Part shown: piece by piece, positions 1 to 64,000 of the stretch
How positions within the stretch are numbered: the first letter of the stretch is position 1
Layout of the letters: each line of letters begins with the position of its first letter
Position numbers and translations under genes: made by a program
From: Rhynchopus sp. YZ270_cl-10
Taxonomy: Eukaryota
Reading direction: 5' to 3'
NCBI GenBank assembly: GCA_964035575.1
Contig: OZ037844.1
Coordinates: 1,674,001 to 1,738,000, forward strand
Length of the DNA: 64,000 nt
The notes under the pieces: generated by a model
Databases searched by the model: none
Told to the model about the DNA's origin: nothing
Seen by the model: only the letters and a program-made list of their open reading frames with translations

Positions 1-101
1 TTTTGTACATGTACTGAGGTTACTGATAATTCGTGTGTCTGGTGCAAATATCAATGAAGTTGAACTCCGCAGTTGGATACCCGAGGAATTCTCACATTCC
101 G
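1..101. repeat. Interspersed repeat fragment; inverted copy at 34403-34504
   Basis: The reverse complement of 1-101 aligns to 34403-34504 with only a few substitutions. Confidence 0.85.
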
Positions 102-689
102 CCGGGGCCCCGAATTTGAGCTGGGCCGGGCTCGACCGAGTTTTGAACCTAGCGTTTTTATTATTTTTTTTTATTTGCAAAAAAGTGGTAGTGCATGGCA
201 CTAGCTTTTTTATTTTTTTGGAAATCTCAGGGACTACGCTGGGACCCACTATCAGGGGTGAATTTTTTTTGCCTGAGATTTGCCTTTGCCAAAAATCGAA
301 AAAAAAAATTATGAAGGAAATTGCTAAGAAAAAGTCGAAATTGTAGGCCCCTGTAGTGCATATGGCGGTACCCCAGATCGTCAAAACACCCGACTCTTGC
401 GTTTTTTTGCACTTTTTGGTGCACAAAAACCCTACTCAGGGGTCAAAATTTTCCCGGAAAAAAAAATTTTTTTTTCGAGATTTTTCAAAAATCGACTTGT
501 CTTTGGTAAAAACCACGAAATTTCGGGTTCGCAAAACCACGTTTTAGACCCCCACAGATGCTCAAAAGTGCCAAATTTTGCTTTTAATGGCCTCAAATCG
601 TCGAAATTAGCCCTATATAGGGGCGAAAAAAAAAATTCGAGAGTCCCTTTCCCTGGGAGACAATACCAGAAATCTGAGAAAAAAAAAAA

Positions 690-876
690 ACTGGCCAGAT
701 TTCCAGATCTGGCCAGATCTGGGGGGTTTTTTTTTTTTTTTGAAAAAAAAGATTTTCCCAGATTCCCAAATCTGGCCAGATCTGGCCAGATCTGGAAACA
801 AGATCTCCACATCTGGAAAACGAGCCAGATCTGGGAAATTGGCCCCCAAATCTGGCCAGATCTGGCAGCATCCGTG
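690..876. repeat. Cluster of palindromic CCAGATCTGG decamers, probably the subterminal region of a non-autonomous DNA transposon
   Basis: Many exact or degenerate (GG)CCAGATCTGG units, some in tandem. No partner end was found. Confidence 0.55.
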
Positions 877-881
877 AATTA

Positions 882-1183
882 GGGCTTAGTTATTTTTTTT
901 TTTGGTACGCGTCCGCGCGCGCTCAAATTTTTGGAAATCCAAAAATAAAAAAAAATATGCCGGTGTGGTGTGCATGGAAAAGTATAAAAAAAAAGTTGGA
1001 AAATTTCAACAATTTTTTTTTCGAATATTTTTTTTTCGAAATATTTTTTTTTGGGCACAACATTGATTTTGCAGGCCAAAACAAGTTATTTTTTTTTTGG
1101 TATTTTATTTTTTTTTGCGCGCGCGCGCTCAAAATTTGAGGGGGGTCCCGGACGCGTACCAAAAAAAAAAAATAACTAAGCCC
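882..1183. mobile_element. PIF/Harbinger (Tourist-like) MITE
   Basis: TIR GGGCTTAGTTA(T)nGGTACGCGTCCG at 882-915 with its complement at 1149-1183. TTA target duplication at 879-881 and 1184-1186. Confidence 0.85.
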
Positions 1184-1186
1184 TTA

Positions 1187-1744
1187 CTGTAAAATCGTTT
1201 AATTTGTCACAATTTAATTAACTGATTTGAAATATCAGTCATAAATAAACTTTGTCACCCTAATAATATGTGTCACATTAAATGATGATTTAATTTATGT
1301 TTATGGTTATTTTGTGTCTACTTTTTAAAGTACAGCCTTGAGTGATACTTTCTGTATTAGCACTGCAACCTATCCTCAGTAGACAGCAGATCCCCGTAGG
1401 GACGGAAGCGGCCGCGGCCGCTCACATACGAAGCCTTCCCGATATCAGCCAGCGGGAAAGCGTTGCTTCCTGTGACGCTGCAAACCCGTAAACCCGCAAA
1501 GAGGGTTTACCCGCAGACCAAGGGGGTTCTGCTCCGCAGAACCCCCTTGGTCTGCAGCGTCTTTTCTCAAAACCAACAACCTGAACACCTTCTCCACTGC
1601 AGTATCAGAACCAGCTCCCCGTCTGTGGTCCCAAAACATAATTAAATCATCATAATAATGTGTCACTTATATAATTTGTCATTTTGTCATCATTTTTGCT
1701 ATTCTGTCACATTATTGTAGGTGACAAATTAAACGATTTTACAG
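1187..1744. mobile_element. Tc1/mariner-type MITE
   Basis: Perfect 24-bp TIR CTGTAAAATCGTTTAATTTGTCAC at 1187-1210 and 1721-1744, flanked by TA on both sides. Subterminal TGTCAC repeats. Confidence 0.85.
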
Positions 1745-2852
1745 TACCAAAAAAAACCAAAAATGACAACTGCGAAAAAAGCAAACCCCTTCAATCAGTC
1801 TACACTCATACCAAAGTTTCAAAAAGAACAATTTAAAACCGTTTTTTGGTAACATCCCCGCAGTCAGCCCATGGTATATCTATCTCTGCCACACCTTTGA
1901 ACAGAGGTATCAGATTGCATCCCCTCTTTTTTCTGCCCCTTTTTCCATATTTTTCAAAGCTAGTTTTTTTTCCCCCTCTCCCGTTCTTTCCTCCACAGAA
2001 AAAAAAAAAACATTGCACGCCAGAAAACGCCCAATAACGAAGTTTTCGAAGCACTTTCGTAAATTCAACCTCGTCTTTTGTCCCCTCCCTACCTCTACCA
2101 TGATCTAGGGCCTTTCAAAGGAACCCTTCTCTTTTTTTCACTTTTTGGTTTTGTTTTTTTGGCTGATGTATCGCTGCTAAATCTCTGTGATCTGTTTTTT
2201 TTTTTTCAGGCTCATTTTCCTTTCGGAAGTTTTTCCCCTCAGTGTTGAAGTGTTGAGTTTTTTCTTTTGCCCTTTATTTCTGCTCACACATACCCCATTA
2301 TCCCCAAATAGAGGAGATACCATTTGTGCTCAAAGATATTTTTTTTGTTGTCTTCTTGGTTTTGTAATGCAAGAGCCATTTCTCACAAAAAAGAAGGCAA
2401 TCTGTCCCATTGGTACCTCAAGCTTTGTTACGGAAGCGAACGAGACGCTCTCTCAGCACAAAGCAAAAATAAATGTACGGCCTGTAAGTTTCCGTTTTTG
2501 TGCACAGCACAGGTGTTAGAAATTCAGGCCGGTACTTCTAGAGGCGGGGCCCTCCGCTTCCCCGCCCCCCCCACCCGCCCAGACTCTGTCAAGGACCTGT
2601 TGAAGAACGTTTTCTTTCCGAGGTACTGGCAGGGACTGTTAATTGCTGCGATTTTGTTACACCCTTTCTCTTTTGTGCTTTCATATTCTGTGAACCAGGG
2701 GACATTGGTAGTTGAGATTTTGAAAAAAAAGCCAGTGTGAGCCAAAAAAGCCGGTGTGAGGCAATTTTTTTTTCCCCACGCATTTTTGGCAGAGACCTCC
2801 ACAACTCTTTCCCCTCCGCGCCCTTGTCTAACCATATGACATCAAAACTTTT

Positions 2853-3018
2853 CTGGCGAAGCCACGGTACGCAACATTTCAAAAATTGTGACATAAAATC
2901 GCACGCTTTTATAGCCAAACTATGGTAAAGGTAGCTGTGACTATGGCATAGGGTAGAGCTGTGGGCTACCGCTCGTCATTTTTAGCTGCGCCGCAGGCGC
3001 ACGGTACGCTACTTTTTT
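2853..3018 (+). repeat. Interspersed repeat with GCCACGGTACGCAACATTT and GCGCCGCAGGCGC motifs
   Basis: Related copies at 30027-30290 (reverse strand) and 34533-34687. Confidence 0.75.
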
Positions 3019-6000
3019 ATGAGAGTTGCGAACATCTATTTCTTTTGATTGAACGGACCGATTGGTCTTTATGGTGGGGTCACATGCACATAAGAAACCG
3101 CTACAGATGTGGTTGTAGCCTTATATGAGGAGATAAAATTCAGAAAACTTTTTCTTTTTTTTTTTTTTTTTTTTTCTCAAAATCCCACACCGGCTTAGCC
3201 GGTGTGGCCACACCGGCACACCGGCATACTAATGTCCCCTGCTGTGAACTGAAAGTATATGAATCTAATCTTTTTTTTCTCTTTCCCCCCTTTGAGAAAT
3301 AGCCCAAAGACCACCTGATTTTTACCCCGCGTATAGTCGTGTACAGGCCCGTATAGGCCAAACCCCACCCATTTTTCCCAGCCTTTACGCGCAAAACGCG
3401 CCAAATCGCGGGGTAATAATCAGGTGAAAAGAGCACCTTTTCGATTTTGATAATATTTTCCCCCAAAACCGCTGTCTCTTTTTGTTTTGTTTGTTTTTAA
3501 CGCACACTACTTTAGCGGAAAGTGTCACATCGTTCGCCCCAACCGTGCCCCCGCAACACCACCCAACAAGAGGTAGTGTGTGGCAGCGGCAACGCAATCA
3601 AACAACTACAAGAAAGGGTGAAGGGAACGACAATGTGACACTTTTTGTTTTGGGAAGGCCCATTTTGAATCCATGTTACAATGTTGCTTGAAACAGGGGG
3701 TCCAGACCCACAGAAATTCCCCCCTTTTATTTTCTCTTCAATCCCAGAAAGAACGTATTTGAACAAACGAAGCTCATATTGTCTTTGAAAGAAGCGTGCG
3801 TGACTGTTAGTACTGACAAAACCCCCCCTCCACTGTAGCTTTTTAGTCCACTTTAGCCCCCTTCCCTTGACACCAACACCCTCTCGCTCTCATGAGGGGT
3901 GTCACCTTCTGTTTTCGTTTTTTTCGTTTTTTTTTTAATTTCTTGCTACCAGTCAAGGGAAGGTGATGGGTATATTCTGGTCCTCTGTCACGAGAGGGCT
4001 TTTGTATTTCAAGTCAATTTTTTTTATAGTACTGAATAGGGCATAACGAAACAACAGATGATGTGGGGAGTTTCATTATTGTTCATTATTGCTCGACTCG
4101 AAAAAGCATCGTGCCATTCCATGCTCTGAGGAAGCCACTACTCAGAGATACGATTTCCCTAGGCCGAAAGGCTGGAAGTCGCTTCCCAAAAAAAGGTAGC
4201 ATTTTGGCGAAGGAAGCAAAAAAACGCAGTATTTTCATTGAAAAGAAGGGACTTTATGAAAAGGAAAGAAAATACACACACGTTGTCCCAGCCATGCATG
4301 CGCTAAGTTGGATTGGGATGGGAGGTCTGAAAGATCTTTGTATGTTAAATGCATTTGGGATTTCGAAGAAAAAAATAATCGCCAAAAAAATCTTAGCCTT
4401 GCCGAGTGTTGCATGGTTCCAGCAACGTTTTTTTTTCCCCTACTTTTTTCTCTCTCTTTTTTTTGAAAATTTGTGGCAGGAATGCGCACAGAGTGGTACG
4501 TTGTATCTGCCTCAGTTTCTTTTATTGATTAGGTGACGTGCCAACCTTGCTTTTTTTAAAATGCCTTCCTTCACTCCCACGTAGGTGGACAGCTTCTCTC
4601 CTTTTCTCCCCGACGTTCTCTCTTGAATGACCAGACCAAAGTATCCACCCCTTTGGTGACTGAGCATGCAAGGCTCAGATTCACCCAACCTTTTTTCTCT
4701 TTCCCCCCTCCCCTCAATTCTTGTGTTGTTCTTTACGCAGAGAAAAAAACTGTGTTTTTTGGGCAAAATGAAAGCATAATACAGTAAGACAACAAACACC
4801 GGTGGGGTAGGAACATAGGTGGGGTAAAAACACCGGAGGGGTAAAAACTAAGGTGGATTTTTGGGATTTCAAAACTCTAAGGAGGGTTCGTACCCCCTCC
4901 GATGTTTGTTGTCTTACTGTATATCCTACCCCCGCTTTGCTTATGATTCATTCGTACTCCCAGCATCTTTTGCGCTTGGTGCAACGTTGTGCCCGACCCC
5001 CATTCACACCAGCTTTTCTTTTGATAGGGTAAGTGTGATTGCGATATTGTATGAGATTAAATGTTCATCTACTCAGATGTTACCGTAAATGTAAATATAT
5101 TGGACCACAATAATGTTGGGACGAACGACCGTTTTTGGGCAGTTTCAACATTATTACGTTCCAACATATTTACATTTACGGTATGTGCACCAGAGGGACC
5201 TTTCATCGCTTTGTGGTGAAGCATGTGGAACCTTAGTGTGCATTGAGTTTTAGTGTAATTCAGGCTGCAGGGTACACTTTGTGCTTTCATTCGGATGGCC
5301 GGCATCGTACGGTCAGTCGGAGGTGTGCCTGCATCAACTACAGTTTCAGTGAATAGGAGAATTTTGTTTTTGTTTTTGTTTTTGTTTTTGCTTTTGCTCT
5401 GTTTCAAGGCGTTGTTGTGGCGTGATGCGCACTTCACCTTTACCCATTCGTGACGAAGCACAGAGGTTAGGTCATATTACAAAAAGCCCCCCTCCGATTT
5501 TGTTGTAGCTCTGCCCAGCTGGTGTATGTTAGTTGGGTTCTGCTCCACCTTTTCTTAGGTACCCCCCCCCCTAAGACCCTCATTGGTCCCTCAAAGCGAG
5601 ATAACGCAAGAAATAAGAGCGTTTTTTTCTTTGTGGGGAAAAAACCACTTTTTAGTAATAAAGCCTTCGCACTTATAAGTGTATACAAAGGCCGACATTG
5701 AGTACAGATCTTTACCAGCAGGTGTAAAGTGATTTGTCCAGAATACAATAATCAAAATGTACCACCAAAGGATTTTTTTATTTCATTGTATTTTGAGTTG
5801 CCCCTTGAGGGCACATCCATCTGCAACAGATGCCAACTACATCATCCACTGTTTCAGAAGAAAAAAAATCGTGACAGAAAAGTGAAAAAAAAAATGTGAG
5901 AAAATCCCCCCTCTAAAAAAACACCTTCAATTTTTCCTTCTCCTTTCCTCCTCCCCTCAACTCCCTTCCCCCCTCCTTCTCCTCACCCTCAATAGACACA

Positions 6001-6076
6001 TTTCCCCCTCTCTCTGATTTTCAGCCGCTTTTTTTTCTACATTTCTTCCTTCATTTACACATTTTTTTAATTTTTA

Positions 6077-6976
6077 ATGAAAAGCGATGATGACGACGCT
6101 CTATGGTGGCAACCACGTGACCCCGACACCGGCCAGGTCATCAACCCTGAGACAACCCTCTTCATCGCAAACCAAATCGTAGAGTCCGGGACCGACCCTT
6201 CTCTCGACATATCCTACCGCCTTATCGGCCATGAGGGGATGGCCGCCATTAGCCGCAAGCTTCATTTAAACCGCACACTCACAAGCATCGACCTCTCCTG
6301 CAATCTGTTGGAATGCCACGGCGCTGTTCTGTTCTTTGGGTCCATCGCGAAGCACCCTTTTCTTGCTAAGGTTAACTGCGATGGTAACATGGTAGGAGCG
6401 GAAGGAGCCCAGGCATTTGCCAAATGTCTCGAAACCAACACAGCATTGGAGAAGGTTTCCCTCTTTCATAATGACCTACGAGATGAAGGGGCAACAAGCA
6501 TTGCAGACGCGCTGAAGGTGAACACAACACTCCTTGCACTCAATCTTCGTGAAAACTGCATTACCGATGTAGGGGTACGCAAGCTCACAGCCTCCATCGA
6601 CCCTGAAGTCAACCCAACCCTCCACACCCTCTGGATCAAAAACACTGCCCCACAAATCCAACCATCCCCGGAGCTCATCACCCCTCTGCCAGACTCTCTC
6701 ATGCCAAAGGTGGGCCTGCTCTATCAGGAGTATGGGTTGCACTACAACACCATTTCCGCAGCAGTGTATAACGCGCTAGAGAAAGTGTTGGTCTCGAAGA
6801 ACCCTGTAAACAACCAGCCGCCAGACCAAGGAGGTAAAAAGAAAGAAAAGAAGCGTGCGAAGGATCCAAGAGAGGAGTTGCGGAAGAAGTCGTTCTGGAC
6901 GCCGCCTGCGTCGCCGGAGTTGGCGGAAGTGGATGACAAAGAGAAGGAGACGAAGGTGAAGAAGAAAAAACGGTGA
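6077..6976 (+). CDS. Ribonuclease-inhibitor-like leucine-rich repeat protein with Lys-rich C-terminus
   Basis: 299-aa ATG ORF with ~28-aa LRRs (NTTLLALNLRENCITDVG, NTALEKVSLFHNDLRDEG) and an upstream polypyrimidine tract. Confidence 0.85.
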   Translation: MKSDDDDALWWQPRDPDTGQVINPETTLFIANQIVESGTDPSLDISYRLIGHEGMAAISRKLHLNRTLTSIDLSCNLLECHGAVLFFGSIAKHPFLAKVNCDGNMVGAEGAQAFAKCLETNTALEKVSLFHNDLRDEGATSIADALKVNTTLLALNLRENCITDVGVRKLTASIDPEVNPTLHTLWIKNTAPQIQPSPELITPLPDSLMPKVGLLYQEYGLHYNTISAAVYNALEKVLVSKNPVNNQPPDQGGKKKEKKRAKDPREELRKKSFWTPPASPELAEVDDKEKETKVKKKKR

Positions 6977-7216
6977 AGGGGTTTTAAAAAAAAATTGTGT
7001 TTCCCTTTTTTTTTTTTTGGTGACAGTAAAGGCTTAGGTTCATCTTACGTTTTTCCCCCAAGAGATGCAAATATCTTTTTTTTACAAAAATAATCTGCGT
7101 CCACAAACCTAACCTCAAAAGGGACTTCTTCGCCGGCCATTTTTTTTCAGATTATTCAACAGCCCCCCACCACCCTAGCCTGGGCCCCACCACCCCCCCT
7201 TTTTTGTTTGTTCTTT

Positions 7217-7762
7217 CCCTCTCCCTCTCCCCCCTCTCCCCCCTCTCCCCCCTCTCCCCCCTCTCCCCCCTCTCCCCCCTCTCCCCCCTCTCCCTCTCCC
7301 CCCTCTCCCCCCTCTCCCCCCTCTCCCCCCTCTCCCCCCTCTCCCCCCTCTCCCCCCTCTCCCCCCTCTCCCCCCTCTCCCCCCTCTCCCTCTCCCCCCT
7401 CTCCCCCCTCTCCCCCCTCTCCCCCCTCTCCCCCCTCTCCCTCTCCCCCCTCTCCCCCCTCTCCCCCCTCTCCCCCCTCTCCCCCCTCTCCCCCCTCTCC
7501 CCCCTCTCCCTCTCCCCCCTCTCCCCCCTCTCCCCCCTCTCCCCCCTCTCCCCCCTCTCCCCCCTCTCCCCCCTCTCCCCCCTCTCCCCCCTCTCCCTCT
7601 CCCCCCTCTCCCCCCTCTCCCCCCTCTCCCCCCTCTCCCTCTCCCCCCTCTCCCCCCTCTCCCCCCTCTCCCCCCTCTCCCCCCTCTCCCCCCTCTCCCC
7701 CCTCTCCCCCCTCTCCCCCCTCTCCCCCCTCTCCCCCCTCTCCCTCTCCCCCCTCTCCCCCC
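7217..7762. repeat. (TCTCCCCCC)n homopyrimidine microsatellite, block 1
   Basis: 9-nt unit with interspersed TCTCCC units. Further blocks at 13066-13752, 14038-14110, 19539-19832 and 20231-20545. Confidence 0.97.
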
Positions 7763-8170
7763 TGAAACACGCTTTAGCGGAGCAGCTTCGCTGCGTGTTG
7801 GGAGATCTTTGATAGAGACTACCGTCCTTTTGATTTGACATGGCACGCACACTGCTATTTGGCAGAATATTTATTTGATTTTCCTCAGGCTTTGTCCTGG
7901 TTGGCCGGGGTCCGTTTATGTTTCAGTCTCTACCCTCACCAAATCACCACACCATCTTCATCAGATTTTTTGTTGGAATTTGTTTTGGGTTGTTTCGGCT
8001 TCCACATTCGCCCCCCTCATCTTTTTGTTCCCCCACACACGATTCTTCGCTTCGCATCCATCTTCTCGTCCCCTTCCAAGCCACCTAGACGTCTCGGTAG
8101 TGTGCAGCCTGCTGGGACATATACACCACCTTCGACTCCGCCTTCTCCACCCAGTGCACCCCTCGACGCT

Positions 8171-9424
8171 ATGGCCACAGCACACATCACCGATTGTGCT
8201 ACGCTGTTGGCGGCGTTCGAGGCGCAGACGACGAGCCAGCACGACTGGTCGCCTCCGGATGCGGCCCTGCGTGCGCTGGGCGTGGAAGAGGGCTCCCCTG
8301 CGCTGGTGGGACGCAAGATCCAGTTCGCGGATCTGGCGCGGACGATGCGGGCCCTGGATAAGGAAGTCGCCCGCCACACCGGCGTCCAGGGGCCAGGGCA
8401 GGTGACGCGGTTGGCGATTGTGTCCGCCATCCTCGTCCTCCTCAAGGCGGAGGTGACGGAGGCGAACAGCGCGATGTTCTCAGAGGGCCAGCGCATGTCC
8501 CTCACGCGCCTGGTCGGCACCCTCACGGTGCTGTCCACGGTGCTGGGGGACCCCGAGACCCGGTCCCGCCTCAGCGGTTCCCGCCCCCCCGCCACCACCG
8601 CCGAGACGCCGGTTTTGCCTCAACGTGAGGACAGCCCGGAGGCGTCCATCCCGCGCGAGCAGCAGCCGCAGCAGCCGCAGCAGACGCAGCCGGCGGCGGA
8701 CAACGCGCGGATCGCGCAGCTGGAGGCTGCGATGATGGAGTTGGCGGCAGCGAAGCGGGAGGGGGACGCGCGGCACGAGCTCCTGTGCCAGCAGCTCAAC
8801 GCGGTCAGGGACGGTGGTGCGCCTCCTCCGGCAGCTGCAGCATCGGACTTCCTGGCGCAGTTACGGGCGGCGATCGGCACCGGGGCAGCGGCGCCTATGC
8901 AGGTGGAACAGCCGGTTATGGGGACGGACGTGGACGTGGTGGCACGCAACCCGAGACACTGGGTGGATTTTTGCGCCGACGCCGACCACTGCGCCGACGC
9001 TCTGGTGCAGGCCCTGAAGAGGCGCCTGCCTACCGAGGCCGGCGACGCGCAGGACGGGGCCCGCTTCGCCGTTGATGTGGTGGGTCTGTTGCTGCAGCAA
9101 GCTCCCTTGGAGGCGGTGCTGAGAAAGCTCGATGACAGTATCTCCTTCTGGCAGTTGAGGGCGAGTTGTGGGAGGTCGGGTGCGGTCGCCTTCCGCGACA
9201 AGGTCTGGACGGCGGATGTCGTGCCGAAGGACCGGCAGGCGGCGGTGGCGGCGGCGCACGCAGCAGGGCGTGGTGCGAAGTCCGGGCACGGGGGTGGCCG
9301 GGCCGGGCAGGCGTACGGGGGTGGCAACGGGGGGGGCCAGGCCGCGCAGCCGTACGCGCCGGGAAACGGTGGTGGCAGAGGCCGAGGCGGGGGAGGGCAT
9401 TGGCGCGGTGGTCAACGCAAGTGA
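8171..9424 (+). CDS. Gag-like ORF1 of YR element 1
   Basis: First ATG after repeat A1. Coiled-coil region and Gly/Arg-rich tail; homologous to 14489-15910 (DVVARNPRHW vs DVARDPLRW; ISFWQLR vs LSFWELR). Confidence 0.8.
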   Translation: MATAHITDCATLLAAFEAQTTSQHDWSPPDAALRALGVEEGSPALVGRKIQFADLARTMRALDKEVARHTGVQGPGQVTRLAIVSAILVLLKAEVTEANSAMFSEGQRMSLTRLVGTLTVLSTVLGDPETRSRLSGSRPPATTAETPVLPQREDSPEASIPREQQPQQPQQTQPAADNARIAQLEAAMMELAAAKREGDARHELLCQQLNAVRDGGAPPPAAAASDFLAQLRAAIGTGAAAPMQVEQPVMGTDVDVVARNPRHWVDFCADADHCADALVQALKRRLPTEAGDAQDGARFAVDVVGLLLQQAPLEAVLRKLDDSISFWQLRASCGRSGAVAFRDKVWTADVVPKDRQAAVAAAHAAGRGAKSGHGGGRAGQAYGGGNGGGQAAQPYAPGNGGGRGRGGGGHWRGGQRK

Positions 9425-12261
9425 CGAGAGCAGGAGGCAGCGCGCGTTACGCTCTCCCTCCCACCACCCTCCCCCCCCTCTCCCCCCCCTCTTGTTTTTT
9501 CTTCCCCCCCCCCACGGCCCTCCCCGCCAAAACACACATCCGCCGAGTTTTCTTCCGAAATGCTGCTTCAGGCTTTGCGCAAGCCGAAGAAGGGTCTCGG
9601 GGTGGCGAGGAGGAAGGAGGTGGACGACTGCGTGTTCCGCCTCCGCGACGGCAAGCAGGCCGCGCGCGCTTTGGCCCATCTTGTCCCGTGGGACCAAGCG
9701 CACACTTTCGACGTGGGGCCCCGAGCAGCAGGCACCCGCGACTGGCTGCTCCGAGCGTTCCGGCAGTTCGCCGAAGGGGAGACCGAGACCACGCCTCCCG
9801 ACCAGACGTTGATTCGGTTCGTCTGGGGTCGCCTGCGCGGAGCGTCGTCCCTCTCCGTGGCCGACTACTGCGGGCGGCTGCTGAAGGCACTGGCGGCCGA
9901 GGGGGAGACGGGATACCGCACGCGCCGGGTGCTGGCGGTGAAGCGCGCGCTGACGCGTTTCGGGACGTTGCTGAGGCCGAGTCAGGCGCCGCCGGTAGAC
10001 GTGGACGCGGTGATGGACGTGGTCGAGGCTTTCGGTCGCGAGGGGGCCGAGCGCGAACGGGCGTTTGTGGCCTTGGTGTGGATGGCACGGGCGCGTATGG
10101 CGGACGCACGATACCTGCTGGTGCGCGACCTGGTGGAGGTGACAGACGAGGGCGCGACGGGGCTGGAAGTCGCCCTGAAGGAGAAGCAGCAGAAGAGCTG
10201 GACACCCGTGGTGTATTTGCCACCCGGGACGCTTACCCAATACGTGGTGGAATGGGCACGCGCGCGTCGCTTGGCGGAAGGACAGGACGCGCCGTTGTTT
10301 GCAGCGACCGAGACGCAGTACCAGCGCCTCATGCGTCGGGTGGTGGGGGCTCTGCCGGCAGGGTCCTGGGCGCACTCGCTTCGCAGGGGGTCAGCGCAGG
10401 CCCTGCAATCCTGGGGGATGAGCGTGGACGGACTGAGGGACGCGCTGCGCCACGCGTCATCCAGAACGACGGTGCGTTACCTCATGCGTACGGCGCCCGA
10501 GGCTCGCAGGAAGGCACGCTCGACGCTGGACGTCCTGCAGGAGCGGCCGCTGTAGGTTGGTTGTTCCGGGGGTTGGACGGGTACCCGTTGGGGGAGTATG
10601 TGCGTGACGAGGGGGATGACGTGGTGGAGGCGGATGTTGAGACGTCTGCGGCGCCTCCGCATGTGCTCTTGGATGATGTCGCTGGGGTCTGGGGTGGCCC
10701 ATCTGGGGTGAAGCGGCAGGTGCTTGACTCATTCCCGGCGGGTCTGATTGATTTGGGGGCGCTCCGCCGACTGGTACCGGCGAAGGCCAGGTTGTTCGCA
10801 ATGCTTGACGACATTGCGACTTTCCGTGCGCAGCTGACGGGGTCTGGGGTGTCGATGCCGGGCCCGCCCTCCAAGCTCCAGGACGGCATGTTGGCGGCGT
10901 GCGTGGGTAGTGGGATTTTGCGCACGGAGAAGCGAGCTTTCCCGTCGGTGTGTGGGCTGTCTGTGTTTCCGCTGGCGAAGACGAACGGCAAGATGCGTCT
11001 CATCGTTGACGCACGGCCGTTGAACACGGCGATGCACTCCCCGCCAAAGTTCAGCCTCCCTACACCATACGAGCTGTCGGAACTCATCCTACGCGGGGGC
11101 GCTACGCATGCAGTCGTGGCGGATTTCAAAGGGTTTTTCTGGCAATTCCCTTTGTCCGCGGAGGTGGGGCAGTTTTTTGGTGTGCGGCAGGGTGCGCGTC
11201 GCATGCAGCTTACCCGCATGGCGATGGGGTGGTCGTGGGCGGCGGTGATTGCGCAGGAGACGTCGCTGGGGCTTCTCGGGGATATGGCGGGTGTGTGTGC
11301 TGCTGCGTGGATAGACGACAACCTCATTTTGGGGAAGTCGGCGGGTGAGGCGTCTGCGCGGCTTCGGGGGTTCCTGCGCAGAGCGGACGAAGTTGGCGCT
11401 GAGGTGAACCGCGAGAAGTCGACGCTCACTCCGGTACAGGTGTGTACCTACGCAGGGATTGAGTGGGATTTGCGGGGGCGCAGAATGCGGCTGCCGGGGG
11501 AGTGGCGTCGGAAGGCCCGTGTCGTGATGGACGTATTGCTGTCGGCGTCGGGTCCCTCGCTGCGCGAAGTGTGGAAAGGTATCGGGGCCGTCATCTGGGC
11601 GACGTATGCGATGGGGGACCGGTTCTGCGGGGTGCCGGACATGTTGGCGTGGATTCGTGCGCGGGGCGCCGAGGTGTCTGCGGGCGCGATTGACTGGGAC
11701 GACCAGGTGCAGATCTCTGCGGGCATGCGGACGGACTTGCGTGTGTTTGTGGAGCGGCGATTGGTGCCGGATGTGTGGCGCGTCCCCAGGTGGAAGCTGT
11801 CGCCGGAGGAGGGGTGTGACACGGTGGTGTGGTCGGACGCGTGCCCCGAGGGGTGGGGGTTTATTGTGCGGACGCTTGCTGGCGGGCGCGCTTTCAGGAA
11901 GTGGGGCACGTGGTCCACGGTCGAGGATATTTTCATTTTGGAGTTGCGGGCGATGGCCTGGGGCGTGCTGCATGCTGTACGTGGTGGCGCCCGCAGGATT
12001 TTGGTGGTGGGGGACAACGCCGCGGTGGTTGCTGTGCTGGAGAAGGGCCACTGTGCAGTCAGGTTAGGGAACACGGTCTTGGAGCGCCTGTTTCGGGTCA
12101 CTGACGGGGCGGGTGCGGGCATGTTGTCGCGCTGGATCGCGACGGACCGTATGCCGGCGGACGAGCTGTCGCGCTGGGGTACCGCTGGGCAGGACTGGGC
12201 CGACCCCCCGTCGGACGGCGTGGTGGTCGACGGTGGCGGTTTTATGTGGTCGGACGAGTGA
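9166..12261 (+). CDS. Reverse transcriptase-RNase H of YR element 1 (conserved domains from ~10560; true start uncertain)
   Basis: RT motifs RLIVDAR, ADFKGFFWQF, MAMGW, WIDD. RNase H motifs WSDA, LELRA, GDN, PADELSR. No methyltransferase domain. Confidence 0.92.
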   Translation: MWEVGCGRLPRQGLDGGCRAEGPAGGGGGGARSRAWCEVRARGWPGRAGVRGWQRGGPGRAAVRAGKRWWQRPRRGRALARWSTQVTRAGGSARYALPPTTLPPLSPPSCFFFPPPTALPAKTHIRRVFFRNAASGFAQAEEGSRGGEEEGGGRLRVPPPRRQAGRARFGPSCPVGPSAHFRRGAPSSRHPRLAAPSVPAVRRRGDRDHASRPDVDSVRLGSPARSVVPLRGRLLRAAAEGTGGRGGDGIPHAPGAGGEARADAFRDVAEAESGAAGRRGRGDGRGRGFRSRGGRARTGVCGLGVDGTGAYGGRTIPAGARPGGGDRRGRDGAGSRPEGEAAEELDTRGVFATRDAYPIRGGMGTRASLGGRTGRAVVCSDRDAVPAPHASGGGGSAGRVLGALASQGVSAGPAILGDERGRTEGRAAPRVIQNDGALPHAYGARGSQEGTLDAGRPAGAAAVGWLFRGLDGYPLGEYVRDEGDDVVEADVETSAAPPHVLLDDVAGVWGGPSGVKRQVLDSFPAGLIDLGALRRLVPAKARLFAMLDDIATFRAQLTGSGVSMPGPPSKLQDGMLAACVGSGILRTEKRAFPSVCGLSVFPLAKTNGKMRLIVDARPLNTAMHSPPKFSLPTPYELSELILRGGATHAVVADFKGFFWQFPLSAEVGQFFGVRQGARRMQLTRMAMGWSWAAVIAQETSLGLLGDMAGVCAAAWIDDNLILGKSAGEASARLRGFLRRADEVGAEVNREKSTLTPVQVCTYAGIEWDLRGRRMRLPGEWRRKARVVMDVLLSASGPSLREVWKGIGAVIWATYAMGDRFCGVPDMLAWIRARGAEVSAGAIDWDDQVQISAGMRTDLRVFVERRLVPDVWRVPRWKLSPEEGCDTVVWSDACPEGWGFIVRTLAGGRAFRKWGTWSTVEDIFILELRAMAWGVLHAVRGGARRILVVGDNAAVVAVLEKGHCAVRLGNTVLERLFRVTDGAGAGMLSRWIATDRMPADELSRWGTAGQDWADPPSDGVVVDGGGFMWSDE
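9560..10555 (+). CDS. Tyrosine recombinase of YR element 1
   Basis: Catalytic signature RARMAD ... KEK ... HSLRRG ... LRHASSRTTVRY. Confidence 0.93.
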   Translation: MLLQALRKPKKGLGVARRKEVDDCVFRLRDGKQAARALAHLVPWDQAHTFDVGPRAAGTRDWLLRAFRQFAEGETETTPPDQTLIRFVWGRLRGASSLSVADYCGRLLKALAAEGETGYRTRRVLAVKRALTRFGTLLRPSQAPPVDVDAVMDVVEAFGREGAERERAFVALVWMARARMADARYLLVRDLVEVTDEGATGLEVALKEKQQKSWTPVVYLPPGTLTQYVVEWARARRLAEGQDAPLFAATETQYQRLMRRVVGALPAGSWAHSLRRGSAQALQSWGMSVDGLRDALRHASSRTTVRYLMRTAPEARRKARSTLDVLQERPL

Positions 12262-12713
12262 TGTCCTTAGATTATTCTTATTTTAGATTGCCTTCTGTTT
12301 TTTCTTCCAGCTTTTCATTAAAGCTGTTTCCCTGCCCTGTTTTTTGTCCGCTGTTTTTTTTTTTTTTTTTTTGCAGTGGCTTTTGGTTTTATTTCTGGAT
12401 GCCTGCGCCCGCTGAGGCTTGGTGTCGTATCATTGGTTTTTTGTTCACTCCGCCTTTTTTCTGGGCCCTCGGGGGTCCTGTGTTTTTGTTTGTAGTTGGG
12501 ATGGATGCTCTCGTGGCCTACGGGTTTAAATATTCTACGTGACGGTGTCAGGAGGTTGTTTCGGCTTCCACATTCGCCCCCCTCATCGTAGCGCCTATTT
12601 CGAGATAAAAGTATCCCCCTTCCCTCCTCTCCGTTTTCATCATTGCTGTTCGCCCTTCGCGGGTCTTTTAGGTACTCTCTATCTATCTCAGATCTCCCTG
12701 AAACACGCTTTAG

Positions 12714-14158
<1,445 letters not shown>

Positions 14159-14488
14159 TAATGGATATAGACTGACTATCTTTTATGTTGACTTTTGTTC
14201 TTGCTCTATTTGGGCAGAATAGCTATCATTTCCTCGGAACTCTTCGAGTTCCGGTTGGCCGGGAACGCAGCTGTGCCGATTAACCCCACCTTTAACACAA
14301 TTCAACCACCATCTTCATCAGGATTTCTTTGTTTTTGTTGCGGTGTGTTTTCTGCCTTGCGTCCCCCTCATCTTTCTTACACCATTAACCTCCTTACGGG
14401 CTTTTTTACCCCCTCCCCTAAACCCAAGCGCCTCAGCAGTGTGCAGCCAGTGTTCGCTTCGCAAGCCGCTTCCGACCCCGCCGACGAT

Positions 14489-15910
14489 ATGTCCGCACTT
14501 ACCAACATCGAGAAGGTGGCCCCTCTGGTGGCGGAGCTTGGGCGGACCCCTGGCAGTTCGTTCGACTGGCACCCTCCAGCAGCTGCGCTGTCCTCGCTTG
14601 GTCTCCAACTTGAGTCCAACCGGTTCTTCTCCCGTCGGAAGATTGGGCATGGGGAGCTGTCGGGGTTGCTGCGGGGACTCTTGACTCAGTTGAGGGAGGT
14701 GTCGGCGAACCCCACGCGTCCGCTGGCCAGGCCGGACATTTTGGAGGCGGTGCTCGCTTTGGCGAAGAAGCCGTCCACGGTTGCTTCGCGGGTGGTGTGG
14801 GAGGAGGTGTCCCTGGTGCGGTTGGTGGGCTCGCTGGCGGCCTGCACGCTTGCTTTGGGCCAGGAGGAGTCGAAGCAGCGACTCAGCGTTGAGCGGGAGG
14901 ACGAGCCGTCGTCGCCACTCCACAGGATGGAGACGCTGGGACCCGGGGAGGCGTCCGAGCCGACTGTGCCTGCGATGGAGGTGGATGGCGTTGAGGATGC
15001 GGAGAAGCTTCGCGAGCTGCAGCAGGCGATGCGGCACCAGCAGCAGGAGGTGGCCGAGGGGCTTAGACGCGCGGCCTCCGTGGTTGGCGAGCAGCAGCAG
15101 CGCCAAGAGGCTTTACAGCAGGCGCAGTCCCAGCAGGGGCAACAACAGCAACAACTTCTTGAGCAGCAGCAGCAGCTGCTCAGCATGATGGAGGCGCAGA
15201 AGGCCTCGCTCGCGGCAGCGGCGTCGCACCGGACGGAAGCCGCGGGTGTGCCGCCGGTCGCGGCAGGGGAGAGCGCCACCCTTGCGCAGGCCCTGGCAGC
15301 CATCATGACGTCTCAACGGGAGGGGCAGCTGCAGCAGACCGCCCTTCTGATGCAGCTGGCCGAACAACGGGGTGCGGGGGGGCGGGGGTCAACGGAGGAG
15401 GAGATCCCGGTGGTGTCGCACCGTGTGGAGGACGTGGCACGGGACCCCCTGCGGTGGGCGGAGTACGCGCAGGCGCAGCCCCACCACGGCTACACCCTGC
15501 TGGAGGCCATCAAGGCCCGGGTGGGGTCGGTAACGCCCGACACCGACGCCGCTGACGCCGCGGCCTTCTGCGTGGACTTGGTGGAGTCCATCCTGTTCGG
15601 GGCGGCGCCGATGGACCTGCTGGCGCAAGTCGGCCGGGAGCTCTCCTTCTGGGAGCTACGGGGCAAGACGGGGCGGCCCGGGGCAGCGGCCTACTAGGCC
15701 AAGTTGTGGTCGCAGTCCGCTGTGCCGGCGGGGGAGCGGGCGGCGTATGCGGCTGCTTTCGCGACGGCGAAGGGGACCGCGTCGGCAAACAACCGTGGTG
15801 CGGGAAACGGGGCGGGAAAGGGTGGTGGGCGCGGCCGAGGGGCAGGCGGGGGGGGCGGCGGTCACAGCCGCGACAACTCTCCGGGGAAGTACCGTCCGAA
15901 GCGGCAGTGA
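14489..15910 (+). CDS. Gag-like ORF1 of YR element 2, interrupted by an in-frame TAG at 15695-15697
   Basis: ORFs 14195-15697 and 15704-15910 are in the same frame, and homology to element 1 continues across the stop (AVAFRDKVW vs AAAY*AKLW). Confidence 0.78.
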
Positions 15911-18678
15911 GCTTTTGGGGAAGACGCGGCCAACCTTTTCCCAACCCTTTCGCCGCGCTCTTCCCTCCTACCACCTTCCCTCCCAAATCTTTCCTTTCCA
16001 TCGCAACAGCCGGTCCGTCCCCCTCAGGCGGCCGGTCACACCACCGCCTCGCACGAGGCGATCGAGGACATGCTCTTCCGCATCCGCCAGCCGAAGGAGC
16101 TAGGGCGGACACTCGCCGAGCAGGTGCCGTGGCAGGAGGCGCACTTGTTCGACGTGGGACCACGCGCGCACGCGGAACGCCAGCGCCTTCTCAAGGCGTT
16201 CCGACTGTTCGCGGACCAATCAGGCATACAGGACGTGGATCAGCAGGTGATCGCGTTCCTGTGGTCCCGGCTGCCCAACGCAACGCCGAAGTCCGTGGCG
16301 GGGTACGCGGGGCGGCTGGTGAAGGCGCTGCACGCGGAGGGCATCACCGGGGTGCGCACCCGTCGTCTTCTCGCCGTCAAGAAAACTCTGTCGAGGGCGG
16401 GCACGCTGCTCCGACCGGACCAGGCTCCGCCGGTGGATACCGAGACGGTGGTGAATGCGGTGCATCAGCTGGTGGGCGCGGGCGACCTGCGCACAGGGGC
16501 CTTCGTGGCGCTGGTGTGGGTTACGCGCGCCAGGATGGCCGACGCTCGCTACATGATGGTGAGCGACGTTACGTTCGTGCGGAGCGGGGAGGCCGTCGCG
16601 CTAGAAGTACAGCTGAAAGAAAAGCAACAACAGGCTTGGACTCCTCTGGTGTTCGTGCCTGCCGGCCCGCTCACGACGGTCGTCATCAGCCACGTGCGGG
16701 CACGACGGGCCGAGGCGGGGGAGGCCGCTTCCCTGTTCGCAGCTTCTCAGCGAGAGTACTCCGTCCTCATGGCCAAGGCGAAGGCGGCACTTCCACTGGG
16801 GTCGTGGGCCCACTCACTGCGACGCGGGGCTGCGCAACAATTGGAGGTGGACGGGGCGTCGCTGACGGAGATCTCCGCGCTCCTTCGTCATGCTTCGACG
16901 GCCACGACGCGGCGATACCTGCAGTCTACGTCCCGGCAGCAACGAGCCAAGGAGGCTCTGGCGCTGGACGGGCTGCAGAACTCATGGGTCTGATTTTCGG
17001 GGGGTCGGGGCAGGGGCACACCGGTTATGGCGAGGTGGAAACGTTTCCGGAGGTGGAGGTGTCTGCTGCGCCTTTCGTTCTGCGAGGGTTGGGGGCTGAC
17101 GTAGGGGGCCAAGATTGGGGGGCGGGGCCGCCGCGGGCACCGGTACTGGATTCCTTTCCGCGGGGTGTGCTGGACCTGGTGGCGCTGCGCAGATTGGTGC
17201 CGCAGCAGGCTGGGCTGTATGACCGGCTCGACAAGGTGTCGGCTTTCGAGGAGCTGCTCACCTCGCGCGACCTGCCCCTGCCGGGTCCGCGTTCCACGCT
17301 GTCGGACGCCGGTGTGAAAGCGTGTGTGGACAGTGGTGTGCTGGTGGCGGAGAGGAGAGCCGCTCCGTCACGTTGCGGCCTCAGCCTCTTCACCGTCGAC
17401 AAAACTGGGGGCAAGCTGCGCCTGGTGGTCGATGCGCGTGCCCTGAACAAGGCGATGCTGCCGCCGCCTAAGTTCTCTTTGCCGTCGCCTCATGAGCTGT
17501 CCGTGATGATACTCGGGGGATCTGCAAAGTACGGTGCCATAGCCGATTTCAAAGGCTTTTTCTGGCAATTCCCCGTGTGCGCCGAAGTCGGGCGCTATTT
17601 TGGGGTGCGCTGTGGCACGCGCCGTTTGCAGCTGCGGCGGATGGCCATGGGCTGGACTTGGGCGGCGTACATCGCACAGCGTACGTCCGAGGGGTTGCTG
17701 GGTGAGATCCACGGCAAGCATGCGGCTGCCTGGATCGACGACAACTTGGTCCTGGGCGACACCCGGCAGGTGGCCCGCAGCCGCATGCAGTCCTTCCTGG
17801 GGAGAGTGGCGGAGGTGGGTGGTGAGATCAACCTCGCGAAGTCCTCCGTGGAGCCTCGCCAGTCGTTCGTGTACGCTGGTATTGAGTGGCACCTGGGTCG
17901 GGGGGCGCGCCGTCTGCCTGCGGCGTGGAGGGCGAAGGCGCGGGCCAACATCCTGGAGGTCGCGGCGGTTAAGATCATGCCCATCCGTCGCGTCTGGGTG
18001 GGTATCGGGGCTATTGTGTGGGCGACTTTTGCATTGGACGACCGGTTCTGCGTGTTTCCCGACCTCTTGGCGTGGGTGAGCGAGCAGGGACGTGCTATCG
18101 CTGTCGGGACGCGTGACTGGGACTCGGAGGTGGGGTTGTCGACAGGTTTGCTCCGTGACTTGCGGCGGGCGGCTGAGGCGCTGGTGGCCGATACCTGGAG
18201 AGTGCCGCAGTGGCGTCTGGCGCCGGAGGCGGTGTGCGATACGGTCGTCTTCAGCGACGCTTGTCCGGAGGGGTGGGGCTTCATCGTGGGCAGAGCGGGA
18301 GGGTCGGCTGCGCAGCGCAAATGGGGTACCTGGGACCGTCTTGAGGACATCTTCCTCCTGGAGTTGCGGGCGATGATTTGGGGGGTCGAGTGTGCGCTCG
18401 CCAGCGGGGCGCGGGACATACTGGTCATCGGCGACAATACTGGTGTGGTGGCGGTGTTAACGAAGGGCCACTGCGGGCTACGCGTGGGAAATACGTTGCT
18501 GGCGGCGCTCTTTGCGAAGCTGCGGCGGGGCGGTGCGCGGGTGCTGTCCCGGTGGATCAGCACGGACAACATGCCGGCGGACGCTCTCTCGCGATGGGGC
18601 TGTGCGGGTGCGGACACGGCACGGGTGCCTTGTGACGGTATAGCTATCTCGGACGAAGGATTCCGATGGGCCCTTTAG
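15706..18678 (+). CDS. Reverse transcriptase-RNase H of YR element 2 (conserved domains from ~16984)
   Basis: ADFKGFFWQF, MAMGW, WIDD; FSDA, LELRA, GDN, PADALSR. Confidence 0.92.
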   Translation: MVAVRCAGGGAGGVCGCFRDGEGDRVGKQPWCGKRGGKGWWARPRGRRGGRRSQPRQLSGEVPSEAAVSFWGRRGQPFPNPFAALFPPTTFPPKSFLSIATAGPSPSGGRSHHRLARGDRGHALPHPPAEGARADTRRAGAVAGGALVRRGTTRARGTPAPSQGVPTVRGPIRHTGRGSAGDRVPVVPAAQRNAEVRGGVRGAAGEGAARGGHHRGAHPSSSRRQENSVEGGHAAPTGPGSAGGYRDGGECGASAGGRGRPAHRGLRGAGVGYARQDGRRSLHDGERRYVRAERGGRRARSTAERKATTGLDSSGVRACRPAHDGRHQPRAGTTGRGGGGRFPVRSFSARVLRPHGQGEGGTSTGVVGPLTATRGCATIGGGRGVADGDLRAPSSCFDGHDAAIPAVYVPAATSQGGSGAGRAAELMGLIFGGSGQGHTGYGEVETFPEVEVSAAPFVLRGLGADVGGQDWGAGPPRAPVLDSFPRGVLDLVALRRLVPQQAGLYDRLDKVSAFEELLTSRDLPLPGPRSTLSDAGVKACVDSGVLVAERRAAPSRCGLSLFTVDKTGGKLRLVVDARALNKAMLPPPKFSLPSPHELSVMILGGSAKYGAIADFKGFFWQFPVCAEVGRYFGVRCGTRRLQLRRMAMGWTWAAYIAQRTSEGLLGEIHGKHAAAWIDDNLVLGDTRQVARSRMQSFLGRVAEVGGEINLAKSSVEPRQSFVYAGIEWHLGRGARRLPAAWRAKARANILEVAAVKIMPIRRVWVGIGAIVWATFALDDRFCVFPDLLAWVSEQGRAIAVGTRDWDSEVGLSTGLLRDLRRAAEALVADTWRVPQWRLAPEAVCDTVVFSDACPEGWGFIVGRAGGSAAQRKWGTWDRLEDIFLLELRAMIWGVECALASGARDILVIGDNTGVVAVLTKGHCGLRVGNTLLAALFAKLRRGGARVLSRWISTDNMPADALSRWGCAGADTARVPCDGIAISDEGFRWAL
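16070..16993 (+). CDS. Tyrosine recombinase of YR element 2
   Basis: RARMAD, KEK, HSLRRG and LRHASTATTRRY motifs. Confidence 0.93.
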   Translation: MLFRIRQPKELGRTLAEQVPWQEAHLFDVGPRAHAERQRLLKAFRLFADQSGIQDVDQQVIAFLWSRLPNATPKSVAGYAGRLVKALHAEGITGVRTRRLLAVKKTLSRAGTLLRPDQAPPVDTETVVNAVHQLVGAGDLRTGAFVALVWVTRARMADARYMMVSDVTFVRSGEAVALEVQLKEKQQQAWTPLVFVPAGPLTTVVISHVRARRAEAGEAASLFAASQREYSVLMAKAKAALPLGSWAHSLRRGAAQQLEVDGASLTEISALLRHASTATTRRYLQSTSRQQRAKEALALDGLQNSWV

Positions 18679-19323
18679 AATTCTGTGACTGTTGTGTCTC
18701 TTATAGATTATCATTAGCATTCTTTTTATACTGTTATTCCTTTTTTATTTTTGTTTGCCCCTTCTTTGGCGGCTTTTGGTCTGTCTCACCGGGTGCCCTA
18801 TGGGCCCACTGGGGGTCGGCCGCTTTTATTTTTCTGCTGTGTTGTCGTGCGTCGGGTGGTGGGCTCTCCATCCTCTCTGCACTCTTGAACACAGGCCTTT
18901 TTTTGTTCGGCACCTCGGTGCTGGGTCTGCTTGGGTGCTGTTGTAGCTATTCTACGTGACCGGGTCAGGGTGTGTTTTCTGCCTTGCGTCCCCCTCATCG
19001 TTTTCGTTTACAGCATATTATCCAAAGACCTCCTCTCCATCCCCCCTTTCTTTTGCCTTTATCATCAGTTCTGGAACCGGTTCGTCGGTCTCCTCTATTC
19101 CTCACTTTTATTGGCTGTCTATATCCTATACTAGATCTCCTATCAACCACCCTGGTGGAGTGGCTTTTGCCACGATTGGGGAGATCTAATGGATATAGAC
19201 TGACTATCTTTTATGTTGACTTTTGTTCTTGCTCTATTTGGGCAGAATAGCTATCATTTCCTCGGAACTCTTCGAGTTCCGGTTGGCCGGGAACGCAGCT
19301 GTGCCGATTGACCCCACCTTTAA

Positions 19324-24713
<5,390 letters not shown>

Positions 24714-25632
24714 AATAAAAATGAAAAATTCCAAAAATAGGCAAGAACGAGGGGGATCCTAAGGAATGGATTCAGGGTTTTTTCGAATTGAAGTGTGAAA
24801 CAAAGGGGGGTGGGGTGGGTGGGGGTTGGGGAACGGAGGGGGGGAAAATGTGTGAAGAACATCGAAAAAAAAACAAACTGTCTTTTTGTCGTTTGGTTTT
24901 GGGTGGGGGATGAAGGGAGCCACGAGGAAACCCAACGAACTGAACGCAGCAAACCAAAACCAAAACTCAAAACTCAAAAATAAAAACGGAACTGGAAATC
25001 GCAGGGGTGACAACACGTACGGGGGGTGTTAAATTCAAGTACCGTGTACTATTATTCGTCCATATGGGGATTCCCAGGGTTTTAAAAAAAGTTGAATACA
25101 CGTCAAAGCCTGGCTTCGGTTCATCTTCTTTTCTTTTTTTTTTTTGGGGGCAGACCCAATTCTGGGGGTACTTTGTCTTCTTCAGCTCCCCCAGGAATCA
25201 ATGTTTTTTTTTAACAAAAATATATTTTCTGCGAGATCCTTCCGACAGGGTTGTTGTACCGTACAAAAGAAGCTCCCTATTATTTTTTTTTTGCGGATTT
25301 TTTTTTGTAAGATACGATAACAATATTTTAACAAAAGAAAACTAACTCCATCTTTATACCCCAATCCAATCCCCACAAGGGGGCATCGACCATTGCCTTT
25401 CCTTTTTTCGGAAACGTTTGTGTGTGAGGACCCTCATAATAGACGATCGCAAAAACACACTTTTATCCCCTTCCCCCAAATCCCTGTTACGTTATTTCTG
25501 TGGGTTACGTTTTATTTCTATAAGAGGGGGTGGGAGGGGGGGTGTGGGGGTGTGGGTGGGCCAGAGCGTTTGCAGGATATGAGTTCATTGTGACCAACTA
25601 TTTTATTTGAGGACGAACGGAATTCATCTTTA

Positions 25633-25732
25633 CCGTATTCGTACAAAATATCGACAGTAAAAAGGGTCGAACTTCCAGAAAAATCCTGAAAAGGTCGAAC
25701 ATTAGTACAGCCGATACTTTGTACGAATACGG
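25633..25732. mobile_element. Short pogo/Tigger-like MITE
   Basis: ~27-bp TIR CCGTATTCGTACAAA... with 3 mismatches, TA on both sides. Confidence 0.8.
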
Positions 25733-27156
25733 TAACTTTCTTTTAACAGATATCTGTGTTGGCACTGTGAAGCGCATCTTCCAAAGCTTTCCGTTTTTTT
25801 TTGTATTTTTCTTTTGATTTATTTTTTGTACACAAGAAAAAGGGTGACCGAAAAAACCCTTCCAAGCCTTGCTCGCGAAAGCTTATTCTCCTTCACCAGA
25901 TCCTGAACGGGGCGGGGGTGGGGGGGGACTCACTGGGGCGGGGGGTTCAATTGAATTAGAAATTTTTTTATACACCTCTTCAGGGTGAGCGTGTTGGAAG
26001 GTGTTGGGCAGTTCTTAAAGAGTGGAACGATACCAAAGGTGAGCGTGTGTGTGTTTAATATCAGTTTTTTTTGGATCCCGTGGGGGTATACAGTTTATGG
26101 GTGTCTAGTGTCCATGGTGATTGGAGCGAACGTATTTTTGTTTCGATGATTTCTTTTTGTGGCACAGAGTGGCACGTTCATCTTTTTTTCAAGTTTTCTA
26201 TTTTGCACTTTTTCTACTGTGCACTCTGCTGACGTTTTTGTACGTACAGTGCTTCAACCCAAACCCTTCTTCGTAAAGGGGGGGTTGTGTGATTGGTAAT
26301 GTGTGCCGCTCGATGTCCGTTTTTTTTTTCTTCTTCTTCTTCCTTTTGCTCTTCCACTTTCTGAAAAATATTTTGTTCTGATTCGCATCGTGGGACGCAA
26401 AGCACCAATGCCCCTGGAAGGACATACGTGGTGGATGTTTGCGTCAGCTTGTACAACAGGGGAAAGGGTGTGGGTGGGGGCTGTCTGCTGTAGGGAGACC
26501 ATAGGGTGAACGTTGTTCCTTTGCCTGTGGTGTTCTGGTGCAGACCATTTATTTCAGTGTACTTTGGGACTGAATAAAACCGGTCATGTACCAAAACGTA
26601 CACTTGTCACGAACGGGCTGCTTTATTTCAAGTCAACTTTATATTGTGAGGTTTCTGTGCACAAATTTCTGTTCGGCTTTTTGGTTGCTTTTTTTAAAAT
26701 GTCAACTCCAGTCATATTGACGTAGTAAGTTAAAGACGATCCACCAACAGAAGAACATGAGGATGTACGTGGGGTGTCATAGGTATTATCTCTTCCACTC
26801 ACAGATGAGTCCCGGCCCCTTTCGTGGCAAAAAATATAACCAAAAAAAGAAGAAAAAAACTGCAAAAAAAGGGGGAGCAAAGGAAACAAAAAAAATTAAC
26901 TTTGTGGGTGTGGGGTAAAAAAAGGAAGCAATTACAAAATAAACAAAAATACTACCCAAAGAACTAAAAGGGTGGCCACCCTCTCTCCCTCTTCCCAAAC
27001 AAACAAACAAAAAAAAAACAATTAAAAAACGCAAAAAAAAATTACATAAATTACAAACAAAAAATTGGTTGCTGTGTTCTGTTTTTATGCCGCTGCCCTC
27101 TCTCTCCTCTCTCCCCGCTGTACAACTACACACCAGTTATCCTTCACAACCAAAAA

Positions 27157-28386
27157 ATGAGGCCCATGTGTGCGATGCTACTGGGTGCCCTCTCACTCAG
27201 CAGAGGTGCCACTGCACAGGATACGTTGACCATGACGTTGACGTTGACTGGCACTGCGACAGAGACACTGCCGCTCCCAGCTATGCCAACCGCCGTTCCC
27301 ACAGCACAACCTACTTCAGTGCCAACAGCACAGCCCACAGCAATTCCTACATCAGTCCCAACAGCAACCCCGACAGCGCAGCCCACAGCTGTTCCACCAT
27401 TCATGCCCACTGCAGTGCCGACAAGCGCCCCTTCTACGTGCACAGACAAGGACACGATTAAGACAACGTGCCCACGGAGCCTGCCTGACACATGCCGCTT
27501 CAAGGTGCAGCACCAAGAGAGGGTGCTCTCTGTTGCCTTCTCGAGCGACGGCACGCACTTTGCCACTGGCAGCGACGACGGTGTGCGTGTGTTTGAGATT
27601 GCAACAGGCGCGCAGACGCTGAAGCTTGCGTGTGCAGACTTTGCTGTGCACGACGTTGTGTTCTCGCCGGACGCACTGTCGGTTGCAGTTGCAGGTGCGG
27701 GTGGACGTGCTGTGGTGTGCGATGTGGCAACGGGAGCACTGCGGTACGTCCTGCACAACCTGGGGAGCAAAAGCACGCCGATACGCAAGGTAGCGTACTC
27801 GCGTGTGGGTGGCCTGCTTGCGGGTGGGGGTGGGAACGCGCCAAGCACACGTGTTGTGCGTGCAGACGACGGTGCCTTGGACCTTGTCATCCATGCGCAT
27901 GCGCGCAACGTGGCGTTTTCGCCTGACGGAAGTCTGCTGGCAACTGTGGTGGGGAGCGAGGTGGACGAGATTGTGCAGATATGGGACGTTGCGACAGGTG
28001 CGAAGGTGGGCACTGTTGTCTCTGAGGGTGCACGCGTGGTGTCTGTGGCGTTCCTGTCTGGCGGTGAGCTGCTGCGTGGGATGGACAGCGGTGCCGTCCT
28101 TATGACGCGTTGGGCAAGCGGGACTGTCGGTGTGGGTGTCGCGACAGTGTCAGCAGCAGTGTCGATGCCCTCTCACGTGCTGCACCACGCTACGCCCTCT
28201 GCAGACGGGCAGCTCTTTGCTGCTGCAGGCCCTGCTGAGGTCGTCGTGTGGACGGCAGCAGGCACTGTGCACACACGCCTTGCAGGCCTCGACTCAATTG
28301 TGGCTCAGGTGTCCTTCTCCCCCGACAGCAGCCTTCTTGCCACTGCCGGGCACGACGGGTCGCTCCTTGTGTGGTCTCTTGTGTGA
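27157..28386 (+). CDS. Secreted Pro/Thr-repeat + WD40 beta-propeller protein (copy 1)
   Basis: Signal-peptide-like N-terminus, PTAVPT repeats and WD40 motifs (VLSVAFSSDG, VQIWDV, ATAGHDGSLLVW). Confidence 0.85.
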   Translation: MRPMCAMLLGALSLSRGATAQDTLTMTLTLTGTATETLPLPAMPTAVPTAQPTSVPTAQPTAIPTSVPTATPTAQPTAVPPFMPTAVPTSAPSTCTDKDTIKTTCPRSLPDTCRFKVQHQERVLSVAFSSDGTHFATGSDDGVRVFEIATGAQTLKLACADFAVHDVVFSPDALSVAVAGAGGRAVVCDVATGALRYVLHNLGSKSTPIRKVAYSRVGGLLAGGGGNAPSTRVVRADDGALDLVIHAHARNVAFSPDGSLLATVVGSEVDEIVQIWDVATGAKVGTVVSEGARVVSVAFLSGGELLRGMDSGAVLMTRWASGTVGVGVATVSAAVSMPSHVLHHATPSADGQLFAAAGPAEVVVWTAAGTVHTRLAGLDSIVAQVSFSPDSSLLATAGHDGSLLVWSLV

Positions 28387-30558
28387 TGCTGAGGCACAAG
28401 GTGCAACCGGCTAGGGTTAGTTTTGCACCGCAGCAGTACACCGTTTTGAGAGGACAGGTCATCAGTTTCTGTCGTGTAGACGGAATTTCTTCACTGTCAG
28501 GGAGGGATTTGTATTTCAACTCAGCTTTCTTTTCTCTAGTGTGTGATGCGCGACACGTTCATCTTTCAGTTTCTTTTGTTCTTTGTTTTAATAGTTGACT
28601 AGGCACGAGAGGCTTGGTATCATGCAGGGTCCTAGCTCAGTAGAACGGAAAAGGTGGCCCACCTTTTCCGTTGTTTTTTTTTTTTTTTTTGGGATTTTTT
28701 TTTTTTTTTTTTTTTGGGTTTTTTTTTTGTATACAACAGACGAAGCGGTACGCGTACGGTTGTAAAGAAATAATACAGACCGAAATGTTTGGGCGTCTTC
28801 GGTTCGAATGATTGGAATTGTGTGTGTAGTTCAGACATAAATACTGGCTCTTCTATCTTGTTCTTTTATTCATTGTTTTCCTTTCATTGCCCTTTGCTTG
28901 TGCTCCCCGACTCCAATTCAACCAACACTTACAGAGGGGGGTCAAAAAGTTATTAGCGTTTTTCATTTAAAAAAAAAAAAAAAAAAAAAAGAAAGAAGGA
29001 AAAGAGATAATTGGCGTTATTGTTGTTATTGGGATTTACAGTCTCACATTGTCTTTTTCGTTCGTTGTTCTATTTAGACACGTTGGGCCTAATGCGCCTG
29101 CACTGTTCGATGCTAGTATGTAAGCACAGAGCACCTAGGGTCTGACTATTACGCGCAGTACCGTCGAGGGACGTACTGTTGCAACGAACTTCACACCATT
29201 TCTCCGACTGTTTAGGTAGCCGCTTACATACAGCTCACAGGCGTCGCATCTGGGCAGTTTTTCACGTGGCGTTCGCCCTCACTCTTTGTCTTCCGACTCA
29301 GCAGCCATGGCGCGGGTCGTTTTACGAATTTTGAGGGAATAAGCTACAGTTTTGTTGAATTGAATTGGAGAAGGGGATGCGTCCAATGAAAATCACGTCG
29401 TGTAGAAGAGTTCAAGAATGTAGGTTTTATTATTTATAGGGGGGTGGGGGATAAAACAATTATCCCCCGTTTTTTCTCCCCCATTTTATTTTATTTTATC
29501 CCCCACTACAGTTATCCCCCACTTCCCACACCGCGTTTTTGGTGTGGATTTTCCTTGGGGATGGGGATATTCAGGTGGGAAAAAAGAGAGATATTTTTTT
29601 TTATCCCCCACTACAACTATCCCCCATTTTTTGAGAAGAACAAACTGGCGATATTTTTTATTTTATCCGCCATTCTACAGTTATCCCCCACTACAATTAT
29701 CCCTCCCCCCCCTTTACACGGTGCAAAAAACCGGTTGGCCAAGGAGGTCCTCAGTGTCGTCAGCCAGTCCCCTTTGCTGTTAAAAACAGCGACTTGGCGT
29801 GGTCAATTTTTCCGCGCGAACAGGGATTACGCTCCACGTGTGGAACGTATGGAAATCCATACGTGAATTGTTTTTGAAAAGGTGGAATCCATACGTGTCC
29901 ATACGTAGGTAATTTGGGTTTTGGATTGGGCTGGGGTGGGGTAGGTGAGGAGTGGGGCTCCGCCCCCACCTCTCACCTACCCCCTACAGAATTCTATTTG
30001 TAGGAGACAATTTTCTATTTTACCGGAAAAGGAGCATGCAGCATGGCGAAAGAAAAAAGTAGCGTACCGTGCGCCTGCGGCGCTAGATTGCAATACACCC
30101 TTCCCATGACATAATAGGCAATTTTAAGCGCAATTTTTAGAAATGTTGCGTACCGTGGCTTCGCCAGAAACTTTCGTTTTAGCAAAATATGGAAGTAAAG
30201 TTTACGGAACTGGACCATAATTACCAACGAAAGTGCCATTTTATGTCAAGATTTTTTAAAAATGTTGCGTACCGTGGCTTCGCCAGGAACATTTGGATGC
30301 CATGACTGATGATTTCTCCAGTTCTTCGAACTTTCACAACCCTTCTCAACCAACTTTGCCAGGGAGAGCGCGCGCGAAGCGCGCGCGAAGCGCGCGCGGT
30401 TTTTAATTGTTTTTTGCTTAGAATTGTACGTGTTGAAAATCCATACGTACTTTTTTTATTTTTGGGGGAGCTGCGTAATCCCTGCGCGCGAAGCGCAGAA
30501 AAATTTTTTTTGAGCCACCTTTTCCGTTTCTTTTTTTTTTCTTCTGAGCTAGAACCCT

Positions 30559-31330
30559 GTATCATGTTATAAACATTTCTTTGTTTTTGCACATTGCTCT
30601 CATTGTGACATGACATTGTTTTCACTATGATGGATCTTTGAAGTTTGCGGAAGATCTTTCCAGAAATTGTGAATTTGTTGGGGATTTTCACACATCTGGA
30701 CGATCATGTTATTTGTGTGGGTTTTTCTTATTCCACACACATCTTTTGAGGGGAGAAGAAAACGATCTCTTCCACAAGCTCTGATCCTTTTTGATATTAT
30801 CACTGAATAGCATTTTTCAACGCGTTTTGTGAACTCGGAACAGATTTATTTCTGTGAAAGTGTCGGGATGTGTGAGCTCGCAAATGGCACATCCTGTATC
30901 ACACAATAGACCTGTTGCGAGACACAGCCAACACTGACTCCTCAACTGGTAAAAGAGCCTGTCGAGAGGGTCAGTGTTGGTGCTTTCGTTTCTTCTTCCG
31001 TTGCGATGTGCGTCCGTATGGTGTCAGGCGGTCTACCTGGCCTGAAATACACATAGCTTTTTAGAAGCTGACCAGCACGGCGAGTGTGGTGCGAAACACA
31101 TTCATTTTTATTGATGTTCTTTTATTATCCAGTGCCTGCGTCCCGCCGTTGAACGGTGAGTCGTTTGCACTTTCAACTTTTCTTTATTGTTTCCCTCTCC
31201 CCCCGTTAAAACCGTTTCAACGTTCTTTGCAGAAAACCCCGTTTGCAAAAGAAGAAGCTCAAATCCCTAAATCAACAAAATGAAATACCCCCCCCATTCG
31301 TCGTTTGTTGTGTGTTGATCGCATACGTCC
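30559..31330 (+). repeat. ~0.75-kb upstream duplication block
   Basis: Near-identical copies at 35380-36100 and 42028-42790, and a diverged copy at 44920-45390. Each lies 5' of a gene or gene remnant. Confidence 0.88.
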
Positions 31331-31371
31331 AACCAATGATTTCCACAACAGTTTTCCTTAATCACCAAAAA

Positions 31372-33240
31372 ATGAGGCCAATGTGTGCGATGCTACTGGG
31401 TGCCTTCTCACTCAGCAGAGGTGCCACTGCGCAGTGTACCTCAACGCATCCGTGGTGCGATCCTTTCATGCCTGTTCTGGCACCCAGCGACGTGATAGAC
31501 CCTTGTCACGTGCTAGCCCTATCGTGCCAGGTTCGTCCGCTGGACTGGCAAGTGGAACGTATACTGGAGCAGCACAACCTGTACAGGGAAAAGCACGGAG
31601 CATGCCCCATGAAGTACAGCACAGCCATTGAACACTACGTTATGACCAGCGCCGGCTTCCAGGGCACCTGCAACACCGGCAGCCTCACGTATAACAACGG
31701 TAATGCCTATGGCGAGAACATTGCCATGGTGGCTACTTCCGATCCTACAAGGATTGCCAAATGGGATGCGGCCGAGGCTGTGAAGAACTGGTACTGTTTT
31801 GAGGAGAACTGCTACAGTTACGATGGTGCATTCTCGTCACAGATCCTGCGCTTCTCTCAGGTGGTGTGGAAGGATTCAGTCGAGGTCGGGTGTGGTCTGT
31901 GCTCTATCGACGGTACCCGCATGTACATCATGTGCAATTATCAAGTGAAAGGGAACCACGTTTCGGAGTTCGGGAGCCAGATCGGAGCACCAGGGTCAAC
32001 AGCGACAGGGTGTGCAGTGACTACATCTGTGCCAACCTCCGTTCCCACTTCAGCCCCAACAGCAATCCCGACAGCGCAGCCCACAGCAGTACCCACAACT
32101 GTTCCGACATCCATGCCCACTGCAGTGCCCACAGCTGTGCCAACCTCCGTTCCCACAGCACAACCTACTTCAATGCCAACAGCACAGCCCACAGCAATTC
32201 CTACATCAGTCCCAACAGCAACCCCGACAGCGCAGCCCACAGCTGTTCCACCATTCATGCCCACTGCAGTGCCGACAAGCGCCCCTTCTACGTGCACAGA
32301 CAAGGACACGATTAAGACAACGTGCCCACGGAGCCTGCCTGACACATGCCGCTTCAAGGTGCAGCACCAAGAGAGGGTGCTCTCTGTTGCCTTCTCGAGC
32401 GACGGCACGCACTTTGCCACTGGCAGCGACGACGGTGTGCGTGTGTTTGAGATTGCAACAGGCATGCAGACGCTGAAGCTTGCGTGTGCAGACTTTGCTG
32501 TGCACGACGTTGTGTTCTCGCCGGACGCACTGTCGGTTGCAGTTGCAGGTGCGGGTGGACGTGCTGTGGTGTGCGATGTGGCAACGGGAGCACTGCGGTA
32601 CGTCCTGCACAACCTGGGGAGCAGAAGCACGCCGATACGCAAGGTCGCGTATTCGCGTGTGGGTGGCCTGCTTGCGGGTGGGGGTGGGAACGCGCCAAGC
32701 ACACGTGTTGTGCGTGCAGACGACGGTGCCTTGGACCTTGTCATCCATGCGCATGCGCGCAACGTGGCGTTTTCGCCTGACGGAAGTCTGCTGGCAACTG
32801 TGGTGGGGAGTGAGGTGGACGAGATTGTGCAGATATGGGACGTTGCGACGGGTGCGAAGGTGGGCACTGTTGTCTCTGAGGGTGCGCGTGTGGTGTCTGT
32901 GGCGTTCCTGTCTGGCGGTGAGCTGCTGCGTGGGATGGACAGCGGTGCCGTCCTTATGACGCGTTGGGCAAGCGGGACTGTCGGTGTGGGTGTCGCGACA
33001 GTGTCAGCAGCAGTGTCGATGCCCTCTCACGTGCTGCACCACGCTACGCCCTCTGCAGACGGGCAGCTCTTTGCTGCTGCAGGCCCTGCTGAGGTCGTCG
33101 TGTGGACGGCAGCAGGCACTGTGCACACACGCCTTGCAGGCCTCGACTCAATTGTGGCTCAGGTGTCCTTCTCCCCCGACAGCAGCCTTCTTGCCACTGC
33201 CGGGCACGACGGGTCGCTCCTTGTGTGGTCTCTTGTGTGA
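31372..33240 (+). CDS. Secreted CAP/SCP (PR-1-like) + PT repeats + WD40 protein (copy 2)
   Basis: HNLYREKHG, YGENIA, AVKNWY, FSQVVWKDS.EVGCG and YIMCNY motifs, followed by the shared WD40 cassette. Confidence 0.88.
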   Translation: MRPMCAMLLGAFSLSRGATAQCTSTHPWCDPFMPVLAPSDVIDPCHVLALSCQVRPLDWQVERILEQHNLYREKHGACPMKYSTAIEHYVMTSAGFQGTCNTGSLTYNNGNAYGENIAMVATSDPTRIAKWDAAEAVKNWYCFEENCYSYDGAFSSQILRFSQVVWKDSVEVGCGLCSIDGTRMYIMCNYQVKGNHVSEFGSQIGAPGSTATGCAVTTSVPTSVPTSAPTAIPTAQPTAVPTTVPTSMPTAVPTAVPTSVPTAQPTSMPTAQPTAIPTSVPTATPTAQPTAVPPFMPTAVPTSAPSTCTDKDTIKTTCPRSLPDTCRFKVQHQERVLSVAFSSDGTHFATGSDDGVRVFEIATGMQTLKLACADFAVHDVVFSPDALSVAVAGAGGRAVVCDVATGALRYVLHNLGSRSTPIRKVAYSRVGGLLAGGGGNAPSTRVVRADDGALDLVIHAHARNVAFSPDGSLLATVVGSEVDEIVQIWDVATGAKVGTVVSEGARVVSVAFLSGGELLRGMDSGAVLMTRWASGTVGVGVATVSAAVSMPSHVLHHATPSADGQLFAAAGPAEVVVWTAAGTVHTRLAGLDSIVAQVSFSPDSSLLATAGHDGSLLVWSLV

Positions 33241-36116
33241 CGATGCGTTCTGTCGTGCATAAGGCAAGAAACATCCTGCATCCTTTATTTTGTGTGAGGA
33301 ATGTGGGAAGATATACTTTTGGTGAGTTTTCTTTTTCTTTTCTCTTCAGAGTCAGCAGTGTTTCCGCGCTCCTTCATTGGGTACGATTTTTGATGAAGAA
33401 TCGTGATTTTGTACATAAAAGGTAAATACGTCCCGAGCCCGGCGCGCTACGCGCGCCGGAAGTTAACGCAAGTTCAGGGCCTCCGGCGGAGAAACTAGAG
33501 TTCTGGCCCAAAACACGCGTCCCAGCGCAGTCCCTGAGATCAAGCATGTCCTTAAATCCAAAACAAACTTACAAGAGGCCGCCCCGTACCCCCTCCAGGC
33601 AAATAAAAAGTAAAAGAATGCCCTTCCTCAGTCCGGAAGTATCGCCTCAACCGGTCACCTGCCGTAAAAGAGAGAGAGGTTACAGTAAATCCGGGAAAAA
33701 TCAGGATTTTTCTGATTTTTAAATCTCAAAATTTTCTTATAGAAAAAAAATTTTTCGCGCTGCGCGCGAAAATTTTTCACGCACAACAGGAGAAGATATT
33801 TTTTTGTTGTTGTAGGCCCGCAGTGCGGGGCGGTCACATTTTTCTCCCCACCACAGTGCCTTATCCAAGAATCAGATTTCAAGATTTTTGGGGTCAGTTT
33901 GTGTTTCCCCCAAGATGTTTTTAAGTTCTGACCAGCGAAGACATTGGAAACATAGGGAACTGTATTGTATTTTCCTTTTGCGGAGCAAAAGGAATAACAC
34001 AAAATGGCGCCGCAGGCGAAAAAATAATAGGGTACGGTGTAAAATGTAGCTTTTTACACTACAGAGTCAGTCAACAAACCCTTTTTTGCGGAGCAAAAAA
34101 GTAATAAATAATGGCGCCGCAGGCAAAAAAAATTAGGGGACAGCCTGGGATTTCACGGTGCGGTCAGTAACTCAGTTCCCCAGGGTACTCCCGTGGTTCA
34201 ACCACTGTTCTACCAGGAAATTATTCCGACCTCCCTAAAAAAGACACTGCCCCATATCCATATGAAAATTTTTTCACCGGCAAAAATAAAATTTTCTTAT
34301 AAAATTTTCTTATAGAAAATCCTGAATCCTAAATCCGATTTAGAGGACAGCATGCCTGAGATTTCCAAAAAATAAAATAAAAAAGCGCGGTCGAGCCCGA
34401 CCCGGAATGAGAGAATTCCTCGGGTATCCAACTGAGGAGTTCAACTTGATTGATATTTGCACCAGACACACGAATTCTCAGTAACCTCAGTACGTGTACA
34501 AAAAGAAACGGTGGTCATAGCATCAAGGCTCCTGGCGAAGCCACGGTACGCAACATTTCAAAAAATTGCGCTGAAAATTGCACATTTTTACAGCCAAACT
34601 ATGTCATGGGAAGGTGGGTTGCAAACTTGCGCCGCAGGCGCACGGTACGCGACTTTTTTCCTTTCGCCATGCTGCATGTTTCCTTTTCGTTCGGCGTTTG
34701 ATCAATTGAGTCGCGTTCTGGCTGTGACGGGGTCACTTTGTTCATGAGGCCAGTTCTGGTCACTCTCAGAGGCTTATGTGGGGGATTTTTTTTTTTTCCG
34801 GGAATTTTTTTTATTTTTATTTTTTTCCAATGAAGAATTCTTCACTGGAAAATTTTTTTTTTTCGGGATTTTTTTTTTTTTTTCGAAGAATTCTTCATCG
34901 GATTCTTCAGCGCGGAAAGTCTGAGAGTCAGACCAGCTTACATCCAGGGACACCCTTCTTCAGCCAGGTGGAGAATGCTGCCCCAGCCCCCACCCCCTCT
35001 ACACTGTCCGCGTAGATCCCCCCATTCGTAAGGAGTCATCTGATGCCGCAAGGCAAATCGCCCCCACAGCGATGGTATTGGATGGCACGTGCGCGTTTAC
35101 GAAGCGATATTGCCCTTAGGGTCCCCCGCTATGCTCCCCACGGTACCACGTACAAAGGTATAGTAGGCCTTTCGAAAAGGCTGGGGTATAAAGAGGTCAC
35201 GCGAGTGGAACTGCTGATGTTCTCTTACGGTGCACACCACTCACGTCTCGCCCTTTGCATGAGCTCGACTGAGATGCGTTTTAGCACGTTTCAACGACTC
35301 TTTTTCTGTCGGCACGTTTATGTTTCAGTTTCTTTTGTTCTTTTCTTTTGTTTTTTGTACATCGGTCTCATCATTACGTGACATTGTTTTCACTATGATG
35401 GATCTTTGAAGTTTGCGGAAGATCTTTCCAGAAATTGTGAATTTGTTGGGGATTTTCACACATCTGGACGATCATGTTATTTGTGTGGGGTTTTCTTACA
35501 CACACATTTTCTGTGAAGAGACAAAAAGATCTCTTCCACAAACTATGATCATATATGATTTTTATTGAATAGCATTTTTCCACGCGTTTTGTGTATTTTG
35601 TGAACTCGGAACAGGTTTATTTCTGTGAAAGTGTCGGGATGTGTCAGCTAACTCGCAAATGGCACATCCCGTATCACACAATAGACCTGTTGCGAGACAC
35701 AGCCAACACTGACTCCTCAACTGGTAAAAGAGCCTGTCGAGAGGGTCAGTGTTGGTGCTTTCGTTTCTTCTTCCGTTGCGATGTGCGTCCGTATGGTGTC
35801 AGGCGGTCTACCTGGCCTGAAATACACATAGCTTTTTAGAAGCTGACCAACACGGCGAGTGTGGTGCGAAACACATTCATTTTTATTGATGTTCTTTTAT
35901 TATCCAGTGCCTGCGTCCCGCCGTTGAACGGTGAGTCGTTTGCACTTTCAACTTTTCTTTATTGTTTCCCTCTCCCCCCGTTAAAACCGTTTCAACGTTC
36001 TTTGCAGAAAACCCCGTTTGCAAAAGAAGAAGCTCAAATCCCTAAATCAACAAAATGAAATACCCCCCCATTCGTCGTTTGTTGTTTGTTGATCGCACAT
36101 GTCAACGAAAATTTAT

Positions 36117-36450
36117 TACCGTAATCGTAAGAATTCTGGGGCGTAAAATTTTTAGGACGTAAATATTCTGGGACGTAACAAAACCGGGACATTTTGGACT
36201 TTTTTAAACTTGGGACATTTTTACGTCCCAGAATATTTACGTCCCAGAATTGTCTGTGTGACCTTCCCCCCTCACCCATGCACTTCGGTGCAAACCCAAA
36301 CATGTCCAACAAACAAACAAAATATACATACTTGGGCCGGCTATGATCCCTCCACCAACCAGCCGCACCCAACCACCCACACCCCCAAAAATTGACAAGT
36401 ACCTGGAAAACCGCCCGAACAATTCTGGGACGTAACAAAACTGGGACAAT
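36117..36450. mobile_element. Probable MITE fragment
   Basis: Begins TACCGTA and contains repeated TTCTGGGACGTAA motifs in both orientations. It truncates the upstream duplication block. No right TIR was found. Confidence 0.45.
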
Positions 36451-36619
36451 TGGGGAAAAATCTGAAACTTGATAATCCCTACAACTTAATAATTAATTGT
36501 CTCAGATCTCCCGTGGTGCGAACTGAGAACTGTTCGCACTAAGATCATGGCCCCTTTGTGCTGGCAACCCACCTCACTCCAGATAAATTATGTACCCTTT
36601 GCAACACACTCTCCACACC

Positions 36620-37554
36620 ATGTATTCAGTTCTTGTGGCAGCAATGGCGTTGCACGCTGGTGTGCGCAACCTTGACAATAGCAGCGGGATTGTGGACATG
36701 CTGCTTGCCACCGAAATAGCCGACACGGTCTGTTTCCTGTGACGGTGCGTTTGTGGTGCAGTACTTGAACGACTTTGCTGGCGACTTCATCATCATGAAC
36801 AACGGGAATGAGGAGTCACGTGTCCCCGGAGCGCGTAGTACCGTCACTACACAGAGCTTTGTTGCACAGACACGTGTCACTATGATTGCGAGTGTGAAGT
36901 GGGTGTCTGGGAACAAGAAGGTTCTGTTCTCCTGGCGCTGTGCCTGCTGCTCTTCCATCAACACTGAACACTGCTGGGGATGTGAGCCACATGAAGTACG
37001 GGCCAAATGAGCAGAAGTACTGGATTCTGCAGTGTCAGGAAGAAGAAGAAGTGAACATCAAATGGACGTCTTTCAACATTGGCAACGACTCTCTGTGGAT
37101 GGGTCAGAGAGAGAACCGTGTCTGGTCCACCTTCTTCAACGCATCTGGTTTGGACACTGCTGAGGACTTCACCTTCCCTTCGAACAACAGAACAGGGGTT
37201 GCATACGTGTTCTACAGTAGTGAGGTTGACAGTGATGGTGGTGACTTTGCCTTCCGTTACGAGTGTCTGTCCCCTCCCACAGCAGAACCAACAGCACTGC
37301 CGGAAGGACACACCCTAGTGCCAACAACAGAAGCACCAAGCAGCGCAGCTATGACGTGGTGCACCTCTGATGCACAGTGCAAACAGCACGGCGACACTGC
37401 GGCAACATGCAAGGATAACGGACATTGCGCGCGTGGGGACGGCTTCGTGAAGCCCTTTGACGTTGATAGCGGACGCCGTGCACACATCTGTGTGACCAGC
37501 GAGACGAGGGTGTCGGATGTGGTGTACGTATCGTATAAAATACTACGCAGTTGA
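36620..37554 (+). pseudogene. Frameshifted secreted CUB-like domain protein
   Basis: Signal-like start MYSVLVAAMAL at 36620 and frame changes near 36740 and 36940. CUB-like segment YGPNEQKYWILQC..VNIKWTSFNIG..GDFAFRYEC, PT linker and Cys-rich tail. Confidence 0.55.
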
Positions 37555-38164
37555 GTCTCCTTGGGATCGAGCGAGCTCAACGACAGTGGTAAACTGGACC
37601 CAGCACTTTGTGTGCCTTGGCTGCCATAGTTTCTTTTGCACTTTCAACTTCACTTTTTTATCGTTTCATAATTTGATTCCGCCCCACCCACTGCACCCCA
37701 CCCCACCCCATTCCTCCGAACAGTGTTCGGTTGTTTTGAAAGACGTGTCAGTCAGCACAGACCGTCTTTTTGTTGTCGCATTTAGGATGTGCAAAAAGAG
37801 CGCATTCAGTTTAGAGATTTTTCTTGTTTTTGTTTTCTTTCAACCTGCAAAGCAACACAGTCCGAAGAGGGTGTTCGATAACCCCACGGAGTCTCACTGC
37901 TGCTTATCGGAGACGTTTTTGCACCTTTTCCACCCAATATTTCCCCCTGTCGGAATGGCCCACTAGGCAGGGAAGAGACCTCAGTCTCTTCCCTACTTAG
38001 TCTGTGGCCTGATTTTACGTACTTTCGTCATTTCTTTACAGAATATCCCCACAAGCGAGGATCCTCCCCATCCCCCACCTCCACACTGTTTTTGATAACC
38101 ACTGCGATTCCCACCAGTCTCGCGCACCACAACACTGCACCACCTCAGCTTACCACCTGACAAC

Positions 38165-38647
38165 ATGGGTGACACACACGACCTGCATGGACTGGCGAAG
38201 ACCTCCGGTGGTGTGCGTCGTGCACGCTTGGGTGACGACAAGGTGCGTGCCTTGGGGCGGTGTCATAAGTACCTGCGGTGGACGGGGTGCATTCCTCCGG
38301 ATGCGGAGATCGAGGCGATGACATGTCGCAAGAGGCACGATATTTTGGTGAAGACAACGGGGTCTGCTGCTGTCTCGTGTGCAACATATGACCGTATTGC
38401 ACGCACACGGCGCAGGGCAGCGCCTGCAGCAGATGTGACCTGCACCGGTGCCTATCAGGGAATGACGCACCGTATCAGCACCATGGTCGACAACGCAGCA
38501 CCGTGGAGCCATCACAAAGTAAAAGGCAAGCGCGGTCGCAACAGAACACGCCCCCAAAAATACTCCGATGGGTCGTGCAAGTACTGGAACCGCATGTGTG
38601 CCAGCAGGGTTAACCGCGCAGAGGCAGTCGAAGAAGGCAGTCGATGA
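38165..38647 (+). CDS. Hypothetical basic protein
   Basis: 160-aa ATG ORF with host-like composition and a CA-rich leader like neighbouring genes. No recognisable domain. Confidence 0.4.
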   Translation: MGDTHDLHGLAKTSGGVRRARLGDDKVRALGRCHKYLRWTGCIPPDAEIEAMTCRKRHDILVKTTGSAAVSCATYDRIARTRRRAAPAADVTCTGAYQGMTHRISTMVDNAAPWSHHKVKGKRGRNRTRPQKYSDGSCKYWNRMCASRVNRAEAVEEGSR

Positions 38648-39149
38648 CCAACCTCGTTCGGGCGGAAAACTGTGTGTCTGGATTGTGGTGTGAAGTGTCT
38701 AGACTGTGATGTGTCTCGGTGTTTGTGTGTTTGAAAAAGATTGCTTCCATGATATGTGTATGTGTGTGCATCGTGGTTGTTTTGTTCTATTTATTTTGAA
38801 GGGTGTGTACAAAGCCACATCTATCCTGCCTGCTTCATTTTTCCCTTGGGTTTAGCATTTGCAGCTTCCATTTTTTTAGCCGTGACTGAAGTCCGTGAGT
38901 CTGAGGTTTACATCAACGTTTCTCTTTTTTTGACACTTTTGACGTGTCTTGAGTGGAACCTCCACTCAAGTGTACCCTGCAACGCTAACCCAGCAGCGGT
39001 CCTCGACTGCACAGTAAAGCGCAAGAGAGACCTGTTCCCGTACTTTTGTTTCTCTGGAAAACAACTTTGCACCTCTCCCACCGCCCTTCACGTGGACAAC
39101 ACCACCTGCACAACAGGCAAACGAAACACATACGAAACACCTTTACACC

Positions 39150-41800
39150 ATGAAGCAGATCGTGGCAGCTGTGCTTCTGGCAGCAACTGCTGTCAACGGG
39201 CAGTGCAACTTCAACGACATGACGGTCAACCTTGGCGCTCAGACCCTCAAAGGAGCGTATGTACTATGTTTGCATGTCTCAACCATTTCCCTTTCAACAG
39301 GAGTTTGGCTGGTGCCGGTGTGACGGTTTCCCCTCATTGCCTTGGATTTGTTTGGACGACCGGCCCGTGTAGCCTGCATGCCGCGAACTACAACGGCGGT
39401 GTGCCAATCACCGTGACTTGCACAGGGACGACGTGGGGACCAGCGGTGCTGTCTGCTGATCCGTGTGCACCGATGCCAATTGTTGCGAACGCTGGTACCA
39501 TCACAGGTAACGAGGGGGACACAAAGCCTGTCGTGTGCAACTCAGGTTACACGTGCGACCAGGCCACTTGCAATGTGATGTGCACGAACAATGCATTCAC
39601 CTTCGTAGCACAGACGCCGGCAGTGACGGCCATCCCGACTTGCATTCGTATGTAACACATGTCGCCACTCACACACCACCTACCCCTTATCCACAGAGGA
39701 CTGCACACTCCCCCCCATCTTTGGAGCAACGCTGAGCGGCTGCACGGCAGGAGGTGGCCTTGTTGACATGAGCACCCCCGGAGCACCGGCCTGCACATGG
39801 AACGTAGACGCTGGATTTGAGTGTGGTGGCATGACCACTGGCGTGATCACTTGCACTGCAGGTACGTTTGCTGGAGTACCCACGTGTGTAGAGAATGTGT
39901 GTGCTGTGTACGATCTTGGAACTGCACCTGCAGGTGTCATTGCTGGCCCGAACCAGGGAATGGTGCTCCCGTGCACTGCGATGACTGTGCTGACGGCAGT
40001 GACCCAGCCTTCGTGCAGTCTGCAGTGCGACAGTGCTGCAGGGTACACCACAAACACTGGTCTCCTGAACTGTGACGCACTGAACATGGGAACAGGAGTA
40101 CTTCCAACACCCAGTATCGCGTGCGCACCAGTGGAGTGCCTGCAGCCCTTCGACCACGCAGCAGCTGGCATTGTCGACCCCGCAATGACCCTGCCATCGT
40201 GCAACAATGTGTTTGCGACTCCGTGCTCGCTTGTGTGTGACGGCAATGGTTTCGCACAGGGTGGTGCTGCACCGGCTCTGACGTGCACACAGGACAGTTC
40301 AAACCCCGATGTTGGGAACTGGGTGCTGACGAACCCTTGCCTCGGACCTGCCACATGTGCGATCTACACCTGTCCCCATGGGTATGTTGGTTTCTTGCTT
40401 TATGTTAAGAAAGATGCACGCCAGGCATATTCATCTTACAACTATTCTTGATATGGTGTGACTCATTTTTCACGGGAGAAAAGTGGGGGATTTTTCTGGG
40501 TGATTTTTACCAAAAGAAAGAGTGAGGGACTTGGGGATACTTATAGGAAGTATTTGAACATGTCTTGCATTTACTGTCTGAGAAAATCAAAACAGCCAGC
40601 CTGTTGTAATAATACCATACCACTCACCCCACCTACAGACTTGTGCTTGACGCAAACCCGACTGCTATCAACTGCCCGCAGGTGACAAGAGGCGGGACTC
40701 CAATTGCCGCCATCTGCTCAGCCCTGCACGCCGACAACACAGCAGCATGCTGCCTGAACCCCACCTCCGTCCCAACAGCAACCCCGACAGCGCAGCCCAC
40801 AGCTGTTCCACCATTCATGCCCACTGCAGTGCCGACAAGCGCCCCTTCTACGTGCACAGACAAGGACACGATTAAGACAACGTGCCCACGGAGCCTGCCT
40901 GACACATGCCGCTTCAAGGTGCAGCACCAAGAGAGGGTGCTCTCTGTTGCCTTCTCGAGCGACGGCACGCACTTTGCCACTGGCAGCGACGACGGTGTGC
41001 GTGTGTTTGAGATTGCAACAGGCATGCAGACGCTGAAGCTTGCGTGTGCAGACTTTGCTGTGCACGACGTTGTGTTCTCGCCGGACGCACTGTCGGTTGC
41101 AGTTGCAGGTGCGGGTGGACGTGCTGTGGTGTGCGATGTGGCAACGGGAGCACTGCGGTACGTCCTGCACAACCTGGGGAGCAGAAGCACGCCGATACGC
41201 AAGGTCGCGTATTCGCGTGTGGGTGGCCTGCTTGCGGGTGGGGGTGGGAACGCGCCAAGCACACGTGTTGTGCGTGCAGACGACGGTGCCTTGGACCTTG
41301 TCATCCATGCGCATGCGCGCAACGTGGCGTTTTCGCCTGACGGAAGTCTGCTGGCAACTGTGGTGGGGAGTGAGGTGGACGAGATTGTGCAGATATGGGA
41401 CGTTGCGACGGGTGCGAAGGTGGGCACTGTTGTCTCTGAGGGTGCGCGTGTGGTGTCTGTGGCGTTCCTGTCTGGCGGTGAGCTGCTGCGTGGGATGGAC
41501 AGCGGTGCCGTCCTTATGACGCGTTGGGCAAGCGGGACTGTCGGTGTGGGTGTCGCGACAGTGTCAGCAGCAGTGTCGATGCCCTCTCACGTGCTGCACC
41601 ACGCTACGCCCTCTGCAGACGGGCAGCTCTTTGCTGCTGCAGGCCCTGCTGAGGTCGTCGTGTGGACGGCAGCAGGCACTGTGCACACACGCCTTGCAGG
41701 CCTCGACTCAATTGTGGCTCAGGTGTCCTTCTCCCCCGACAGCAGCCTTCTTGCCACTGCCGGGCACGATGGGTCGCTCCTTGTGTGGTCTCTTGTGTGA
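39150..41800 (+). CDS. Secreted Cys-rich repeat + WD40 protein (copy 3), 4 exons: 39150-39256, 39301-39647, 39697-40381, 40639-41800
   Basis: Signal peptide MKQIVAAVLLAATAVNG. Three GTATGT..CAG introns (44, 49 and 257 nt) join the ORFs in frame, ending in the shared WD40 cassette. Confidence 0.8.
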
Positions 41801-42848
41801 TGCTGAGGCAGCCGCAGCAATACACCGTTTTGTATTTCAAGTGAGATGTTTGTATTCACCGAAATAAATCCATGGTGGTTGACACCCTCTCAGGCATATG
41901 TTGCTTCAGGAGTATATAGTTATTTCTCCTCTGATGCTCTTTTTCTCTGATGTGTGATGCGCGACACGTTCATCTTTCAGTTTCTTTTGTTCTTTGTTTT
42001 AATAGTTGACTAGGCACGAGAGGCTTGGTATCATGTTATAAACATTTCTTTGTTTTTGCACATTGCTCTCATCGTTTCATGACATTGTTTTCACTATGAT
42101 GGATCTTTGAAGTTTGCGGAAGATCTTTCCAGAAATTGTGAATTTGTTTGAGATTTTCACACATCTGGACGATCATGTTATTTGTGTGGGTTTTTCGTAT
42201 TCCAGACACATCTTTTGAGGGGAAAAAAACGATCTCTTCCACAAGCTCTGATCCTTTTTGATATTATCACTGAATAGCATTTTTCAACGCGTTTTGTGAA
42301 CTCGGAACAGGTTTATTTCTGTGAAAGTGTCGGGATGTGTGAGCTCGCAAATGGCACATCTCGTATCACACAATAGACCTGTTGCGAGACACAGCCAACA
42401 CTGACTCCTCAACTGGTAAAAGAGCCTGTCGAGAGGGTCAGTGTTGGTGCTTTCGTTTCTTCTTCCGTTGCGATGTGCGTCCGTATGGTGTCAGGCGGTC
42501 TACCTGGCCTGAAATACACGTAGCTTTTTAGAAGCTGACCAACACGGCGAGTGTGGTGCGAAACACATTCATTTTTATTGATGTTCTTTTATTATCCAGT
42601 GCCTGCGTCCCGCCGTTGAACGGTGAGTCGTTTGCACTTTCAACTTTTCTTTATTGTTTCCCTCTCCCCCCGTTAAAACCGTTTCAACGTTCTTTGCAGA
42701 AAACCCCGTTTGCAAAAGAAAAAAAGGTTCGGTGTCTACTTTCTAGAAATAAGCAGAATGAAATACCCCCCATTTGTCGTTTGTTGTTTGTTGTTCGCAT
42801 ACATCCTACAAAAATTTCCACACAGCATTTTTCCTTAACAACCAACAA

Positions 42849-44732
42849 ATGAGGCCCATGTGTGCGATGCTACTGGGTGCCCTCTCACTCAGCAGAGGTG
42901 CCACTGCGCAGTGTACCTCAACGCAACCGTGGTGCAGTGCATTCACGCCTGTTCCGGCACCAGGCGGCGTGTTAGGGGCCCTGTGTACACTATCCCCAAC
43001 TTGCCAGACTCGTCCGCTGGACTGGCAAGTGGAACGTGTTCTGGAGCAGCACAACCTGTACAGGGAAAAGCACGGAGCATGCCCCATGACGTACAGCACA
43101 GCCATTGAAGACTACGTTATGACCAGCCCCGCCTTCCAAGACATCTGCAACACCGGCAGCCTCAAGCACAACACCGGCAATTCCTATGGCGAGAACATTG
43201 CCATGGTGGGTACTTCCGGTGCTACGAACATTGGTCTGTGGGATGCGGCTGAGGCTGTGAAGAACTGGTACTGCTTGGAGGAGAACTGCTATGATGGTGC
43301 ATTCTGGTCACAGATCCTGCGCTTCTCTCAGGTGGTGTGGAAGGATTCACTCCAGATCGGGTGTGGTCTGTGCTCTGTCGACACCCGCATGTACATCATG
43401 TGCAATTATCATGTGAAAGGGAACCACGTTTCGCAGTTCGGGAGCCAGGTCGGAGCACCAGGGTCAACAGCGACAGGGTGTGCAGTGCCTACAGCTGTGC
43501 CAACCTTCGTTCCCACAGCACAACCAACTTCAGTGCCGACAGCTGTTCCCACTTCAGTTCCAACAGCAATCCCGAGAGCAGTACCCACAACTGTTCCGAC
43601 ATCCATGCCCACTGCAGTGCCCACAGCTGTGCCAACCTCCGTTCCCACAGCACAACCTACTTCAATGCCAACAGCACAGCCCACAGCAATTCCTACATCA
43701 GTCCCAACAGCAACCCCGACAGCGCAGCCCACAGCTGTTCCACCATTCATGCCCACTGCAGTGCCGACAAGCGCCCCTTCTACGTGCACAGACAAGGACA
43801 CGATTAAGACAACGTGCCCACGGAGCCTGCCTGACACATGCCGCTTCAAGGTGCAGCACCAAGAGAGGGTGCTCTCTGTTGCCTTCTCGAGCGACGGCAC
43901 GCACTTTGCCACTGGCAGCGACGACGGTGTGCGTGTGTTTGAGATTGCAACAGGCATGCAGACGCTGAAGCTTGCGTGTGCAGACTTTGCTGTGCACGAC
44001 GTTGTGTTCTCGCCGGACGCACTGTCGGTTGCAGTTGCAGGTGCGGGTGGACGTGCTGTGGTGTGCGATGTGGCAACGGGAGCACTGCGGTACGTCCTGC
44101 ACAACCTGGGGAGCAAAAGCACGCCGATACGCAAGGTAGCGTACTCGCGTGTGGGTGGCCTGCTTGCGGGTGGGGGTGGGAACGCGCCAAGCACACGTGT
44201 TGTGCGTGCAGACGACGGTGCCTTGGACCTTGTCATCCATGCGCATGCGCGCAACGTGGCGTTTTCGCCTGACGGAAGTCTGCTGGCAACTGTGGTGGGG
44301 AGTGAGGTGGACGAGATTGTGCAGATATGGGACGTTGCGACAGGTGCGAAGGTGGGCACTGTTGTCTCTGAGGGTGCGCGTGTGGTGTCTGTGGCGTTCC
44401 TCTCTGGCGGTGAGCTGCTGCGTGGGATGGACAGTGGTGCCGTCCTTATGACGCGTTGGGCAAGCGGGACTGTCGGTGTGGGTGTCGCGACAGTGTCAGC
44501 AGCAGTGTCGATGCCCTCTCACGTGTTGCACCACGCTACGCCCTCTGCAGACGGGCAGCTCTTTGCTGCTGCAGGCCCTGCTGAGGTCGTCGTGTGGACG
44601 GCAGCAGGCACTGTGCACACACGCCTTGCAGGCCTCGACTCAATTGTGGCTCAGGTGTCCTTCTCCCCCGACAGCAGCCTTCTTGCCACTGCCGGGCACG
44701 ATGGGTCGCTCCTTGTGTGGTCTCTTGTGTGA
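42849..44732 (+). CDS. Secreted CAP/SCP + PT repeats + WD40 protein (copy 4)
   Basis: Paralogue of 31372-33240 with a diverged CAP domain and a near-identical WD40 region. Confidence 0.88.
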   Translation: MRPMCAMLLGALSLSRGATAQCTSTQPWCSAFTPVPAPGGVLGALCTLSPTCQTRPLDWQVERVLEQHNLYREKHGACPMTYSTAIEDYVMTSPAFQDICNTGSLKHNTGNSYGENIAMVGTSGATNIGLWDAAEAVKNWYCLEENCYDGAFWSQILRFSQVVWKDSLQIGCGLCSVDTRMYIMCNYHVKGNHVSQFGSQVGAPGSTATGCAVPTAVPTFVPTAQPTSVPTAVPTSVPTAIPRAVPTTVPTSMPTAVPTAVPTSVPTAQPTSMPTAQPTAIPTSVPTATPTAQPTAVPPFMPTAVPTSAPSTCTDKDTIKTTCPRSLPDTCRFKVQHQERVLSVAFSSDGTHFATGSDDGVRVFEIATGMQTLKLACADFAVHDVVFSPDALSVAVAGAGGRAVVCDVATGALRYVLHNLGSKSTPIRKVAYSRVGGLLAGGGGNAPSTRVVRADDGALDLVIHAHARNVAFSPDGSLLATVVGSEVDEIVQIWDVATGAKVGTVVSEGARVVSVAFLSGGELLRGMDSGAVLMTRWASGTVGVGVATVSAAVSMPSHVLHHATPSADGQLFAAAGPAEVVVWTAAGTVHTRLAGLDSIVAQVSFSPDSSLLATAGHDGSLLVWSLV

Positions 44733-45873
44733 TGCTGAGGCACAAGGTGCAACCGGCTAGGGTTAGTTTTGCACCGTTTTGAGAGGAATCAGTTTTTGTC
44801 GTGTAGACGACATTTCTTCACTGTCAGGAGAGGGATTTGCATTTCAACTCAACGTTCTTTTCTCTGATGTGTGATGCGACACGTTCATCTTTCAGTTTCT
44901 TTTGTTCTTTTATTTTGTTTTGTACATTGCTCTCATTGTTACATGAGATTGTTTTCACTATGATGGTCTTGAAGTTTGCGGAAGATCTTTCCAGAAATTG
45001 TGAATTTGTGGATTTTCACACATCTGGAGGATCATGTTATTTGTGTGGGTTTTTCATATTGTTCACACATTTTATGTGACAAAAAGATCTCTTCCACAAG
45101 CTATGATCATATATGATTATTATTGAATAGCATTTTTCCACGCGTTTTGTGAAGTCGTGATACGTTTATTTCTGTGGTGGGAAGTGTCCTGTATCACAAT
45201 AGCTTCCTGCCCTTCGAGAGTAGCTTTTTAGAAGCTTACTAACACGGCGAGTGTGCTGCGAAGCACAGTCATTTTGTTGATTTCTTTTTATTTTCCAGTG
45301 CCTGCGTCCGCTGTTGAACGGTGAGTCGTTTGCACTTTCAACTTTTCTTTATTGTTTCCCTCCCCCCCAAAACCGTTTCAGCGTTCTTTGCAAAAAAAAA
45401 AAAATAGTGAAGACTGCCTGAATGGCAGCTACACTAAACAAACAAATTACGAAGAAAAAAAAAAAATCTCGCACACGTCCAACCAAAAATTTATTATTTC
45501 CTCGCTCATGTGTCACCCTGGGAATGTGGAACGTTCCCCAAGCTGCTTTCGGTATGACGAATCACGCCATACCTTCCAGGGCAAAGGCTTCGGCCAACAT
45601 TGCCCCTGTGATCTACTGAGGTGGGTGCTGTGTCGACAACGAACCAGTGCCTGACGTTGAGGGTTCCCGCAACTTCCAAAATACGACCATTTTACCTTAT
45701 GGCGGCTTCCTACCCTTCCCAACACAACACAACCCCTCCAGAAAACGTACACGGCGGTCTGTTATTTAAACTACTAACGAGTGTTCTCGCTTTAGCCGTT
45801 AAATTGTTTATTTTTCTTCTTTTCTCGGGGCTGTGCGTCATCTGGCAAGCTTTCTTTCCCCTCATCCAAAGCA

Positions 45874-48792
45874 ATGCCGCGGGTGCACGTGCCTGTTCTG
45901 GGTGTGATCGTTGTGGCAACACTGCTGAGCACATCAGCATCGCTTGCGGGTGGGCTGTTGTTGTACTTTGAAGGCCTCAACTCACTGGAGGCGTCTGTGA
46001 AGGAGACAAGCAGCGGTGAGCTGCACGCACTGCACGAGAGCACACATGTCCTGCTAGCGCAGACGCAGGAGTTCCTCTCCGTCGCGCACACATTCCTCTT
46101 CTCGCACGAGCGCGTGCACGGCACTGACCCAGAGGGCTGGGCAGACACGACACGCCTGCTGTGGCAGGCACAGCTAGCAGGGTCTGCGTTCCTCTACCAC
46201 TGCACTGTGCACGTACACCCACAACCACACGACAACAGCAGCGCTTTCTTTTCTCGTGTATGGGGCGACGTGGATGACGGTGTGCGTATCGTGCGCCACG
46301 CGCGCCTGGAGGAGGACCACGTGGCCAGGGCGTATGCACTCGACCCTGAGACAGGCTTGGGTGCGGCTGTGGTGGGTGAGTGGGACGAGGAAGCGTCCTT
46401 TGCGCAGTACCCCGTGACGCTACTCAACCCTGCTGCGGGTGTGTACCCGGACCTGGCTGGGAGTGCTGCGGACGTGGCAGGTGCGGCAGTGTCGTGGTGG
46501 GGTGCAGCAGTCACACACCGTCGCTCTGACAGTCACGTTGGTGCGCACTCAGACCTGGTTGCGGTGTTTGCCCCGCCACCCGCACCACATCCGTGGAGTG
46601 CACACCGTGCGGTTGTGCTGCAGGTGGGCTTCCTCTACGACGCGATGAGGCCTGCGTTCAGTGCGTACAATCGCGCACGGCCCGACACCACCGTGATTGT
46701 TGTGTGCACTGCAACAGGAGCTGTCCTAGCCACCACTGCAGGAGTGCCTGTCGTGCCGCAGTGGTGCCAGGGACACGACACACCACCCCACAGCGACATC
46801 ACGCAAGCGGCAGGCGCCTGTATGCACAACATCTCAGCACTCACGGGCGTGGAGCGTGCAGCGTACGAGCACCTCACAGAGGCATGGGGCAGGTGGGACT
46901 TCAAGCGTGCAGACCTCAACGGTGATGCGTACTACATGCGTCGTGCGCGATTTGGGCACAACTGGGAATTTCTCTGGCTGCGCCCTGTCGCAAGCGTGGA
47001 GGGGAAGGTGCAGGATGCTTTAGTGCTGCTCATCGTCTTCACAGTGTTGGTGCTTGTGTTCGACGCGTCGATCTCGGTAACGGAGGTGGGCTTCATCGCC
47101 CTGCCTGTGCGTCGTCTTGCTGCGTCTGTAGCGGCGGCAGGGAATATGAACACAGAGGAGGCTGCCCAGGCGATCGCAGGCTATGAGTCGCGGTGTGTGA
47201 TGGTGACGGAGATGCGACAGCTGATGAGCGGGATGGCTGTTGCTGTGGAGCAGTTGCGTGTGTACAAGGCTTTTATCCCTGAGGCTGTGTTCGCAGACGG
47301 CCACAACACACCGCACGTCGCGCACGTGGTACGGCACAGTTCCTTGCATGCTAACAGCTCCGTTGTGCCTGGTACAGGGTCCAGCGAGGCAGCAGTCGTG
47401 TTCACCGACATCAAGGGCTCGACGCTGCTGTGGGAAACCGTGCATGACAGCATGCGTCTGGGCCTACAGCGCCACAACGAGGTGGTGCGAGCGTGCATCG
47501 CTGACTGGGGTGGCTACGAGGTCAAGACGATAGGAGACGCGTTCATGGTCGCCTTCGACACGCTTGACAGTGCGGTGCTGTTTGCACTGGCTGTGCATGA
47601 ACGCCTTGCCTGTGTCGAGTGGCCAGCGCAGCTCCTGGAGGCGAACGGCGGGGAGGGTCTCGTCCTGCGCGTAGGTGTTAGCCACGGTGCGGTGTCCGTG
47701 GAGTACCAGGAGGCGTGGGCGTGCCACGACTTCTTCGGCACTACCGTACACAAGGCTGCACAGCTTGAGGCGATGTGCGTGCCAGGTGCAGTCGCGGTGG
47801 CGACGGAGTGTCTCGACAGCGTAGCTTCCCTGCTCCCGAAGTTTGAGGTCCTGGACATGGGAACCCGCACTCTGCGCGGGCTTGTGGACCCGATGGCAAT
47901 ATCGTTTCTCATACCACGTTCTCTTCCCGCCAGAGCAGAGGAAGTGAAGCGCTCTGCGCAAGGCCGCAACCCTCTCTGCGGGCGTGCCTGCAAGAAGCCC
48001 CTCAGGGCGAAGAGCATGAAGAGCCTCAATCACGCGAAGGACGTTCTCGAAGTGGCCGAGTCTGCAACCACTGGGCACCTCGAGCACCTTGTCCCAGGGG
48101 ATACCTCGTACGAGGTGACTGTTGTGCTCAATGCAGCGCTCGTGAAAACAATGGCCAGTCTTGAGCGGAGTGACGGGAAGATCATCACCGTGCTTGGGTC
48201 GGCAGTGTACATGGGGTGGAACGTGCTGCAGGCGTGCTGCAGCCACACGGAGAAGGCCTTCAGGTTCGTCGGGCTCATCACAAAGAATTCAGGAGAGACA
48301 AGGATACGTTGCGGGATAAGCTCTGGTGGGCGTGTGATGGCTGGGAAGATCGGCACTCGTGGGCAGGGCTTCTTCACTGCTATCGGGGTTCCCATGAGGC
48401 AATGTTCCTGGCTCCTGTGCAGGTGCGAGGCCTTTGGAGCTGACTTCCTGTACACGTCGGCATCGCAGCTTGCGGTACAACAGCTGTGCCTCAAGGGGCG
48501 TATCCGTCCCCTGGAGGACACAGCGCTCATGGGCATGCAGTTTCGCGTGCACGAGGTGCACTGCAGAAGGATACGTGAATGGTGCAGAGATAAGTCGGGT
48601 GCGTTGCTGTCCACGGGTGCGAACACCGGTGCCGTCATCGACACCACCGAGGACGGGTCGTACACACATGAGACGTGCTGGTCTGCGACGTACATGAGGG
48701 CCTTCGACGAAATGAACATGTCTGTGCTCTCTTCCTTAGCAGGCATCGACCCCGTCATCGATAAGGTGTACCAGAGACTCATAAGAAGGTAG
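45874..48792 (+). CDS. Receptor-type class III adenylate/guanylate cyclase
   Basis: N-terminal TM segment, extracellular domain, second TM segment (LVLLIVFTVLVLVF), cyclase motifs VVFTDIKGST, YEVKTIGDAFMVAF and DFFGTTVHKAAQLE, then a degenerate second cyclase-like domain. Confidence 0.88.
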   Translation: MPRVHVPVLGVIVVATLLSTSASLAGGLLLYFEGLNSLEASVKETSSGELHALHESTHVLLAQTQEFLSVAHTFLFSHERVHGTDPEGWADTTRLLWQAQLAGSAFLYHCTVHVHPQPHDNSSAFFSRVWGDVDDGVRIVRHARLEEDHVARAYALDPETGLGAAVVGEWDEEASFAQYPVTLLNPAAGVYPDLAGSAADVAGAAVSWWGAAVTHRRSDSHVGAHSDLVAVFAPPPAPHPWSAHRAVVLQVGFLYDAMRPAFSAYNRARPDTTVIVVCTATGAVLATTAGVPVVPQWCQGHDTPPHSDITQAAGACMHNISALTGVERAAYEHLTEAWGRWDFKRADLNGDAYYMRRARFGHNWEFLWLRPVASVEGKVQDALVLLIVFTVLVLVFDASISVTEVGFIALPVRRLAASVAAAGNMNTEEAAQAIAGYESRCVMVTEMRQLMSGMAVAVEQLRVYKAFIPEAVFADGHNTPHVAHVVRHSSLHANSSVVPGTGSSEAAVVFTDIKGSTLLWETVHDSMRLGLQRHNEVVRACIADWGGYEVKTIGDAFMVAFDTLDSAVLFALAVHERLACVEWPAQLLEANGGEGLVLRVGVSHGAVSVEYQEAWACHDFFGTTVHKAAQLEAMCVPGAVAVATECLDSVASLLPKFEVLDMGTRTLRGLVDPMAISFLIPRSLPARAEEVKRSAQGRNPLCGRACKKPLRAKSMKSLNHAKDVLEVAESATTGHLEHLVPGDTSYEVTVVLNAALVKTMASLERSDGKIITVLGSAVYMGWNVLQACCSHTEKAFRFVGLITKNSGETRIRCGISSGGRVMAGKIGTRGQGFFTAIGVPMRQCSWLLCRCEAFGADFLYTSASQLAVQQLCLKGRIRPLEDTALMGMQFRVHEVHCRRIREWCRDKSGALLSTGANTGAVIDTTEDGSYTHETCWSATYMRAFDEMNMSVLSSLAGIDPVIDKVYQRLIRR

Positions 48793-49919
48793 GAAACTTC
48801 TGCATAGTACCAACCTGCTTGAGAGTTTTTAGCCCGTCACCTAAATGTGAGCATGCCAGAAGAAATATTTCAGTGTTCACGAAGGTGTTCTTAGTCCGCA
48901 CTACATAAGCGCAGCGGAGGCTTCGACACTTTTTCTGGGTTACCTATCTGCGCTGCGAGGGTCTTTGGGGTTTCAAACAATGTTGTGATGTTGTGTCTAT
49001 CTGTTCGTCTTGCCCTGCGACACTGCCCCTCATGTACTATTATACACCACACTGACGTGGCATTGGACACGCCGACCTAAGTGTTCTGTCCCAGAATAGT
49101 TCCTATTACGGCATTTCTTCGTGTGAACGAGTGTCACATTTGTCGTCATTTTTTTTTTTGTCCATTTGCGTTGGGGTTGGCAGTTTTTTGAGCCTTAGCG
49201 TGAAATCAACAAGCGCTGCTGCGACAACGGCACGTTAATATCTTGTTCTATTGTTCTGTTCTTTCATTCATCCCACAAGGATTTTTGAGTAAATCGGATA
49301 TTTAGTCACTACATTCTTTTGGGCTAATTCGCGCCAACTTTGTGTTTTATGCTTGCTGCGTATTTTTGAGATTACTGTTGTTAGCTGTTTCCAAAAGCTG
49401 GGGAATTTTGCCCTCCTTTTTTCTCACGTTTTCGGGTTTTCGGTTTTGTTTCCCACAATTTCCCACCCCCCTCACAGTTTTCTGGAGTAGCCCTGCGATT
49501 TCAGCGAATTTCACAGTGTCTCACACACCCTGTGGTGCCGGTGTTCCTTCTGCCCCGTTTGTGTTATTGTTGTTCCATTTGTTTTTCTTTTCAGTTTCTT
49601 TTCAGTGGATGATAATGTCTGTAGTCGCCCCAGTGCCTCTTAGTCATTTTCTACCTCTTACCCTCACTTTCATCTGGAAAGGGTTATCCACTGTGCTTTA
49701 TTTCCCCATCGCGTTTCCTTCCCACCACCCTCACAACAAAAACTCTAAGCCTTGTAAAAAAAAAAAAAAAAATAGTAGGATCGGTAGGTAAGTAAAAGGA
49801 AAAAAGGTTTTTTTCGTTGATTGCACCCCTAACCCCCTGGGACTGCTCTGCACAGAGCTGAATACTCGGAGTCCTGATAAAGATGCTTCAAATCTGTTTC
49901 GCCCACTGACTTATCCAGC

Positions 49920-50345
49920 GTGGCCGCGGCGTCACCGCCGGAGACGTCGTTTGCGACATCTAATTCTTTATAGTCGCTCGTGGCGACTTTCACTGTTTTC
50001 GCCCAGTGTGGCCGCGGCGTCACCGCCGGAGACGTCATTAGCGACACCTTATTCTTTATAGTCGCTCGTGGCGACTTTCACTGTTTTCGCCCAGTGTGGC
50101 CGCGGCGTCACCGCCGGAGACGTCATTAGCGACACCTTATTCTTTATAGTCGCTCGTGGCGACTTTCACTGTTTTCGCCCAGTGTGGCCGCGGCGTCACC
50201 GCCGGAGACGTCGTTAGCGACACCTTATTCTTTATAGTCGCTCGTGGCGACTTTCAGTGTTTGGCCGACGGTTGTCCCTACATGTCGTTCTTTATAGTCG
50301 CCCGTAGCGACTTTGTAGTTCTTTATAGTCGCCCGTAGCGACTTT
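49920..50345. repeat. 88-bp tandem repeat (4 units starting 49920, 50008, 50096, 50184) plus two shorter degenerate units
   Basis: The unit contains the inverted repeats CGGCG-TCAC-CGCCG and AGTCGC-N5-GCGACT. Confidence 0.9.
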
Positions 50346-50397
50346 CGTAGGGGGGTCCGACGCACCAACACAGTTACTTCGTCTTCTTTCTTTCTTT

Positions 50398-50431
<34 letters not shown>

Positions 50432-50492
50432 AAATCCACCCGAATGCTGATGATGATGATAATGATACCCAAAAAAAAATAAAAAATATATA

Positions 50493-52260
50493 CTACATCC
50501 AGAGTGAGTCCATCAGAACTTCAATGTGGTGCGGCAAATCCCCCTGTACGTAATCTCTTCCCTTGCTCGGGTCTGCCACCAAAAAAGGGCTAGTTTGGCC
50601 CCTCGTGAGCCCATCCGCCCGTTGTTCGCCTGTCGGAACCCATGTAGCGGATGCTGTCAACTGCGCTGCTTCACACGTACGGTACAGCGCGCTGAGAATG
50701 AGGTTTGCCGCGTGGTTCTTCGAGTGACCCTTGTTGATGGCGGCCACCACAGCAGCATTGTCTATCATCAGGTTTACGCAGGCTCCCCGCACTTCAACCA
50801 CTTCGACAGTTAAGCACACCACACGGAAAGCCGCCAAAAGTTCTTTTAAAAAGATATGTGTGGACTTAGCCTGGCTGAAAAGACCCTTCAACGCCCACTC
50901 CTTTCGGCCTGCTCCGGGGTTCTCCACAATACACCCCCATGCCGGCGTGCTTGCATCGGACCACGCGGTGATGGTGTGAGTAGGTGTCGATGCGGCTGGG
51001 CGGTATGCGTTCTCCCGACACTTGTACCAGAAAGCGTCCAGTTCATCGCGCACGCACCTTGTGAGGGTAATATCCTTGTCCCACAGTGTCACGTCCACCG
51101 CCAGTTTACGGGCCAGTGCGCTCAGGAACGAAAGTAGGCCGCTGTAGACACACAGTCTGTGAGTTTTGCAGTAAGAACACCACACCAGCGATCCCAGCGT
51201 CTTGTAGAATTGTCGCGCTGTGCATATGCCTGATTTTGCCGCTTCGAGGTGCTTTGACTGCGAGAGTTTACACAGCCACTTCTCCGACATACGAAAGGTT
51301 CCGTTCTGCAGATCGAACTCCAGGCCCAGTGCTACAAAACGCTGCAGCGGTCTGCCGAACTCCGGGTCCGAATTTAACTCCAAACGTATGTTCTTGCAGC
51401 GCTGGTCAAACACCTCGAAACGGGCCCTGCATTGTTCTTCCGAATCACCAAGGATGAACACGTTGTCGATCCAGACGATTGCGTAAGGCCCTGCCAAAAG
51501 AAGAATTGCCCGCTGGACGATGCACGGTGCGAACTTCCATCCCATGGGCAAGACCTTCATCTGCATGGTACGGTGGTGGCCCCTCTGTCCGCCTAGTTTC
51601 ATCGCAAAATAGGGGCGGATGTCCGTTGACAATTCAAACTGGAAGAAAGCGCTTTTGACGTCCGTCATAGCCACCCACTTTGCATCCAGCATACGTTTGA
51701 TGACCCCCGGCATAGTTGGTAAGTTGCAAGGAGGCGGGCGGACCATTTTGTCGTTTAGAGCTGTGCAGTTCAAGATGAAACGCCCCCCCCCCCGAGCTTT
51801 TCTCCACTACAAAAGCCGGCATGGCCAGTACCGGTTTTTCAGAAAACTCCGCCACATCGTATTTACGGAGGTCATTTACGTGCTGTCGCATGTGCTTGGA
51901 CACAACATTTACCGTCGGCGCGTCTTCATCAGGTAAGAACAGGGATAAGAATTTGTCTTTGTCTCGCAAAACATCCAGCGTTCCCTCAAGTGCGTTATCA
52001 GTGTCCAGAGCCTTCAGAGCGTCCAAATCGATCCTGTTCATGCTGATGGGAGCCAGAGCCAGGTCAGAGGGCAGGTGCGGCGCTTGGACATCCCGTATAC
52101 ATCCATCGTACCCCGGTTCCACAAAAGGTCCAAACGTATATTTATCGTCGTCCTCATCTGCGGGTACGGCGTAACGCACTTGACGCAGGGCATCCACCAC
52201 GTCGGTCCCAATCTTCCGGCCTGTGGCGTGAGCGAAATGAGGGGTCAGAGACAAGCTCAC
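50493..52260 (-). pseudogene. RT-RNase H of the minus-strand element, with one frameshift in a G11 run (51783-51793)
   Basis: Removing one G gives KSSGGGRFILNC and joins ORFs 51634-53457 and 50493-51773. Motifs TDVKSAFFQF, LPMGW, WIDN, WSDAS, IDN and RADGLTR. Confidence 0.85.
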
Positions 52261-53201
52261 AGGGACAGGGCCTTCGAAAGTCTGGCTGTCTCGGTGTTGA
52301 TCTCCAAAAGCGCGGAAGGCGCGTAGTGGAGCAAGCTCTTCAATGTTTTGTGTCTCGTCAACGACATTATCTCCTCCAAGCTGTGACCGCCCTGGATCAG
52401 GCAGACTACTGCTCCTCTTCGCAGCGAGTGTCCCTGCAGACTGGCATTTGTTTTTCTCATGTGTCGTATCAGGCGTTCCTTCGGGTCCGGAAAAAGAGGC
52501 GAGAGCGGCGTTGTCGCCGCGCACAACAGAGCAAGCTGTGACCGGGCTGGCTCGCCCAGGCGTACCCCCGTCGTCATCCCCTCGCGGAAGGGGTCGCTCT
52601 TGCTTCCGCTCCAGTCGATGCACACGAACTCCTCCCCCTCTGGAAAGGTGAGGTTCTCGCGAGTCAGACGCAGAGTATCTCCGAGCCTGGCCGCTGCAGT
52701 CCACGTGATTTGTAACGCTAGTCGTATATGTTGGCTTGTGCAGGTCTCCAGAATGTTCCGCATCTCCTCTTTTGTAACAGGAGGGGCCTGTTTGTGTGGT
52801 CGAAGAGCGCCCCCCCGCTTGAGACTTCGCTGCAGGTCCCTTAGCACCACCGAGGATGCCTCCAGCAACCCTCTTCGTCGCCCCCAAGCGAGGCATGTGT
52901 TTGAGTATTGCAGCCGTGACGATGGTTTTATATGCCCTTGACGTACTATCCAAGTGGCGATGGTTATGTCCCACGGTAGCAGTTGCCCTGTCGCTTCCTG
53001 CCACTGCGTCCGGAATAGTTCCACCCTCCGTCCGACACTCCGTTGTTGGGCCCATGTGCTTGGTGCCAATGCTCCGCCGAGTTGTGTCTGCAGCATCATC
53101 GTCAGTTTTTCGGCTTCGGTCTCTGTGACTGTCGGCTCCACGAGGCATGGACGTCCTCGCAGGTTCTTGGGGGTGGGTTCCAGAATACGAGACAGGGGCA
53201 T
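52257..53201 (-). CDS. Tyrosine recombinase of the minus-strand element
   Basis: TAAARLGD, GSKSDP, HSLRRG and TRHKTLKSLLHY motifs. ATG at 53201 follows a pyrimidine tract. Confidence 0.88.
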   Translation of the reverse strand: MPLSRILEPTPKNLRGRPCLVEPTVTETEAEKLTMMLQTQLGGALAPSTWAQQRSVGRRVELFRTQWQEATGQLLPWDITIATWIVRQGHIKPSSRLQYSNTCLAWGRRRGLLEASSVVLRDLQRSLKRGGALRPHKQAPPVTKEEMRNILETCTSQHIRLALQITWTAAARLGDTLRLTRENLTFPEGEEFVCIDWSGSKSDPFREGMTTGVRLGEPARSQLALLCAATTPLSPLFPDPKERLIRHMRKTNASLQGHSLRRGAVVCLIQGGHSLEEIMSLTRHKTLKSLLHYAPSALLEINTETARLSKALSL

Positions 53202-53688
53202 TGTGTTGGGAAAGGGAGGGGATTGGGAGGGGTTGAGTAGGGGGAAGGGAGGGGGGGACAACGTTGTGGAGATTACTTGGTTCCTTTTCCACCCTTTCCG
53301 CCCTTTCCGCCCTTCCCTTGCCTGCGAAACGGACGCTGTTTTGCTCCTCCGTGGGGGTTGTTCTTTTCCCTTCTGCGGGCTTCTCGGTGGGCGCTGCGCA
53401 GGTACTCCGGCTGGTCGGTCCCGCCACACACTTCGTTTTCCACGATGAGCGCTGCATCCCATCTGCCTTCCATATTGCCCATCTTCAGTGCCTCCAGACG
53501 CCCAAATGCAGCTTCGCCGATGTCCTGCAAAACCTTGTCGGCAGCGTCGCCATCGTCCGTCAGACCGATGTGTGTTGCTACCATCCCGAGGATTCTGAGG
53601 AGGCTGTTGGTTTCTCCCTTGGCTGCCTTCGAGCAAGGACCCTCGGTCAGGCACCTGAATTCCTCTCGGAAAGGAATCAGGCCCCGTT

Positions 53689-54753
53689 GGGGTTCATTTA
53701 CGGGGTTCATTTTTTTTTACGGGGTTCATTTTTTTTTACAAAAGGGGTTCATTTTTTTTTACAAAGGGGTTCATTTTTTTTTACAAAGGGGTTCATTTTT
53801 TTTTACACAAAAAACTATGTTAAGACGAAATCCTACCGATGTGCCTACATGGGGCGTCCCCCGTCAGTAGTGCGCCAGATGAGGGGCATGAAGCGAAATG
53901 CGGTGAAAGGTGCAGGCCTGTTCGCAGCAGGTCTGGAGAGTTGTGGCAACTCGTCTGCTGAGCGTGTGAAGTATCAAGGCAGAGGTTCGCTGTCCAAGTA
54001 AAACCTACCCTGGTCATCCTCTGCCTGTCTTGTTCTCTGTTGTGATTGTTTGTGTTTGTGGGCGGGATCAGATGGGTGGAGGGTGTTTACTTTGTGTTTA
54101 GCTCGGAGAAGTGGCTTACCCGCCCACTCTCTGTTATTTATTCAGTGTCATTTTTTCATTCATCCCCAAAGTTTGTAGACAGAGTCAAGGCCACCTTGGC
54201 CAAAAGGGTTTTTTCACCACACTTTTCTTTTGCTTCCATTCGTGGAAGTCTTGTTTTTCTTCTGTTCCTGGCCTGACGTGTGTTCAACAGGTGTGCTATT
54301 TTTACCAAGTGGAATCCATTTTTCTTTTTCCAGGGGAGGCACTAAAACAAACCATTCTGCAGACAACAAAGCAAAGGCAATGTGTTTTTTATTCTCCCTT
54401 CCCTTCTTTTAAGTAAGGAGGATTAGGTCTTCTTTTTTTTCCTTTTTTTGCCCCAGAAGTGTGACGCCTGTGTATTCAAATTGATTAAAAAGAATAAAAA
54501 ACAAACACATAATGCAGTTTCTTGTTTTGTATAAAATTCTGTTGGCTCTTCCGTACTCTTCGCCCGCCTTTTATACAAAACTTGAAACACCGACCATTTT
54601 TGGTCATCATTTTTTCCTTTTCATTTTTCCATTTCCTTTTTCCTTTTCCATTTCCTGTTCATTTTATTGTCTTTATTGTCTTCTCCATTTCTTCCTTTTT
54701 CCTTTCTATTCTCATAAAAAACTAGTCCAAGTACAAAAAAGAGAAAAAAAAAG
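53689..54753 (+). mobile_element. Non-autonomous A-tailed retroposon (SINE-like), copy 1
   Basis: Near-identical to 55820-56787, with five tandem GGGGTTCATTT..AC units at the 5' end. No matching TSD. Confidence 0.8.
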
Positions 54754-55819
54754 AAGTCATCGAGCAGCACCTGACGATAGCAGCAACTCCAGCGGCGGCA
54801 GCAAAGGCGGCGGCAGCACCACCTTCAGAGGTATCGGCTACTACTACTACAGCTGCAGTAGTGGCAGCTTCAGCTCGAGCACGGGCACTGAAAGCAGCGG
54901 CAAGCAGAGCTGGGGAAGTAACCCCAGTGGGGTCAGCGGCAACGGGACCTACTACAGCAGCGCCAAAAGCAGTGGCTATTTTTTGCGGGATAGTGGCGGG
55001 GATGTGGGACGCTCTGATAGCAGTGGTAGAGGTGGCAGCAGCAGCAGCAGCAGAAACAGCAACCACAGTAACAGCAGCAACAGCTACTACAACAGCAGCT
55101 GCTACAGTTTCGGCTACAGCAACTGCTACAATTACTACTGCAGCAAGAGCGAGAGCACCTGCAACTGCAACTGCAACGACTACGGCATGAACAACAACAG
55201 CAACTGCTACAGCAACAGCCATCACTGCTGCAAGAGCACCAGCAACAGCACCAACAACTGCACCTGCAACAACCGCAAGAGCTACAACTACAGCAGTTAC
55301 AGCAACTGCAGCAGCCAAGGCTGGAGTGAGAGAGTGGGTGCAGGCGGTGCCGGGCATGGTGGAGGCTCAGTCAGGAGTGGGTATGGAGTTTTAGACGGCG
55401 ACGATGATGGCCCCCGCCCCCCCGGCAGCAGCAGCTCCTTCAGCCACAAGAACCTCAGCAACAGTCTCCTCAGCGGTGGCAGCGGGAGCCCCCTTCCCCC
55501 CCATTATTACCCCATAAAGAGGCCTTTTGAGCCCAACAACCCAAGCAGCTACAGCTTTGATAGCAGTAACAAAAATTTTTGTGGAGGCAACACAGCAAAA
55601 AACTGTTGTCATTATAGACCACACCCCCCTCCCCCCCATGATAACCCCAAAAAGAGGCACGGTATGCCCAACCATTTCAGTGGCTGCAACTGTGATAGCA
55701 GCAAAAACGTACTCCTCGGAGTCCTGGGTAGGGTCCCGGTATCACCCCTGGCGTGCAGCAGCGGTAGCAGCACCACCTACAGCATCAGCAACTGCAGCAG
55801 CAATAGCACAAGTGTATCT

Positions 55820-56787
55820 TTTTTTAGGGGTTCATTTTTTTTTACACAAAAAAATATGTTAAGACGAAATCCTACCGATGTGCCTACATGGGGCGTCCCC
55901 CGTCAGTAGTGCGCCAGATGAGGGGCACGAAGCGAAATGCGGTGAAAGGTGCAGGCCTGTTTTGCAGCAGGTCTGGAGAGTTGTGGCAACTCGTCTGCTG
56001 AGCGTGTGAAGTATCAAGGCAGAGGTTCGCTGTTCAAGTAAAACCTACCCTGGTCATCCTCTGCCTGTCTTGGTTTCTGTCGTGATTGTTTGTGTTTGTG
56101 GGCGGGATCAGATGGGTGGAGGGTGTTTACTTTGTGTTTAGCTCGGAGAAGTGGCTTACCCGCCCACTCTCTGTTATTTATTCAGTGTCATTTTTTCATT
56201 CATCCCCAAAGTTTGTAGACAGAGTCAAGACCACCTTGGCCAAAAGGGTTTTTTCACCACACTTTTCTTTTGCTTCCATTCGTGGAAGCGTTTGCTTTTC
56301 TTCTGTTCCTGGCCTGACGTGTGTTCAACAGGTGTGCTATTTTTACCAAGTGGAATCCATTTTTCTTTTTCCAGGGGAGGCACTAAAACAAACCATTCTG
56401 CAGACAACAAAGCAAAGGCAATGTGTTTTTTATTCTCCCTTCCCTTCTTTTAAGTAAGGAGGATTAGGTCTTCTTTTTTTCCTTTTTTTGCCCCAGAAGT
56501 GTGACGCCTGTGTATTCAAATTGATCAAAAAGAATAAAAAACAAACACATAATGCAGTTTCTTGTTTTGTATAAAACTCTGTTGGCTCTACCGTACTCTT
56601 CGCCCGCCTTTTATACAAAACTTGAAACACCGACCATTTTTGGTCATCATTTTTTCCTTTTCATTTTTCCATTTCCTTTTTCCTTTTCCATTTCCTGTTC
56701 ATTTTATTGTCTTTATTGTCTTCTCCATTTCTTCCTTTTTCCTTTCTAATCTCATAAAAAACTAGACCAAGTACAAAAAAAAAAAAA
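55820..56787 (+). mobile_element. Non-autonomous A-tailed retroposon, copy 2
   Basis: Poly(A) tail and a 12-bp TSD ACAAGTGTATCT at 55808-55819 and 56788-56799. Confidence 0.9.
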
Positions 56788-57982
56788 ACAAGTGTATCTA
56801 TAGGCGCCTACAGCAACACCAGCTCCTGCAGCGACGCCAACAGCAACAGCAATGACTACAGCAGCTGCAGCATCAACATCATGGGTGACGGTGTGAGAGG
56901 TATGCTGGTGTTCGGGGACAGCCTTGAGGGGCTTGAGGGTCAGAGTTGCTGTGTGACGATGCGGGTGTGGCGGACCTTTCTCACCCCCACTTTCCAAAAG
57001 GGGAACGTAAAGTTAGAGCTATGGTTCGACTGGTGGTGCAACCTCTGGGAGGTCTTCACCTCCTTGCGCCAACCAGACCCCTGCTGGGTAGCCGAGGCAC
57101 CTGAGTGGGGAGTGTTTGTGTCTTTCGCGGTCCTGGATCTGTGGAAGGACAGACGCGCCCCCACCCTCAGTCTCCTCCTTTTGTGGCTGGTGGGTAGGAG
57201 GAGGCCCAGGAGGTTGTGCAGGGGTCCCCGGTCTTTGAACTGGGCCAAAGCACAGGCGGGTAAGCTCCGTCGGCGCAAGCTCCGTCGGCGCAAGGCGCCC
57301 TGCAATCGTCCGCCCTCTCCGTTCGCACCCGCAGGTTCCCGCAGTTTCAGGGGTGCTGACGCTGTGAGAGGGGCAGTGCAGTGTGCGGCCATCTGGGTAC
57401 TGGTGGTTGTGGGCTCTGAGCTTGGGAGGTCAGCGCCACATGCTTTGGGTTGTGTGCTGTTTCGGGACGCGGAGTTGCTGGGGGTGGGGCTGCTGCGGGG
57501 ACTGTGCAGATTACGCAGGGGAGGGCGGTGGCTGGAAGGGGTGAGCGAGCGAGTGCGCCGATGGACCGGAGGGATCCGAGTGGCTGCCAGCTTGGTGAGG
57601 GCCAGTGTGCTGAGGGTGAGTCAGTTTTCGGTGAGTGCGGCCGGGTGGGTTTGGGTTGCATGGTCCGCAGGCGGTTTTTTGGCGGGTGTTGTGGCACTGG
57701 TCGGTGTCGCGCGCCCACTTGGCTGGGTTCTTCTCTTGGAGGTGTACCGTGTGGCAACACTCATGTGGACTCGTAGGATCGGGATGGCTTTTGGCATGCT
57801 GGCCTTATCCCTACTGGTCTTGCTGTCACTGTTGTGGCGAGCGGTGACGCCCTGGGACCTGCTCCCTGCCCCTGCTGATCCGAAGCACCCGATAGGCTTG
57901 TCCCCGTACGCTTTGTCGGGCGGCTGTGCGAATAGGGAGTCGCCTGCGTACCATGCCGACGCCGTGGTAGTGGACAGAGTCC

Positions 57983-58515
57983 GCAAACCCTTTCTTTTGC
58001 TTCCATTCGTGGAAGCGTTTGCTTTTCTTCTGTTCCTGGCCTGACGTGTGTTCAACAGGTGTGCTATTTTTACTGAGTGGAATCCATTTTTCTTTTTCCA
58101 GGTGAGGCACTAAAACAAGACATCCTGCAGACAACGAAACAATGGGCACGTGTGTTTTTTATTCTCCCTTCCCTTCTTTTAAGTAAGGAGGATTAGGTCT
58201 TCTTTTTTTCCTTTTTTTGCCCCATAAGTGTGACGCCTGTGTATTCAAATTGATTAAAAAGAATAAAAAACAAACACACGATGCAGTTTCTTGTTTTGTT
58301 TAGGAGGAAGTGGCCACTTACTTTACTTTACCGCCCACCTTTTATACTAAAACTTGAAACACCGACCTTTTTTGGTCATCATTTTTTCATTTCCTTTTTC
58401 CTTTTCCATTTTCCTGTTCATTTTATTGTCTTTATTGTTTACTCCATTCTTCCTTTTTCCTTTCTTCTATTCTCACATACAAAAAAAGACCAAGTACATA
58501 AAAGAGAAAAAAAAA
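57983..58515 (+). mobile_element. Non-autonomous A-tailed retroposon, copy 3 (5'-truncated)
   Basis: Matches the 3' half of copies 1 and 2, with an 11-bp TSD GGACAGAGTCC at 57972-57982 and 58516-58526. Confidence 0.88.
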
Positions 58516-61500
58516 GGACAGAGTCCTGACCAGATACGGAGCCCAGCGGAACGTCACCTCCTCCACCAACGACTGCGGATACCTGGCGTTGCATTACTGG
58601 GATAGCGTAGCTCAGCCGGACGTTAAGGCCCTGCGCAAGGTGGTTGTGGATGCCGCTACGTCGGTGCCCGATAGGATGGTTCAGGTTTTGGGAAGTGGAC
58701 TGGCCGTCACGGAGTTTGTAAACGGTGTTTCAGGCACTGCTCACCTAAATCACATGGGGCTCCAGCTCTTCGCCACTTCGCAGCAGAAGAACATCGTGGT
58801 GGTGCAGGCTAGTGAGGACGACCCGCTGGTGCTCATCTCCCCGGGGTGCCGTTTCCTGACGGCCGCGGCCATTGCTAAGTTCCAAGACACGTTGGATACA
58901 GTGGTCATCAGCCTCTGCGGCTCGCATTTCGAATACGTGTCCGTAGGGGCGGACAACGCGAATTCGAAGGAGTCCGTCGCATGGAAGATGCGTAAGGCTG
59001 CGCGAGACGCCGTTTTGGACCCGGCCCAGAAGATCGGCCCCATCCCCACCACCACCAGGACGACGGCGCCCCTATCAACTAAGTTGGGGAACATCAACGC
59101 CGAGCGAGTGTTCTGCCCCTTCGACAAGTGCCGCCAGGGAATCCTGTCATCCTTCAAGGGTGAGGGGCTGTGCAGGAAGAGCATCCTGGACCACATGCGC
59201 CGGCACCAAGCAGAGGACTCTTATGTGTCGGACGACCTCCTCGGACACCTCGGGATGGCCCGCTGCGCCAATGATCAATGCGACAAAATCATCCCAGGTT
59301 CTAGAGAGTGGTGCAACCTATGTGAGGTGGCTTTTGGCGAGGCGGGTTTCACGGCCCCGGACCGACGTGATCGGGGCGGACTCACGGCCGAAGATGACCT
59401 CCCTACTTTCGAGGCTATTGGCACCACGCGTGTGCAACTCAAAGGGGGCTGTCCGGAGGCTTACCTTGAGCAGTATTCGCGACTTTTCCTGAAGGTTTTG
59501 CTGGACATACTGTCACACCAGGACGAGCTCGCGTGGAAAAAATTTGCTTTGTTTTTCACGGTCCTCCACAGAGTGCGGTCGGATCGAGGGGGGGAGGGGC
59601 AGGCCAAGCGTCATTCTCGCGGTTGGGCGAAGGATTTGCAGCTCTGGGAAGAAGGGAAATTCGTCACTTTGTGGAACGACACCGTTGAGGGCCGCAAACC
59701 TCCTGCTGCGTGGACTGACGGCGATACCGTAGAGGGGAAGAAGAAGCGAGCGGTGGCGAAGGCAAGGGCGGGTCTGCCAAGCCAGGCCATGACGAGCGCC
59801 ACCAGCGCGGGTGTTGCCCCCCACACGAAGGTGACTTTGGAGAAGCTGGAGGCCAAGCACCCCTCACCCGACGCCGATCCGGGGGTTTTCGATTGGCCGG
59901 ATACAGTTGACGTTCCGCCTGTGACGCCGCTTGAGTTGATGAAGGCCATGCGCAGCATGCCGCGATCGTCCGCAGCTGGCCCCTCCCACGTCACGGGAGC
60001 TCACCTCCGTACCCTCTGTTTGCAGCGTCGGGCTGGGTCTAAGGGCGCTCTAGGGGCCTTGGCGGCTGTACTCTCCTCGCTGGCCAAAGGGGAGGCCCCG
60101 CCTGAGGTGTCCCATTTCCTGGCAGGGGCGAACCTGGTTGCTTTACGGAAGTTGGCAAAGACTCCCGATCAGGAGGAGGATGTGCGGCCCATTGCCGTTG
60201 GAGACACGCTCAGACGGCTGGTGGGCAAGATCCTGGCGACTCGGGTGCGTACTCAGTCCCGTTCCATCTTCCTCAGGGGGAACCAAGTGGGAGTGGCAAT
60301 GCCCAGGGGTACTTCAGCGGCGGCGGATGTCATTGCGCAGTACGCAGAGCGCCACAAGGAGGATGACAAGGTAATCCTCAAAATAGATTACCGCAATGCC
60401 TTTAACAGCATTGATCGGACCGAGATGCTTCGCGCCGTGGATGCACACCTCCCCGAGCTGGCTCCCTGGGTGAGGTGGTGTTACATGTCTCCATCTTGCC
60501 TTTTCTTCGGCGAGGCCATCGTGAGGTCACAGAGGGGGGCTCAGCAAGGGGACCCCCTCGGTCCTCTGCTGTTTGCCCTCACCATACACCAAATGACGTT
60601 GGAGCTCCGTAGTGTGCCGGACTTGGATGGTACGTTGTGGTACCTGGACGACGGCTCCTTGCGTGGCCCCCCAGAGGCGGTGTACAAGGCATACCAGATT
60701 CTGCTAGAACGCAGTGTCCGCCTGGGTCTGGAGGTGAACGAGAGTAAGTGTGAGCTCGTTGCGATGGGGGGTCTGACGGCGCAACAACTTGGACAGGTCG
60801 GCTTTGTGATCCGGGACGATAAGCAGCAGGGAGGGGAGGGTTTCAAGCTGCTAAGCCACACGGGTTTCGAATTTTTGGGTCTGCCGATTGGAACCAGTGC
60901 GTATTGTGAGGAGTACATGCTGGTAAAGATGGAGACAACGCGGTCTAACCTCAGGGCCCTCATCGAACTGGATGACGCGCAGGTGGCGTACTACATCCTG
61001 CGTTACTGCGAAGGCTTCTGCCGCATGGTTTTTTACATGCGTGGGGTGACGGTGGTGGCCACAAAGTACCTGGGGATTTTCGACGAGGAGATCGGCAAGT
61101 GCCTCGCTGCCCTCCTGCACGACGCTCACGGTAGCCTTCCGCAGCTCGCCAGGGACCAGGCTGCCCTCCCCATTGCAATGGGAGGTCTAGGGATACGCAG
61201 AACCCGGGATCACTGGTCGGCAGCAGCTCTTGCGTCCCAAGCTGGGAACTTCCAGTTGGCGCAAACCCTCGACCCACAGTACGCCTGGGATGCTCTGAGA
61301 TGGAAGCATGCTGTTTCAGACTACAACGAGAGGGTGGACCTGAAGTACAAACTCAACACAGACCAGCCCACCCAGCTCCCTGTCCAGCAGAAGCTCTCGG
61401 CGGCTATTGTTGATGCGCAGGCAGACAAGCTCATGCTGGCCTTGAGCACGAGGGACCGTGCCCGCATGAAGTCCCTTCTCCTCCCCATGTCCGGGGCGTA

Positions 61501-62246
61501 CCTCACAGCGATCCCCTCCAACGCCAACATGTTGGAGAGCACCACCTTTGCGGCGGTGACGCGTTTCCGGCTAGGAGTGGCCATCCATGTGCCGGACTCC
61601 GTCTGCTCTTGTTGCTCTGGTGCGGGGACGCAACTTAAGATGGACGCGTATGGGGACCACTCCTTCGCCTGTTCCCACAGGGGATGCAGAATCCGCCGGC
61701 ATGATGCCCTGAAACTTGCTCTGGGGGAGGCCGCGACAGGTGCTGGTCTAGGCCCGGTGATCGAGCAGCGTACAGGGGAACCAGGTGAGGGTGGCCAGCG
61801 ACCAGCTGACATTTACCTGCCAGGAGGCGTATCTGAGAGCGCGCCGCGGTGTTTGGATGTGACCCATGTCGCCCCGACCCTGCCCTCCTACCGCCGGCCC
61901 GCTGCGAAGTTTATTGGGTGGACGGCGAAGACTCAAGGTCAGAGGAAGAGGGAGAAGCACGAGTTGTACTGCCGGCAGCACAGGATGTCCTTTTCGCCGG
62001 TGGTGTTTGAGGCCTTTGGCGGAGCTGGGGACGAGGCGAATTTGCTGTTAGCTCAGCTGGGTGGTCTGGCAAAAGATGTGTCTTCCCGTCTGGTGGGGTC
62101 GGCTGAGACGCGTATCCGCGAGCGGGTAGCTATTCGCTATCAGAAAGAAGTCGGTGCCTCTTTCCTGCGTAGGGGGGCTTTGTGCTTGGGGATTTCGACC
62201 ATTGGTTCCCACAAGGAAAGCGGAACCCCGGAAGAGACGGACCCAC

Positions 62247-63166
62247 AAACCCGCAAACCCGCAAACCCGCAAACCCGCAAACCCGCAAACCCGCAAACCC
62301 GCAAACCCGTAAACCCGCAAACCCGCAAACCCGCAAACCCGCAAACCCGCAAACCCGCAAACCCGCAAACCCGCAAACCCGCAAACCCGTAAACCCGCAA
62401 ACCCGCAAACCCGCAAACCCGCAAACCCGCAAACCCGCAAACCCGCAAACCCGCAAACCCGCAAACCCGCAAACCCGCAAACCCGCAAACCCGCAAACCC
62501 GCAAACCCGCAAACCCGCAAACCCGCAAACCCGCAAACCCGCAAACCCGTAAACCCGCAAACCCGCAAACCCGCAAACCCGCAAACCCGCAAACCCGCAA
62601 ACCCGCAAACCCGCAAACCCGCAAACCCGCAAACCCGCAAACCCGCAAACCCGCAAACCCGCAAACCCGCAAACCCGCAAACCCGCAAACCCGCAAACCC
62701 GCAAACCCGCAAACCCGCAAACCCGCAAACCCGCAAACCCGCAAACCCGCAAACCCGCAAACCCGCAAACCCGCAAACCCGCAAACCCGCAAACCCGTAA
62801 ACCCGCAAACCCGCAAACCCGCAAACCCGCAAACCCGCAAACCCGCAAACCCGCAAACCCGCAAACCCGCAAACCCGCAAACCCGCAAACCCGCAAACCC
62901 GCAAACCCGCAAACCCGCAAACCCGCAAACCCGCAAACCCGCAAACCCGCAAACCCGCAAACCCGCAAACCCGCAAACCCGCAAACCCGCAAACCCGCAA
63001 ACCCGCAAACCCGCAAACCCGCAAACCCGCAAACCCGCAAACCCGCAAACCCGCAAACCCGCAAACCCGCAAACCCGCAAACCCGCAAACCCGCAAACCC
63101 GCAAACCCGCAAACCCGCAAACCCGCAAACCCGCAAACCCGCAAACCCGCAAACCCGCAAACCCGC
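62247..63166. repeat. (AAACCCGC)n octamer array, about 115 units
   Basis: Perfect array apart from AAACCCGT variants at 62310, 62390, 62550 and 62798. Confidence 0.97.
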
Positions 63167-63377
63167 ACTAGAAGAAAGCTCGCTAAAATGTAGGAGGCTG
63201 GTGTGGTTGTGAACAGAATTTTTTTTTTATTGTATGAAGGTTTTGCATTTTTACAAATGTGAAAGCCGAAAAAATTGAATAGAAAAATGAATTGAACTTG
63301 GCTCACCCCTCATTTCTCTTTTCATAGCATTTGTGTACTCACACACCAAAAACAGGTGAACTATTTCTCAAGAAACT

Positions 63378-63942
63378 ATGAACACCATGAAGATTAAGCG
63401 GAAGCCAGTGCCCTTTGTGCAGAAGAAAGATGCACCAAGCATGTTGCCGGTGTTCAATGTGCAGGATCAAGCTCCTCATGAGAGTGAGGAATTGCCACCA
63501 ATTCCAGTGTGCTCCCAGAAGAAGGAGACAGTACTAACGAAGGTACAGGAGCAAGGCGTTAAAACAGAGGAGCAAACTCAGAAGGAATCTGTGCTTCCGT
63601 CAGAACAGGCCGCAGCATTGGAAATTCCTGTTTCTGCAGAAAGCTTTTCCTCAGTGACTGAAGAGCTGAAAGAGGTGAAACAGACTGTCTCAGATCTCAA
63701 GAAACAGCTGAACGAAGTGTTCCTTCTGTGTCAGGACATGAAAAAGGTATGTATCAACTTTTCAAGTATCACTTTCAACAACTGAAACTCAACAGGAGCT
63801 AGACAGAAAGAGAAAGCGCGAAGCAGCAGAAGACGAAAAAATGGAAAAGATGTGTTATGCTCACGAATGCTCTAGTACTTGGAGGGGAAGGGAATTTCAA
63901 CACAAAGGTGCTCTTTTCCAGCACAATAAAGCACATCATTAG
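63378..63942 (+). CDS. Coiled-coil + C-terminal C2H2 zinc-finger protein, 2 exons (63378-63746, 63796-63942)
   Basis: Phase-0 GTATGT..CAG intron at 63747-63795. Exon 2 reads ELDRKRKR...CYAHEC.....EFQHKGALFQHNKAHH*. Confidence 0.7.
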
Positions 63943-64000
63943 AGAATAATTTATTTTTTTTTTCGTTTGGGGGTATTTCTTATCGCAGAGAATGTGCAAA

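Follow-up and report, generated by a model that had tools for sequence, protein, structure and literature searches.

The stretch of DNA analysed here, a window of 64,000 nucleotides from Rhynchopus sp. YZ270_cl-10, carries on its forward strand three pieces of open reading frame that each lack stop codons: piece A (54752-55819, 356 codons), piece B (56800-57981, 394 codons) and piece C (58526-62392, 1,288 codons plus a stop). The pieces are separated by two SINE-like insertions and come into phase, as a frame of 2,038 codons, once each insertion is removed together with one copy of its target-site duplication (TSD). The initial annotation had proposed such a hidden frame of about 2,040 codons, and all the coordinates it quoted were correct, including those of a hydrophobic stretch beginning IGMAFG (57778), two LSGG motifs (57913-57924 and 55469), a Cys (58574) and a His (58925). 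The frame encodes, in this order, a leader, a GG motif, a predicted OTU-fold domain, a zinc finger, a reverse transcriptase (RT) and an endonuclease.

Three SINE-like copies, all on the forward strand, are associated with the frame. Copy 1 (53690-54751) has a 5' end of reiterated GGGGTTCATTT.. and a poly(A) tail, and matches copy 2 at 97% over 987 nt. It interrupts a DIRS-like element to its left, where the DIRS contig diverges from the window sequence at 53691, and on its other side borders directly on the start of the open frame at 54752; no TSD was found around it. Copy 2 (55820-56787) lies inside the frame between 12-nt TSDs (ACAAGTGTATCT at 55808-55819 and 56788-56799), and copy 3 (57983-58515), which is 5'-truncated and starts with one CGCAAACCC repeat unit, lies between 11-nt TSDs (GGACAGAGTCC at 57972-57982 and 58516-58526). 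The frame of A hits a stop within copy 2 (55907) and the frame of B within copy 3 (58042), and the copy in the window is most likely dead. SINE-free junctions do exist: the joint without copy 2 (55807>56788) was found in 2 of 4 public runs and that without copy 3 in 3 of 4, which bears out the earlier proposal that removal of each SINE plus one TSD rejoins the frame. The insertions are multiple and non-coding, and their summed contig depth in X1 and X4 exceeds the depth of the RT region by factors of tens to hundreds, a figure that does not equal copy number. No tRNA was found in them, and Rfam gave no match at gathering score, although decayed heads can escape detection; since the assignment uses poly(A) tail, TSD and copy number, we call them SINE-like only. 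An interpretation as spliced introns was rejected, as no GT..AG borders arise on either strand in any of the registers (13 and 12).

The open frames of A and B exceed chance. In Markov models of order 1-4, with 1000 runs per model, the given frame was never open for either piece, and by a codon-box test A should hold 7.7 stops and B 6.7, against none observed. Uninterrupted relatives keep the hydrophobic leader: in them a single ORF spans leader and protease and continues into the RT. A sister family encodes the leader, an LTGG motif, the protease, the zinc finger and the start of the RT without interruption, and in 8 of the 15 sister-family proteins among the matches listed a single chain joins the final hydrophobic segment to LTGG, Cys and His. 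The family count used below (six) leaves out the sister-family fragments P0016, P0017 and P0022, and P0018, which lacks the Cys region. The profile search returned P0019 as its sole match; P0021 (E 1.1e-5) turned out to be a polyketide synthase and was discarded as a false match. No relatives were found among the viral contigs searched.

Piece A is rich in Ser, Gly, Asn, Tyr and Cys and has its first Met at 55187. Its coding status is uncertain, and these first 356 codons may be untranslated. The variants listed for A comprise 5 non-synonymous and 2 synonymous changes, and one of the two junction variants listed shifts the frame. A +1/-1 indel pair was considered as a frame rescue and dismissed, as it creates a stop on the letters of the window. 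The LSGG at 55469-55480, which the initial annotation had mentioned beside the one at 57913, is at chance level as a cleavage site: two LxGG motifs are expected by chance in A plus B (probability of two or more, 0.17), so that only the LSGG at 57913, which is the conserved one, counts.

Piece B encodes a Trp/Arg-rich hydrophobic leader with Met codons at 56881 and 56902, and the gene calls of the sister family begin at the equivalent of the latter. The hydrophobic segments that had been noted are indeed present at 57655-57837; the strongest, IGMAFGMLALSLLVLLSLL(W) at 57778-57837, is preceded by RR and is a predicted membrane helix. Its Kyte-Doolittle value over 19 residues is 2.47, the others reach 1.7-1.95, and matching peaks occur in P0001, a sister-family protein; in the model of a sister protein the segment forms a helix (pLDDT 60-67). 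On hydropathy the leader is predicted to sit in a membrane, and it counts against this that a single segment in B exceeds 2.0.

It is also conceivable, though rather improbable, that most of the region before the GG motif is GC-rich and serves as a 5' untranslated or promoter module, open by composition and swapped between families. The protein would then start close to the motif, with a length of about 1,300 codons in the window and about 1,840 in full relatives, and would have no membrane anchor. Between the window and the sister family, B is 71-88% alike per 50 amino acids and the OTU-RT part 42-79%, which suggests recent exchange. ESM recognition of B is low (1064). Two of the six families (P0042 and P0057/58) are called from the motif's own Met and are leaderless as called, and the variants in A described above point in the same direction. 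On the other hand, B shows 42 amino-acid changes in 224 residues against 53 +/- 4 expected under neutrality (P 0.003; dN/dS at least 0.47, assuming that the X5 contig belongs to the P0003 family), a GC3 of 0.72 like that of the RT region, a coding-like position bias and no stops, which argues for some constraint on the leader. All three indels listed for B are multiples of 3, a common deletion variant of 786 nt joins A to B in frame, and both in the window and in the sister family Met is absent from the stretch between GG motif and catalytic Cys. P0019 and P0023 carry 300-570 in-frame residues that resemble B in make-up only; as homology the similarity is not significant (scores 55-95 against shuffle maxima of 84-105).

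Piece C opens with a predicted OTU-fold cysteine protease domain (58526-58950) with Cys 58574, His 58925 and a Glu at His+2. Pfam and PDB sequence searches did not detect this domain (no match to PF02338 at gathering score), and in relatives the Pfam OTU match stays below the cut-off (E 0.2 in P0020, E 0.033 in the C-terminal domain of P0027). The fold proposed initially was nevertheless recovered in an AlphaFold2 model (pLDDT about 51-88 per block in the OTU part). The 30 Foldseek matches listed are all OTU domains, OTUD3 being the best (E 3.2e-5, TMt 0.75), and alignment of the model to OTUD3 with VIA-align gave Z 13.6 and an rmsd of 2.3 Å over 129 of 141 residues. In the ESM Atlas the nearest clusters (score 0.94) have OTU in 19-20% of their members. 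All six families retain the catalytic Cys and His, at a spacing of 110-117. OTU proteases have an acidic or amide side chain two positions after the His, and here the motif H[FY][ED] is found in each of the six. Of the motifs expected for an OTU protease, the Cys and the H-F were therefore present, but D-x-x-C was not: the oxyanion loop reads S-T-N-D-C in the window, and Asp at Cys-3 occurs in one of six families (P0058). According to the available text of PMC3968130, the oxyanion hole of TYMV PRO is likewise incomplete, so D-x-x-C would not be required for the activity of an OTU fold.

Downstream of the protease follow a Cys/His cluster with one or more N-terminal zinc fingers (59114-59323; CPFDKC..HMRRH and CANDQC..CNLC), recognized from sequence and alignment with weak Pfam matches, and the RT core (60173-60886; QQGDPL at 60542, YLDD at 60641; Pfam RVT_1, E 3.3e-19). 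The solved relatives of the RT are L1 ORF2p and R2 proteins in all ten matches listed; a non-LTR-type RT and upstream zinc finger(s) are thus combined in one ORF. The members of the RT tree are relatives without family names and one 'unnamed protein' of Symbiodinium. From its motifs, some of which we assume to be typical of the group, the element is best read as a CRE-like non-LTR retrotransposon. A CCHC knuckle and restriction-like endonuclease (61604-62200) carry RHD, E, RPAD and LDVT in the order of the SLACS/CRE consensus in the available text of PMC12857005; all residues are in order, and three spacings fall outside that consensus (second Cys-His 14-15 versus 7-8, Cys-RHD 8 versus 9-10, and the last 15 versus 12-14). 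The ORF then enters, without a stop of its own, a (AAACCCGC)n array (62245-63167; 111 exact and 4 variant units); its last 50 or so codons result from reading through the repeat, and it ends at 62390 with a TAA that stems from a variant unit. Two contigs continue for 35 letters past 62244 with sequence that was not matched to the array. The 3' end of the element abuts the array, and so do the SINE tails and P0004, a sister copy cut at the zinc finger. No TSD was found around the whole element in the window. A JGI scan yielded 80 distant loci (28-41% identity). With small HMMs no OTU was detected on the RT strand at any of them, where just 17 of 77 RT frames had at least 150 upstream residues; one partial OTU match (E 0.009) lay on the opposite strand.

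The initial annotation missed a second OTU-like domain, which relatives, P0012 and P0042 among them, have downstream of the endonuclease. There the protein continues for 330-990 residues beyond the endonuclease and includes the motifs G-D-C / W-A-D / G-H-Y, which we take to be more canonical-looking than those of the N-terminal domain. The 2,040 or so codons are thus probably not the whole ancestral protein, and the window copy would have lost this part or been cut before it. No conserved GG precedes the C-terminal domain, for which reason it is a putative deubiquitinase.

A GG motif does precede the N-terminal domain. LSGG (57913-57924), the candidate cleavage site, lies 36 residues before the catalytic Cys, and a motif of the form [L/M]xGG is found 33-37 residues ahead of that Cys in four of six families (LSGG, LTGG, MQGG and MRGG at 36, 36, 33 and 37). 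By chance [LM]xGG would appear in such a 5-position interval at about 0.005 per family, and the OTU cores share 28-37% identity (58% between window and sister family) amid divergent flanks. The linker of about 17 residues between motif and domain is predicted to be disordered (pLDDT 27-32 for the LTGG linker in the sister-protein model) and would be long enough for cutting in cis. It counts against cleavage that two families lack the GG (TCAV in P0023, MDGE in P0057/58); P0023 is closely related to P0019, which has it.

Some viral OTU proteases process the polyproteins that contain them, and by analogy we consider it likely, at a probability of about 0.5, that this CRE-like non-LTR polyprotein cleaves itself after the GG and releases the RT-endonuclease from the leader. 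An intact element would produce a single polyprotein in which the hydrophobic leader is followed by [L/M]xGG, the OTU-fold domain, a zinc finger, the RT and the endonuclease, the leader possibly being an ORF1-like part fused in frame; the OTU domain would cut after the GG and free the RT-endonuclease from a leader predicted to be in the membrane, and the C-terminal domain of the relatives would act as a deubiquitinase. Of the membrane-anchored, self-cleaving precursor proposed at the outset, the predicted OTU fold, the leader-to-RT ORF in relatives and the GG at a fixed distance from the Cys have thus been recovered, whereas cleavage, membrane insertion and translation of the Ser/Asn-rich first 356 codons are conjectural.

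A less probable but serious possibility is that the OTU domain is simply a deubiquitinase, which keeps the element's protein or RNP from being degraded or changes the ubiquitin marks found where the element inserts, as nairovirus OTUs do and as has been proposed for Ulp1/OTU domains of transposons. The polyprotein would then not process itself, and the GG would be a flexible hinge. The closest folds to the model are OTUD3, OTUD1, Otu2 and nairovirus OTUs, the processing enzymes being more distant (TYMV PRO Z 6.0, EAV PLP2 Z 3.0), and two families do without the GG. According to the available text, the CCHFV OTU heads its RdRp, acts as a deubiquitinase only and leaves its own L protein uncut (PMC3968130), and a deubiquitinase role has been proposed for the OTUs of Ginger1 and Helitrons (PMC2836005). 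However, this leaves unexplained both the fixed spacing of [L/M]xGG amid divergent flanks in four families and the second, motif-free OTU-like domain in the same protein. Furthermore, both activities can coexist: EAV PLP2 and TYMV PRO, which are OTU-fold enzymes, cleave their own polyproteins in cis and in trans and are also deubiquitinases (available text of PMC3968130).

It seems unlikely to us that the GG is cut in trans, whether a host deubiquitinase or the C-terminal OTU-like domain did so, with the N-terminal domain as a binding or weakly active module. The CRE-like RT protein P0029 has, at the end of its leader and before the RT, a stretch that resembles ubiquitin and closes with WRLRGG, while searches detected no OTU in this protein; the N-terminal domain in the window also lacks the Asp at Cys-3, where the C-terminal motifs are presumably closer to the canon. 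Yet no ubiquitin-like fold is recognisable before LSGG: a search of the ESM Atlas with B gave no match, and the sister-protein model shows a hydrophobic helix followed by disorder. In addition, each of the six N-terminal domains retains its Cys and His. Other CRE-like RT proteins (P0031, P0037 and L004) end their leader in a 2A-like (N/H/K)PGP; these ends, like that of P0029, are of other processing-like types and in that respect speak for self-cleavage.

Returning to self-cleavage, a wider and more tentative extension would be a strategy like that of positive-strand RNA viruses, in which a repeat-targeting lineage makes a membrane-anchored polyprotein, the N-terminal OTU cuts [L/M]xGG as a ubiquitin mimic, and the C-terminal OTU with a zinc finger deubiquitinates the released enzyme or the target chromatin. 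If so, two proteases of the same fold would share labour around one replicase. Non-LTR elements usually act as one unprocessed ORF, and cleavage would bring polyprotein maturation, and possibly membrane tethering, to such an element. A broken copy of a jumping gene points to a lineage that makes its copying enzyme within a single long protein and then likely severs it from the leader, in the manner of some RNA viruses. For tool builders this matters in that cleavage, if true, would set the N-terminus of the working RT-endonuclease. Since a candidate natural substrate, the conserved GG, lies beside the enzyme, self-processing versus deubiquitination is testable on a fragment of 200-250 residues.

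A CRE entry from Monosiga in Repbase is reportedly described with an OTU domain; we did not find it in the literature. In the papers that were searched, we found no report of a non-LTR element with two OTU domains or with the GG motif. An OTU domain as such is already known from the protein of a non-LTR element: the available text of PMC13405545 mentions, in one sentence in passing, an ORF2p of Symbiodinium necroappetens with an N-terminal OTU. That protein stands among 2A-bearing, mostly APE-type proteins and has a second RT, and its description there names neither a GG motif nor a hydrophobic leader, nor a further OTU domain. More generally, ubiquitin- and SUMO-type proteases (Ulp1, Josephin, OTU) recur on transposon proteins, with roles that are guesses in the published texts available. 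NeSL and Utopia-1_TSP carry an N-terminal Ulp1 ahead of the RT (PMC4640811), and Dualen/RandI a Josephin (PMC13405545), in the portions available; both protease classes differ from OTU. Ginger1 transposases and Helitron/Helentron proteins likewise fuse a transposon OTU of putative function to a replication enzyme (PMC2836005, PMC6431247), but they are DNA transposons with one OTU, C-terminal in Ginger1, and the texts available propose no processing site.

The closest likeness in overall plan is with CRE1/2, SLACS, CZAR, Cnl1, MoTeR and FoTeR, which, in the accessible text of PMC12857005 and PMC3636483, likewise combine, in a single ORF, zinc finger(s) at the N-terminus, an RT and, at the C-terminus, a CCHC plus RHD/E/RP(A)D/D endonuclease. 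The window element abuts a short tandem repeat that is C-rich on the sense strand, and FoTeRs abut TAACCC. The FoTeR/MoTeR ORFs measure about 1,150-1,184 aa, and the word 'protease' is absent from that part of PMC12857005; unlike them, the window element has an OTU domain and a leader of 390-750 codons. Viral OTU proteases share with it an OTU fold inside a polymerase polyprotein (PMC3968130, as far as its available text goes), whereas the window element is a retroelement, its candidate site lies upstream of the protease, and its predicted fold is nearer to cellular and nairovirus OTUs.

The CRE-like non-LTR element at 54752..62392 shares its region with three SINE-like copies that resemble one another (97% and 88%; copy 1 at 53690..54751, copy 2 at 55820..56787 and copy 3 at 57983..58515, all on the forward strand). 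Copies 2 and 3 are flanked by exact target duplications of 12 nt and 11 nt, respectively. Once these two insertions and one duplication each are removed, pieces A (54752-55819, 356 codons), B (56800-57981, 394) and C (58526-62392, 1,288) share one phase and join into 2,038 codons without stops, in line with the ~2,040-codon frame proposed in the initial annotation. The window copy itself is most likely dead, since its unedited sequence contains stops within both insertions (at 55907 and 58042), splicing of the insertions had to be rejected as no cut register yields GT..AG, and piece C offers no Met until after the catalytic Cys. The open frame has no stop of its own and enters a 923-nt (AAACCCGC)n array (62245-63167), which separates the element from unique DNA and in which a variant unit supplies a TAA. 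The same repeat is also joined by SINE tails, SINE heads and a truncated sister copy, and it may be the host telomeric repeat (G-rich strand TTTGCGGG), here in an internal position. In P0002, a protein of the sister family, the N-terminus is the translated tail of the same SINE-like family, fused into that family's second OTU domain; thus, the SINE inserts repeatedly into these elements.

Uninterrupted forms, the existence of which had been left to be checked, were indeed found. Contigs from four public runs (four studies), the best run possibly being the window's own source, were aligned to 53000-62300. The joint free of copy 3 was present in three of the four (sides of 32, 32 and 109 letters) and the joint free of copy 2 in two (a side of 30 letters, slightly below the advised bridging length). 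In X1, a contig set from one such run, the SINE-free joints have depths of 363 and 649, the same order as the RT region (about 790), where depth does not equal copy number. Independently of these contigs, the sister protein P0001 (a cluster of 48) carries leader, LTGG, protease, zinc finger and RT start in one chain. In 8 of the 15 cluster members listed, LTGG, Cys and His are found together with the last hydrophobic segment, the remaining 7 being fragments of other parts.

Sequence searches missed the protease domain of the window. A structure model built from an alignment of 7 rows (mean pLDDT 59, with better values at the core of the domain) recovered the OTU fold that had been suggested: all 30 of the 30 rows listed by Foldseek are OTU domains, a search of 48,161 chains by a method other than Foldseek yielded OTUD3 (Z 13.6, 2.3 Å over 129 residues), and the ESM Atlas also indicates OTU. 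The D-x-x-C motif cited initially is missing from the window domain; the catalytic Cys (58574) and H[FY][ED] (His 58925) are common to all six families found (28-58% identity).

Piece B, the leader, is probably translated, judging by its coding signature. It contains no stops versus 6.7 expected, its GC3 (0.72) is like that of piece C, its three listed indels are each a multiple of 3, and, if the X5 contig belongs to the sister family, the amino acid has changed at 42 of 224 positions versus 53 +/- 4 from equal random base changes (P 0.003). Selection is modest, with a dN/dS of at least 0.47 on the same assumption. An untranslated leader is improbable beside these figures, even though the ESM Atlas gave no recognition of piece B. 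The leaders of P0019 and P0023, members of other OTU families, are in frame and have the same Trp/Arg/hydrophobic make-up, their alignment to piece B not exceeding that of shuffled sequences. Between the window and the sister protein P0003, piece B is 71-88% alike and the protease and RT less (42-79%), which suggests that 5' modules are exchanged between families. In favour of piece A as protein are 0 stops versus 7.7 expected, a common deletion variant fusing A to B in frame and a contig depth resembling that of the RT region. Against it, non-synonymous changes make up 5 of the 7 variants listed, one indel pair would introduce a stop, another junction variant shifts the frame, and sister-protein gene calls begin at the equivalent of 56902. 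By hydropathy, the leader has one strong segment (2.47, 57778-57837), which two Arg precede, plus three weaker segments, and the sister family retains them all; a membrane helix is predicted, as is the OTU fold.

Two LSGG sites had been pointed out initially. Two LxGG in A and B are at chance level by themselves; the one at 57913 recurs, as [LM]xGG lies 33-37 residues ahead of the Cys in four of six families (LSGG, LTGG, MQGG, MRGG; flanks divergent), the background rate in a 5-position window being about 0.005. Around the motif, the window and the sister family do not count as separate cases, which leaves about three independent ones. The motif is missing from two families (P0023 and P0057/58), and in two families the gene call begins at the motif's own Met, so that the called proteins cannot show a leader. 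In the sister-protein model the linker from GG to protease is disordered.

The most likely reading, to which we assign a probability of about one half, is that an intact element would produce a single precursor polyprotein, in which the N-terminal OTU would cut after the GG. The OTU-zinc finger-RT-endonuclease product would thereby be freed from the hydrophobic, predicted membrane-bound leader and would carry out target-primed reverse transcription, possibly with (AAACCCGC)n as its target. Of the self-cleaving, membrane-anchored precursor originally envisaged, the order of parts, their continuity and their conservation in the element lineage are observed, while cleavage, anchoring and the choice of target are what we infer. 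The OTU could instead be a plain deubiquitinase, a less probable but serious possibility, and viral precedent exists for either reading: EAV PLP2 and TYMV PRO are OTUs that process the polyproteins they belong to, whereas the CCHFV OTU is described as not doing so (PMC3968130). Cleavage in trans by another enzyme is unlikely. Coronavirus PLpro, which has another fold, cleaves at LXGG (PMC7464072).

Overall, the original observation is confirmed and its interpretation finds partial support; a second OTU-like domain, placed after the endonuclease, extends that interpretation. Five proteins, namely P0012 of the sister family and the four nearest RT relatives (38-52% identity), run 331-994 residues beyond the end of the window alignment, and four of these five have a G-D/A-C ... 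W-A/S-D ... H-Y/F domain, the fifth (P0026) matching partially; its catalytic Cys and His motifs are seemingly missing. P0042, P0044, P0057 and P0058 have both OTU-type domains, flanking the RT-endonuclease; the proteins with both, P0012 included, are each 1,565-1,846 aa long. The assignment of the second domain, ahead of which no conserved GG was found, relies on motifs, a Pfam OTU match below threshold (E 0.033) and custom HMMs built in part from these very proteins. The domain is followed by a Cys-rich zinc finger, with a weak FYVE match in P0007 and P0012. In a quick tree of 81 rows, from which 17 of 80 loci were excluded as too short or frameshifted, a single branch (SH-aLRT 99) separates the seven RTs that bear an OTU from the rest; an OTU was found in 0 of the 80 distant metagenome loci, most of them short. 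The window copy lost the C-terminal tail or was cut ahead of it. Two contigs continue 35 letters beyond 62244 without matching the array, a hint that other copies continue there.

Among other CRE-like RT proteins, P0029 and its cluster members P0072 and P0073 have, before the RT, a ubiquitin-like stretch ending in WRLRGG (by eye) and an MLLE domain (E 3.5e-6). The leaders of P0031, P0037 and L004 contain IGEA(S/Q)(K/H/N)PGP, which we take to be 2A-like; the published 2A cases covered here are mostly in APE-type elements. SINE-like copy 1 interrupts, at about 53691, a DIRS-like element on the reverse strand (50493-53693), with reading frames for an RT (RVT_1, E 3.9e-12) and a tyrosine recombinase (E 6.4e-5). 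Two copies of a further RT element, which also has an RNase H-like domain (9136-12258 and 15556-18675; RVT_1, RVT_3), adjoin long CTCTCCCCC-type tandem repeats. CNOT1 (19913-24238) and a receptor-like nucleotide cyclase (45796-48789) are encoded by genes that mark the host as eukaryotic, and the window also contains a tandem family of signal-peptide-like genes (26968-44729; CAP, PT-repeat and WD40 matches).

A Repbase CRE entry is said to have an OTU domain. Proteases on non-LTR proteins and OTUs on transposons are already known: Ulp1 in NeSL and Utopia-1_TSP (PMC4640811), Josephin in Dualen and an N-terminal OTU on one Symbiodinium ORF2p (PMC13405545), and OTU domains on Ginger1 and Helitrons (PMC2836005, PMC6431247). 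The available portions of PMC4455052 and PMC6875170 make no mention of such elements, and the open-access literature covered yielded no conserved GG site, hydrophobic leader or two OTUs for one. The RT-endonuclease layout fits that of CRE/SLACS/MoTeR/FoTeR (PMC12857005, PMC3636483).
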